In this document: piece after piece, positions 1 through 64,000 of the stretch
Layout of the letters: each line of letters begins with the position of its first letter
Position numbering within the stretch: position 1 is the first letter of the stretch
DNA from: Macrostomum lignano
Lineage: Eukaryota
DNA length: 64,000 nt
Direction of reading: 5' to 3'
NCBI GenBank assembly: GCA_002269645.1
Contig: NIVC01002778.1
Span: 77,238 to 141,237, forward strand
Position numbers and translations under genes: made by a program
The notes under the pieces: model-generated
What the model was told of the DNA's origin: nothing
The model's database searches: none
Seen by the model: only the letters and a program-made list of their open reading frames with translations

Positions 1-379
1 TGATTAAGTTGTCCTTGGTTTCTGTTTGTAAAATCTCAGACAGTTGCCTGCTGCAATCCCTCAACGGTGTTTCATCATGCGAATTGGATCTGATAACTGC
101 TGTCCGCGCACCCGTTAAACTCTCTGCCCCTCAGTTGTGCGATGCCTTCCCCGCTCACCCTGCAGCCAATCAGCTTGGATGCTTCTCTTTTATCAGGCGC
201 AACTCCACTCCACCCAAATATCGATTAATTAATAATACATTGACAATCAAGGCAGTGAAGTGGCCAAGCCTTCTCTTACATCCAGTGACTTTGTCTTTTA
301 CCTCTCATGACTCGAGTGACTGTCTGACAACGTGTTTTTTGTTGTTGTTATTGTTTTTTATCTCCAAAGTCAGCCTACA

Positions 380-2150
380 TTGACATCGCTAGCAGAAATG
401 TCTGTGCCTCTACAACTGCCCCCACCTTTTGGCACGGGATTGGGTACTATTTTTGCCGAGGCGCTGACGGGCAGGTGAAGAAGCTTCCGCGCTATCAGCA
501 GTTCGTCTACCTCGGCGGTCTGATGCCTGACGTTCGCGAGGATCTGCGACGTCGCCGTGGACTTGCCTGGGTTGCCTTCCGTTTCGTGAGGGCTGTCCTG
601 TAATCCGAGGCCTTGCCTGACCGCCAGAGGGCGGTGTTGTTCCAGGCGATGATCGAGACCGTCCCTAATGTACAACGCCGAGACCTGAACGCTGACGGAA
701 TCGCTCGAACAGCAGGTCGATGCAGCGCAAGATTGGCTCTATCGCCGCACCGGCCTGTCCCAGCGAACCGTTGCGCCGTCGGTGACTCCAGCTGGCAGGC
801 CATATCATCCGTGACCGGGCGCAGGTTGTTGCTGCAGACACCAGATATCCAGCTCAAAGAAGCACTGAAACAGGCCAGGGCATTCGCGGCGGTCGATCTG
901 CAATCTGAGTCTGTGAACGCAATGCGGCGTATCACCAAGCTAGACCGACCGGAGCAAACCAGAACAAAGTGAATCCGCTGTGGAGAGTCAGGCCATCGAA
1001 CGGCGAGGCGGCTAGAGGAAGGACGTGTCGGAACTGCAACACGGTTGGTCACCTAGCGAAGGCGTGCTTGTCAAAGTCTGTGAGCTTCAGAAAGGTGCAC
1101 GCTATCGCCGAGGAGCAGCCGGTTGATCAGCAACAGCGAGACAGCGACAGCAGCTGTGCTGCCCTACGCCACAACGTAAGCGACTGCCGCTCGTGAAAAT
1201 GGACATCAACGGCCACGACGCCACAGACCTGCTAATCGACAGCGGCGCCAGCTGCAAACCTGATGGACTAAATAATTCAAGGTCATCAGAGGCACGGCCG
1301 ACAACCTTCGCGAGTCAAAGCAGCGGGTCTTCCCGTTCGGCTCCAGCAAACGCCTCGCTACTCTTGGCGAAGCCACCCTTCGGACCGCCGTTTATGACGT
1401 CAGCGCCAGTCTCAGCTACAACATTGTCAAGGAGACGGGCGCACAATCGTTGGCTGCGAGACCAGCGAGGAGCTGGGAATCCTATGCATCGGACTACGCA
1501 ATCCCTGCGTCTGGCATCTAAAAGAGCTCCAGGAGCCACTCAGCGCTGCATTGGCGGCTGCGGCGACGGAGGCAGACGATCAGACAATGCCACAACAGAA
1601 GCGCCAAAGCAAAATCATCAAGACCTTTAGACAGCGATTTGCGGGAATCGGGTGTGTCAAGAACGTTGATGCCGGCATCCACCTGCAAGACGGAGCCGTG
1701 CCGATCTGCCATCCGCCAAGTCGCATCAAGTGCGCATCACACAGGATCGGAGAGATGTGAACAAGTTCGTAATGCCCGAGAAACAGCCCATACCAAATTT
1801 TGGGCATTAGCAAGGCGTTCTATCATCGCGACCTGCTGATATTCTCGACACCGAAGAGTCTAACGCGTTTGTACATGGGCTTTACGCCAGCGTCACAGAT
1901 TCAACAACGAGTCCTGACCAGCGTGCTCGACGGGCTTCCAGGATCCGCTGGGTACATGACGATATAGCACCGTCGATGAGCACGACAAGTAGCTAGCGGC
2001 AACGGCAACTTTGCGAAGGCTATAGAGAAACACAACACATCACCTTAAATCCTGCAGAGTGCAAGTTCGCACTCTGTACGAACCTATACTCAGCAACATC
2101 GAAAAGTCGCCATCACAGAAGATTCCGCCCGTGGTCGCCACTTTTGAGAG
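380..2150 (+). mobile_element. Degenerate Ty3/Gypsy LTR retrotransposon (gag-protease-RT remnant)
   Basis: CCHC knuckle CRNCNTVGHLAKAC (~1020-1065), aspartic protease motif LLIDSGASC (~1230-1256), RT N-terminal-like GIHLQDGAVPIC; many frameshifts and stops, no LTR pair found. Confidence 0.75.
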
Positions 2151-3361
2151 TGCAGGTTAAAGTCTCTCAATCTTTGCGAGTGACGCAACTTAGCTACGCC
2201 ACGCGGCAGACTTGAGTTGAGGAATGGAGTGGGGGAGCGGTGTGCGAGGGTTGGACGGATTGAAGCTGCCCCGATCAGTTTTCTTGACTTTCTTGACTAT
2301 TTACCAACACTGAAATGTCAATGTTGGTGAGTATATATGATATATGATAAGATAAAGAGACACAAAATATATTGAAAAAGACACTCATGCCACAGAATAT
2401 ATTCTGTATATTCTGTGCACCCACGCTGTCTGATAAAACCAGTCAAGTTGAGGCTGCAACTCCAAATACGATATGAAATAACAAAAATCTTTAAAGAAAC
2501 AATTGCTTAAATACTTCAGATTTAAGTGAAAAAACAGCACAAAAAACTGCGATTTATAAATGGAAATACGCCGCATGCTGCATCAAGCTGCCTTTTAGTC
2601 ATTGTTCATTGACAGGCAAATGTGCTTATGCCTGCAGCAAAGTCTGAAAATGAAAATTATATTTTTCTAGTTCACCTCTCTTGTCCGCCAGTAGGTCTCA
2701 GCAAAACACTCAAACGTGAGCAGCTTTAGGCTTTGACAGATGGAAATGCGTCAGCAAGTTTAGTGCAGCTTCTTTCTGCAGTGTCCCGCGTCTCAGAGAG
2801 CTTGAGATTCGCAAATGAGTTGATAAAAGTTCGCTCTGCAATGCCCACAGGCAAAGCTGAGGAGAGGGTATTGGAGTGAAACGGCTGCTTGACACTTGAA
2901 TAGCAAGATTTTCGTCTTTAGAATCTCAGTGCTTTCGGCTTGAATAGCTGTTTTTTATTATTAAGAAATGGGCAAGAGAGATGGCGGCTTCCACAATGGC
3001 TGACCGTCTCCATGATTGTTGCTACACCATGGGGTTGGCAGAATTTGTACAGAGACGCTGCACACAGTCAGGCCTAAGGACAAAGTCTGAGCGATGTGCT
3101 GCATAAGACCATGTGCTCAATCAAGTGCTTATGTCTCTGTTTTTCTATTGTGCTCAGGTTATAAAAGTTCGCACAGGTAGTTGAAAACTCGGAGCGTAAA
3201 TAGCCTTTGCACTGGGATGTGTGCTCACAACCAAAATTGAAATTGCATTTTGACTTAGAAACCAGGGTTGAAATCACAGCACATCTGCTGAAGCTCGTCT
3301 GCACTAAGCTCCTTGGTAATAAGGAATTTGCTTGTTAAGCCGCTTGTTAACAGCTTTAATA

Positions 3362-3367
3362 ATGAGT
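3362..3367 (+). CDS. Putative first coding exon (ATG AGT) of otopetrin-like gene A
   Basis: ATGAGT followed by a perfect GTAAGT donor at 3368, phase 0; mirrors the ATGCAG|GTGAGA first exon of paralog B at 33331. Confidence 0.45.
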
Positions 3368-3490
3368 GTAAGTTCTCAGATATGTGTTTCAATTTTCTCT
3401 CTGCTTCTGTTAGTTTCAATTTCAGCTCTCTTTATCAGAGGTATTTTCATGCGGAATTATTAATAGAAGCTCGTATTACTCCGGTTTTAG

Positions 3491-3529
3491 GAGCATCAGG
3501 AATTGCTTCCAGTGGTGGATAAAGAAGAG
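3491..3529 (+). CDS. Putative micro-exon 2 of otopetrin-like gene A (EHQELLPVVDKEE)
   Basis: ttttag acceptor, GTGAGA donor, 39 nt, phase 0/0; E-x-Q-x-L-L-P matches paralog B exon 2 (EQQPLLP). Confidence 0.5.
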
Positions 3530-3867
3530 GTGAGAAAATCGGTGATATTAAATGGATAAGGCGAGACGTACAGAAATTTAGAAGTTACTAGCAATCTAGT
3601 GCGGCCCCCCTTCGGGGCGCCCAATAAGCACGGAGCAAAAATAGTTAATGGAAAACAATTAAAAAAGCACATTTTCTTAAACACCAATTCCTTCTTAACT
3701 TTTAAAAATCACCTTATTCATGTAAAATTGTCACGGACAATGATATTTGCTATGAATCTATTTTTTTCTAAAATTAACAAATATACAACAAAATATAACT
3801 TTCACAAAGATAACAGACATTACCCCTAAATAGAAAATATTCCCAAAACAGCAAGCATCCCTCCAGA

Positions 3868-5370
3868 TAGCAAGCACCCCCTCCAAAAGTAAGCAACCGC
3901 AGATAGCAAGCATCCCCTAATACTCGTAGCAAGCATCCACCCAGATAGCGAGCATCCTGCAGACAGCAAGCATTTCCCAAATATTGTAGAATCATCCACC
4001 CAGATAGCAAGCATCTGCAGATAACAAGCATCCCCCAAATATTGTAGAAGCATCCACCCAGATAGCAAGCATCCCCCAAATATTGTAGAAGCATCCACCC
4101 AGATAGCAAGCATCCCCCAAATATTGTAGAAGCATCCACCCAGATAGCAAGCATCTGCAGATAGCAAGCATCCACCCAGATAGCAAGCATCCACCCAGAT
4201 AGCAAGCATCTGCAGATAGCAAGCATCCACCCAGACAGCAAGCATTTCCCAAATATTGTAGAAGCATCCACCCAAATAGCAAGCATCTGCAGATAACAAG
4301 CATCCCCCAAAATATTGTAGAAGCATCCAGCTAGATAGCAAGCATCCCCCAAATATTGTAGAAGCATCCACCCAGACAGCAAGCATCCCCCAGATAGCAA
4401 GCATCCACCCAGACAGCAAGCATCCTGCAGATACCAAGCACCCCCCAGATATTGTAGAAGCATCCACCCAGACAGCAAGCATCTCCCAGATAGCAAGCAT
4501 CCACCCAGACAGCAAGCATTTCCCAAATATTGTAGAAGCATCCACCCAAATAGCAAGCATCTGCAGATAACAAGCATCCCCCAAATATTGTAGAAGCATC
4601 CAGCTAGATAGCAAGCATCCCCCAAATATTGTAGAAGCATCCACCCAAATAGCAAGCATCTGCAGATAACAAGCATCCCCCAAATATTGTAGAAGCATCC
4701 AGCTAGATAGCAAGCATCCCCCAGATAGCAAGCATCCACCCAGACAGCAAGCATCCTGCAGATACCAAGCACCCCCCAGATATTGTAGAAGCATCCACCC
4801 AGACAGCAAGCATCTCCCAGATAGCAAGCATCCACCCAGACAGCAAGCATTTCCCAAATATTGTAGAAGCATCCACCCAAATAGCAAGCATCTGCAGATA
4901 ACAAGCATCCCCCAAATATTGTAGAAGCATCCAGCTAGATAGCAAGCATCCCCCAAATATTGTAGAAGCATCCACCCAAATAGCAAGCATCTGCAGATAA
5001 CAAGCATCCCCCAAATATTGTAGAAGCATCCACCCAGACAGCAAGCATCCCCCAAATATTGTAGAAGCATCCACCCAAATAGCAAGCATCTGCAGATAAC
5101 AAGCATCCACCCAGACAGCAAGCATTTCCCAGATAGCAAGCATCCCCCAAATATTGTAGAAGCATCCACCCAGACAGCAAGCATCCCCCAGATAGCAAGC
5201 ATCCACCCAGACAGCAAGCATCCTGCAGATACCAAGCACCCCCCAGATATTGTAGAAGCATCCACCCAGACAGCAAGCATCTCCCAGATAGCAAGCATCC
5301 ACCCAGACAGCAAGCATCCTGCAGATACCAAGCACCACCCAAATATTGCAGAAGCATCAACCCAGTTAGT
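3868..5370. repeat. Compound minisatellite (interleaved ~17-23 bp units, e.g. cagatagcaagcatccacc / ccaaatattgtagaagcat)
   Basis: Tandem units directly visible; the long Cys/Trp-rich ORFs on - are repeat artefacts. Confidence 0.95.
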
Positions 5371-5419
5371 AAGAATCCATAAAAAGCAAACATCCCTAGA
5401 TAGAAAGAATCCCATACAT

Positions 5420-7282
5420 ATAGCCAAGCTTATCAAGCGCAGTATTCCTTTGTTTGCCAAGCGCAGTAATCATTGGTTTATCAAGTGCAGTAATCCTTGG
5501 CTTATCAAGTGAAGTAAGTTCTGGTCTATCAAGTGCAGTAATCCTTGGTTTATCAAGTGCAGTAAGTCTTGGTTTATCAAGTGCAGAAATCCTTGGTTTA
5601 TCAAGTGCAGAAATCCTTGGTTTATCAAGTGCAGAAATCCTTGGTTTATAAAGTGCCGTAAGTCTTGGTTTATCCAATGCAGTAGTCCTTGGTTTATCAA
5701 GTGCAATAATCCTTGGTTAATCAAGTGCAGTAATCCTTGGTTTATCAAGTGCAGTAATCCTTGGTTTATCAAGTGCAGAAATCCTTGGCTTATCAAGTGC
5801 AGTAATCCTTAGTTTATCAAGTGCAGTAACCCTTTGTTTATCAAGCGCAGTAGTCCTTGGTTTATCAAGTGCAGTAATCCTTGGCTTATCGAGTGCAATA
5901 ATCCTTGGCTTATCAAGTGCAATAATCCTTGGTTTATCAAGTGCAATAATCCTTGGTTTATCAAGCGCAGTAATCTTTGGCTTATCAAGTGCAATAATCC
6001 TTGGTTTATCAAGTGCAGTAATCCTTGGCCTATCAAGTGCAATAATCCTTGGTTTATCAAGCGCAGTAATCCTTGGCTTATCGAGTGCAATAATCCTTGG
6101 CTTAGCAAGTGCAATAATCCTTGGTTTATCAAGTGCAGAAATCCTTGGTTTATCAAGTGCAGAAATCCTTGGTTTATAAAGTGCCGTAAGTCTTGGTTTA
6201 TCCAATGCAGTAGTCCTTGGTTTATCAAGTGCAGTAATCCTTGGTTAATCAAGTGCAGTAATCCTTGGTTTATCAAGTGCAGTAATCCTTGGTTTATCAA
6301 GTGCAGTAATCCTTGGTTTATCAAGTGCAGAAATCCTTGGCTTATCAAGTGCAGTAATCCTTAGTTTATCAAGTGCAGTAACCCTTTGTTTATCAAGCGC
6401 AGTAGTCCTTGGTTTATCAAGTGCAGTAATCCTTGGCTTATCGAGTGCAATAATCCTTGGCTTATCAAGTGCAATAATCCTTGGTTTATCAAGTGCAATA
6501 ATCCTTGGTTTATCAAGCGCAGTAATCCTTGGCTTATCGAGTGCAATAATCCTTGGCTTAGCAAGTGCAATAATCCTTGGTTTATCAAGTGCAGTAATCC
6601 TTGGCCTATCAAGTGCAATAATCCTTGGTTTATCGAGTGCAGTAATCCTTGGCTTATCAAGTGCAGTAATCCTTGGTTTATCAAGTGCAGTAATCCTTGG
6701 TTTATCAAGCGCAGTAGTCCTTGGTTTATCAAGTGCAGTAATCCTTGGCTTATCGAGTGCAATAATCCTTGGCTTATCAAGTGCAATAATCCTTGGTTTA
6801 TCAAGTGCAATAATCCTTGGTTTATCAAGCGCAGTAATCTTTGGCTTATCGAGTGCAATAATCCTTGGCTTATCAAGTGCAATAATCCTTGGTTTATCAA
6901 GTGCAATAATCCTTGGTTTATCAAGCGCAGTAATCTTTGGCTTATCAAGTGCAGTAATCCTTGGTTTATCAAGTGCAGTAATCCTTGGCCTATCAAGTGC
7001 AATAATCCTTGGTTTATCAAGCGCAGTAATCCTTGGCTTATCGAGTGCAATAATCCTTGGCTTAGCAAGTGCAATAATCCTTGGTTTATCAAGTGCAGTA
7101 ATCCTTGGCCTATCAAGTGCAATAATCCTTGGTTTATCAAGCGCAGTAATCCTTGGCTTATCGAGTGCAATAATCCTTGGCTTATCGAGTGCAATAATCC
7201 TTGGCTTATCCAGTGCAATAATCCTTGGCTTATCCAGTGCAATAATCCTTGGTTTATCAAGTACAATAATCCTTGGCTTCTA
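5420..7282. repeat. 24-bp minisatellite (ttatcaagtgcagtaatccttggt) with higher-order structure
   Basis: About 75 copies; variant markers recur at 528 and 552 bp spacing (22-23 monomers). Confidence 0.95.
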
Positions 7283-7364
7283 ATCCATAATCCAGGTCTT
7301 TTTAATTAGTTTTTTAATAAAAGCTTTCAATAAAAAATTTATGCTACTTTTATTCTTTTATACA

Positions 7365-7430
7365 CTACTAAGATTCGAACCCAGGTTGCTGCATTAGCAG
7401 TCCAGTGTGTTCACATCTAGGCTAGCTCTC
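7365..7430 (-). mobile_element. tRNA-derived SINE head / tRNA-like remnant
   Basis: Minus strand: A-box-like TAGCCTAGATG, anticodon-arm-like CTGGA-CTGCTAA-TGCAG, B-box GGGTTCGAATC; no complete cloverleaf. Confidence 0.5.
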
Positions 7431-7545
7431 ATTGAAATTGTAAATGAATTTGTAGCACTTATAATTCAACACTCACACCAAGTCAATAGAGTAAAAGTTA
7501 CACGAGGCAGTTATGACATAATCAATTTCTTAGGCAAGTCAGTAC

Positions 7546-8025
<480 letters not shown>

Positions 8026-8053
8026 CTATTGCTACATCGATTCCCATGCGCAG

Positions 8054-8629
8054 GCATACCAGTACACCGAGAACAAGCGCACTTTTACATGGAAGACAAA
8101 CAGCGCAGCCCAGTTAATTGGCGCTGCGCTGCCCTACGCTAAAGCTGCAGCAAAAGCCGCAGAAAAAGCTGTCGAGAACGCGAAAACGGACCACAGTGCG
8201 ACGGCAGATAGTCTGAAGGCTGCGACCAGATCGATCCAGGACGGACTGGGGTCAGCGAAAATGGCTGCTGAGGCAGCGGAGCAGGCGGCAAATGCAGCTC
8301 AACAAATGGCCGCGGCTTCTGGACAGGGCGGAGCGAGCAGGCTCGAGGCCAAAGCTAAACTTGTACAACTCACCGAATCAGCGGCAAAAGACTTGGTTCG
8401 CGCGCTCGAAGGCACGGGTGCGGTGGCGAAGACGGCCTCAGGTACCATCGAGACACCCGAGCGATTGGCCCTGGCCCACACGGCCTCAAAATTGGTGCTC
8501 AGCTGTGCCAGAGCAGCAGCAGGGATCGCCGCAGAGTCCAAGCGGCTTTCTGAGACGCTGGCCAGTCCCCAGGCGGATCAGTTCGTTCCCGGAGTGAATA
8601 AGATAAACCGAATCAATGATGGTCTCGGT
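8054..8629 (+). CDS. Ala-rich helical module 1, exon a (192 codons)
   Basis: gcgcag acceptor, open frame AYQYTENK...RINDGLG, GTAAGT donor at 8630, phase 0/0. Confidence 0.75.
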
Positions 8630-8692
8630 GTAAGTTACAGTTACAGTTTTTTATGTGCATGGCTTTTGCAATCGCTTTGCTTGCATTTATAG

Positions 8693-9184
8693 GCTGAGCT
8701 GCGATCCCAATGGGAGTCAATAATCCAGACAGTTGAGGGAGCTGCAGCTGCGGCAGAACAGACCGCCACGAGTGTCCAAGCCACTCGTTTGGAGAACACG
8801 GTTGAGACGGCAAGAAGAGCGGAAGCCGAGGCTCGAACGGCAGCGGACGTGACAAATCTGTTCTCAGTGGCGGCTGAGCACGGATTGCTGAAATTCAAGG
8901 CCGAGGCCATAAAAGCAGCGGCGGCCGCGGCGAAGAAACTGGTGACGGCTTCTGTTGAAACGGTGAAACTGGCAACCGAGGCATCCATTGCGGCTGGAGA
9001 AAACGACGCAAACGCGTGCAAATCAGCGGTCTCTGTGGCGAGTAGGTGTGCCTGTCACACTGTTAGAGCTGCGCGGCATTCGGCAGAAGCGGCTCAGTCA
9101 GCTGCCAGCAATGACCCGGACGAAACCATCGCTGTTGGGGCTGCAGATGAAGCAAAGACGGCCGTTGACGAAATCAGGAAGCTG
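8693..9184 (+). CDS. Ala-rich helical module 1, exon b (164 codons)
   Basis: Follows a 63-bp GT-AG intron (8630-8692); AELRSQWES...DEIRKL; GTGAGT donor at 9185, phase 0/0. Confidence 0.75.
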
Positions 9185-10527
9185 GTGAGTCCCATTGCGC
9201 TATTTACTGTCCCGACCTAATTCCTCGATAATTCTGTGAGACATGTTAAATGTGAGAAACCTTTCAAGATTGTCTACTGCAAAGTGCAAAAAAACTAGTA
9301 AGTTATAGGAATGCGGCCAGCACCCAAGTCTTGAACATATCGAATTATCGTCTCTCTGACTGTGAAATCGAAATTTTAGGAATGGGGATAACTTTGTGCT
9401 AGCCCTAATAAGTATGGGGTCCAACGTCCTTTCCTATGACTCCATCAGGGTATTCAAGCAAAGAATAGTGCTCAATTCCCTGCTTCAACGTCGGACATGT
9501 GCGTTTACCCAGTGCACCCGTTACAATGGCCGAGCTTCAATCCCCAACATCAACTTGGACAAGTGGCGCTCTCACAGGGACCTTTTTGAAAGCCTAGCAA
9601 GATCAGCATCCCAAGAATCATACACAACAAGCCAAACCTTCAGGAGCAGCAGAGAATGGCATTAAAGACTCTTCGAGACAATAGCAGCATTGTCATTAAA
9701 CCTGCCGACGAGGGTAGCAATATGGTCGTTATGAATCGAACTGATTACGTACTGGAAGCTAACAGACAGCTCTCCAACGGGACCTTCTACCAGCCCCTTG
9801 ACACTGCAATGAGCGCTCAAGACCTTGAAGAGGAAAAGATAATTACTCATCCTCAATACTCGCAACTGATCCCGCCGCTTATTCCTAGAGATCGTTTTTT
9901 ACCTTTTGCAAAAGATTCCCAAGGATCCCGAAGAATGGCCTATTTCTGGAGTGCCTGGATTACCTAGCGGAAAGCTACATGAGCGCCAAAATCGATCTCT
10001 TCCTACAGCCGATCGCTAAGGAATAAGACTCCTTCATCCGAGACACGGACCACTTTCAAGCGGTTATCAATGATTTGATTTTTGAAGAAGACGAAAATGT
10101 CTTTCTGGTTAATGGATGTTAAATCCCTGTCCACCAATATTCCCACTGATAAGGGGATGGACGCCATTAGAGATGCCTTTCAAAATTTTCCCCAACCTTA
10201 AGGCCGGAAAACCATCTACTTGCGCTCCTGGACATTAACTTGAGCAGGATTTGTTCTCAACGACACGCGCTTATCTTAAGTCAAAGGCACAAGCATGGGA
10301 AAGGCTTTTGCGCCATCCTACGCCAACATCTTTATGTTTGCCTGGGAATTCAAAGCTTTAGAAGCTGCTCCGTTTACCCCTCATTTTTTCAAGCGCTACA
10401 ATACATTGATGGCATTTCTATGGTTTTCCTCGGTACTGAAGTCGAATTGAAGGAGACGCACATACATCTGAATGAATTCGATAGCAACATCCGACTCACG
10501 ATGCAATACAACAGAGAGAAGATATAC

Positions 10528-13500
10528 TGTGCATCAGGCCTAGGTGTTTTAACTAGACTAGAATTTACGTGGGTGTTCAATTACCTGATATGCATCGTGC
10601 GTTCAATTATGGGGTATCGTTCCTTTTGATTGCGAGATATCAAGCGAGACTATAACTAAAACACAACAAATGGCGACGAGCGGACTCCCGTACCCAGCGG
10701 AGTTTCAACCAGTACCAGGAGAACCTCCTGTGCCATGGGCAAGGAGGATCAAGTCATATGAGAACTTCCTTGTAGCTGGAGATCTCGAAGAGGCATCAGA
10801 GAGTCGGAAAAGGCGATCCTCCTGCATCTGCTCGGTGAGGAAGGACGCCGCCGAGCTGCAAACGTCGATGCAAGCAAGTCGCTTCAGGAGACAAAAAAGC
10901 ACCGAAGGCGATTTTCTGCTCGTCGAGGAGCAGCGAGCCCAGCACGACTGCAAGAGCATCTGTGACTACGTGATGGCCCTGAGAGAACTGGCAACAAACT
11001 GCAACTATGGCACCTTCCACGACGAGATGATTCGAGACCAACTCGTGGAGAAAACCTGCGTACCTCGCATCAGGGAAAGACTTCTGATAGAGGAGGAAAA
11101 TCTGACACTAGATGACGCCATCAAGAAGGCTGAGCGAATCGAAGCAGCCATCAGGGACGCCAAGCAGGTCAGTGGCCGAGAGCTCCACGTGATGGCGCTG
11201 AGCAAGAAGCATAAGCCAGTTGCTCGCCATGAGAAGACTGCGGCACCAGGTCCAAAGTGCACTCGATGCGGGGGCAACCGCGGACACAAAGGTGAATGCA
11301 AGGCGATGGGTCAGAAATGCAGACGATGCGGCAAGATGAACCATTTCGAGGCGTATGGTGGATCCGCCATCAAGACCATCGGCAAGGTCGAGCTTCCGGC
11401 GACATTCAACGGCATCAAAACGGATGCAACCTTCTACGTCGCCGACAAGGGAGCCAACATCCTGGGTCGAGACCTGTTCCATGCCCTTGGATTTCAGATC
11501 TTCCAAGGCGACAACAAAGTATTTGGCATCAGCGAGGCGACAATTGAGCAGGATTTCCCTGGAATCTTTGACGGTCTAGGTCGATCCAAGAGCTTCATTC
11601 ACCGGACGAAGATCGACGCCTCAGTGCGGCCGGTGTCACAACCGATGCGAAAGATTCCGATTGGCCTGAAGGATAAAGTTGCGTCTGAGATTCGCCGGAT
11701 GGAGCAGCAAGGCATCATCAAGAAAGTCGTAGCCTTCGAGTGGGTCAGAAACATCGTAGTGACGCGCAAGAAGGAGTCCAACCAAGTTCGGCTATGCGCA
11801 GATCTGCGGCAGTTAACAAAGCGGTGATAACAGACCGCTACCCAGTGCCGACATCTCGGCGCGGATCAACGGCTCGAAGTGCTTCAGCAAGCTCGACCTC
11901 CGACAAGGCTATCAACAGATTCCGCTGCATCCCGACTCTCAAGGGCTGACGTGCTTCATCAGCGATTCCGGCCTGTACCAGTTCACCGTGGTACCATTTG
12001 GACTGTCCAGCTCGGGTGCCGCTTTCCAATGAGCCCGTCAGTCCGTGCTTCAAGAAGCCTCAGGCGCCATCAACATCGTGGACGACATCCTGGTGTACGG
12101 CAAGGACGAAGCGGAGCACGACAAGAACCTCAGTGAAGCCCTGTAGAGAATCCATCGCGAAGGCTTCACCCTCAATCGCGAGAAATGCAAGTTCAAACAG
12201 CCAAGCGTCGAGTTCTTCGGGCTGGTGATATCGGCTGATGGCATCAAGCCGACCAAGTCCAATGTTGACGCCATTTTGAAATTCCTGAGGCGACTTCAGT
12301 TGCGCAAATTTAATCTTTCTTGGGCGCTGTGAACTTTTTGCACAAGTTCATACCGCACTACTTTACTATTTCCGAGCCCCTGAAGCAATTGCTAAAAAAG
12401 GGGGCGGACTGGCACTGGAGCGAGCGAGAACGTACAGCCTTTTGTACACTCAAGTCAGCCGTGACAAGCAGCACAGTGTTGGCTACCCTTCGACTGCCAA
12501 GCTACCTGTAATGCAAGTTTAGACTGCCCGGGCGCGGTTCTCTGCCAAGTACAAAATGGACGTGAGGTGCCGATCGAGTTTGCATCTAGAGCTCTGAGTC
12601 CAGCGGAAAGCGATACTCAGCGGGCGAGCGAGAAGCATTGGCCTGCGTATGGAGCATCGAGCGCTGGCACTACTACCTCATGGCAGACGCGTGACACTGC
12701 GTACGGACCACAGTGTCTTTGACGACGCTGCTCGACTCCAAGGGCATGGGCCACCGGCTTCTACGCATCCATTGATGGGTCGAAAGACTGCGCGGCTATG
12801 ACATCCGGTTTGCACACATCCCCGGCGCGGAGAACCAGTGCGCAGACATGCTGTCCAGATGGGCCACAACCGAGCGAGTTCCAGCCGAGGAGACAGATGA
12901 GGAGGGCTACATCTACGCAATCGTCAACTCAAAGACAACGCTGACAGCCGATAAGCTAGCGACTGCAACCAGGGACGATGAAGAACTACAGGGGGTTCTA
13001 CGACACATCGCTGAAGGCTGGCCGACCGAGGTGATCAGTACTCTACGGCCGTACTACAACATTCGCGAAGAGCTCTTCTGCTGGAACAACGGTCAGTGCG
13101 TCGGCCGAGGCGAACGCGCGGTTATCCCAGAGTCTGCGACTTCAGGTCATCGAGGAGGTTTACGAAGGTCATCCCGGCATACTCAGGACAAAGCAGCGCT
13201 GCCGCGACACGGTCTAGTTTCCTGGCATCGATCGGCACGTAGAGGACCACGTCAAGAACTGCGCGGCCTGCACACTCGCGGAGAAGACCGGCAAGCCGCA
13301 GAACCAGTCGAGTGGCCAGAGGGACCGTGGGACAAGGTCGAGATCGACATCTTCGGCGAAATCACCGCGGCTCCTCGGCATCAGCGATACCTACTGGTAA
13401 TCCACGACCTCTACAGCAAGTGGCCGGAGATTACTGCCATGGAGAAAGTGACCTCTGCCAACATCATCAAGGCGCTGCGGAAACATCCTGGAGTATTCGG

Positions 13501-14193
13501 TCGATGGGGCGTGCCAAAAATGCTGATCAGCGACAATGGACCCCAGTTCGTCAGTGAGGACTTCGAGGACTTCCAGCGAGCGGAAGGAATCCAGCACATC
13601 CAGGGCAACGGCGGAGTCGAGCGGTTCAACCGAAGTCTGAAGGAGGGCCTTGCGGCGAACCTGAGGGCGGGAGTGAAGTTCGAGGAAGCCATCGACTTGG
13701 TGCTCAAGACCTACAGGACCAGCCAGCACGCTCTCACCGGACTGGCGCCAGATGAGCTCATGATCGGGCGCAAGCTGCGTTCCGGGCTGCAGCTGCTCAG
13801 ACCAACTCCGGTGCAACAGCGGGACAACAGCAACCTGCGAGACGCTATCACTGAGAGGCAAGCCAAGAAAGCTGACTACACCAACAAGCGAAGGCGAGCT
13901 CAGGACTCTACGCTCCAGGCCGGAGACTGGGTCTGGTGACAGACGCGGCACCGAGCGCACAAGCTGGCGACCCGACTGAAGGAACCTCTGAAGATCACCC
14001 CTCAAGCAGGGCGGAACACGTTCGTGCTTTCATGGACACCAAGTGGCAAGCGAGTCCGCTGGTGAAGTGCAACAACTCACCGGCTGACAACGGCGCGGCC
14101 GACCAATTAAGAGGACGATTTGCTCGATATACCGCTGCCGCCGGCTCCGCCCCCGCTGATGGGCGAGCCGCCACGTCCACCTGAACTTCGAAG
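10528..14193 (+). mobile_element. Mag-like Ty3/Gypsy element nested in the Penelope RT; 5' LTR present, 3' end deleted
   Basis: LTR ends ...ACACAACA at 10668 (LTR start approximate), PBS TGGCGACGAG at 10671; gag knuckles CTRCG..H..EC / CRRCGKMNHF; RT IVDDILVYG (~12073); RNase H; integrase IDIFGE, LISDNGPQF; many frameshifts; protease active site missing. Confidence 0.88.
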
Positions 14194-14654
14194 CTTCGAA
14201 GCATCCTGAAAAAACAAAGATACTCTGTCCACGGGAGTTCGGCTTCCAGGATTATGGCAATCTAAGCTGCCGTCCTTGAAAAGAGCAGGGAAACTTTGGC
14301 CAAGTTTGTTTGGGATCTTGCGCAACAAAAATAATTTACAAAATTTGTCAAAAAGTCCGCTGTGACTCCAGGAATGTGGTGTATGCCATTCTCTGCAAGA
14401 CTTGCAATGACCGCTGTATCTACGTAGGTGAGACTGGAGGCGCTCTTAAGGTCAGACTTCAAGCTCACCTGAGCGACATCAGACTGGCTAAGGACACCTC
14501 AATCTCCGGACACTTTCGGTCACCAAACCATAATATTCAGGATCTCCGCTTTATGGGAGGAATATGGAGCAGAAGCTCTTCGCTTTACTACAGACTTGAC
14601 TCCGGCAGGCTTAAACACCGTCATCACTGAGAAAGACGCCTGCATCCCAATAGT

Positions 14655-14946
14655 TGTAGGGGTTGTAGCCTCGTGATTAGAGCATCGGACTCACGACTGG
14701 AAGGTCGGGGGTTCGATTCTCGACCCACTTAGAACAATTCGTGTCCTTGAGCAAGACACTTGCACTGCTTCATTACCCCAGCATTAGCTGGGGTAATTGA
14801 GGGTCTGTGTAGCGACCACCCCAGTCATTGGACTGAACAGCCGTACCCAGCCTTCAGATGCGCCGCGCAATAGCTGCGGTTGAGCTGTCGGTTGCACATT
14901 TGGTCATTGGGGCAGGTGTAATCAGTTATTATTTATTATTATTATT
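14655..14946 (+). mobile_element. tRNA-derived SINE with (TTA)n tail and 11-bp TSD
   Basis: TSD atcccaatagt at 14644-14654 and 14947-14957; A-box TAGCCTCGTG, B-box GGTTCGATTC, central GTGTCCTTGAGCAAGACACTT motif (recalled from MetaSINE-type SINEs). Confidence 0.85.
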
Positions 14947-15265
14947 ATCCCAATAGTGATCCCTTTCACGGACCACTCTGGGCGAGTTGTTCATCAAATT
15001 TGCACGGCCATTCCGAACCACGCTGCAGAGTTGGATACGGTGGCTGCCTATACTCGCTCACGCTCATTAAAGGACATTCTATGTAAATCCAACCTGCCGC
15101 CGTAACTAATGGTCGGTCCCAAAAATTAAACCTTTTTTCAGATGAGCACTAGATGTGCCCGCCCAACCATATTGAGCATTTTATTTTACACCTTTCTTTC
15201 CATACTCACTATGAATACTCAACTCTTTTCACCCCCTTCGCCCCCTTTTCACTGATTCACTTTTC

Positions 15266-15463
<198 letters not shown>

Positions 15464-15491
15464 CTATTGCTACATCGATTCCCATGCGCAG

Positions 15492-16067
15492 GCATACCAG
15501 TACACCGAGAACAAGCGCACTTTTACATTGAAGACAAACAGCGCAGCCCAGTTAATTGGCGCTGCGCTGCCCTACGCTAAAGCTGCAGCAAAAGCCGCAG
15601 AAAAAGCTGTCGAGAACGCGAAAACGGACCACAGTGCGACGGCAGATGGTCTGAAGGCTGCGACCAAATCGATCCAGGACGGACTGGGGTCAGCGAAAAT
15701 GGCTGCTGAGGCAGCGGAGCAGGCGGCAAATGCAGCTCAACAAATGGCCGCGGCTTCTGGACAGGGCGGAGCGAGCAGGCTCGAGGCCAAAGCTAAACTT
15801 GTACAACTCACCGAATCAGCGGCAAAAGACTTGGTTCGCGCGCTCGAAGGCACGGGTGCGGTGGCGAAGACGGCCTCAGGTACCATCGAGACACCCGAGC
15901 GATTGGCCCTGGCCCACACGGCCTCAAAATTGGTGCTCAGCTGTGCCAGAGCAGCAGCAGGGATCGCCGCAGAGTCCAAGCGGCTTTCTGAGACGCTGGC
16001 CAGTCCCCAGGCGGATCAGTTCGTTCCCGGAGTGAATAAGATAAACCGAATCAATGATGCTCTCGGT
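15492..16067 (+). CDS. Ala-rich helical module 2, exon a (192 codons)
   Basis: Copy of 8054-8629 at offset 7438; same splice sites; 4 visible substitutions. Confidence 0.75.
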
Positions 16068-16130
16068 GTAAGTTACAGTTACAGTTTTTTATGTGCATGG
16101 CTTTTGCAATCGCTTTGCTTGCATTTATAG

Positions 16131-16613
16131 GCTGAGCTGCGATCCCAATGGGAGTCAATAATCCAGACAGTTGAGGGAGCTGCAGCTGCGGCAGAACAGA
16201 CCGCCACGAGTGTCCAAGCCACTCGTTTGGAGAACACGGTTGAGACGGCAAGAAGAGCGGAAGCCGAGGCTCGAACGGCAGCGGACGTGACAAATCTGTT
16301 CTCAGTGGCGGCTGAGCACGGATTGCTGAAATTCAAGGCCGAGGCCATAAAAGCAGCGGCGGCCGCGGCGAAGGAACTGGTGACGGCTTCTGTTGAAACG
16401 GTGAAACTGGCAACCGAGGCATCCATTGCGGCTGGAGAAAACGACGCAAACGCGTGCAAATCAGCGGTCTCTGTGGCGAGTAGGTGTGCCTGTAGGTGTG
16501 CCTGGCATTCGGCAGAAGCGGCTCAGTCAGCTGCCAGCAATGACCCGGACGAAACCATCGCTGTTGGGGCTGCAGATGAAGCAAAGACGGCCGTTGACGA
16601 AATCAGGAAGCTG
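16131..16613 (+). CDS. Ala-rich helical module 2, exon b (161 codons)
   Basis: Copy of 8693-9184 with a net 9-bp in-frame deletion; GTGAGT donor at 16614, phase 0. Confidence 0.75.
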
Positions 16614-17081
16614 GTGAGTCCCATTGCGCTATTTACTGTCCCGACCTAATTCCTCGATAATTCTGTGAGACCTGTTAAAAGAGAGAAACCTCTGTTAAAA
16701 CAGAGTAAGTAGATGAAGTTAAACGTTTCTGTATTCATAGTAGTTTAGTTTTTATACTAAAAACTTTTTGCGAAAAATGCTGTGAGGGGCAGTGAGACAC
16801 AAACTAATGACAAATCGTGGCAGTCTTTTGGTTACTGCAAATGTTAAATGGTTTTTAGTAAAGCATTCTAGAGAAAAAATTTCTTAGCGTGGAACGCTAC
16901 ATAACCTGCACCCTTTGGCTGTTGAAATGAAGGAACAGTTTTTTGTTTGTATGAGAGAAGGATAGCTGAGATTTGAGTAAATTTAGCGACCGATCCTGAG
17001 CTTAGCGGTCAGCAAATCCAAGCGTACGTCATCATTACAACAAATCATTTCGTTCTCACGTCTCCCTCATGACGGCATCAG

Positions 17082-18821
17082 GCGGAATCTCAGCAGAATG
17101 GAAGCAGCCCGGTGCGTCTGACGCTTGACTCTCGCTGCAAACTGGTTGGCTTTGTTGTTTTCTTCGTCATCGTGATGCTGGCGTTCGTGGTGGAGGTGCG
17201 GGCCTACGATGAGGACCAGAAATATGAGAACGAGCATCAGACTGGAAAGCGGAATCGAAAAATCTGTGTGGAATGCTACGTGTTCAGATTGCTTTTCGTT
17301 GCTCTGGCTATGATTTCAATCGTCTATCTTGAGTGCAGGGTGCTCAAGTCTGGCCGAGCACGGCTGGCCTATGTTGGAGCAGTCAGAATTTCGAATGTTC
17401 CCGCTAGTATTGCCGCTCCTGTGGAGCTGTGCAACCTGCCATCAGTTCTGTTTGCTTCTGCTTTTCAATTATTTGCGTTTCTAAAATTATTTTTAAATTT
17501 GCTGGGAATCGTCTGCGGTGCAATGGAATTCGGATTCGTGGATTCGTCAGAACTGGACTACACTCCACACGGCATTGTCATGCTCATTAGACACGCGTTG
17601 TTATTCGTCTTTACTGTGCTGCAAACGCGCTTCTTTATAAAGTACTGCAAAGCGTCAATTCAGCTCAAGCTTGGCAGGTCCTGGCTGCCTCTCTCCATTG
17701 TGATGGCAGCGAATATTGGCGTGTGGTTCACCACAGTGGGCATTGAGCTGCAGGATATCGGCAGACCGCATAAAGAAATCGCTAATGGCACCTATTGCTA
17801 TGATAAAAAGATAAACAAAATCAAGGAGTTCTTGTACCCCTTCGAAATAGAATACTGCGTCATGTCATCTCTAATGGCCTACATGCTGATGTCCAACATG
17901 GGCAGGCTAGCAGAATTCCTGCACCGTCAGGTCCGCTCGGGGCCCGTTAAGTCACAGGAAATCGTTCGCAGAGTCAAGCGCATCATGCTGCGGAGTGGAG
18001 GCGCGCAAGGCGGCAGTCACGAAGATCAGGCGCAGTCCGAATTCGCTTCGATCAGAAAGCACTCATGGATGATTTCGATTGGCGCCGTGGCTGTGGTAGC
18101 TTCGCTAACTGTCGTTGCATTCGTCCACTTCGACGACGAAAATAATCCGGTCCTCATAATTGTGCTCTTCTCGCTGCAAATGGGTTCACATGCACTTTCG
18201 ATTCCGGTTCTCGCCGTGCTGCTTTTCTGCTATTTTCGAGTTGATAAGAACCGGCGCATCGGCTCCGACAATCTGGTCGACCGGCTGCTGCTGTGGCTTG
18301 GCGTCATCGCTATTGTAGGCAACAACGCTTACAATTTTTTGAAAAATTTTAGTCTTACGATTGAGCTCTTGGAAAACTTTTTCGGCGCCGTTCAGTCAGT
18401 TTTGCAAGCGGTGTTCCTGGAACTGATGCTCGTTGGCGCGTTCACGCTGGACAACAAACTGCACGAGGCGTTGAAAAGGTTTTTAGGCCGATGCTTTCCA
18501 AGGAATTTTGTCAGTTACATGCTGAGCTTTCTGATTCTGCTCAACATTTGTGAGTGGGTCCTAAGCGCCCTCTGCTTTCCGTTCTTTTTCCAAAGAGAAG
18601 AAGACAAAAAGGAAGGTTTGTTCTTATTGCTCATGCCGCTGAAGGTTTTCTACAGGTTTCACTCGGTCATGAGCATTCAGGATTTTAAGAAGCACCATCT
18701 GAGAGTGGAGACTGCACGGAACTGTACAGCCGGACGTGAGTCTGACGATGAATCGGGAGCTGACGCCGTGCTGATCCATTTCACTGATATTGAGAATGGC
18801 GAACTTGAAGCCAATGGGTGA
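17082..18821 (+). CDS. Otop: Otopetrin-like proton channel A, large terminal exon (579 aa)
   Basis: Multi-TM ORF with otopetrin hallmarks ANIGVW, LYPFEIEY..MSNMGR and C-terminal FYRFHS; frame open from 17073; pyrimidine-rich acceptor ...ggcatcag|gcg at phase 0; first ATG (17175) lies inside TM1, so an upstream exon is needed. Confidence 0.8.
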   Translation, partial: AESQQNGSSPVRLTLDSRCKLVGFVVFFVIVMLAFVVEVRAYDEDQKYENEHQTGKRNRKICVECYVFRLLFVALAMISIVYLECRVLKSGRARLAYVGAVRISNVPASIAAPVELCNLPSVLFASAFQLFAFLKLFLNLLGIVCGAMEFGFVDSSELDYTPHGIVMLIRHALLFVFTVLQTRFFIKYCKASIQLKLGRSWLPLSIVMAANIGVWFTTVGIELQDIGRPHKEIANGTYCYDKKINKIKEFLYPFEIEYCVMSSLMAYMLMSNMGRLAEFLHRQVRSGPVKSQEIVRRVKRIMLRSGGAQGGSHEDQAQSEFASIRKHSWMISIGAVAVVASLTVVAFVHFDDENNPVLIIVLFSLQMGSHALSIPVLAVLLFCYFRVDKNRRIGSDNLVDRLLLWLGVIAIVGNNAYNFLKNFSLTIELLENFFGAVQSVLQAVFLELMLVGAFTLDNKLHEALKRFLGRCFPRNFVSYMLSFLILLNICEWVLSALCFPFFFQREEDKKEGLFLLLMPLKVFYRFHSVMSIQDFKKHHLRVETARNCTAGRESDDESGADAVLIHFTDIENGELEANG

Positions 18822-20026
18822 ATTAATTTTTAGACTGATTTTTAGACTATTGCCTGTCCTTTTGTCTTTGCTTGCATGCTGGTAGGTTTCACGTCGCTGA
18901 CCCTGCATATCCGCTTGTGCAAAGCAAAAGCAGCAGCCTAGGGGTCGGGCAAGGAGTTGGAACAAAGGGTTCGGGCAGAAGCATTGAGTCATCTCATCCA
19001 GGTGCTTTCCTTGGGCTCCCAGGGGATAAAATGATGATGAACTTGAGATTTCGGAGCTGAACTTCGAGCTTTATTCTGGTGCTGAAGCTGAGATAAATGA
19101 AGTACGTTTAATAAAGTACATGGTCACTACTTTACTCGAGTAGTTAAAGTAAAAAGATTGTGATGGAAGGAACCGAGTTGGGATCTGAGCACCAAAGCTC
19201 CGGTACCTTTCTTTAGTTTGCTATTGGAAACTTACCTTGCACTAAACAGATTCACATGCACCGCAAGCTGGGTTTTCACGAATCATTGTCTTTTTTACGA
19301 TTGTTTTTTTCATTTAATCCATATGTTTTTTGATCGTTATCTCTGATTAATTCAGTTAATATATATTAATCAAGCTTATATTTATATATTCTGCAAGTAG
19401 CTCCTATAGTTAGATTTTAAAAACTTGTTTTTCTGCATTGCACCAAGGACGAATTGAATATGACGAGCAACTTGAATATGATAGTTTTCACTCTTTCGAT
19501 ACAAACAAAGCAACAAATGTTTTTTGGAAGCGGATCGCAGCTTGTCTTTTTACGAGTAATTACTTGCCTGCTTAATTGAATTTCGTAAAGCTTCATTCGG
19601 TTCCTTCTCGTTCCGGTATGAATCCATAATGCCCCCATTTATTATTGTACACCAAAGCGCCTGTTTAGAAGTTTTCTTAGAAGTTTCTAATACTTTTTAA
19701 GGAAATAACAAATCATACAGTTGTGTCGAGCATGTACACAGTTTCTTGTGCGTTCATTTATTTCAGAATTTTCTGATTGATATATATTTATAAACATTCA
19801 TGCGTGATCCTACTACACACACTAATAAATGTTCCGCACGGTTCAACAGCAGCAGGTCACCTGCCGCTGAGGACAGCTTCCGTTTCATTTCTTTCTTGGA
19901 AAAAATAATCAGCTTAAGGCGCAAAAAATACATTTAAGTAATTACATACAGTAAAATTAGTTAGAACAGACATGCTCATCTACAGAGGCAGCGGAACAGC
20001 GGAAAATGGGAGCAGAGAGGGAAGAA

Positions 20027-20482
20027 GGGCCAGAGGGGGCAGAGGGGCAGAGGGGGCAGAGGGGACAGAGGGGGCAGAGGGGGCAGAGGGGGCAGAGGGG
20101 GCAGAGGGGACAGAGGGGACAGAGGGGGCAGAGGGGCAGAGGGGGCAGAGGGGGCCAGAGGGGGCAGAGGGGCAGAGGGGGCAGAGAGGACAGATGGGGC
20201 AGAGGGGCAGAGGGGGCAGAGGGGGCCAGAGGGGGCAGAGGGGGCAGAGGGGGCAGAGAGGACAGATGGGGCAGAGGGGGCAGAGGGGCAGAGGGGGCAG
20301 AGGGGACAGAGGGGGCAGAGGGGCAGAGGGGGCAGAGGGGGCAGAGGGGACAGAGGGGGCAGAGGCGGCAGAGGGGGCAGAGGGGGCAGAGGGGCAGATG
20401 GGGCAGAGGGGGCAGAGGGGGCAGAGGGGCAGAGGGGAAGAGAAGGAAAAGGGTGAAGAGGAGGCAGAGGGGCAGAGGGGGC
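20027..20482. repeat. G-rich 8-9 bp tandem repeat (ggggcaga / gggggcaga)
   Basis: Dozens of G4-G5 tracts; unit length varies freely, so it is non-coding. Confidence 0.95.
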
Positions 20483-20794
20483 AAAAGGGGCATCCCAAAG
20501 CTAGGAGGGCGCAGCTGCCTCATTTCTTGACCAAAATGGCTCAGCCGCAATCAAGGAATTCCGAATCCATCAGGGGAAGTCAAGGCGGTCATTGACCCTT
20601 AGTCAAGAAAAATATGCCTCGCGGGGGCACCGGCATAATATTTTCAGCTCATAACAGACATAAACTAATATTACATTTTGCAAGATAAAAGAGACTGCGT
20701 TGATGCAAGCATTGATGAAGCAAAACTAAGAAGACCGTTGCAGGAGTCTGCATTCTCAAACCCATTTTTTAAGTAATAAAATAATGGAATTAGC

Positions 20795-20865
20795 GAGGGG
20801 GCCATAGCCCAGCGGTAGCGCAGCTGCTCTGGTGTGCCAGCGACCAAGGCTCGATTCCAAGTGCA
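20795..20865 (+). mobile_element. tRNA-derived SINE head
   Basis: A-box TAGCCCAGCGGTA and B-box-like GGCTCGATTCC at tRNA spacing; no acceptor stem. Confidence 0.55.
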
Positions 20866-21499
20866 GTCACATTAATTTGGGGCTGAATTGGACTTTCGGC
20901 TTGGCTCTGCTCGTGCAATTAACGGCCTTGAGAGCCAACCCCCCAAGGCGCAGTGAAGTGTACATGCCTAACGATAATATAAAGTTAGGGCCGCTGTACA
21001 CTCCTGTGTGAGTGTGTGCCTGCGTACGTATCCGCGCGCTTGTATGCCTGCTCAGGGGAGTCGGCGGAATGGGCAGTAATGCCTCTCGCCGGTTGTGTGC
21101 CTATGTCGCTTAAAGTGCGCCAGGGTGCACACAACCCCCCTGCCTCTAATCTAAAAAAAATGGAGTTAGCAATATTCAGGTTCTCGTGAAGCTTAAGAAT
21201 CGTGATGCTTCTTGTAAATGTACGAGTAGAAACTCGTCTCTCGGTAAACTCGACCAAAGCTGCCATTCGATTTTCAGCCCGCCAAATCGCGCAGTAAAAG
21301 TCAAAGAGCCGTTCGAATTCGGCAGCATTGGATTGTAAATATAGATCTGCTGTTTGCGATTGGTCAGTCAGAGCTTTAGAGCTGCCTTGCAGAGAGGCGC
21401 TGAGCTCGGATGACCTGCCGCTGCTATGCAGGACTGGCGCTGCTCGGCTCCCACATTAGCGTCCTTGGAGTGTCCATGACAGTAGCGCCCTGCAGATAG

Positions 21500-21745
21500 C
21501 TATTGGCTAGTAGAGCAGAGTCAGTCCTGTGTGTCCTGGTGCCCAGCTCGCCATTGGCTAGTAGAGCAGGGCCAGTCCTGTGTGTCCTGGTGCCCAGCTC
21601 GCCATTGGCTAGTAGAGCAGGGCCAGTCCTGTGTGTCCTGGTGCCCAGCTCGCCATTGGCTGGTAGAGCAGGGCCAGTCCTGTGTGTCCTGGTGCCCAGC
21701 TCGCCATTGGCTAGTACAGCAGAGTCAGTCCTGTCTGTCCTGGTG
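21500..21745. repeat. 51-bp minisatellite, 4-5 copies
   Basis: Unit cccagctcgccattggctagtagagcagggccagtcctgtgtgtcctggtg. Confidence 0.9.
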
Positions 21746-22175
21746 CCGACAAGCTGTGAGTTGCCACGCTTCAAGCAGGACACGAGTTCAGAGCATCTGG
21801 GGCAGAAGCTGCAGCAGCAGGTGCCGGCAATCGCAGCTTAAGCGAGCAGGACGCAGAGCAGTGGCATCAACCAGTAGATGGTTGATGTCTTTGAAAAAGC
21901 GAAAAAGCGCAAATGAAAATGAAAAAATGAAAAAGCGGTCTGTCAGATTCGCGCATTCTGGGTGCGCCAGAGAAAGAAATTCAAGAATGCGACAGAGTGG
22001 ACACTGGGACCTGGACAGGCCAAGCAAAGCCCCGACGACTTAGCTTGACTTAGCTGCAGGGCGATCCGAAGACGCAGCGGGGAGGCGAGCGTTGCCCATT
22101 CCGCTAATCCCTGAAGAGCCCGCATAGGCTAGGGCGCGGGGCCGGTCAGGGAGGTCTGCCGGTTCTGTCTGCAGC

Positions 22176-25100
22176 TGTTAAAGAAATAATCAAGTCTAAT
22201 AAATCTGAGGGTTAGACTTTAACAAAAGCCCTGTGGCTAAATTATTGCTTATATTTTAAATTAAATCGATGTTCTCTCTCTCCAACTCTCTGACTCAACA
22301 ACGCCTCACGCACATCAACCCCACCCCAACACACTCTGAGACGGGGACCGCCAAGTGTACACTGGCGACGCTACACATAGCAGAGGGTCGGTACGCAGGC
22401 ACTCCAAATCCAATACACTCCCCCTAATGATGCTTCATCATTACAGTACTTAACATTGATATTCGAAAAAAGAAACTCGCTATTAACTTAAATGAAATTA
22501 AACGAAACGAATAGCAAAAAACAAACGAACAACAAAAAACGCTCCAACATTACAACAGACTTGATGACTAAAAATGTGACACACCATCACCAGAGTACTG
22601 AGTTAACGAAAAAGTAGGAACAAAGGGAAAACGAAAAAAAAAAAAAAAACCAATCAGCGCTAAGGAGCTCAAAAGGTAAGATTGAAAGGGAGTGAAAATT
22701 ACTGCGAACTAAAACTAAACAGAAACTCGAAACAACGATTAGAACAGTCATTGAAAGTCAGTTACTTAAGTTCATTCGGTCACAGCTTCCAGCAAAATCA
22801 GGTTCTCCACCGGTCGGCGAATCAAGCATCTCTTGGGACCGCGGCCAGGTCTGGGCGCGACTCGAACCGTTGCAGATCTCACCGCCCCGTCTCGGCCAGG
22901 ATGCACCGACTCGATGACACCGGTACACCAGGTAAGCCTCGGCTGCCCGGCCTCACCTTTCACCAGGACGATGTCGCCGGCCGTCGCTTCTCGAGTTACG
23001 CCATGCTTGGGACTTAGATTATGTTCTCGCAGGCTGGTCAGATACTGTCGCTCCCAGCAGTCCCAGAAGGCTTGCAGTCTGGCGCGCATTCGCCTCAGCA
23101 GTGTTGGCAATGGCAGCAGGAGCTCGGGCGTACCGCTAGAAGTTGGCTCCGCCGTCAGCCGTTGCAGGACCAGAAAGTGCGCCGGCGTCAGGACTTCTCC
23201 GTTGGTTTCGGCATTCACGTAGAGTAGAGGCCGACTGTTGAGCACCGCTTCCACCTCCATTAGCACTGTCCGCAGTTCGTCCAGCGTCAGGGTTGCGTTG
23301 AGGATGGTCTTGCGCAAAGCCAGCTTGATGTCCCTCATCAGTCGCTCCCAGAAGCCTCCTTGCCACGGTGCGCGTTCGACGATGAATTGCCAGGTGATTT
23401 TCCTGGTGGCGCAGAAGTCTTGAACTTGTCGACTCTCCGACGCCTGAAGTATTTTGGCAGCCTTGGTGAATGTCTTGGCGTTGTCACTGATGAGATTGGG
23501 AATTCCTCTCCGAGCACAGAACCGTCGGAGGGCTCGCAGGAAGGTCTCGGTCGTCAAGTCGCTCACCAGTTCCAGGTGAAGGGCTCGCGTGGCCGCACAG
23601 GTGAAAACCAGGATATAGCCTTTCTCGATCTCTGTGTCCTCCATCAGTTTGACAGGTCCGCAGTAGTCGAGTCCGCACCACTCAAAGGCTCTCCCAGACT
23701 TCACGCGTGCTTCAGGTAAGGCTGGGATTTGCTTCACTGCATATGGTAGTCCTTGAAGACGTCTGCAGACAAAGCAACTTCTCAGGATCGACTTGACTCG
23801 CTGTCTTCCTCTGATTAGCCAGAATCTCTCTCGCAGCTTACAAAGAGTGCTGGGCACTCCCCCGTGCAGAACCTTGGCGTGAGCGTCCCAGATGAGAAGA
23901 AGCTCCAGGTGTGACTTGCTCGGGATCAGAATCGGACAGTCAACCTCGGCAGAGGCGTTGGACTCCTTCAATCGACCTTGGCTTCGGAGAATACTCTTGT
24001 TGTCGAGAAAAAGATTCAACTGCCTGCTGAGATCTGTACTGGCCGCTGACTCCTGAAGTGAGCAATTTCGGCTTGAAAACTCCGTCTCTGCACTTCTCGC
24101 AGCCAGCGCTCTTCAGCTTCAAGGACTTCTGCTGCAGCCAGTGGTCCCACTCGCTCCTCCCCCGCTGCAGAAGTTCTAGCTTGCAGGTTTCTGACGAAGC
24201 GTAGGACATAGGCTGTCACCCGAATCAGCTTGATCCAGGATGAGAAGTTCGTGTCATTGAGAACTTCCTGTAGACTGATGTCAGGACCGGCTTCAGTTAG
24301 CAGAACAACTGGACGGTTCGCTTGTGTCTTCTGCTCCTCGGCAACTGCCGCTGTCGGTAAGCTGAGAAAGGATTGGTCGGGCCAATCGTCAGGAGGTCGT
24401 GCCAGCCAGTCTGGACCGTGCCACCAGCTGTCGTCCGCCTTCAACTTGCTCGCTGATGTTCCTCGAGATGCAACGTCCGCCGGATTCTCCTCGCCTGGGA
24501 CATGTCTCCAGGCATCCTCTGGCACCAGGCGGCGGATCTCCGTCACCCGATTATGAACAAAGAGCTTCCAGGGTCTGTGCTGCCGGATCCAGTAGAGCGT
24601 GTCGGCACTGTCTGTCCAGCAAAACACCTGGCGAACCTGAGGATACTGACTCATGGATGATGTCAACAGTCTGGCGAGTATCAAGGCACCCAGGAGTTCG
24701 AGCCGAGGAATTGAAAGAACCGACAGTGGAGCCACTCTCGCCTTGGCGGCCACCAGGTTGCAGCTGACGGAACCATCGGTGTACTGCACTCGCAGGTAAA
24801 GACATGCCGCATAGCATTTGATTGACGCATCACAGAACCCATGCAGCTGTATCTCCTCGACCTCCTTCGTCGCCGAAAGCACCAACCTTGGAACTTGAAA
24901 TCGACCTGCCAGCATCTCCTGCAACCACTTCAGCCACTGCTGCTTAATCGGCTCCTTTAGCGGGCAGTCCCAAGCGATCTTTTCAACGCACAGTTTCTGG
25001 AACATCGATTTCGGCAACGTAAGCAGCGGAACCAGGAAGCCCAGAGGATCGTAGACACGGGCCAGCAGCTGTAGCACGACACGCTTGGAGGGCGACGCCT

Positions 25101-28100
25101 TGAGCAAATCTTCTGGCGGAGAAAACTGCAGCACGAACACGTCCGATCCTGTCTCCCATCGCAGCCCGAGGACTTTTGACGATACGCCATCTTCGCCCAA
25201 GGAGGCGGCTGAATAGCTGGAGGGGTCCTCCGTGATGTCCTTCGTCACCGCCGACAACGCCGGAGCAAGAACATCACTGTCAAGTGTGCTGGCGCGAACC
25301 GCTTTCAATACATTCTTGCTGTTGGACTGCCAGTGTCGCAGATTCATTCCGGCCTGTTGGAATATGTGCCGTGATTTTTGGATGAGATCCAGGGCCTGCT
25401 GTTCATCCACGCACCCAGAGATCAGGTTGTCCACATAGATTTCTTTGGACACCTTATCCACGAACTCTGCATGCTGGCCTCGATGAGATGCCAAGTGGTG
25501 TTGAATGACAGTCTCCAGGACGGCAGGTGAGCAGGTGAGACCGAACACCAGAGCAGCGTAGCGCAGAACAACGAGAGGTGAATCAGCTTGACTGGGATCC
25601 CGTGGCCAGAGGAATCGTAGAGCATCGCGGTCGTCTTCTGCAATTCGGATCTGCAAAAAAGCCTTCTCAATATCGGCAGTCAAGGCGATCGGATGAAGTC
25701 GAAATGCCTGAAGCAGTCGCGGAATCTCGGCCAACGAACAGGTTCCTGTTTCCAGACAGTCATTCAGCGATGGACTGCACTGATCTCGCTTGGCACTCGC
25801 GTCGAAAACCACTCGAACTTTGGTCGATTCAGCTTCAGGACGGATTACGGCTCGGTGGGGTAGGTAGTGGATGAGATCGCTGGTCCCATCTGGAGCTTCT
25901 TCGACTACGCCAGCTTCCTTCTGACTGGTCAGAATGCGATGGTACTCCTGAAGTAGCGCAGGCTCACGACGCAGCCTCGTCAGATTGGTCTTTAGTCTCT
26001 TGAACGCTACCTCGAAGTTGTCGGGCAATCTTAATTCCTTTTTGGGAATCTTCCACGGCAGCTGAACTGAGTAGCGACCCTCTTGGAACTGGGCATTCAG
26101 AGTCAGTGGACGCTGATCAGGCTCGGCTGCACTTCTGATGCCGAGACCTTCTAAAGTCCAGAACGCCTCGATGGTGCTGCTGTCCAGACCTTTCTCCGCT
26201 CCTTGAGCACAGCAGAGAAGAACCTGCTCTGACCTGGTCTCTAGCTCACTTGCGGCGATCCCATCTGACAGTGACCCGCACAGCAACCAACCGAGCTGAC
26301 TGGATACGGCAACTGGACCGGAGCCGACCTCTGAGCGAATCACTTGACCTGTGACGAGGTCGTAGAATTGGTCAGCTCCGATGAGGATACTGATCTCGGG
26401 ATTCTGTTCACCACCGATGTCCCAGTCTGCCATGTCGAGGTGTTGAAAGTGCTTCATGCACAAGCTGCTGACAACTGGCTGATGAGAGCAGATGTAAGGC
26501 ACTGTGTTGGCGCGCACTGTGAACTGGGCGGTGCTGTCAGATTTCCGAAGCTTGAACTCGACCATCGCAGTCTGCAGCACCTTGGCCTCTGTGCCACCGA
26601 ATGTTGTCACCTCCATCGTCTCTCTGCCCATGACCTGGAGCCCCATCTTCTCAGCCAAGCTGGTCAAGATGAACGAACGGTTGCTTGCAGAGTCAAAGAG
26701 AATTCGCACCGGAGTCTCCTGATTGTTAACAGTCGAAATCAGTACAGCTCCCGCTGTTGGAAGGATCACTGTTTGAGCTTTTGTCACCATAGCCATGGTC
26801 TTCACTTCTTGACTCTTCACATTCTGTGCAGCAGCCTGCTCGGACTTCTTCCGGTCTTCTCCCACCTTTCCAAGTGTGGAGCCGGGTGCCTTCGGTCCAT
26901 CCTTACCCTGCAGCTTCTCCATGCGTGCGCTACAGAGACTTGGGTGATGCTTCATCTGGCAGAATTCACATGCTTCTTGTGGTAGCAGGTCTTGACGCTG
27001 TGTCCCTTGCAGAGACAGCTGAAGCAACGCCTCTGCTCCTTCAAAAACTGGAGTCGTGCCGCAACGTCTACCAGGCGAGTGCACTTCTCTGGAGCATGTT
27101 CAGTTTCGCAGAAGGGACAAGCCGTGCTGACCTTTTTGACCTTCGTGTGAAGCGCAGCCACTGTGCCGCCATCCCTTGTCTGTTTCTCACCAGCAGTCTT
27201 GGACGCTCCATTGGAACCGGACGTCTGCCCTGCAGCTCCAACGGCCGCCTCCTCCCGGACTAAAATCTCCATTTCCAAGACCTGAAGAAACTCCGTCACA
27301 GAATCTAAGCCATTGCCATCCCTCATCTGCGACAAGCTGCTACCAAAGGAATAACCGACGGAAGCAATCCGAGCAGTTCTCAGCATCCCGAGACGAACGA
27401 CTTCCGGCAGCTTCGCCAGCAAGTTGGGCAGCAACATGGACTCGTAAGATTCGACACTCACCCCGAGATTCGTCAGACTGCGGACATTTCCATTGACTTG
27501 GTCGTAGAAATTCCTCAGGTGCTGTGCCGACGAACTGGAGCAGGTCAGCACCGAGAACTTTGCCAGGTGCTCGCGCACGGCTCCGTTGCGGGATCCAAAT
27601 CGTCGTTGCAGGTTGTCGATGGCGATATGGTAGTTGTCCTTCGTGATGTTGAGACCAGCGATCGAGTTTCGGGCTTCCCCAGACAGACACGACTGCAGGT
27701 AGCTGAATTTGTCGACGACACTCAGGCTCGGGTTGTCATGGATACTGGAGTTGAAGCGGTCCCAGAATTCCGTCCATTGGGTCCGATCGCCACTGAATGA
27801 CGGTGGCGGCAGTTTTGGCAACCTGATGGCAGTCTGAGTCCTTGTCGTTGAAGAATTCTCTTCCGAAGACTTGGACGAAGTCGTCGTCTGTATGGCTGTA
27901 TTCTGCAGCAGATTTGTTGCCTGCGGCGTGCCGGTCCGCGCGGTCTGAAGCTCCTGGAGCCGTCTGGTGAGGTTTGAGATCAATTTGCCAGCCAGCAAGT
28001 CGTACTCCATTGTCGTCTCTGCTTCAGCCTGCACGTCCTTCTCGTCAACCTCCGCGGCGAGCTCTTCATCTGCTGCTTGGAGCTGCTGCTTCTTGAACCG

Positions 28101-28558
28101 TAGAGCCTCTAGAACGCTGTCGATTTCATCTTCAGCAGCATCTGTTTTGAGCAGGTCTTCGGCTTTCTGTGCCAGTCTGGTGACCGTCGCTCGTAACACG
28201 CCTCTCTTCCTGGAGTCCATGCTGTTGTTGAAAAATCGCTGAGTCACTGTAGCACTCTTGCGCTCACTGCTTGATTTTACTGTGATTTTGGTTCGGGCGC
28301 CATGTTAAAGAAATAATCAAGTCTAATAAATCTGAGGGTTAGACTTTAACAAAAAAACAGGTAAATGAGCCCTGTGGCTAAATTATTGCTTATATTTTAA
28401 ATTAAATCGATGTTCTCTCTCTCCAACTCTCTGACTCAACAACGCCTCACGCACATCAACCCCACCCCAACACACTCTGAGACGGGGACCGCCAAGTGTA
28501 CACTGGCGACGCTACACATAGCAGAGGGTCGGTACGCAGGCACTCCAAATCCAATACA
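22176..28558 (-). mobile_element. Full-length BEL/Pao LTR retrotransposon
   Basis: LTRs 22176-22417 and 28303-28558 (TG..CA), identical except a 14-bp indel; 5-bp TSD gcagc; PBS TGGCGCCCGAAC (tRNA-Lys-like); PPT TTAGGGGGAG; gag with three Cys/His knuckles, protease LFDSAS, RT IYVDNL, RNase H GFCDAS, integrase GLDYCGP; two 1-nt frameshifts (~26975, ~24025). Confidence 0.97.
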
Positions 28559-30471
28559 GCAGCGTTGTCTTTGGTGGGGAAGACGGAGGCTCGTTTGGTA
28601 GCCCGGAGGAACCGGATGAGCCGTGGGATGTTCTCGGGCCGGCAAGCGTCGTCCAGGGACGGGTTGGGCCCGAGGTAGTTGAGCCGGTCTCGGTTGGAGG
28701 CCGGGCAGTAGCAGACGAAGTGCTTGGCGTCTTCGTTTTTGAGGTTGCAAAAGGGGCAGAGTTCGCTCCGGCGAACACATCGGAGGAAACAGTGCCTGGC
28801 AAAGCAACCGTGACCAGACGGACGGTTACCGTCCGTTGATGGCCCAGCAGGTGTGCGGTGGCAGTTGCGGTGGCTGATCATATACATGATCCACCAGGTG
28901 AGGTGCGAGTGGGTTCCTCTAGCACGTAGAGCTCTGTCGAAAGCCTCGAAGAGAACGTTATCGAAGGCTCCAACGATGTCGAGGAAGACAGCAAGAGCGT
29001 AGCCGTTACCTAGAACGGCTTTCTCCAGCATGTCGACCAAGACATGAAGCGCGCTCTCCGTGGACCTGCCTGCCCGAAAGGCGTGCTGGTTCTCACTGAG
29101 CGGCTTGTTCTTCAGTTCCACAGAGAGGAGGCGCCAAAGCACCAGTCTCTCCAACAGCTTCACCAGTGAGGAGGTGAGGCTGACTGGTCTGAAGGATTTA
29201 ATGGACCGGTAGTCCGGTCGGCCGGGCTTGGGGATAAAGACCACCCTGGCCTCGGTCCAGGATTTCGGAACAAAGCCGAGCACAATGCAGGCTTTCAAGA
29301 GCCGGCAAAGGTTCCGCAGGAAACCAGTGCATTTCACCACCTCTCGCAGGAAGGCTGGCACAATGCCATTCGGTCCTGGGGATTTGAAAGGTTTGTAGGA
29401 GACTGCTTTAGTAACGAGGTCCTTCGTAATGATTGAGTCAGCCAGCACGTGTCCACCCACTGAGTGATCAGGGGGGTCGGGCCTGGCTGGCTCGTTCGGG
29501 AAAACGCTGTTATCATTGCCTCCAGTGTTTCTCCTGGGTTCTCAGTGAGCGAGCCGTCGGCTGTCTTTACTGAGGTGAGTTTGGACATTTTGTTGTGTAT
29601 AGACAAAAAGACTAAACGGACTCTAGTTTCTCTCTGCATGTCTATTGTCTAGGGTAGGGTAGCGCAAAGAGCAAGTTTCTGCGTGCGTTCGCTAGAGGCA
29701 ACTATAAGCCGTGAACCGCGGTACTCTAAACAAAGATTCTTCGCCCGCTACTGCGGGCGGGTCTACGTCCGCGCGAGGCAGACTCGGCTGCGCGAATAGC
29801 CTTGTTAGGCTCGGGATCGGGTTGCTGCTGCCGCTTGGCCAGCGGAGCCTGAGCCCCAGCTCCGGGAGCGGCGCGCTTCCCGTCGTTCTTGGCCTCCGTC
29901 TTGCCCTCCTCACAGCGGAGGATGGTCAGTTGGTGGAGACCAAGGTGGAGGTTTGAGCCATGCGGTAGCCGCTTGGCCCATCCCTGCGTCAGGCCGAGGA
30001 TGACGGTGGCCCGGGTCGTGTCCTTGCGGACCGTGTTGTGGTACACAAGACCACTGGCGTCGAGGTCCGGGCGCCGCTTGAGCAGAAGCTGCCGCAGCTG
30101 CTCCCCGGACTTGATTGCACTGTCGGCGGGTACCCAAATCCGATGGCGGATGGCCTTCGGCCGTTCGCTCTCCAGGGCGAAGGTCAGCTGGCCCAGGTCG
30201 CTGTGCCAGTCGAACTTGGGCAGCTGATCCCGCAGGAGCTGGGTGCTCTCCTCGGACTTGCATCACAGTAGGATGCACCCGTTCGCCTAGGTGGACTTGA
30301 CGATGTCCACGAAGACGCCCTCCAGGGTTAGGTTGTGCAGGCCCTCGTCGATGGTGCGTCACGCGACGTCGAGCTGCTCGGATGTTAGGTCGAAATCCCC
30401 ACCGAGGATCATCACAGTGGGTTGAAGTGGCTGCTTGGCCTTGGAGGCGCAGGACTTCGAAGTCGTGTGCG

Positions 30472-30673
30472 TGTTATGAAATAAGCCAAGCCATGATAGT
30501 TGTACTAGCTACGAAAACTCCTACACCCAGAGTCTGGGTAATTAAGCCAATATATATTTTCGAGACACCGATGTACATAGAAGGGCAGTGTACACTGCAT
30601 GAAGTACATTGAACTACAGAGTCGATAGAAAGCGATAGCCCGTACAATAAGTACACACAAGCCTCGCACAACA
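30472..30673. mobile_element. Solo LTR (202 bp) inserted in LINE ORF1
   Basis: AT-richer island with TGTT...AACA termini and near-perfect 5-bp TSD gtgcg/atgcg. Confidence 0.65.
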
Positions 30674-31414
30674 ATGCGGGGCCGCTTTATCCTTGGAAGG
30701 CGGTAGGCTGGCAGGGTTGCCCCCTGAGAGTCCGTGGACACGGCGGTTCCTGACGGTCCAGCCGCGCCGCCAGACTCCCCAGAGGGCTTCCCCGCCGCGG
30801 TGGCTCCCGAGGGCCTCACCGCGGCTTGCCCGCCCTCCGTGGACGCAGCAGCAGCCCGCTTCTCCTGCCGCTTGAGGTTGCGGCGGATGTTTCACCGGCG
30901 CCGGGGCGTTCGGTGGCAGCGTCAGCGGACCCGGTTGGAACAGGTTGAGCGTTGGAGCTACCAGTGGTAGCTGCCGGACAGGCTGATCCTGGTGGGCCAG
31001 TGGCGACCGGGTCAGTTTCATTGAAATAGGTTGTGTGGCCATAGCTGAAAAGCGGGGAGAGGGCTACTCGTTACGCGAGTTGAGTACCCGACTGGCCGAC
31101 ACCTAAGCCAGCTGGTTTGAAAAAGGGACCGCTAGCGACCGGACTGCTCCCCGGCCTTCCAGCCCATTGGCACGGTCAGACACCTTAGACATTAGAGGGT
31201 ACGTTAAGCAGTACCATGGCCTGCGGATTGGCGAGGCAGGACAGCATACCCAATTGTTCGGCCGAAGCCACTGGATGGGTCACCAGCGTCGGAGCCCAGT
31301 CTGTCCAACAGCCCTAGGGTCTGCCTTGAATACTCACGGGGACGTGTGCGAGATCATAGCCCATAGGCCTGGCCTGTCTAATACTTCACTGGCATGCTGA
31401 ATGCGTAAGCCAAA

Positions 31415-31900
31415 GAGACGGGCGCACGATCGTGGCTGCGAGACCAGCGAGAAGCTGGGAATCCTGGGCATCGGACCACGCTATCCCCACGTCCGGCATC
31501 TAAAAGAGCTTCAGGAGCCAATCATGAGCGCTGCATTGGCGTCTGCGGCGACTGAGGCAGACGTTCAGACAATGACACAACAGAAGCGCTAAAGCAACAT
31601 CATCAAGACCTTTAGGCAGCGGTTTGTAGGAATCGGGTACGCCAAGGACATTTATGCCGGCATCCACCTCACCTGCAAGACGGAGCCGTGCCGGTCTGCC
31701 ATCCGCCAAGTCGCGTCCCCGTGTATTTTCGCATCAAGTGCGCATCACACACGATCTGAGAGATACGAACAAGTTCGTAATGCCCGAGAAACGGCTCATA
31801 CGAACTTTTGAAGAGGTCACTGACGAAGTGGCCGATGCGGCATTAACAAGGCGTTCCACCATATCAGCATCCACGACATGCTGACATTCTCGACAATGAA
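31415..31900 (+). mobile_element. Gypsy fragment, same family as 380-2150
   Basis: Colinear nucleotide similarity to ~1433-1860 (e.g. ggcatctaaaagagct, catcaagacctttag, cctgcaagacggagccgtgcc). Confidence 0.8.
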
Positions 31901-33330
31901 GAGTTTCAGCGTCAAGTTGAAGGAAGGCACGGCTCAACCGTTAAATGAAGGAAATGCTCCACAGCAGGTAGGAAAATGCGCATGTTTGACCTTTAAAATA
32001 AGGTGACCTCTTTGGGTACTGTATGATAATTTCAATAATTTGATAACAATTAACACAATTCATCCTGTTGTGTTCTCCGTTTCTTTGATAAATTAGATTG
32101 AAGTCTTGAAAACACAAATTACTTCTAGTTCTAACTCAAAATGAGCTCTCAGCTCTCAGCGCGCTTGTATATTTTCTGCTAGCGTTCGTTAGCTTCAAGC
32201 CCGTACCTGTAAAGTGCATATTCCCCAACATGTCTATGGGAATATTTTACAATAATAAAAATTAAAATGCGCTATGTAGTCATCAGTGCCACAACACATC
32301 CACGGTTCAGATGGCTCACTGGCTTAGGTAGGGCTACACATACATTAACTATCTTACACCATTTTACCCTCGATTTTGAACAAGGAGAACTTCGAAACCG
32401 ACAAACTCCTCTTCAATATTGACACTATGTTTGGGCACTCAAAATCTACAATCAATATTGACAGATCAAGCTTCAATTTTGACAAACTCTGGTTCAATAC
32501 TGACAATACACATTTAGTCAACTTGTCCTTGGAGAAATCGGTAACAAACTAATCCAATGAAAGCCTGAACGGGGCGAAAGTTATCTGTGCAAAATCAGCT
32601 CATTCTGACTTTGCTTTTGGGATCTACAAGTATTGATAAAATTTATTTTTCTCCATCCTCTTACATACAGAGACTAAAATAGCCTGACTGGTTGGGCCGC
32701 AAAGTCCGATTCTATTTTGACAGAGTTGCTTCAAAACCGACACTATGGTTTGTGTACCCCGAAAGTCCGCTTCATTTTTGACAACTGCTATTCAATATTA
32801 GGAACTGTCATGTTGGGAATGGACAGTCAGTTAGGAACTGTCAGGGGACGGTTACGGATGGGCCAGTTAAAGACTGTCAGATCTGAATCTCTAACCTCAT
32901 CGTAGAATTAGGATTCGCATGAATACTAATTCTTTAGAATGGCAGCGGTCTGCACTCCGAATCGTGAAAAATAAAACAAAAAATTCACTGACTCTGAAGT
33001 GCGTAAAATGCTTGAATTCACAATGTTAGACGCGAAGATTCTCAGTATCGTACGCAAGTTGGCAGACATTCGGAGTACAGAAGAGAAAGAATAGCCCAGA
33101 CTGTGGACAATCGAGGCGCACACAACTACAGTGCACAGCGGTCTACGCTCAGCACTGTGACAAATTCGAGCCATTGCTGTGCGCATAGAAAAGAACTTTG
33201 GTACCGCATTTCGGCCCACAGAATCTGCCTGCTTGCAAGGACAAAAAAGAGATGACTAACCAGAGCTGCTGTAGCTGGTACGAGTAGTAAAATTTTTTAA
33301 AGACAAAACGCGTCAGTGCGTTGCGTTGCC

Positions 33331-33336
33331 ATGCAG
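33331..33336 (+). CDS. Otop: Otopetrin-like gene B exon 1 (ATG CAG)
   Basis: gccATGCAG|GTGAGA, phase 0, followed by a 99-bp intron. Confidence 0.55.
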
Positions 33337-33435
33337 GTGAGAAAGTAGGCTGCTTTCCTGTATTAGTATTTTGCATGACGATTCCATGAACTTTGTTTTA
33401 TACATTCTAAGTTTGATGACCATTTATTTTATTAG

Positions 33436-33498
33436 GACGCTCAGGGGTCAGTGCAGCAGCAAGACAGCGAGCAACAACCGCTGCTGCCGGAGAGAAAG
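33436..33498 (+). CDS. Otop: Otopetrin-like gene B exon 2 (DAQGSVQQQDSEQQPLLPERK)
   Basis: tttattag acceptor, aag|GTACAC donor, 63 nt, phase 0/0. Confidence 0.6.
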
Positions 33499-33551
33499 GT
33501 ACACTTAATATCCCCTCAGAAGGTATTTAAAAGATTATATAAAGTGTACCT

Positions 33552-33730
33552 CTGAATAAGTACACCATTGAATGAGTACACCCTTGAATGACTCAGCTGA
33601 ATAAGTACACCATTGAATGAGTACACCCTTGAATGAGTACACCCTTGAATGAGTACAATCTTGAATGAATACACCCTCGAATGCAAGTTCACTTTTGAAT
33701 GAGTACACCCTCGAATGAGTTCACCCCCTA
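33552..33730. repeat. 16-bp intronic minisatellite (tgaatgagtacaccct)
   Basis: Tandem degenerate copies in intron 2 of gene B. Confidence 0.85.
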
Positions 33731-33817
33731 ATGAGTGCAACCCTGAATCCGGGTTGTAAGCAGCGGCAACTACCAGTACTAGCGTATTTGAGTTTTCAAC
33801 TCTGTTTTTCCCCGCAG

Positions 33818-35953
33818 ACAGCCGCATCTGCAGAAATGAGCGTGGTGTGGAAGATCGCGGGCATCGCACTTATTTTTGCACTGGTGTCGTTTGCCTGCGT
33901 TGTGGAGCTGCGAGCCTACGAGCAGAGCCAGAGGGATGTAATCTGCAACGAGGGCGAGTGCCACAGGTCACCAGAGGTCAACAGCACCAGGCACAAGGAG
34001 GTTTGGTTAGCGTGCCTGTCCTCCAGGTGTTTTCTTGCGTCGCTGGCGTTGGTTGCCATGGTAACCCTGGAGTGTGTAGCTCTAAGACATAGAATAGTGG
34101 ATTCTGTGAAAATTGGCAGCGTGCTGATTAAAAATTTCCCATCTTGCGTCAAGGGAACGCCCGAGCTCTGCAGCCTGCCGTCCGATCTCCTCGTCAAGGC
34201 GTTTTTGCTCTTCGCCATCCCGAACTGCCTGTCGATGGGGATCGAGGTCGGCTGCGAGATCGATGAAATCTTGAAACACAAGGAGTGGGAGTCTCACTCC
34301 GCAACCATGATTGCCTGGCGGGTACTGCTGTTCCTCTGTACCATTGTTCAGATCCGACTGGTAGCCAAGTACGCATTCCAGTCCATTCAGCTGAGGCTGG
34401 GACTCTCCTGGATCATCCTGTCCGCCATCATGTCATTCAACATAGCCGTGTGGTTCTCCACCATCGGCCTGGAGGTTCAGGGCATCAACGGCGCAGAGAA
34501 AGTGATTCCGAAAGGCTCCAATTGCGACGAGAACTCGTTGGGTCATTTCAACGAGCTGCTGTACCCGTTTCAAATTGAGTACTGCGTCATGGGCTCTCTG
34601 ATGGCCTTCACGCTGATGTCCAACCTGGGCAGGCTGGCAAATCACCTGCAGAGGCGGCATTTTCCCGATTCAGACGCTGTTGAAAGGAAAATCAAAGAAC
34701 TGCTACAGCCTGCAGAAAGCATGACCACACACCGACAATTCTTGCCCAACTTCGAGGTCATTCGTCAGCATTCGTTAATATTTGTCGCCGAGCTGCTGCT
34801 GCTCATCCTCTCAGTGGCCTGTGTGGCGTTCGTGCGCTTCGACGATCCGAACAACAGCGTCAGAGGCATTGTCTTCAACTTGACGCTGCTGTTGCTGCAC
34901 TGCTTCGGCATGGCGACTCTCCTCATCATGTGTTGCTACATCAGAGGCAACAACAAGCAAAAGATCAGCGCCACGCACTTTCCTGACCGGTTGCTGCTGT
35001 GGCTGGGCACAGCCGCCATCCTGCTGAACAGCGTGTACAGGCTGTGGGGCAACACAAACGTGTTAATTTTGGAGGGCAAAAGAGTTGAGAACACGACCGA
35101 CCACAGTGTGCCGGAGTACCCGATGGTCTTGTGGAACCTGACCGAGGCCAAAAAAATCAGATTGGAACTGCAGATTGGCAACGCAACATCCAACTTGGTT
35201 CAGAGCGCCGCTCAGACCGCTCTGCTGGAGTGGATCCTGATCAGCAGGTTCTCAAACCACAGCAAGCTGACCGAATGGTGCCAACGTCTCCTACGGTTAC
35301 AATCACAACCACGTCAGGACCAACGTCAGGACCAACAACGTCAGGACCAACCACAACGTCAGGACCAACCACGACGTCAGGACCAACCACAACGACGTCA
35401 GGACCAACCACAACGTCAGGACCAACCACAACGTCAGGACCAACCACAACGTCAGGACCAACCACAACGTCAGGACCAACCACAACGTCAGGACCAACCA
35501 CAACGTCAGGACCAAACACAACGACGTCAGGACCAACCACAACGTCAGGACCAACCACAACGTCAGGACCAACCACAACGTCAGGACCAACCACGACGTC
35601 AGGACCAACCACAACGTCAGGACCAACCACGACGTCAGGACCAACCAATTAGTCCCAAAATCTGCGCCCTGCTCAACCTCCTGATGGTGATCAACGGAGC
35701 TGAATGGATTCTGAGCGCCCTGTGCTTCCCGTTCTTCTTTCCTGAGGATCAGAAGGACGCCCTCTCGCTACTGCTGACGCCGCTGCAGGTATTCTACGCG
35801 TTCCACTCGGCCATTTGCATTCACGACTTCAAAGGGCATCTGAAAATGGAGATCGCTGAAGCCGATAACGAGCAAGTCGCAGAGGATCCATTGATTGTTA
35901 ATTTTAAAAACATATTGGGTCAAAACCGATGGCAAACTCCACATGTGTGTTGA
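33818..35953 (+). CDS. Otop: Otopetrin-like proton channel B, terminal exon (711 aa)
   Basis: Strong acceptor tttttccccgcag; colinear with paralog A (VVELRAY, SIQLRLGLSW, LYPFQIEYCVMGSLMAF, WILSALCFPFFF, FYAFHS). Confidence 0.82.
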   Translation, partial: TAASAEMSVVWKIAGIALIFALVSFACVVELRAYEQSQRDVICNEGECHRSPEVNSTRHKEVWLACLSSRCFLASLALVAMVTLECVALRHRIVDSVKIGSVLIKNFPSCVKGTPELCSLPSDLLVKAFLLFAIPNCLSMGIEVGCEIDEILKHKEWESHSATMIAWRVLLFLCTIVQIRLVAKYAFQSIQLRLGLSWIILSAIMSFNIAVWFSTIGLEVQGINGAEKVIPKGSNCDENSLGHFNELLYPFQIEYCVMGSLMAFTLMSNLGRLANHLQRRHFPDSDAVERKIKELLQPAESMTTHRQFLPNFEVIRQHSLIFVAELLLLILSVACVAFVRFDDPNNSVRGIVFNLTLLLLHCFGMATLLIMCCYIRGNNKQKISATHFPDRLLLWLGTAAILLNSVYRLWGNTNVLILEGKRVENTTDHSVPEYPMVLWNLTEAKKIRLELQIGNATSNLVQSAAQTALLEWILISRFSNHSKLTEWCQRLLRLQSQPRQDQRQDQQRQDQPQRQDQPRRQDQPQRRQDQPQRQDQPQRQDQPQRQDQPQRQDQPQRQDQPQRQDQTQRRQDQPQRQDQPQRQDQPQRQDQPRRQDQPQRQDQPRRQDQPISPKICALLNLLMVINGAEWILSALCFPFFFPEDQKDALSLLLTPLQVFYAFHSAICIHDFKGHLKMEIAEADNEQVAEDPLIVNFKNILGQNRWQTPHVC
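35307..35648 (+). repeat. Coding tandem repeat (QDQPQR)n within otopetrin B
   Basis: Units of 12, 15, 18 and 21 nt, all multiples of 3, no stop in the channel frame. Confidence 0.85.
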
Positions 35954-36065
35954 GTATATTGGATGGAGTACTATACTATCCAAATTCCAAAGGAATCGAA
36001 AGTGTGATCAGAATGGTGTCAGGCTTCTTGGACAATTTAGCTTTTTTATAGCTTGTTTTTCTTAA

Positions 36066-38345
36066 ACCAGTTTTTCTTATCTCTGTAATGTTTTTTCCGT
36101 ACTTAGTCTGTGGCAGTTACCCCCCCCCCGTGAAGTGATTTTTAAGCTACATGTACCATGGGGAATATTTATAGATTTTATGCTTACCTTAACAGCGGCC
36201 CTTATCTTTAGTTTAACACAAAAGGTATTAAATCTGTGTTTTATCTCTTCCCTTCTCTTTAAATTAAATTAAAGACACGGGACTTTCACCAATTGACGCA
36301 AAATTTTCGCCAAACAATAACAATATAGGATTCAATAATTGATATATATTTCTCCTTTCTCGTTCATTAAATGACTCCAGCCAATACGCGATCACGAGCT
36401 ATTTAAGCACGCTTTTAGCGTTTAATGCACGCTTTTACACATTTATATCGTGTTACAATACAGGACTCAATACTTGGTTTTGAGTGCCATAGACATTGAC
36501 ATATGGCCAAGCATTCTTAAATTGCTGACACTATTCATTGTCTATGGCCAAAAAGCAATCCTTCACCAATAACGCGACTGTGCAGTAAATCCCAAGCCGT
36601 GCTGTAAATTCCAACCACCGTGCTGTAAATTCCCGTACGTATTCAACTTATTAAATTTATTTAAGTCTACCTGAGCTAATGAGCTAATCCTGCCTACGCT
36701 ACTGTCTCAGTACCTGAGCTACTGACCCAATTCTACCTGAGCTACTGGTCCAATTCTACCTGAGCTACTGACCCAATTCTACCTGAGCTACTGGTCCAAT
36801 TCTACCTGAGCTACTGGTCCAATTCTACCTGAGCTAATGAGCTAATCCTGCCTACGCTACTGTCTCAGTACCTGAGCTACTGACCCAATTCTACCTGAGC
36901 TACTGGTCCAATTCTACCTGAGCTACTGGTCCAATTCTACCTGAGCTACTGAACCAATTCTACCTGAGCTAGTGAACCAATTCTGCCTGAGCTACTGAAC
37001 CAATTCTACCTGAGCTAGTGAACCAATTCTACCTGAGCTAATGAGCTAATCCTGCCTACGCTACTGTCTCAGTACCTGAGCTACTGACCCAATTCTACCT
37101 AAGCTACTGGTTTAATTCTAACTGAGCTACTGAGAAAATTCTATCTGAGCTACTGAGAAAATTCTACCTGAGCTACTGAGAAAATTCTATCTGAGCTACT
37201 GAGAAAATTCTATCTGAGCTACTGAGAAAATTCTATCTGAGCTACTGAGAAAATTCTATCTGAGCTACTGAGAAAATTCTATCTGAGCTACTGAGAAAAT
37301 TCTATCTGAGCTACTGAGAAAATTCTACCTGAGCTACTGGTCCAATTCTACCTGAGCTAGTGAACCAATTCTACCTGAGCTAGTGAACCAATTCTGCCTG
37401 AGCTACTGAACCAATTCTACCTGAGCTAGTGAACCAATTCTACCTTAGCTAGTGAACCAATTCTACCTGAGCTACTGACCCAATTCTACCTGAGCTACTG
37501 AACCAATTCTACCTGAGCTAGTGAACCAATTCTACCTGAGCTACTGAACCAATTCTACCTGAGCTACTGAACCAATTCTACCTGAGCTAGTGAACCAATT
37601 CTACCTGAGCTAGTGAACCAATTCTGCCTGAGCTAGTGAACCAATTCTGCCTGAGCTAGTGAACCAATTCTGCCTGAGCTACTGAACCAATTCTACCTGA
37701 GCTAGTGAACCAATTCTACCTGAGCTAGTGAACCAATTCTGCCTGAGCTAGTGAACCAATTCTGCCTGAGCTAGTGAACCAATTCTGCCTGAGCTACTGA
37801 ACCAATTCTACCTGAGCTAGTGAACCAATTCTACCTGAGCTACTGAACCAATTCTACCTAAGCTACTGAACTAATTCTATCAGCTGAGGTACCGAAATTT
37901 AGGACTGAAACTTACATGTTCGCAGGCAAAAATATTTTCCATTGCTGTTGTCACTTAATTAAAATAAATTGTAAAGCCCTCTTATCCCTCTTATAGTCTA
38001 TGCGTGCGGTAAATTCCAATCTATCTATGTCTATGGCTAAAACCAGAAGAATGCTTTGGTTATCTAAAGATAAATCTACCATTTAAGCACGATTTTAGTG
38101 TGCATTAAATGCTTTTAGCGTTTAATGCACACTTTTACACATTTATATTGTGTTACAATAAGGGGTGTGCAAACACCAGTTTTTCTTATCTCTGTAATGT
38201 TACTTTTTCCTACTTAGGCCGTTACCCCCCGTGGAGTGATTTTTAAGCTACATGTACCATGGGGAATATCTATAGATTTTATTCTTACCTTAACAGCGGC
38301 CCAATTAACTTTAGTTTAACACAAAAGGATTAAACTTATTTATTG
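36066..38345. repeat. Two dispersed duplicated blocks in permuted order (A 36066-36235, B 36400-36460; B' 38083-38160, A' 38175-38345)
   Basis: Shared strings accagtttttcttatctctgtaatgtt, aagctacatgtaccatggggaatat, ttttagcgtttaatgcac. Confidence 0.7.
36667..37880. repeat. 23-bp minisatellite (ctacctgagctactgaaccaatt)
   Basis: About 50 copies with variant blocks (gagaaaatt, ggtccaatt). Confidence 0.95.
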
Positions 38346-39050
38346 ATTATATCATAACTAATACTAAAGTCGAATTCATAAATAGTCTTCTGAAAACTCA
38401 ATTGCTGTTCTTTAAGTCCTACATAGAATATTAGTTCTATACTGTGTTTAATATACTCATTTGTACTCTCTGTAAACCATTTGTCTACGTGTTCTCTACA
38501 TTTTATCATTAATCCAAGTTAAAACTAAATAAACCTAGCACTTGATGTAGCATTCACGTAATGGTTATATCTATATCTATCTCTAGAAGGTTAGCAGAGA
38601 GACGTGCTTTTATCTCTGTGATGTTTCTACAATAGGGCACCGCCCTCTGTGGAAACGGGTTCTGGAAGGGGACTTGGGAAAGGGGATTCTGTGGAAACGG
38701 GTTTAAGGGTTAGGTTTTCTGGGGGGGGGGAAGGGGTTCTGGGAAGGATTCTAAAGAAGAGGATACTCAAAGGCGGAAACCCATCCGAAGGCTCGCCAAT
38801 CAGATAAAGTGGTAATTTAAGAACCACCAGATGCAGGACGTCAGCTTCTGTATCTGCAGCATCTGATCAGAACTTCGGTTTTAGTAAATTTTTTAAACCG
38901 TTAATGTCAAAACATGTTGAATGTGTCAAACAAAAAGATCGACCAGCCAACACCAAGGGGCGCCAGGGTTTCCTTGGAAAATGAGCACGAGTTCTCAGTA
39001 TCTAAGCGGCGGGAAAGTGGAGAGGAATTCCATTGAAGAAAGTTTTTTAG

Positions 39051-39194
39051 CAGAGCATGGAGGTCGTGGCCGCTCTGATGTGGGCCCTGAGAGACGCCAT
39101 CAAGCTGGATGACACGGTCGGCGAGTGGCGGACCGATCCTGCACTGGGCCACCGCCTGGGCCTCGCTGTGATGACACACCTGGGCTGCAGCCAG
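39051..39194 (+). other. Orphan exon-like segment (QSMEVVAALMWALRDAIKLDDTVGEWRTDPALGHRLGLAVMTHLGCSQ)
   Basis: ttttttag(cag) acceptor, GT donor at 39195 or 39202, third positions G/C-rich like the OGDH exons; no family recognised. Confidence 0.35.
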
Positions 39195-39334
39195 GTGTTA
39201 GGTATTTAAAACTTGCGTCTCTAAACAGGGCAAAACAATTCTTTATTGATTTAATTATTTTTAAGTTCCTAAAAATCACTACATTATTTATTAGCAATTA
39301 GCCATGTGACTAGTTAATGTTCTTTATGTGAACA

Positions 39335-39745
39335 GTGACTAGTTGTGAACAGCGTGACTAGATGTGAACAGTGTGACTAGATGCAAACAGCGTGACTAGA
39401 TGCAAACAGCGTGACTAGATGTGAACAGCGTGAGTAGATATGAACAGTGTAACTAGATGTAAAGAGTGTGACTAGATGCAAACAGTGTGACTAGATGTGA
39501 AAAGCGTGACTAGATGCAAACAGCGTGACTAGATGTGAACAGCGTGACTAGATGCAAACAGCGTGACTAGATGTGAACAGCGTGACTAGATGTGAACAGC
39601 GTGAGTAGATATGAACAGTGTAACTAGATGTAAAGAGTGTGACTAGATGCAAACAGTGTGACTAGATGCAAACAGTGTGACTAGATGCGAACAGTGTGAC
39701 TAAATGCAAACAGTGTGACTAGATGCAAACAGTGTGACTAGATGT
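39335..39745. repeat. 19-bp minisatellite (gtgactagatgcaaacagt)
   Basis: About 21 tandem copies. Confidence 0.93.
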
Positions 39746-41132
39746 GAGAATTCCTTGCCGCCTCTCTCCTACAATTCTCTCCTGCCGCCTTTCTCCTCTC
39801 TCTTTCTCTCCTTCTCACTGTCGCCTCTCTCCTTCTCTTCCCGTCTCTATCCCCTTGTTTCGTATCAAGAAAGCGCTTCAATATTTTAGCCTTTTCATTT
39901 TTGGTGACGCGATTGCCTGACATCATTAACAATTAATCAACGATTAATCGAAGCACTTAAGTCAATATATATGACAACTAGCAAGTATGGCTTAAAATCT
40001 CGTTCATGATGTGCTACTATAAAGGGAAAAGTAGTATAGTCAAGGAAGAATATGGATTCCTGGGCCATCCCATCCCCATCGGCTCAGCCAATAGGAGCGC
40101 ATTTTACACAGTTTTCCACGGAATTCCGCGGAAATTTGGACCCTTTCCACGGACCCAAGTGTGGCCTTCCAAAAGACCGAAGCTTAATTAAAAAAAGTAG
40201 AAAAATCCAGGTCTAAGTCCAGCACTCATTGCAATTGTACTCTAGAGTGATTGCTGCTCAAATGTTGAGCATTTTTCTTTTTTTGAAACGGTTTTTAAAC
40301 GCAAATAAATATATTCAATTAGTTTTCTGTTGTGTGCTGTTTTTTGATTTCTGATTTTACAACTAAAAAATAAGAGCGCAGAGCGGAGATGAAACTAAAA
40401 CAGCGGTGGTGTTGCCAGTCCGAGCAGAGGTGGGGCTGGGTCAATTGTGGGCAGACAGGCAGGCAGGTGTTAAATTCTATTTCACACAAGCAAAAATGTA
40501 ATTCCAGAGCTGTCCGGCCCCCGGTGTCCGGCCTGGCTACTATTAGTAGTGTGTGTTTGCAAAAAGGTGAAAAATACTACTTACTTGATTCTCAGCCTCG
40601 AAACCAATGATAAGCGTCTTCCAGGAGAAGGCAAAACTGCAAAAAAAAGAAATCCGAAAACCAAAAAAGCACAGACAGACAGCCAGAGAAAACACCGCAA
40701 AACAAAACCGAATTCCAAATAAAATTTTCTCTTTCTTCCAAAATTCAGTTCGAAAATGGGTGGGTCAAAAATAGCCAAGGTTGTTGATGAGGACAAAGCA
40801 GAAATTACACTAAAAAGTCAGGCGCGGACACGGGGGCAAGCCACTCTCATGTTTGCTAATATTAAATTAGACTCTACAATAAATAGTTGCAGGCTGTAGC
40901 GGGGGACACTATCTAGGCAATCCTATTTATATAATAAGTAGCTCCGTTAGTCTACTTGCCTCAATTCTACAATATTCATAATGACAATAATAAGTAGAAC
41001 TAATACGCCAAATTGTTGCATCTTCAAAGATCCTCAATCGGAAACTTTGCGCACTACTCGTTAGTAGCGATAGAAGATGGAGAAAAAAACCAGAGCGGTC
41101 AAGTCAGTTCTTAGAAACAGTTTTTCCTTCGC

Positions 41133-41380
41133 TCAGACTGGACTCATGGCGTCCTTGAGAAACTGGGCGATCTCCATCAGATGAAGCTGCTTGTTGCCAG
41201 CGGCGGCTGAGGCGGAGGGCGGCCGGCCAGCGTAGGAGACGTGGCGGTGAGTGCGGTCCGGACAGTGGCTGCGGATCAGGTTGTTCACCCGGGGCTGGAC
41301 ATAGAACCAGCTGCCCATGTTCTTGTGCTCCTCCTGCACCCACTGCACCCTGGCGAACGGGTACTTGTTGAGCTCCTTCA
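41133..41380 (-). CDS. OGDH: OGDH last exon
   Basis: KELNKYP..WVQEEHKNMG.W.YVQPR..YAGRPPSAS.A.G; acceptor gccgcag, phase 1; TGA at 41133. Confidence 0.92.
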
Positions 41381-41429
41381 CTGCGGCGCGGGGGGAGTTG
41401 AGTAGCGAAACTAGGGTTACCTTGGCGCT

Positions 41430-41680
41430 GATTGGTTGACAAGTTGGTAGATAAATAGGTACACCAATTGGTAGGGTAATTAGCAGACAAATTGGTAGGT
41501 AAATCGGTAGACTCTTTTGTAGGATAATGTGCAAACGAGTTGGTAGGCAAGTAGACAAGTTGGTAGGGAAATTGGTAGACAAGCTGGTAGGGTATATGGT
41601 AGACAAGTTGGTAGAGTATATGGTAGACAAGCTGGTAGGGTAATTGGTAGACAAGTTGGTAGGGTAATTGGTAGACTTAT
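41430..41680. repeat. 24-bp intronic minisatellite (gtagacaagttggtagggtaattg)
   Basis: Degenerate tandem copies in the last OGDH intron. Confidence 0.85.
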
Positions 41681-41845
41681 TGTTAGGTTAATTGATAAGA
41701 CCCAATAATCGGTTAACGGGCAGACACGTGTTTAGTCCTATTGGTAGACACATAAGTGGGCTAATTGCAATTGTTAGACACCACTAGAAAACTACTAGGG
41801 AGATGATAAATCGGCAGCCTTAACAGCAAGAAGTCGCTGACTCAC

Positions 41846-42544
41846 AGACAAGATCGTAGGGGAAGGGACTGATCTGTTCAACCCTGCAGATGGCGATGGT
41901 GTCATCCTGCCCGGTCCTCTCGCGCTCCTTCACCAGCTCGTAGTAGACTTTGCCGGTGCACAGCAGCAGCTTGACCACCTCCTTGGGGTCGGCCTTGGCC
42001 GGCGGTCCCTGGTCGGAAATGAGCCGCTGGAAGGAGCTGTCGCCAGTCATCTCGGCGAACGAGCTTCGAGCTTCCGGCAGGCGAAGCAGCGACTTCGGCG
42101 TCATCAGCACCAGCGGCTTGCGGAACGGCAGCAGCACCTGGCGGCGCATCAGGTGGAAATAATTAGCCGGTGTGGTGACGTTGCACACGAACCAGTTGAT
42201 GTCGTGCAGCTGCTGCATCATGAAGTCCTCGTCCAGCACGGGGATGTGATCAGGGTCGTCGTTGGACATCTGCAGGAAGCGCTCGAGGCGGGCGGAGCTG
42301 TGCTCGGGGCCCATGCCTTCGTAGCCGTGCGGCAGCAGCAGCACCAGGCCGCTCTGGCGAACCCACTTCTGCTGGCCGCTGCTCACGAACTGGTCGATGA
42401 TGCACTGGGCCGTGTTGTTGAAGTCGCCGAACTGCGCCTCCCACATGATCAGCGCGTTGGGATCGTTGAGGGAGTAGCCAAGCTCGAATCCCATGACGGC
42501 GTACTCGGATAGGCTGCTGTTGCACACGGTGTACGTGGCCTGGC
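41846..42544 (-). CDS. OGDH: OGDH exon
   Basis: [66 protein letters not shown]; 699 nt, phase 1/1. Confidence 0.97.
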
Positions 42545-42751
42545 CTGCGGGGTTGGGGAGAGTAGGCAGAATAGTAGGCAGAATAGTAGGCAGAATAGTA
42601 CCTCACACAGGGTGTACAGGGCATGCACACTCTCTTGGCCTTGGGGTTGGCCCTCAGCTGTGAATCGAACGACAGCCCGCCGGCCAACTTTCATGCACAG
42701 CCCCACAAATGAAGTTGGCCGCAAGAGTGCTCAAGAGGTGCTCAATAACTG

Positions 42752-43250
42752 ACTATAAAGTAGACAAAATGGTAGACCACAAAGTAGACACAATGGTAGA
42801 CTATAAAGTAGACACAATGGTAGACTATAAAGTAGACACAATAGTAGACTATAAAGTAGACACAATGGTAGACCACAAAGTAGACACAATGGTAGACTAT
42901 AAAGTAGACACAATGGTAGACCACAAAGTAGACACAATGGTAGACTATAAAGTAGACACAATGGTAGACCACAAAGTAGACACAATGGTAGACTATAAAG
43001 TAGACACAATGGTAGACTATAAAGTATACACAATAGTAGACTATAAAGTAGACACAATGGTAGACTATAAAGTAGACACAATGGTAGAGTATAAAGTAGA
43101 TACAATGGTACACTATAAAGTAGACACAATTGTAGACTATAAAGTAGACACAATGGTAGACTTTAAAGTAGACACAATGGTAGAGTATAAAGTAGACACA
43201 ATGGTAGACTATAAAGTAGACACAATGGTAGACTATAAAGTAGACACAAC
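42752..43250. repeat. 24-bp intronic minisatellite (aaagtagacacaatggtagactat)
   Basis: About 21 copies. Confidence 0.95.
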
Positions 43251-43278
43251 AGTATGCCACAAAGCCAGCAGGACTCAC

Positions 43279-43753
43279 CCTGCTCAATATTATTCAGCGG
43301 CACGTAGGTGGCTAAGTCCTTCTCCTGGTCGTGCAGCACGTGGTGCCGGTGCGAGAAGGTGCCGCGCTCAACGTCCTGGCCGGACAGCCTGACATGGTAG
43401 CCCTCGGTGAGCAGGCTGCCGAAGGCGAAGGCTTCGCCCATGGCCCAGTCGGCCTGCTCGTGCTCCAGCAGCTCGGCCCGACCGCGCAGGGTTCGCTTCA
43501 GACCAGGATGAAGCTTGAAGCCCTGCGGCACGGTAGAGAACACCTGGCCGATCTTGTTCAGCCTGTCCAACGTCACTGATGTAGCCGGAGCTTTCATCGC
43601 GTCGCGGCCTTCGAAGAAGCCGTCCCAGGGCGAGTCCAGCCAGTCGCGGTTGCGCACGCCCTTCACGGACTTCGCGTTGGTGAAGGCGTCTTCGCACACC
43701 TTGTCGTAGCGCTGGCTCTCCTCGTCGTATTCCGCCTGAGTCACCGTGCCCTC
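43279..43753 (-). CDS. OGDH: OGDH exon
   Basis: DWLDSPW..DWAMGEAFAFGSLL..VRLSGQDVERGTFSHRHHVLHDQ; 475 nt, phase 0/1. Confidence 0.97.
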
Positions 43754-43769
43754 CTGCAGGGACAGATGG

Positions 43770-44850
43770 GGATTTTAGTGTCTTGGGGAATTCTCATCTG
43801 GGATAAATAGGGGATATTCTCATCTGGGATAAATAGGGGATATCAGTGTCTTGGGGAATTCTCATCTGGGATAAATAGGGGATATCAGTGTCTTGGGGAA
43901 TTCTCATCTGGGATAAATAGGGGATATTCTCATCTGGGATAAATAGGGGATATTCTCATCTGGGATAAATAGGGGATATCAGTGTCTTGGGGAATTCTCA
44001 TCTGGGATAAATAGGGGATATTAGTGTCCTGGGGAATCCTCATCTGGGATAAATAGGGGATTTTAGTGTCTTGGGGAATTATCATCTGGGATAATTAGGG
44101 GATTTTATTGTCCAGGGGAATCCTCATCTGGGATAAATAGGGGATTTTATTGTTCAGGGGAATCATCAGCTGGGATAAATAGGGGATATTAGTGTCTTGG
44201 GGAATTCTCATCTGGGATAAATAGGGGATTTTATTGTCCAGGGGAATCATCAGCTGGGATAAATAGGGGATTTCAATGTCTTGGGGAATTCTCATCTGGG
44301 ATAAATAGGGGATTTTAGTGTCCTGGGGAATCCTCATCTGGGATGAATAGGGGATATTAGTGTCTTTGGGAATCCTCATCTGGGATAAATAGGGGATTTT
44401 ATTGGCCAGGGGAATACTCAGCTGGGATAAATAGGGGATTTCAGTGTCTTGGGGAATTCTCATCTGGGATAAATAGGGGATATTAGTGTCTTGGGGAATT
44501 CTCATCTGGGATGAAATAGGGGACATTAGTGTCTTGGGGAATTCTCATCTGGGATAAATAGGGGATATTAGTGTCTTGGGGAATCCTCATCTGGGATGAA
44601 TAGGGGATATTAGTGTCTTGGGGAATCCTCATCTGGGATAAATTGGGGATTTTAGTGTCTTGGGGAATCCTCATCTGGGATAAATAGGGGATCTCAGTGT
44701 CTTGGGGAATCCTCATCTGGGATAAATAGGGGATCTCAGTGTCTTGGGGAATTCTCATCTGGGATAAATAGGGGATCTCAGTGTCTTGGGGAATTCTTAT
44801 CTGGGATAAATAGGGGATTTTTGTGTCTTGGGGAATTCTCAGTTGGGATA
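43770..44850. repeat. 42-bp intronic minisatellite (ctcatctgggataaataggggatattagtgtcttggggaatt)
   Basis: About 26 copies with internal deletions. Confidence 0.95.
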
Positions 44851-44967
44851 AATTTGGGATTTTAGTTTAGTGGCTTAGGGCTGTGAAATCCTTTACTGAT
44901 ACATTCGATATCAGAATATCTTTCAAAATCCTTAAATGGGATAAATGAATAACAATAGGAGCCTTAC

Positions 44968-45270
44968 GCTAATCAGTTTCTCCAGGTACAGCTGCAGCAC
45001 ATTTTTGTGCTCCTTGATCTTCTTGTACATGAGCGGCTGCGTGAACATTGGCTCGTCCATCTCGTTGTGCCCGTTGCGCCTGTAGCAGACCAGGTCAATT
45101 ACAACGTCCTTGCCGAATCTGGCCCGCCACTCGGCCGCCACCCTGGCCACGTGAATCACCTCCTCCGGGTGGTCGGCGTTCACGTGCAGAATCGGGGCGT
45201 TCACAACTCGGGCCACGTCTGTGCAGTAGGGGCTGGAGCGCGCCACTCGGGGGTCAGTGGTGAAGCCCAC
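44968..45270 (-). CDS. OGDH: OGDH exon
   Basis: [46 protein letters not shown]; 303 nt, phase 0/0. Confidence 0.97.
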
Positions 45271-45339
45271 CTGGTGAACGGAATTCGGTATTCTGATTTT
45301 TAATACCAATGCTTAAGGTCACTTGAGAGGCGCTGCATT

Positions 45340-45717
45340 TCCCTCAGGTAGCACTGCAAATCCCTCAGGTAGCACTGCAAATCCCTCAGGTAGCACTGCA
45401 AATCCCTCAGGTAGCACTGCAAATCCCTCAGGTAGCACTGCAAATCCCTCAGGTAGCACTGCAAATCCCTCAGGTAGCACTGCAAATCCCTCAGGTAGCA
45501 CTGCAAATCCCTCAGGTAGCACTGCAAATCCCTCAGGTAGCACTGCAAATCCCTCAGGTAGCACTGCAAATCCCTCAGGTAGCACTGCAAATCCCTCAGG
45601 TAGCACTGCAAATCCCTCAGGTAGCGCTGCAAATCCCTCAGGTAGCACTGCAAATCCCTCAGGTAGCACTGCAAATCCCTCAGGTAGCGCTGCAAATCCC
45701 TCAGGTAGCGCTGCAAA
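45340..45717. repeat. 21-bp intronic minisatellite (cctcaggtagcactgcaaatc)
   Basis: About 18 near-identical copies. Confidence 0.97.
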
Positions 45718-45727
45718 GCGAACCCAC

Positions 45728-46274
45728 CTGGTTATTAACCACAATATGCACGGTGCCGTGAGTGGAGTAGTTGGGCAGGTCAGACAGATGGAAAGTCTCC
45801 AACACGACGCCCTGGCCGCAGAAGGCGGCGTCGCCGTGCAGCAGGATGGACATGACCTTCTTGCCGTCCTTGTCGCCTCGGTAGAACTGCTCCGAGTAGG
45901 TCTTGCCCTGACACACCGGGTCCACCGCCTCCAGGTGAGACGGATTAGCCAGCACGCTAATCTTCACTTTCTTATTATTCAGGCGGTTGATCCTCTCGTG
46001 ACACATGCCCAGGTGGTACTTCACGTCGCCGGAGCCCTCGTCCATGGCTTTGAGCTTGGAGTCGAACTGGCAGAACAGATTCTCCAGCGGCTTGCGGGCC
46101 ACATTGGCCAGGACGTTCAGCCTGCCGCGGTGGGGCATGCCGATGTTGAAGCTCTCCACGCCCAGGTCCGAGGACACGTCAATCACGGTCTTCATGGCCG
46201 GGATCATCACCTCGGCGCCCTCCAGGCCGAACCGCTTCTCTGCCGACCACTTGCGGGCCAGGAACTCCTCGAAT
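45728..46274 (-). CDS. OGDH: OGDH exon with ThDP-binding motif
   Basis: [60 protein letters not shown]; 547 nt, phase 2/0. Confidence 0.98.
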
Positions 46275-46321
46275 CTGGGGGGGAGGGGGGGCGGAGTGCT
46301 TGAGACTGAATGCTGCATCTA

Positions 46322-46720
46322 TGGGGTGACGCCTGACCCGCCTGTCTGATGCTGGGGTGACGCCTGACCCACCTGTCTGATGCTGGGTGTGCAGGCCTGA
46401 CCCACCTGTCTGATGCTGGGGTGACGTCTGACCCACCTGTCTGATGCTGGGGTGACGCCTGACCCACCTGTCTGATGCTGGGTGTGCAGGCCTGACCCAC
46501 CTGTCTGATGCTGGGGTGACGCCTGACCCACCTGTCTGATGCTGGGGTGACGCCTGACCCACCTGTCTGATGCTGGGGTGACGCCTGACACACCTGTCTG
46601 ATGCTGGGGTGACTCCTGACCCATCTGTCTGATGCTGGGTGTGCAGGCCTGACCCACCTGTCTGATGCTGGGGTGACGCCTGACCCATCTGTCGGATGCT
46701 GGGTGTGCAGGCCTGACCCA
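46322..46720. repeat. 31/34-bp intronic minisatellite (ctgacccacctgtctgatgctggggtgacgc)
   Basis: About 12 copies, two unit variants. Confidence 0.93.
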
Positions 46721-46776
46721 CTCATTCCATCGAACAGCCCACCCTGACCCAGAAGACCCAAAAGCCGCTGACCCAC

Positions 46777-47032
46777 CTGGTAGACCGGATCAGCCGGGCC
46801 AGCAGCAGCCGCTTCTCATCAGGCGTGATGCTCATAACTCCAGGCGTTTCAAACTTCTCCCTGAGCCATTCGCACTGCTCGTGATTGTTAATAAACATGA
46901 ACTCGGCCCCGATATATTTGCAGTACACATTCTCCAGCCGGTTAATGATCTCCTTGAGCTGCAGCTCGACCTCCTCTCCCCCAATTAGAGTGGTCTGCGG
47001 CAGCCGGAACCGCTTCTCCATGTCCTCCTTGG
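46777..47032 (-). CDS. OGDH: OGDH exon 4
   Basis: [45 protein letters not shown]; 256 nt, phase 1/2. Confidence 0.95.
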
Positions 47033-47637
47033 CTGCGTTGGTCAAGGATGGTTTTGTTAAGAGCGCCAATCTTTGTTAACAAACCCAGGACAAATTGGTG
47101 TTGCTCAAAAGCTACTGAGACAACAGAATTCATCTAATTAAAAACAGAACTCATCAGGGATGAAGGAACATTATAGAAAACTTGGGGTGAATACGCTTGC
47201 GCTTGTAAATATAACTGACACTGTGCATCGGGATTTCAAAAGCTTTTCCTATACTTACTACTCACTCTTATTCAGTTTCAGTAGTCTGTTTAGCGCGCAT
47301 TTATTAAAGGGATTTTTTTTAAAAAAAGTTTGCGGTAATATTGACATCAAAATACATGTACAGTGCAAGGATTATTCACTTCGGGCAAAGCACAGATAAG
47401 ATGAAGAAGTTCCTCTTTAGAGCAGCTCAGCGTCACTGCAATACCAGACTATTGATTTTTCTTCTTTATGCTGGTAAGAACTTCTCTCAATCGAATTAAT
47501 GGAACACTTGTTTTGACTAGAAAGTTAAAAAATAAATTACGACAGACATCTAAGAAGACTGGAGTAAGCGAGCAAGTGAGATACAGGTGAGTATGCAAGG
47601 TGGACAAAGGGGAGGAGGTGATAACAGTTCGGCTTAC

Positions 47638-47679
47638 AGATCCAACTGTACATTGCCGCCCGACAGAATGCGGGGAAGC
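47638..47679 (-). CDS. OGDH: Candidate alternative OGDH micro-exon B (42 nt, (G)FPAFCRAAMYSWI(S))
   Basis: ctaattgcag acceptor, ATCT|GTAAGC donor, phase 1/1, no stop. Confidence 0.55.
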
Positions 47680-47809
47680 CTGCAATTAGCAAAGTACATT
47701 GCGGTGTGCGTGCCAGTTGAGCTGAAATTCAGCCTCTAATTTTGTGGGTCGATTCGGCAGTTTTGAGTTTAACACAGGACTGAATTAGTGTGTCTGAATA
47801 AAGGGGTTT

Positions 47810-49592
47810 GGACTGCGCGTCTGTGAGAACTTGGATTGGCTGTGTGTGGGGATTTGGACTGGCTGTCTGTGGGGATTTGGATTGGCTGTGTGTGGGGATT
47901 TGGACTGGCTGTCTGTGGGGATTTGGATTGGCTGTGTGTGGGGATTTGGACTGGCTGTCTGTGGGGATTTGGATTGGCTGTGTGTGGGGATTTGGACTGG
48001 CTGTCTGTGGGGATTTGGATTGACTGTGTGTGGGGATTTGGACTGGCTGTCTGTGGGGATTTGGATTGACTGTGTGTGGGGATTTGGACTGGCTGTCTGT
48101 GGGGATTTGGATTGGCTGTCTGTGAGGACTTGGATTGGCTGTCTGTGAGAACTTGGATTGGCTGTCTGTGAGGATTTGGATTGACTGTCTGTGAGAACTT
48201 GGATTGGCTGTCTGTGAGAACTTGGATTGGCTGTCTGTGAGAACTTGGATTGGCTGTCTGTGAGGATTTGGATTGACTGTGTGTGGGGATTTGGACTGGC
48301 TGTCTGTGGGGATTTGGATTGGCTGTCTGTGAGGATTTGGACTGACTGTCTGTGAGGATTTGGACTGGTTGTCTGTGAGGATTTGGACTGGCTGTCTGTG
48401 GGGATTTGGACTGGCTGTCTGTGAGGATTTGGATTGACTGTCTGTGAGGATTTGGACTGGCTGTCTGTGAGGATTTGGACTGGTTGTCTGTGAGGATTTG
48501 GACTGGCTGTCTGTGGGGATTTGGACTGGTTGTCTGTGAGGATTTGGGCTGACTGTCTGTGAGGATTTGGACTGGTTGTCTGTGAGGATTTGGATTGGCT
48601 GTCTGTGGGGATTTGGACTGGCTGTCTGTGAGGATTTGGATTGGCTGTCTGTGGGGATTTGGACTGGCTGTCTGTGGGGATTTGGACTGGTTGTCTGTGA
48701 GGATTTGGACTGGCTGTCTGTGGGGATTTGGACTGGCTGTCTGTTGGGATTTGGACTGGTTGTCTGTGAGGATTTGGACTGGCTGTCTGTGGGGATTTGG
48801 ACTGGCTGTCTGTTGGGATTTGGACTGGTTGTCTGTGAGGATTTGGACTGGTTGTCTGTGAGGATTTGGACTGGCTGTCTGTGAGGATTTGGATTGGTTG
48901 TCTGTGAGGATTTGGGCTGACTGTCTGTGAGGATTTGGACTGGTTGTCTGTGAGGATTTGGACTGGCTGTCTGTGGGGATTTGGACTGGCTGTCTGTGAG
49001 GATTTGGATTGACTGTCTGTGAGGATTTGGACTGGCTGTCTGTGAGGATTTGGACTGGTTGTCTGTGAGGATTTGGACTGGCTGTCTGTGGGGATTTGGA
49101 CTGGTTGTCTGTGAGGATTTGGGCTGACTGTCTGTGAGGATTTGGACTGGTTGTCTGTGAGGATTTGGATTGGCTGTCTGTGGGGATTTGGACTGGCTGT
49201 CTGTGAGGATTTGGATTGGCTGTCTGTGGGGATTTGGACTGGCTGTCTGTGGGGATTTGGACTGGTTGTCTGTGAGGATTTGGACTGGCTGTCTGTGGGG
49301 ATTTGGACTGGCTGTCTGTTGGGATTTGGACTGGTTGTCTGTGAGGATTTGGACTGGCTGTCTGTGGGGATTTGGACTGGCTGTCTGTTGGGATTTGGAC
49401 TGGTTGTCTGTGAGGATTTGGACTGGCTGTCTGTTGGGATTTGGACTGGTTGTCTGTGAGGATTTGGACTGGCTGTCTGTGGGGATTTGGATTGGTTGTC
49501 TGTGAGGATTTGGGCTGACTGTCTGTGAGGATTTGGACTGGCTGTCTGCGGGGATTTGGACTGGCTGTCTGTGGGGATTTGGACTGGTTGTC
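47810..49592. repeat. 23-bp intronic minisatellite (tggactggctgtctgtggggatt)
   Basis: About 77 copies; a ~575-bp block is duplicated within the array. Confidence 0.97.
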
Positions 49593-49876
49593 TGCGCCTA
49601 ATGAGGATAAGTCTCCAAGTACAAAAACACACAGAAAACTATCGTTGGTACAACCTTATTACGAAAAAAATCAACAGAAAAGTAAAAAAGCAAAACTGCA
49701 AGCTCTGTAAACAGAGCTATCTCTTGCCCATCTGCCTCGGACAATGGTTCGGTGGAATGTCACAAAATTATTTGAGTACAGGGGCACAGAGGACACACAG
49801 ACACACCCTTAAAAACAGCGACACACACACAGTCACTCACATTGTGCATCATAGGTAATAATATAGCTACACTTAC

Positions 49877-49921
49877 AGATATTAGGGTGCTCCGACAGAA
49901 ACTGCCTGGCCGCTTGAGTGT
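49877..49921 (-). CDS. OGDH: Candidate alternative OGDH micro-exon A (45 nt, (D)TQAARQFLSEHPNI(S))
   Basis: attttcag acceptor, ATCT|GTAAGT donor, phase 1/1, no stop. Confidence 0.65.
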
Positions 49922-50027
49922 CTGAAAATATTCACAAGAATATGGGGGGTAACGTTAAACAAGTGAAGCAGATCTTCAAGTTTATCATCAACTAACGAGT
50001 TAGTACGTAAAAAAGAGTAACACAGAC

Positions 50028-50136
50028 CTATAGCGGACAGGTCTTTGTTGAGAATGGCAGTGCTGCCGGCCGAGCCCTGCAGGCTGCCCCTAGTGATGTC
50101 CAGAGGGTCCAGGCGGGCCACGTTGTGTCCGCGGGC
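50028..50136 (-). CDS. OGDH: OGDH exon 3
   Basis: ARGHNVARLDPLDI..; 109 nt, phase 0/1. Confidence 0.9.
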
Positions 50137-50236
50137 CTTTGAGGTGGTTCGGGTTGGTTGGTGCGGTAAGCGGGGCGAGTACGTACTTGCGTGGCAACTT
50201 TAACAAATGTCTTCTGAAGCTGAGATCTGATCTATA

Positions 50237-52105
50237 CTGCAGAGGTTACCCAAGGTCAATCTGAGCCTAAGACACTACTGCAGAGGTCACCCAAGGTCAA
50301 TCTGAGCCTAAGACACTACTGCAGAGGTCATCCAAGGTCAATCTGAGCCTACGACACTACTACAGAGGTCATCCAAGGTCAATCTGAGCCTAAGACACTA
50401 CTGCAGAGGTCAACCAGGGTCAATCTGAGCCTAAGACACTACTGCAGAGGTCACCCAAGGTCAATCTGAGCCTAAGACACTACTGCAGAGGTCACCCAAG
50501 GTCAATCTGAGCCTAAGACACTACTGCAGAGGTCATCCAAGGTCAATCTGAGCCTAAGACACTACTGCAGAGGTCATCCAAGGTCAATCTGAGCCTAAGA
50601 CACTACTGCAGAGGTCATCCAAGGTCAATCTGAGCCTAAGACACTACTGCAGAGGTCATCCAAGGTCAATCTGAGCCTAAGACACTACTGCAGAGGTCAT
50701 CCAAGGTCAATCTGAGCCTAAGACACTACTGCAGAGGTCAACCAGGGTCAATCTGAGCCTAAGACACTACTGCAGAGGTCACCCAAGGTCAATCTGAGCC
50801 TATGACACTACTGCAGAGGTCATCCAAGGTCAATCTGAGCCTAAGACACTACTGCAGAGGTCATGCAAGGTCAATCTGAGCCTAAGACACTACTGCAGAG
50901 GTCATCCAAGGTCAATCTGAGCCTAAGACACTACTGCAGAGGTCATCCAAGGTCAATCTGAGCCTAAGACACTACTGCAGAGGTCACCCAAGGTCAATCT
51001 GAGCCTAAGACACTACTGCAGAGGTCAACCAGGGTCAATCTGAGCCTAAGACACTACTGCAGAGGTCACCCAAGGTCAATCTGAGCCTAAGACACTACTG
51101 CAGAGGTCAACCAGGGTCAATCTGAGCCTAAGACACTACTGCAGAGGTCAACCAAGGTCAATCTGAGCCTAAGACACTACTGCAGAGGTCATCCAAGGTC
51201 AATCTGAGCCTAAGACACTACTGCAGAGGTCAACCAGGGTCAATCTGAGCCTAAGACACTACTGCAGAGGTCACCCAAGGTCAATCTGAGCCTAAGACAC
51301 TACTGCAGAGGTCAACCAGGGTCAATCTGAGCCTAAGACACTACTGCAGAGGTCACCCAAGGTCAATCTGAGCCTAAGACACTACTGCAGAGGTCACCCA
51401 AGGTCAATCTGAGCCTAAGACACTACTGCAGAGGTCACCCAAGGTCAATCTGAGCCTAAGACACTACTGCAGAGGTCAACCAGGGTCAATCTGAGCCTAA
51501 GACACTACTGCAGAGGTCAACCAGGGTCAATCTGAGCCTAAGACACTACTGCAGAGGTCATCCAAGGTCAATCTGAGCCTAAGACACTACTGCAGAGGTC
51601 ACCCAAGGTCAATCTGAGCCTAAGACACTACTGCAGAGGTCAACCAAGGTCAATCTGAGCCTAAGACACTACTGCAGAGGTCACCCAAGGTCAATCTGAG
51701 CCTAAGACACTACTGCAGAGGTCAACCAGGGTCAATGTGAGCCTAAGACACTACTGCAGAGGTCACCCAAGGTCAATCTGAGCCTAAGACACTAGTGCAG
51801 AGGTCATCCAAGGTCAATCTGAGCCTAAGACACTACTGCAGAGGTCATCCAAGGTCAATCTGAGCCTAAGACACTACTGCAGAGGTCAACCAGGGTCAAT
51901 CTGAGCCTAAGACACTACTGCAGAGGTCAACCAAGGTCAATCTGAGCCTAAGACACTACTGCAGAGGTCAGCCAAGGTCAGTCTGAACCTAAAGACACTA
52001 CTCCAGAGGTCAGCCAAGGTCAATCTGAACCTAAGACACTACTCCAGAGGTCAACCAAGGTCAATCTGAACCTAAAGACACTACTGCAGCGATCAACCAA
52101 GGTCA
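50237..52105. repeat. 41-bp intronic minisatellite (ggtcaatctgagcctaagacactactgcagaggtcatccaa)
   Basis: About 45 highly homogeneous copies; variation almost confined to one short segment. Confidence 0.98.
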
Positions 52106-52184
52106 CACGGAGCTCAGGGTACAAGGAAGGTCAAAGTTTAAAGTTCGTCTTGTTCTCGGCTACTCAGACGAGACCTCTGCTCAC

Positions 52185-52396
52185 CTGATAAGACCTGATG
52201 ATAGCCTGCACAGCCAGGTGATCCTCAATGGATTTCTCATCGGCAAAGTGCTCAACAACGCCATCGGCCGACACTCGCCGCGACGGCTGCAAAGCCAATG
52301 ACGACGATGACGAGGAGACGCCGGCGGCGAACGGCGAGGTGTACGCCTGGCCGGGGCGGCACCAGCGACCACCCGACTGAAGTAAGAGTTCCACGA
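52185..52396 (-). CDS. OGDH: OGDH exon 2 (contains a 1-nt deletion)
   Basis: SWNSYF..GAA[P]GQAYTSP..IEDHLAVQAIIRSYQ; 212 nt rather than 213; frame shifts at the G4 run 52353-52356. Confidence 0.88.
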
Positions 52397-52529
52397 CTGA
52401 TGGGAGAGAGGCGAGGGCGGTGAGTTCTGTACTTCATTGATGCGCTGCATCTGATTATTGAAATCCTGTTGCCCTCTGAGTTCTCAATTCTGAGTGATCA
52501 ATCTCCGTATCCAGAGTCTAACTTGACTG

Positions 52530-53245
52530 TCACTACATCTCCAAACCCTAGCCTGTCTGTCACTCTCCATCTCCAAACCCTAGCCTGTCTGTCACTCTCC
52601 ATATCCAAACCCTAGCCTGTCTGTCACTCTCCATCTCCAGTCTAGCCTATCTGTCACTCTCCATTTCCAGTCTAGCCTATCTGTCACTCTCCATCTCCAG
52701 TCTAGCTTGTCTGTCACTCTCCATCTCCAGAATCTAGCTTGTCTGTCACTCTCCATTTCCAGTCTAGCTTGTCTGTCACTCTCCATCTCCAGAATCTAGC
52801 TTGTCTGTCACTCTCCATTTCCAGTCTAGCCTATCTGTCACTCTCCATCTCCAGTCTAGCCTGTCTGTCACTCTCCATCTCCAAACCCTACCCTGTCTGT
52901 CACTCTCCATCTCCAAACCCTAGCCTGTCTGTCACTCTCCATCTCTAGAGTCTAGCCTGTCTGTCACTCTCCATCTCCAGAGTATAGCCTGTCTGTCACT
53001 CTCCATCTCCAGAGGCCACTGGCCAGCCTGTCTATCACTCTCCATCTACAGTATAGCCTGTCACTCTCCATCTCCAGTCTAGCCTGTCTGTCACTCTCCA
53101 TCTCAAAACCCTGCCCTGTCTATCACTCTCCATCTCCAGAGTCCAGCCTGTCTGTCACTCTCCATCTCTAGAGTCTAGCGTGTCTGTCACTCTCCATCTC
53201 TTTTGTCTAGCCTCTCTGTCACTCAATCTCTAGAGCCTAGTCTAT
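52530..53245. repeat. ~28-30 bp intronic minisatellite (tctagcctgtctgtcactctccatctccag)
   Basis: About 24 variable copies in OGDH intron 1. Confidence 0.93.
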
Positions 53246-53288
53246 TAGTCTCCATTTCCAGCCTTCAGTCACGGCGCCAGCAGTTCAC

Positions 53289-53450
53289 CTGGTGCACAGA
53301 ATTGGGGTCCTTAAGCCAGGCGGCGTACATATCCTCGATGTAGCCGCAGGAGGTGCCAGACGAGAACGGCTCGGCAGTGGCTGATGAGGCCAATCGACGC
53401 TCGAAGGCGCGCAGAACGCGAGCCAGAGAAGACGGTTTAACGCGAAGCAT
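53289..53450 (-). CDS. OGDH: OGDH exon 1 (mitochondrial presequence + AEPF..G..YIEDMY.AWLKDP.SVH)
   Basis: ATG at 53450, Arg/Ser/Ala-rich leader, GTGAAC donor, phase 0. Confidence 0.92.
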
Positions 53451-53715
53451 AACTGCTGCAGCTGGTTGGGTAGTTTCGGCCCAGAAGACTGGCTCTTAGT
53501 GTGCACAGCAATGTACAGCAGGGGCTCAGACACTTGTGTAAGTCTGGCTAATTGTGCTGCAAAGGGAATGAATAACAATTTGCTACTATAGAATTAGGTC
53601 TAACATTAAATTACAAAATACTATAAAGAAATATTACTAGGCCTAGAATAAATAGTGATAAATATGCCAAATAACAAATTTAGCAATGATAGCAAAAAAA
53701 CAGGTTTTGGCTTTT

Positions 53716-54010
53716 CATACATGCGCAACGTCTAAAATTCGGTCGGCCGTGCGACTTAGTTTTAACAAAAATGCGACGTAGTTTTTGGCCAAAAATGCGA
53801 CTTACATGTAAAAAACCCTAAAGCAAAATTAACGCAACTTTGGGTAAACGGCGGGAGTAACTATAACTGTCTTATCAGGCAAAAATGCCTCGTCAGCTAC
53901 TTAGTACTACTGCGTGGGTATTTTTGGGTGGGCATTTTTGCGACTTCCTTGGTTGGCTGCCAAATCAGTCGGCCGGATCGGCCGACTCGGCCGACTGTTG
54001 CGCATGTATG
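53716..54010. mobile_element. 295-bp MITE (hAT- or P-like) with 14-bp TIRs and 8-bp TSD, carrying a 28S-like fragment
   Basis: TIRs catacatgcgcaac (53716-53729) / gttgcgcatgtatg (53997-54010); TSD tggctttt at 53708-53715 and 54011-54018; subterminal gtcggcc and tgcgac motifs. Confidence 0.85.
53842..53905 (+). other. Degenerate 64-nt LSU (28S) rRNA-like fragment (helix 69-71 region)
   Basis: Gapless 52/64 match to the canonical eukaryotic 28S sequence (recalled) GGGTAAACGGCGGGAGTAACTATGACTCTCTTAAGGTAGCCAAATGCCTCGTCATCTAATTAGT. Confidence 0.8.
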
Positions 54011-54599
54011 TGGCTTTTTGCTCTTTTAGATTTATTTTTATTACATCCCTAAGTTCAAAACTTTGGTTAAATCAAAGCACACATATTCTCATACATGCCC
54101 AACACCCAGCCAACCTGGGTGGGGATAGCAAAAAATGCCAACCTAAAAAATCAAAGAAAAAAGAGGGGAAGAAAGAAAAGACAGGAGAGGAGAAAAATAA
54201 ACAAAGGGAAAAAACAAAAACTGAGACCATATTATAGTTAGAGGCAACTAATATACAATTTTTGAGAAAAACTAAGTTATCAGCTAGGTAATATTTTGAA
54301 GTTGGCATGCATATTTATATTACATTATATATTTTATACACTAGTAATTTAAATAAAATAACAAACCAAAACAAAAGTTTTTATTATAAAAAAATGTATA
54401 TATAGTGACTTTAATAAATAATTCTGCAAGATAGCCAAATAAAAAATGCTTGCAATTCTTTCTTTCTATTTAACTATTATTAATAAAAATTGTCTTATTT
54501 ATATATAATGTCAATTTATAAAAAATAGTTGTATATTTAAAAAAAAATACCTAATGCCATTTTAATAGACCTATCAAAATGAAAAAATGGGAGCACAAG

Positions 54600-55110
54600 A
54601 AATGCCTGCAGACAAATTGTCCACTGAGATTTGCCTGCAGGAGATTTGCTCATTAAGATTTGCTTACAACAAGCAAATTACCCGCCAAGTTTTTTCTGGC
54701 TGAGGTTTGCCCATAATGCTTTTTCCTGCATGCATTTGGCCATACGGTAGATTTTGTTTGCATTGCTTTCCCAATTTTTAGACTTTAGTAAGTCTTAATA
54801 AAGAGATTTACCTAATCAAATGTTTTGATAGTAACTGCATATCAAATGCATATTTTTGGGAAAGGCTATTGCAAATAGAATCTAGCTGCCAAATGTGCTA
54901 TATAAGAAAAAGCATTGCAGGCAAACTTTGATAGGAAAAAACTTAGCAAGCAATTTGCTTGTGGGCAAAATATAGTGCAGGCAAATTTTGGTAGGCAATT
55001 CTCCATGGGCAATTCCCTCACAGGCAAAATTCACTGCAAGCAAATCTCAATGGGAAAAACTCAATGGGCAAATCTTTTGCAAGGAAATCTTAGCGAGCAA
55101 TTCTCATAGA
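54600..55110. repeat. Degenerate foldback-like region of inverted short repeats
   Basis: Left half repeats gatttgcc/tttgcc; right half repeats ggcaaat/gcaggcaaa (reverse complement). Confidence 0.45.
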
Positions 55111-56364
55111 CCCAATAAAATAGATAGGTCTAAAATAGGAATTATTAGATTATTTGCCTTGTCTAGGCCTATTTAACTATAAATTATAATATTAGGCCTA
55201 TAAGTTATAACTAGGTCTCATGGCTTGGCTTCATGGTATATTAAGCTCAAATATAGCTTAAACTCTTATTTTAATTAATTTAGGGCTTATAGGCCTTTAA
55301 TGCTCAGGTCTAAGTCTAATAAGTTATAAAAAACTATCTAGTCTAGCCTACTTAGAGTCTAGAAGATTAGGCCTAGGCCTTAGAGTTTAGACATTTGTAC
55401 CTTAACTTAACTTGCTTAACAATGTGCTGTTTGGTTTTTGCTGGCCTACCCCTCTTTATTTAGTTCAATCGCACATTTGCCCTTAACCATACTGCTGACT
55501 GCCGTTAGGCCTATAAACTAGAAAATTCGACACAATTTAATACCTTCAACAAATTGCTCTATCAATACAATAGGCCTTTTCATAAGACTATTGCAAAATA
55601 AGCTTGACAACTATGTTAAACACTTTGGAGCGCGCAACACGTCTAAAATCGTGAAACAATATTGATAGTCACTACTTGTTATACTCATCGCTTAGCAAGC
55701 AACTCTACATGAATTCGACTTGATTAAACGCTCTAAATTCTACGCCTTTCGATAGAGCCCCCAGAAATTAGTTTGTTCTTCGTTCGGTAAAGTTTCCGGG
55801 TTTGTCCGGGCAAGCAAATTTCACAGTTTCTAACAGGCTCAATTCTGTCAGCATTGTCAAGCTTAGCCAATATTGAAAGGGAAATTTTCTTTATCACTTT
55901 AGAATATTATTACATTGATTACTTTTTTGCTTACCGTTGGTAAATCGACTGGATCAAGCATTCGATAGAAAGCGCATGCGTCCATTCCGCTGCTCCACTC
56001 ATGAGCAGTCTGTAAAAATAATGCATACGCCAGCAAACCAACACACTGAGGACGACTCAAATGACGTGTATTAGTCCTTGGACACACATGATCCCAGCAA
56101 GTACCACGGAATCAAAAATAGCTAGACCACCTGATCGAATTATTTAAACAGTGCTCATAATGTAATCTACTCGATGCATGTAATAACCATCATGAGCCTA
56201 GATCACATTAGCCGGCCCCAAGGACAGAATTTGTTGAGTGCAGAATCTGCTGAATGAATGTAGCCATAACGTATGCCTTGAAATAGAACTTTGAAAGAAA
56301 TGGAACTCTAGATCGATACAAATAATTAATTTTAATTACACGACAACTCGGCCGCGCTTTACTG

Positions 56365-57900
56365 TATTCACGCGCTCGTCCAGTGGAAGGCGGTGTCCTT
56401 CTTGAACAGCTCTCGCAGTGGTCTCGCAATCTTCGCGAAGTCGGGTATGAACTTGGAGAAGTATAGTTGAAGATTGACAAGATGACGAGACGCCCCGTGC
56501 TGTCGTCGGCGCTGTGATGCGGAGCCCGTCTTCCATCGGCTGAAATCCTGCAGCCCAAAAACACGATCTCCGGGACGCCGATCTGGCATTTCTCCTTGTT
56601 CATTTTCACTGAGACGTTCGAGCATCGCTTGAAGCCGCTTGCCGTGCTCATCCGAGTTGACGCCGTGATTGACGATTTCGTCCATGCAGAGTGTCGGACA
56701 CCCCTCATGTCAGCCAAAATTGTTGACAGGATTTCTTGGAAAACAGGCAACAGAAGAACTAGACATGCCGAACGGGACCCCCATGAACTGGTAGAGCCCA
56801 CAATGAGTGATGAATGCGGTCAGCTTCCTACTGCGGAATTGCAGTGAGATCTGCAGGTAGCTTTGCTTCAAGTCTAGCTTGCTGAAGATCTGCGCGCCTG
56901 CGAACTCGGCGGCCAGCTCCTGCTGGGTTGGCATGGAGAAGTTATCCGCGTTGATTGCTTTGTGGCAGTTGCGCAAATCAACGCAAAGTCGCAGGTCGCC
57001 ATTCTTCTTCTTGGATACGACTAGATTGGACACCCAGGGAGAGGCATCCATCTTCTCGATGACACCTGCGGCCTCCATCTTGCTTAGCTCGTCCTTCACG
57101 CGGCTCAACTGTCGGTGTCACATCCTGGTGCAGCACCTGTATAACTTTCGCCGACACATTTTCAAACAGATCTTCCGACACTTTTTTTATGACATTTAAA
57201 ATGTTGCAGTGTCGAAAAAAGTGTCGTAACAGTTGACATTCGCCGACAAATATTTTCCGACACTTAAATTAATGCTGCAAAAAGTGTCTGAAAAAGTGTC
57301 GTATGGTTAAATTCTGCCAACACATCTTCCGACACTTAAAATTTTGCTTCTTAGAGCTAGGGGATGTACATGTAGCTCGTACTATTCATGTAAGCTAACA
57401 TGTATGTTTGTTAAGTACGCACTACGCAGCAGCCTGTAGTACATGACAGATTCATTCAAATTAATCTTCAGTCAGATAAATATAGTAGATCAAACCATTA
57501 AATGTAAGTTTGTGATTTGAGAAACATTTCCCTGTTTCCCTGTTTAAAAGATCCCTTCATGGGAACATGATACAAGAACTGTTTCTTCAACTGCTTCAAA
57601 TTTTTGTTACGACACTTTTCCGACACTTTTTGCGACATTTTAAGTGTCGTAAAAAAGTGTCGGAAGATCTGTCTGAAAATGTGTCGGCGAAAGTTATACA
57701 GGTGTCCTGAGCACGTCAACTGCAGAGCCTGTGTACGAGAACAGCTGCTTCGGGTCGGCGCGATGACCATTTGCTTTGCCAGGCGTTTCACGGTCTTCTC
57801 GTTGATTATGTTGACTCTTGAGCCGTGTCCAATAGGAGCCTGACGTTGATGTTAGCAATGCTGCAAATCACGAAGTTAAGGAAGGAGCGACGCTTCATAT
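56365..57900 (-). mobile_element. Degenerate Ty3/Gypsy protease-RT remnant, interrupted by a MITE
   Basis: Protease VRLLLDT (57830-57850); RT SPWVSNLVVSKKKNGDLRLCVDLR, FSKLDLKQSYLQI, VPFGM (56760-57100). Confidence 0.85.
57134..57704. mobile_element. 571-bp non-autonomous DNA transposon with ~55-bp TIRs (CACTA/EnSpm-like)
   Basis: cacctgtataactttcgccgacacattttc... matches its reverse complement ending at 57704; ~15 subterminal CCGACACT-like motifs; no TSD seen. Confidence 0.8.
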
Positions 57901-57907
57901 TTAACTG

Positions 57908-59770
57908 CTTCTTCTTCTTCTTATTATTATTATTATTCTTCTTCTTCTTGCCGTTTTCGCCTTTCGGCTTGGCTCCCTCAGGGCCCTCCGCATCATGTCC
58001 TCTGGTGTCTCGCCATGTTGGTTGCCGTAGGTTCTTTCCGCATAAATCATAGCTCTTCGTTTTCACTCGACACTTCCTTGGTGGAGTGGTCTGCGTTTCC
58101 TACAATACTTCGTTTCTCCCGCACGCCTTCCGGTGCCTTGCCAGGTTGCACGTCGTTACTCTCTTCCTACACTTCTCGCACGCCGTCTTCCCACTGTCCT
58201 CTCGTTCTCCTCTACAACTCTTTTTATGGTTCTTCATCGTTGCTTCTTGTGCGAAGGTTTTGCTGCATTTGTTACATTTGAATATTCGACATTTACGAGC
58301 TATTACCTGCATGCCCTTCACGCGGTGCATTCTCTTTTCATGTATTGCAAGCCCTGCTTTGCTCCTACAAACTTCATCACACCCTTCATATTCACATTTG
58401 AACTCCGTTCTCTCTTCTTTCTCTTTCTGTCTGTCTCCAGGTTTCGCTTCCGGCTTCTTCTCTGTTTCTTCCGGTGGATGGACCTCTGTCGCGGATTGTC
58501 GTCCCTTTCCCCTCTGATCCTCTTAGCTCGACTTTTCTCCCATTCTTGTATCTCTTTTGTTCTCATTTCCACAGTGGATTTCCATTTCTTCCGGTCTTGT
58601 GTGAATCTCTCTGCTCTCTTTGGCTCAATTCCTGCTTCCCGTAGCAGTCTCTTCCAGAAATTCACTGTTTGACTCTTCCGTTGTCTTCTTGATTACCTCC
58701 AGTTTCTTGTACCAGCCTATTACAGCTCTCTTAGTCTGCCTCTCGTCTGGCACGCGTAACACGTGGCCGATCCGAATGAGATGTGCTCGTTCGATCTTCA
58801 CCCTCAACTGATGCTACTGATGGGATCACTGATGGGCTCATCTCGACCTTCCAGGTGACGCACCAGGTGTGTACCGCGTCCAGGGTCGGTTGCAGGTTAT
58901 CGGCACAGCGGTGGAGCGAGTTAGCTGTGCTCAGCAGCGCGCTGTAATCGGCATAGACGCTGATGCCAATGCCCGGGCCACTTGGTTAACGGTTTCGACC
59001 AGGTCATTGACGTACACGTTCCATAACGTCGAGGCGATGACGCTGCTCTGTGGGAGACCTTCATGGAAACTTCTCTCTCAACTGAGGGCGGCATTCCAGC
59101 GGACTCGGGCGCGTCTTTGGCAGAGAAATCCCCTGATCCACTGGCCATGCGGTGGCTGACGACCATTCTTAGGAGCCTGGCATAAAGAGCCCGGCGCTAC
59201 ACCCTGTCATCGGCGCGGCTGAAGTCGAGCAATGCCAGGATGCTGCACAGTGACTGGCTAGCCTCTAGTCCGTCGAAAATGTCTTGGCAAATGCGGCTGA
59301 TCTGCTCTTTGCAGCTCCGGTGCCTGCGAAAGCCGGCTTTTTGGTTGTTTCGAGACCGCCAGCAATTCTCCGCGGTTCCCGATTAGGGTGATGTCATCCG
59401 CGAAGAGAGAAGTCTGGAACATGTGGGCTTGGTTCTCCGAGCTGTACTGGTACCTGTGTTGCGGTGGTAATGAGTGTCCCGGGGGCCAACTTCACTCAAT
59501 CCAACACACGACCCCAGATCTTTTCGCTTCTTCCTGTCTCTCTCTCTCTCTCTGCGATACTGATGATCGGTGTTCCTGTTATTTCTCCACGCCTGATGAT
59601 AGATGTTGAACAAAACCGGTGACGTGGGGCACCCTTCTCTGAGGCCGCGCTCTGGCATCCATCCTTCGCTCGTTCCTTCTCCGCTTTTCACTCGGTACAG
59701 TGTGTTTTCGTGTAAGTCTTGCAGCTTACATACTCTCGGGTATGCTTTAAAAGATTTAAAAAGAAATGTA
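57908..59770 (-). mobile_element. 5'-truncated RTE-like LINE with (AAG)n(AAT)n(AAG)n tail
   Basis: KAYPRV, GLREGCPTSPVLFNIYH, LFADD, RIGHVLR.PDER, C-terminal C2H2-like fingers CNKC..H..C; tail at 57908-57949. Confidence 0.8.
58815..59350 (-). mobile_element. RT fragment of a second LINE family (Ingi-like) embedded in the RTE-like element
   Basis: AGFRRHRSCKEQI..QDIFDG..LALLDFS..; WIRGFL..R.ARV..GLPQ.SV..TLWNVYVNDL. Confidence 0.65.
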
Positions 59771-60091
59771 ATCCTCTGTATGTAATCAATTATTCTTTTG
59801 TAAACAGGGACCATACATGTTAATAGAGACCCTAACAGGGACCCTACAGTTAGAGAGACCCTAACAGGGACCCTACAGTTAATATTATACTTAAGACCCC
59901 AAATAACTAAAAGTCAACCGAATCGTTAAGTAGACAAGAGTTTATATATTTCCGAAACACCAACAAATATCACGACAAGTTTTAATCACCAAAACCCGAA
60001 AAGTAATCAATTTCACGAACAAATTTCAGCCAGCGAGACAGCGTCTTCATCCCGTCTGGCGGTACGTCTGACACGACGGCTGTTTCTTCTC

Positions 60092-61385
<1,294 letters not shown>

Positions 61386-61861
61386 TCAGTGGCGACTAGA
61401 TTGGATTTTCGGCATCAAAACTGGCCCGCTTTTATGCTGTCGCCGGACCTGGCATCTCGGCAGGCGGTCGCAATCTCACCTGCAGGTTGGCAACTTGCTG
61501 AGCTGGCAGTTTTGCAGATTTTTTGCGAAGTTTCTTACTCGAGATCGAGAGCTTCATGACAGCGAAGTTGCTTTTCGGCTGACTTTGACCACCTGCCGAA
61601 TCTAGGTGTTTGCCGGCAGATTTCCCAATTTTTGCTGACGTGTTGAACAAGTGTTTGCTATTTAAATAGAAGCAAGTGCTTGTTCTATCGAATATTGAAC
61701 TTTTAACTTTCTTTTCAAATTCAAAACAGAAAAATCAAGTCTGCGGTCTGCAGCTGAATAGCTTTCGACCAGTTGGACTTCATTTTATTTTCTAGGTGTC
61801 AAACACAGCAACACGAGCAAACTGATTCTAATTTTGCAATGTGCGAGAAACACAACGTTTC

Positions 61862-62315
61862 TTATTGCTTTGATAGGAGGCAGATCCAGTGATCATCTTT
61901 TGATATGCTGTGCCTTTCTTATTGCTCTATCGATATTCATAAAGCTTTTAGTTCAGAAAATTAGGATTCATGTTAATGTTTTATTCTACACAGAATTCCA
62001 TATGCCCTGTGACTAAAAACCATTTAAAAAATGGCACGGCTCGGCTCATCGGTTTTATGAATCTATTTTATGATTCTTAGCTGTCTGAGCAATAATAATG
62101 TGTAACAGAGATGATAAAATAGATTTATAAAACCAGAGTCGAGATGTGCCATGCATTTTTAGGATTTTTACGCACATGAAATGTACGTAGAATAAAAAAT
62201 TAACATAGAATCTAAATTGTCTAAATGAAAAGCTCATGAATATCGATAGAGCAATAAGAAAGGCAGAACATATCAAAATATGAACACTGGATCTGCCTCC
62301 TATCAAAAGCAATAA
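61862..62315. mobile_element. Imperfect ~450-bp palindrome (old foldback/MITE)
   Basis: Arms align along their length, e.g. tgataggaggcagatccagtg / cactggatctgcctcctatca and ttcttattgctctatcgatattcat / atgaatatcgatagagcaataagaa. Confidence 0.75.
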
Positions 62316-63199
62316 CAATTTTTGTGCTGAAAAATGAAAGCTTCCTATCTCCGTAGTCCATTTTTTTTCGGAAAACCTGCCTTTAAAATTTTTATAAGAA
62401 ACGAGGTTTCTCGTCCTTCTACTTAAGTCGTCCTTGGTAAAACAATGTATCACTCGTGTAGCTTGACTGACTTGATGTTAGAGTTATCAGATGCTGGAGG
62501 TTAGAATCCAAAGCTTGACTGAACGACACGCTGATAGATAAGTTTCGCTTCCCTTCTACATGCGTTCCAGCTTGAGCATGAGTAGCGCTCATGAATGTTT
62601 GTGTGGCCAAGGAAATCTCCACGAAATCTTGGCCTATCAAAGAAGTCCGCCCCGTTGAATTTCCTCGACTTCTGTGGTGGATCATCAACAAGCTGCGGTT
62701 CGAGACCCAGCGCCCATCCACTCCCTTATTAGAGCGCATCCCAAAGCGCACTCAATGAACCAGAAATCTGTTCTGTCAGTAAATTAAAACACAGGCGCAG
62801 ACACCAAGTGTAAGTCCGCTGTAACACCTGTGTGCACGTGCGAGCGCATCTGTGTGCTTGTGTGTGTGCTATAAGCTATATAAACAAACTAAAAACCTTG
62901 GACACCCAGGATGACATGTAATAGGCCATGAAGACACCCCACATTTGCTGCAAGCAGTCGACAAAGTTGAATGAAGCAGAAACTTGAGTTCACAGAAAGG
63001 ATTAGCGCCGCTACGCCAGCGCCACATTGAATAATAATGAGCAGCGAACTCGCTATGCCGCAATGCAAAAATAAGTTGCGCGCAGTGTATTTACAAACAG
63101 TTGCTGTTAGTACAAAATGCAATTGTCAGGCAAAATTGAAGCAGAAACAGATTATATAGGAAATAATAACGATTTAAACTAGCAAGCTCTATTGGATGA

Positions 63200-64000
63200 A
63201 CACCCTTTTTCTAACTTGGTAGATTATAAAACACAGATAAACACCTTTTCTAACTTGGTAGATTTAAACACAGATAAACACCCTTTCTAACTGGTAGCTT
63301 ATAAACACAGATAAACATCCTCTTTAACTTGGGTAGATTGTAAACACAGATAAACACCCTTTTCTAACTTGGTAGCTTATAAACACAGATAAAACATCCT
63401 CTTCTAACTTGGTAGATTATAAACACAGATAAACACCCTCTTTAACTTGGTAGTTATAAACACAGATAAACATCCTCTTCTAACTTGGTAGCTTATAAAC
63501 ACAGATAAACACCCTCTTCTAACTTGGTAGCTTATAAACACAGATAAACATCCTCTTCTAACTTGGTAGCTTATAAACACAGATAAACATCTCTTCTTTC
63601 TAACTTGGTAGATTATAAACACAGATAAACATCCTCTTCTAACTTCGGTGAGCTTATAACACAGATAAACATCCTCTTCTAACTTGGTAGATTTAAACAC
63701 AGATAAACATCCTCTTCTAACTTGGTAGATTATAAACACAGATAAACATCCTCTTCTAACTTGGTAGATTATAAACACAGATAAACATCCTCTTCTAACT
63801 TGGTAGATTGTAAAACACAGATAAACATCCTCTTCTAACTTGGTAGCTTATAAACACAGATAAACATCCTCTTCTAACTTGGTAGATTATAAACACAGAT
63901 AAACATCCTCTTCTAACTTGGTAGCTTATAAACACAGATAAACATCCTCTTCTCTAACTTGGTAGATTATAAACACAGATAACATCCTCTTCTAACTTGG
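63200..64000. repeat. 39-bp minisatellite (ctaacttggtagattataaacacagataaacatcctctt), runs off the window
   Basis: About 20 copies. Confidence 0.95.

Follow-up and report, generated by a model that had tools for sequence, protein, structure and literature searches.

Canonical otopetrins, which include vertebrate OTOP1-3, arthropod OtopLa-c and nematode OTPL, have a cytosolic N-terminus, and OTOP3 carrying an N-terminal GFP tag is functional (PMC6483595). The N-terminus of these proteins is a short tail. Its length across the family is 62.4 ± 37.3 residues, with a maximum of about 200 in a 2008 survey (PMC2268672). The Macrostomum lignano otopetrin described here would have a cytosolic N-terminal region of about 390 residues with one copy of an Ala-rich module, or about 740 with two, against 62 ± 37 in the canonical members (PMC2268672), and its predicted structure is helical. 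Drosophila OtopLA reaches the 947 residues of the annotated M. lignano protein, but mainly through a 337-residue internal loop and not through its N-terminus.

The window, a stretch of 64,000 nucleotides, is 100% identical to GenBank contig NIVC01002778.1 of M. lignano. The annotated gene BOX15_Mlig033405g1, here called A, spans exactly 3362-18821. The explanation put forward, which is likely as a whole, is that A encodes an otopetrin fused to one copy of a lineage-restricted module, and that the module was recently duplicated around a nest of transposable elements (TEs).

Exon organization

Seven intervals on the forward strand, 3362-3367, 3491-3529, 8054-8629, 8693-9184, 15492-16067, 16131-16613 and 17082-18821, are all open and have lengths divisible by 3. 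Every one is phase 0, with AG before it and GT(A/G)AG after it. Joined together, they form a frame of 1303 codons whose sole stop is the terminal one, which bears out the seven-exon frame of about 1303 residues proposed by the sequence-only reading.

Exon 1 (3362-3367) consists of ATG AGT (MS) with the donor GTAAGT. It provides the first residues of PAA55266.1, the transcript-derived GenBank model of 947 residues, and its homolog in paralog A′ is ATGATGAGT followed by GTAAGT. Exon 2 (3491-3529) is a 13-codon micro-exon, EHQELLPVVDKEE, which is phase 0 at both ends and present in PAA55266.1; its counterparts are the micro-exon EQQLHSLADGEE in A′ and another in paralog B. Satellites occupy 3850-8025 of intron 2 (Tandem Repeats Finder), with a complex 19/41/96/331-bp array at 3850-5378, 77 copies of a 24-bp unit at 5430-7276 and (CTAT)120 at 7546-8025. 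The homologous intron of A′ is about 1.1 kb long.

The four module exons are 3a (8054-8629, 192 codons), 4a (8693-9184, 164 codons), 3b (15492-16067, 192 codons) and 4b (16131-16613, 161 codons). Only the proposed frame is open in these exons, with 1-10 stops in each of the other five. Exons 3a and 4b are part of the GenBank model; 3b is open, and 4a open and splice-competent, but neither belongs to that model. Intron 4 (16614-17081, 468 nt) leads to exon 5 (17082-18821), which encodes a complete otopetrin channel of 579 codons plus the stop, as judged from Pfam, PDB matches and hydropathy.

The channel exon

Exon 5 has no usable start codon, because TGA lies at 17070, 12 nt 5′ of the acceptor, and no in-frame ATG occurs before residue 32 of the exon, which is already within TM1. 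The earlier claim of a startless exon at 17082 with a phase-0 acceptor is therefore correct, and upstream coding exons are needed. The exon matches the Pfam Otopetrin family PF03189, as its assignment to that family had implied, with E=2.4e-8 and 33.7 bits (cut-off 27.8). Like the canonical otopetrins, it is collinear with the OTOP2, OTOP1 and OTOP3 chains in the PDB (E=1e-4 to 6e-3) and has about 12 hydrophobic segments in a hydropathy scan. The motifs that align with the PDB chains are YPF-IEY in TM6 and FYR-H in TM12; the TM6 Glu-Tyr (YPFEIEY) and the TM12 FYRxH are common to the M. lignano channel and the canonical members. Unlike these members, the M. lignano gene has its whole channel in a single exon that lacks a start codon.

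The Ala-rich module

The module has 353-356 residues, 27% of them Ala, and is encoded by a pair of phase-0 exons. An AF2 model built from a 3-sequence alignment is all-alpha with 8 helices, at low confidence (pLDDT 60.7). The hydrophobic moment of every helix exceeds that of shuffled sequences (z = 1.5-4.3), and the hydropathy scan gives no TM-like segment. The module is thus predicted to be all-helical and amphipathic, with about eight helices, in agreement with its original description as an amphipathic helical domain.

Searches of Pfam and the PDB returned no homolog of the module. A phmmer search of 1.84e9 representative proteins, a set that includes both annotated M. lignano proteomes, matched only PAA55266.1 and UniProt A0A1I8ITR4. 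Judged by these searches, the module is an orphan restricted to the M. lignano lineage. The I/LWEQ domain, the actin-binding domain of talin, HIP1R and Sla2, is similarly Ala-rich, with long amphipathic helices and an expected location in the cytoplasm. Even though the automatic UniProt name of A0A1I8ITR4 carries the I/LWEQ label, there is no match to Pfam PF01608 even at E<=10, and the label probably stems from amino-acid composition. The talin/vinculin-like bundle that had been suggested for the module also fails to appear, with nothing in Pfam I_LWEQ or in PDB sequences (phmmer and profile searches) and only non-significant Foldseek matches, mostly to designed helical bundles.

As in classical symmetric-exon shuffling, both boundaries of the module are phase 0, as is the intron that houses it, so that insertion and tandem duplication both preserve the frame. 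Unlike in classical shuffling, no sequence passed from one gene to another in the duplication, which took place locally at the DNA level around a transposon nest, and neither a donor gene nor any other homolog is found among the 1.84e9 representative proteins. The proposed gain by exon shuffling is not supported.

The paralogs

Paralog A′ (L001, minus strand) lies just upstream of the window, head-to-head with BOX15_Mlig033405g1. It consists of E1′, E2′, one E3′/E4′ module, a 458-nt intron and E5′, with the same phases as A. It matches A0A1I8ITR4 and is without an annotated transcript in Mlig_3_7. Since A′ shares the single-module architecture, the fusion is real and one module is ancestral. 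PAA55266.1 and A′/A0A1I8ITR4 support the claim that an Ala-rich module, spliced in frame, separates micro-exon 2 from the channel exon.

The splice sites of A and A′ are conserved, the four exonic indels (78, 3, 3 and 51 nt) all have lengths divisible by 3, and about 115 substitutions have produced no stops (P=0.016 under random substitution). Within the module, dS is 0.147 and dN/dS is 0.73, so that residue constraint is weak. These comparisons suggest that the module keeps its reading frame but evolves fast, almost neutrally, and it may contribute little. Intron 4 is 98% identical to intron 4′, while the module exons on its flank reach about 89%. The conserved tract extends about 125 bp into the channel exon, where 41 of the first 42 channel residues are identical to P0001; identity is then about 82%. 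From this pattern, the stretch looks like a gene-conversion tract.

The startless channel exon could also be read as a protein made alone, which appears rather improbable. The M. lignano spliced leader (SL), CGGTCTCTTACTGCGAAGACTCAATTTATTGCATG, ends in ATG, and 30% of genes are trans-spliced (PMC8629364), so that an SL joined at 17082 would give M-AESQQNG.... The Ala-rich exons would then be an untranslated leader or a separate upstream cistron, the latter produced by intron retention and ending in EIRKLVSPIALFTVPT and a stop. Read-through of the donor at 16614 does reach a stop after 11 codons, and polycistronic precursors make up about 7% of assembled transcripts (PMC5730564). However, the annotation pipeline, which splits units at SL peaks, kept a single gene with a continuous 947-codon ORF. 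The acceptor at 17082, CATCAG, departs from the trans-splice motif [T/C]TNCAG, and the cis donors upstream favour cis-splicing. In A and A′ alike, a conserved phase-0 donor closes the module and the channel exon opens in phase 0. The unusual conservation of intron 4 between the paralogs would fit trans-splicing of the SL, but its continuation into the channel exon resembles gene conversion.

Paralog B (33332-35953) has a 2-codon exon 1 (33332-33337, MQ), a phase-0 micro-exon 2 with the Q-x-LLP motif (33437-33499, ...EQQPLLPERK) and a single channel exon from 33818. These coordinates and this exon plan match the earlier observation that exons 1 and 2 of A are mirrored in paralog B. Its channel is 38% identical to that of A. 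Paralog B lacks the module, and its phase-0 intron 2 is just 318 bp. A loop of the protein contains an in-frame repeat of 18 copies of an 18-bp unit. No paralog B protein is on record.

The duplication and the transposon nest

In a blastn comparison, 7823-9262 aligns with 15261-16691 at 97.6% identity over 1440 bp. Arm c1 (7823-9262) comprises part of the microsatellite, the module exons 3a and 4a, and 78 bp from the start of the next intron. Arm c2 (15261-16691) comprises a (TCTA)50 microsatellite and the module exons 3b and 4b, with 78 bp of intron after them, and continues into the ancestral intron 4. In unique sequence (7943-9262) the arms are about 99.3% identical, differing by 8 substitutions and one 9-bp indel complex, and both carry derived changes when polarised against A′. 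The homology of A′ to c1 ends at 9262, and the sequence 3′ of 16691 has its homolog in intron 4′ of A′. Two module copies are present between exon 2 and the channel exon, as the sequence-only reading had it, but they are not two independent insertions; both are arms of one recent 1.44-kb duplication.

The arms enclose a degenerate 6-kb TE nest in sense orientation (9263-15260), which has many frameshifts and stops and no second copy elsewhere in the window. It includes a probable Penelope-like element (PLE), with a GIY-YIG domain at 14310-14630 (Pfam E=1.1e-4) and RT-like motifs at about 9650-10620, which were called by eye and not confirmed by Pfam. This element is interrupted by a gag/PR/RT/IN fragment of an LTR element at 10670-13940 (Pfam rve E=1.1e-11; RVT_1 E=6.9e-23 at 11.7-12.4 kb).

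Since an element with GIY-YIG is flanked by 1.4-kb direct repeats, and PLEs form partial tandems (pLTRs), keep introns and can frame host genes (PMC3846280), the Ala-rich repeats might be pseudo-LTRs of the PLE and not host exons, open by chance and incorporated into the channel mRNA by splicing. This is very improbable. The single copy in A′ has no adjoining element and continues into the same intron and channel exon, and its frame is kept over about 15% synonymous divergence. The repeats, at 99.3% identity, contrast with an element that is old and degenerate; there are no more copies within the window or L001, and neither a hammerhead ribozyme nor any other Rfam match was found.

The second module and the nest might instead be an assembly artefact, in which alleles or homeologous copies were concatenated at a true one-module locus. 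In Mlig_3_7, non-repetitive blocks duplicated at >=95% identity add up to 180 Mb, DV1, the line sequenced, has extra large chromosomes (PMC5730564), and purge_dups removed 46% of scaffolds (PMC8629364). Moreover, the left breakpoint lies inside a (TCTA)n microsatellite, and the annotated model contains one exon of each type. This explanation is nevertheless unlikely, given that the structure is internal to a 141-kb long-read contig and not at its end, that the arms differ at 8 sites and an indel, each with derived states of its own, and that c1 has a clean junction with unique TE sequence at 9263.

The number of modules in the mRNA

The duplication does not disturb the frame, and the locus can therefore encode 947/950 residues with one module or 1303 with two. 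PAA55266.1 corresponds exactly to exons 1, 2, 3a (8054-8629), 4b (16131-16613) and 5, that is, to a single Ala-rich module and the otopetrin. The c1-specific residues W13, S53, R59 and G190 show that exon 3a is used, and the c2 variants, E274 and the 9-bp deletion, that exon 4b is used and not 4a. The Mlig_3_7 annotation was derived from RNA-seq by StringTie/TACO, BLAT of de novo transcripts and TransDecoder (PMC5730564), and the one-module mRNA is shown through this transcript-derived annotation. The splice runs from donor 8629 to acceptor 16131, 7.5 kb apart, and skips an identical acceptor only 63 nt away. This 3a-to-4b joint may be an artefact of mapping a collapsed short-read transcript, and therefore the annotated model does not settle the module number.

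It is somewhat short of an even chance that the main mRNA contains both modules, as in the sequence-only reading with its Ala-rich domain of about 710 residues, by way of a 9184/15492 junction (GAAATCAGGAAGCTG joined to GCATACCAGTACACC). The channel would then have 1303 residues, some 740 of them in its N-terminal arm. Both copies are still open. Their splice sites do not differ and are demonstrably competent, since the annotated model employs both the acceptor type of exon 3 and the donor type of exon 4; default exon definition would therefore take in all four module exons. The 3a-4b chimera is what would be expected from de Bruijn collapse of 99% identical repeats anchored at exons 2 and 5, given the methods in PMC5730564. 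Against this, the single-module model is the only one on record, a collection of 15e9 sequences contains no two-module protein, one module is the ancestral state, and the duplication might be an assembly artefact. The 6.3-kb intron would also hold the sense TE nest, possibly with polyadenylation or cryptic splice signals.

Origin and possible role of the module

In the preferred reading, that of a one-module fusion, translation would start at the 2-codon exon 13.7 kb upstream and proceed through the 13-codon micro-exon and a pair of module exons into the channel exon. The module would have been present once in the common ancestor of A and A′. Its origin was probably local, through exonisation or rapid divergence inside intron 2, and not a capture from a donor gene. 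Very recently, a segment reaching from the microsatellite through the two module exons to 78 bp of the next intron would have been duplicated on either side of the 6-kb nest. Because the N-terminus of otopetrins is cytosolic and accepts a folded tag, the module would be a cytoplasmic appendage of about 390 residues. It could, purely by inference, serve as an arm for protein interaction, tethering or spacing, with two such arms per channel dimer, outside the pore. An otopetrin variant with such an Ala-rich, predicted helical N-terminus is previously undescribed.

Structure of the gene and its paralogs

Homology searches with the channel exon and with the module of gene A, the otopetrin gene that carries an Ala-rich helical domain, lead to the same protein, GenBank PAA55266.1 (UniProt A0A267E1F5, 947 aa, 'hypothetical protein BOX15_Mlig033405g1'). 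The gene BOX15_Mlig033405g1 is annotated in assembly GCA_002269645.1 (Mlig_3_7), where its 15,460 bp on contig NIVC01002778.1 are exactly 3362-18821 of the window. The fetched locus L001 matches the window at every base along 28,821 bp and reaches 6,639 bp further upstream (L001 x = window x + 6639). The literature search on Mlig033405 returned 0 papers.

All seven proposed exons are open, have lengths that are multiples of three, and have AG before and GTAAG or GTGAG after them; these donors conform to the species cis-splice donor motif GT[G/A]AG (PMC8629364). Spliced together, they form a frame of 1303 codons whose sole stop is the last codon, as the sequence-only reading had it for seven phase-0 exons in one frame. 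For the module exons, the proposed frame is the sole open one, and the module, with phase 0 at both ends, sits inside a phase-0 intron. At the junctions, exon 2 ends in GATAAAGAAGAG, exon 3 starts with GCATACCAGTAC, exon 4 ends in ATCAGGAAGCTG and exon 5 starts with GCGGAATCTCAG; the peptide across the last junction would read DEIRKL|AESQQNG. Since an in-frame TGA lies 12 nt 5' of the acceptor of the channel exon and the earliest ATG is inside TM1, this exon is unable to start translation alone, which agrees with the claim that it has no usable start codon. The initial observation is confirmed.

Two paralogs lie nearby. A' adjoins window position 1 on the upstream side, head to head with gene A, at L001 15-2979 on the minus strand; no gene is annotated there in GCA_002269645.1. 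It has a single module and corresponds to UniProt A0A1I8ITR4 (P0001, 521 aa), a partial, independent prediction in which a short N-terminus is followed by one module and the channel. Exon E1' of A' reads ATGATGAGT and is followed by the donor GTAAGT; E2' reads EQQLHSLADGEE and is followed by an extra micro-exon (SQQEGTTPPIDEGNAPQQ); E3' (657 nt) and E4' (546 nt) are followed by introns of 69 and 458 nt, respectively, and E5' begins GCGGAATTTCAG. Paralog B (33332-35953, plus strand) has an MQ exon (33332-33337), a 21-codon micro-exon ending in QQPLLPERK (33437-33499) and a channel exon from 33818. It mirrors exons 1 and 2 of gene A, as had been noticed, and shares the three-exon plan at 38% identity, with the module absent. 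Its channel exon holds an in-frame 18-bp x18 tandem repeat (RQDQPQ, 35321-35647). No paralog B protein is on record in the databases searched; the homology search returned nothing, probably because the in-frame repeat saturated the word index.

The channel exon

Cytoplasmic regions of otopetrins are short and poorly understood. Only two families of proton-selective channels are known from eukaryotes, and otopetrins are one of them. The identification of the last exon (17082-18821) as an otopetrin is upheld by Pfam, in which PF03189 scores above threshold (E=2.4e-8, 33.7 bits, cut-off 27.8) in two stretches that cover part of the model only. Against the PDB, phmmer matches OTOP2 (E=1e-4), OTOP1 (3e-4) and OTOP3 (3e-3 and 6e-3). 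The OTOP2 alignment, the only one inspected, has three collinear stretches in which YPFEIEY falls on YPFNIEY and VFYRFHSV on IFYRMHAV; the roles of the conserved Glu-Tyr of TM6 and Tyr of TM12 are taken from PMC6483595. A hydropathy scan finds 10 distinct segments over threshold, and with the weaker segments at about 250-272 and 510-530, which coincide with the aligned TM6 and TM12 positions, there are about 12 in all. Judged from its sequence, the channel exon is an otopetrin.

The module in the channel mRNA

PAA55266.1 consists of exactly exons 1 and 2, 8054-8629, 16131-16613 and 17082-18821. The Mlig_3_7 annotation is RNA-seq-based, not ab initio, and combines StringTie/TACO with BLAT-mapped de novo transcripts; its units are split at observed spliced leader (SL) and poly(A) sites, and its ORFs come from TransDecoder (PMC5730564). 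The annotated model, the A0A1I8ITR4 prediction and the A' gene together place at least one module in the channel mRNA. An orphan helical domain is indeed fused to an otopetrin, and the fusion is already in GenBank, where it is undescribed.

The channel might also be made alone, if the SL, which ends in ATTTATTGCATG, were trans-spliced to the phase-0 acceptor at 17082. The M. lignano SL ends in ATG (PMC8629364), so that the product would begin M-AESQQ. However, the annotation, which splits units at SL peaks, left a single gene here (PMC5730564), and the acceptor CATCAG departs from the trans-splice motif [T/C]TNCAG (PMC8629364). Furthermore, cis donors exist upstream, and the junction between module and channel is in phase in both paralogs. 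A stand-alone channel is possible as a minor SL isoform, beside the mRNA that joins module and channel.

Between A and A', each of the four indels that fall in module exons preserves the frame, with a length that is a multiple of three (78, 3, 3 and 51 nt), every splice site is kept, and there are zero stops across about 115 substitutions, an outcome that random substitution gives in 1.6% of simulations. With dN 0.108 and dS 0.147 (dN/dS 0.73), constraint on the module falls mainly on the reading frame and less on individual residues. Its existing GenBank record, within a hypothetical protein, and this near-neutral evolution make the domain a curiosity of moderate interest and no surprise for the field.

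Nature and origin of the module

The module is 27% Ala, with a net charge of zero and no TM-like segment. The AlphaFold2 model, built from a 3-sequence alignment, has eight helices, each 20-70 residues long, and its confidence is low (pLDDT 60.7, pTM 0.48). Since the hydrophobic moment of every helix exceeds that of its own shuffles (z = 1.5-4.3), the description of an amphipathic, Ala-rich helical module holds.

A phmmer search over 1.84 billion representative proteins finds only two M. lignano otopetrin fusions that contain the module, and a word-indexed search again finds only these two. The module matches nothing in Pfam, and PF01608 (I_LWEQ) has no match at E<=10 on P0001 or P0002. No PDB sequence matches at E<=10, and a profile search of the PDB gives one unrelated match (E=0.83). 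Foldseek finds no talin or HIP1R; its only matches, at E>=0.019, are designed helical bundles, which are meaningless at pLDDT 60.7, and the suggested talin- or vinculin-like bundle gains no support from the structural comparison. Kinship with talin, vinculin or I/LWEQ proteins is set aside as unsupported in Pfam, PDB and Foldseek. Unlike the I/LWEQ domain of talin and HIP1R, the module fits neither the I_LWEQ profile nor the solved I/LWEQ/THATCH structures, and the automatic UniProt name 'I/LWEQ domain-containing' appears unsupported.

Exon shuffling, which had been proposed as the source of the module, is borne out in one respect: the exons are symmetric (0/0) and lie in an intron of the same phase. 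However, no homologous domain was found in an unrelated donor gene, as judged on proteins in the phmmer representatives and the word index. Because homologs are absent outside the two fusions, both the I/LWEQ label and capture from a donor are unsupported. Gene A is a variant within a known channel family, for which neither 'exon shuffling' nor a talin-like fold is supported. Local birth in intron 2, or divergence past recognition, fits better; the fast evolution of the module, the small internal tandem duplications in A' and the satellite-rich intron all speak for such an origin.

One module or two

A single duplication accounts for both modules, one in each of its arms, c1 at 7823-9262 and c2 at 15261-16691. 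Compared by blastn and MAFFT, the arms differ outside a (TCTA)n microsatellite at just 8 substituted sites and in one 9-bp indel complex over about 1.32 kb; the five simple exonic changes among these are all non-synonymous. Variant sites that tell the arms apart include 8091/15529, 8622/16060 and 8936/16374. Polarised against A', c1 has four derived amino-acid changes, and c2 has one and a 9-bp deletion. Since each arm has its own derived changes, the two are distinct sequences and no trivial double reading. The (TCTA)n tract 5' of module exon 3 marks the left breakpoint of the duplication.

The single module of A' directly joins the homolog of 16614-17081 (intron 4), and the homology of A' to c1 ends exactly at 9262; for these reasons one module is the ancestral state. 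Arm c2 with its downstream intron is the ancestral junction, and the duplication is recent and occurred in gene A. The proposal of two inserted module copies stands in that both are open in the DNA, but they are arms of one duplication, and A' has only one.

The intron 8629/16131 of PAA55266.1 joins exon 3 of the first copy to exon 4 of the second over 7.5 kb, although the same acceptor sequence occurs only 63 nt from the donor. Such a splice is unlikely, and it is probably an artefact of collapsed short-read transcripts mapped onto the duplicated locus, as would be expected for 99%-identical repeats with exon 2 as anchor on one side and exon 5 on the other. The GenBank model is therefore no guide to how many modules the mRNA carries. 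Exact look-ups find no isoforms of 1303, 950, 947-bb or 594 aa on record, which is uninformative about RNA. The second module could itself reflect an assembly artefact, as Mlig_3_7 is known to be redundant (PMC5730564, PMC8629364), yet the structure lies inside a long-read contig of 141 kb, away from the contig ends. With the assembly taken as correct, the identical and competent splice sites make a two-module mRNA plausible, at somewhat less than an even chance.

Transposons between the arms

The arms are separated by 5,998 bp of degenerate transposon sequence in sense orientation (9263-15260). It includes a probable Penelope-like element on the plus strand, in which RT-like motifs (about 9650-10620) precede a GIY-YIG domain (14310-14630). 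The latter is found by Pfam close to the cut-off (E=1.1e-4, 22.8 bits against 22.6); the RT-like motifs upstream of it, GKAFAPSYANIFM and YIDGI, were spotted by eye in the degenerate element, and these Penelope-type RT fragments were not detected by Pfam RVT_1. A fragment of an LTR element with gag, RT and integrase (RVT_1 6.9e-23, rve 1.1e-11) interrupts the Penelope-like element. Over 1-20000, Rfam gives no hammerhead ribozyme family at gathering score and ARAGORN calls no tRNA; terminal pseudo-LTRs with hammerhead motifs were not found for the insert. A tRNA-like stretch, GTAGCCTCGTGATTAGAGCATCGGACTCACGACTGGAAGGTCGGGGGTTCGATTC (14650-14730, plus strand), for which there is no ARAGORN or Rfam call, may be SINE-derived. 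That the module itself is a Penelope pseudo-LTR was rejected, since A' has a single copy without an adjacent element and the flanking repeats are host exons common to A'.

Judged by the similarity of the arms and what lies between them, the duplication is very recent and transposon-associated. It could have arisen as a very long target duplication, by template switching in repair, or through Penelope-type partial-tandem formation that took in host sequence; Penelope-like elements can keep introns and frame host genes (PMC3846280). It seems rather unlikely that the whole of a broader reading holds, namely a lineage-restricted, probably locally born and fast-evolving helical domain that is now doubling in frame through this transposon-associated duplication, with one- and two-module proteins both expressed.

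Probable gene conversion and other features of the window

Intron 4 (16614-17081) of gene A shares 98% identity with its counterpart in A', against about 89% for the module exons. The high-identity tract runs on into the channel exon, where 41/42 of the opening residues agree with P0001, and identity then falls to about 82%; at about 98% identity the tract covers window 16611-~17207 against L001 473-1 and beyond. Gene conversion between the inverted paralogs, over about 600 bp, would explain such a tract. That intron 4 instead holds a conserved regulatory element or an internal promoter was considered and set aside, as conversion fits better: the tract crosses the intron/exon boundary.

The window is very rich in satellites and minisatellites, and many of these arrays produce long ORFs, on either strand, that are spurious. 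Arrays lie at 3850-8025, 15266-15463, 19957-20595, 42709-43392, 45323-46303, 47785-49632 and 60316-61089; Tandem Repeats Finder confirmed those in the first two intervals, which include a 24-bp x77 array (5430-7276) and (CTAT)120 (7546-8025), and the remaining intervals are deduced from ORFs whose translations are repetitive. On the minus strand, 22772-28247 is an LTR retrotransposon of the BEL/Pao type, whose long ORFs (gag DUF1759, Peptidase_A17, RVT_1 and integrase) are intact; an RT fragment separate from it is found at 28456-29460. At about 41820-46318, also on the minus strand, a gene for 2-oxoglutarate dehydrogenase E1 (Pfam E1_dh, Transket_pyr and OxoGdeHyase_C) has exons separated by introns with coding-looking minisatellites.

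Possible role of the N-terminal arm

Since TM1 of gene A begins 20 residues into the channel exon, its cytosolic N-terminus has about 390 residues with one module or about 740 with two, whereas that of paralog B has about 35. Across 62 members of the family, the mean length of the N-terminal tail is 62 +/- 37 residues (PMC2268672). Otopetrin N-termini are cytosolic, and an N-terminal GFP-OTOP3 fusion still reaches the membrane and conducts (PMC6483595). The module is most likely a cytoplasmic helical arm, which may serve interaction, anchoring or spacing; it would be present twice per channel dimer and could be dispensable for permeation. The weak constraint on its residues suggests a permissive or structural role, without precise gating.

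The locus is a clean, small example of the addition of a symmetric-phase exon pair to a gene, of in-frame duplication by transposon-associated rearrangement, and of repeat copy number hidden by short-read, transcript-derived annotation. Beside a module-free paralog, this natural otopetrin, whose helical N-terminal domain measures 350-700 residues, offers a comparison to see whether cytoplasmic arms serve in tethering, localising or gating. If the broader reading, with in-frame doubling and expression of one- and two-module proteins, is true, paralog B with no module, A' with one and A with two would form a natural before-and-after series for the effects of an N-terminal arm.
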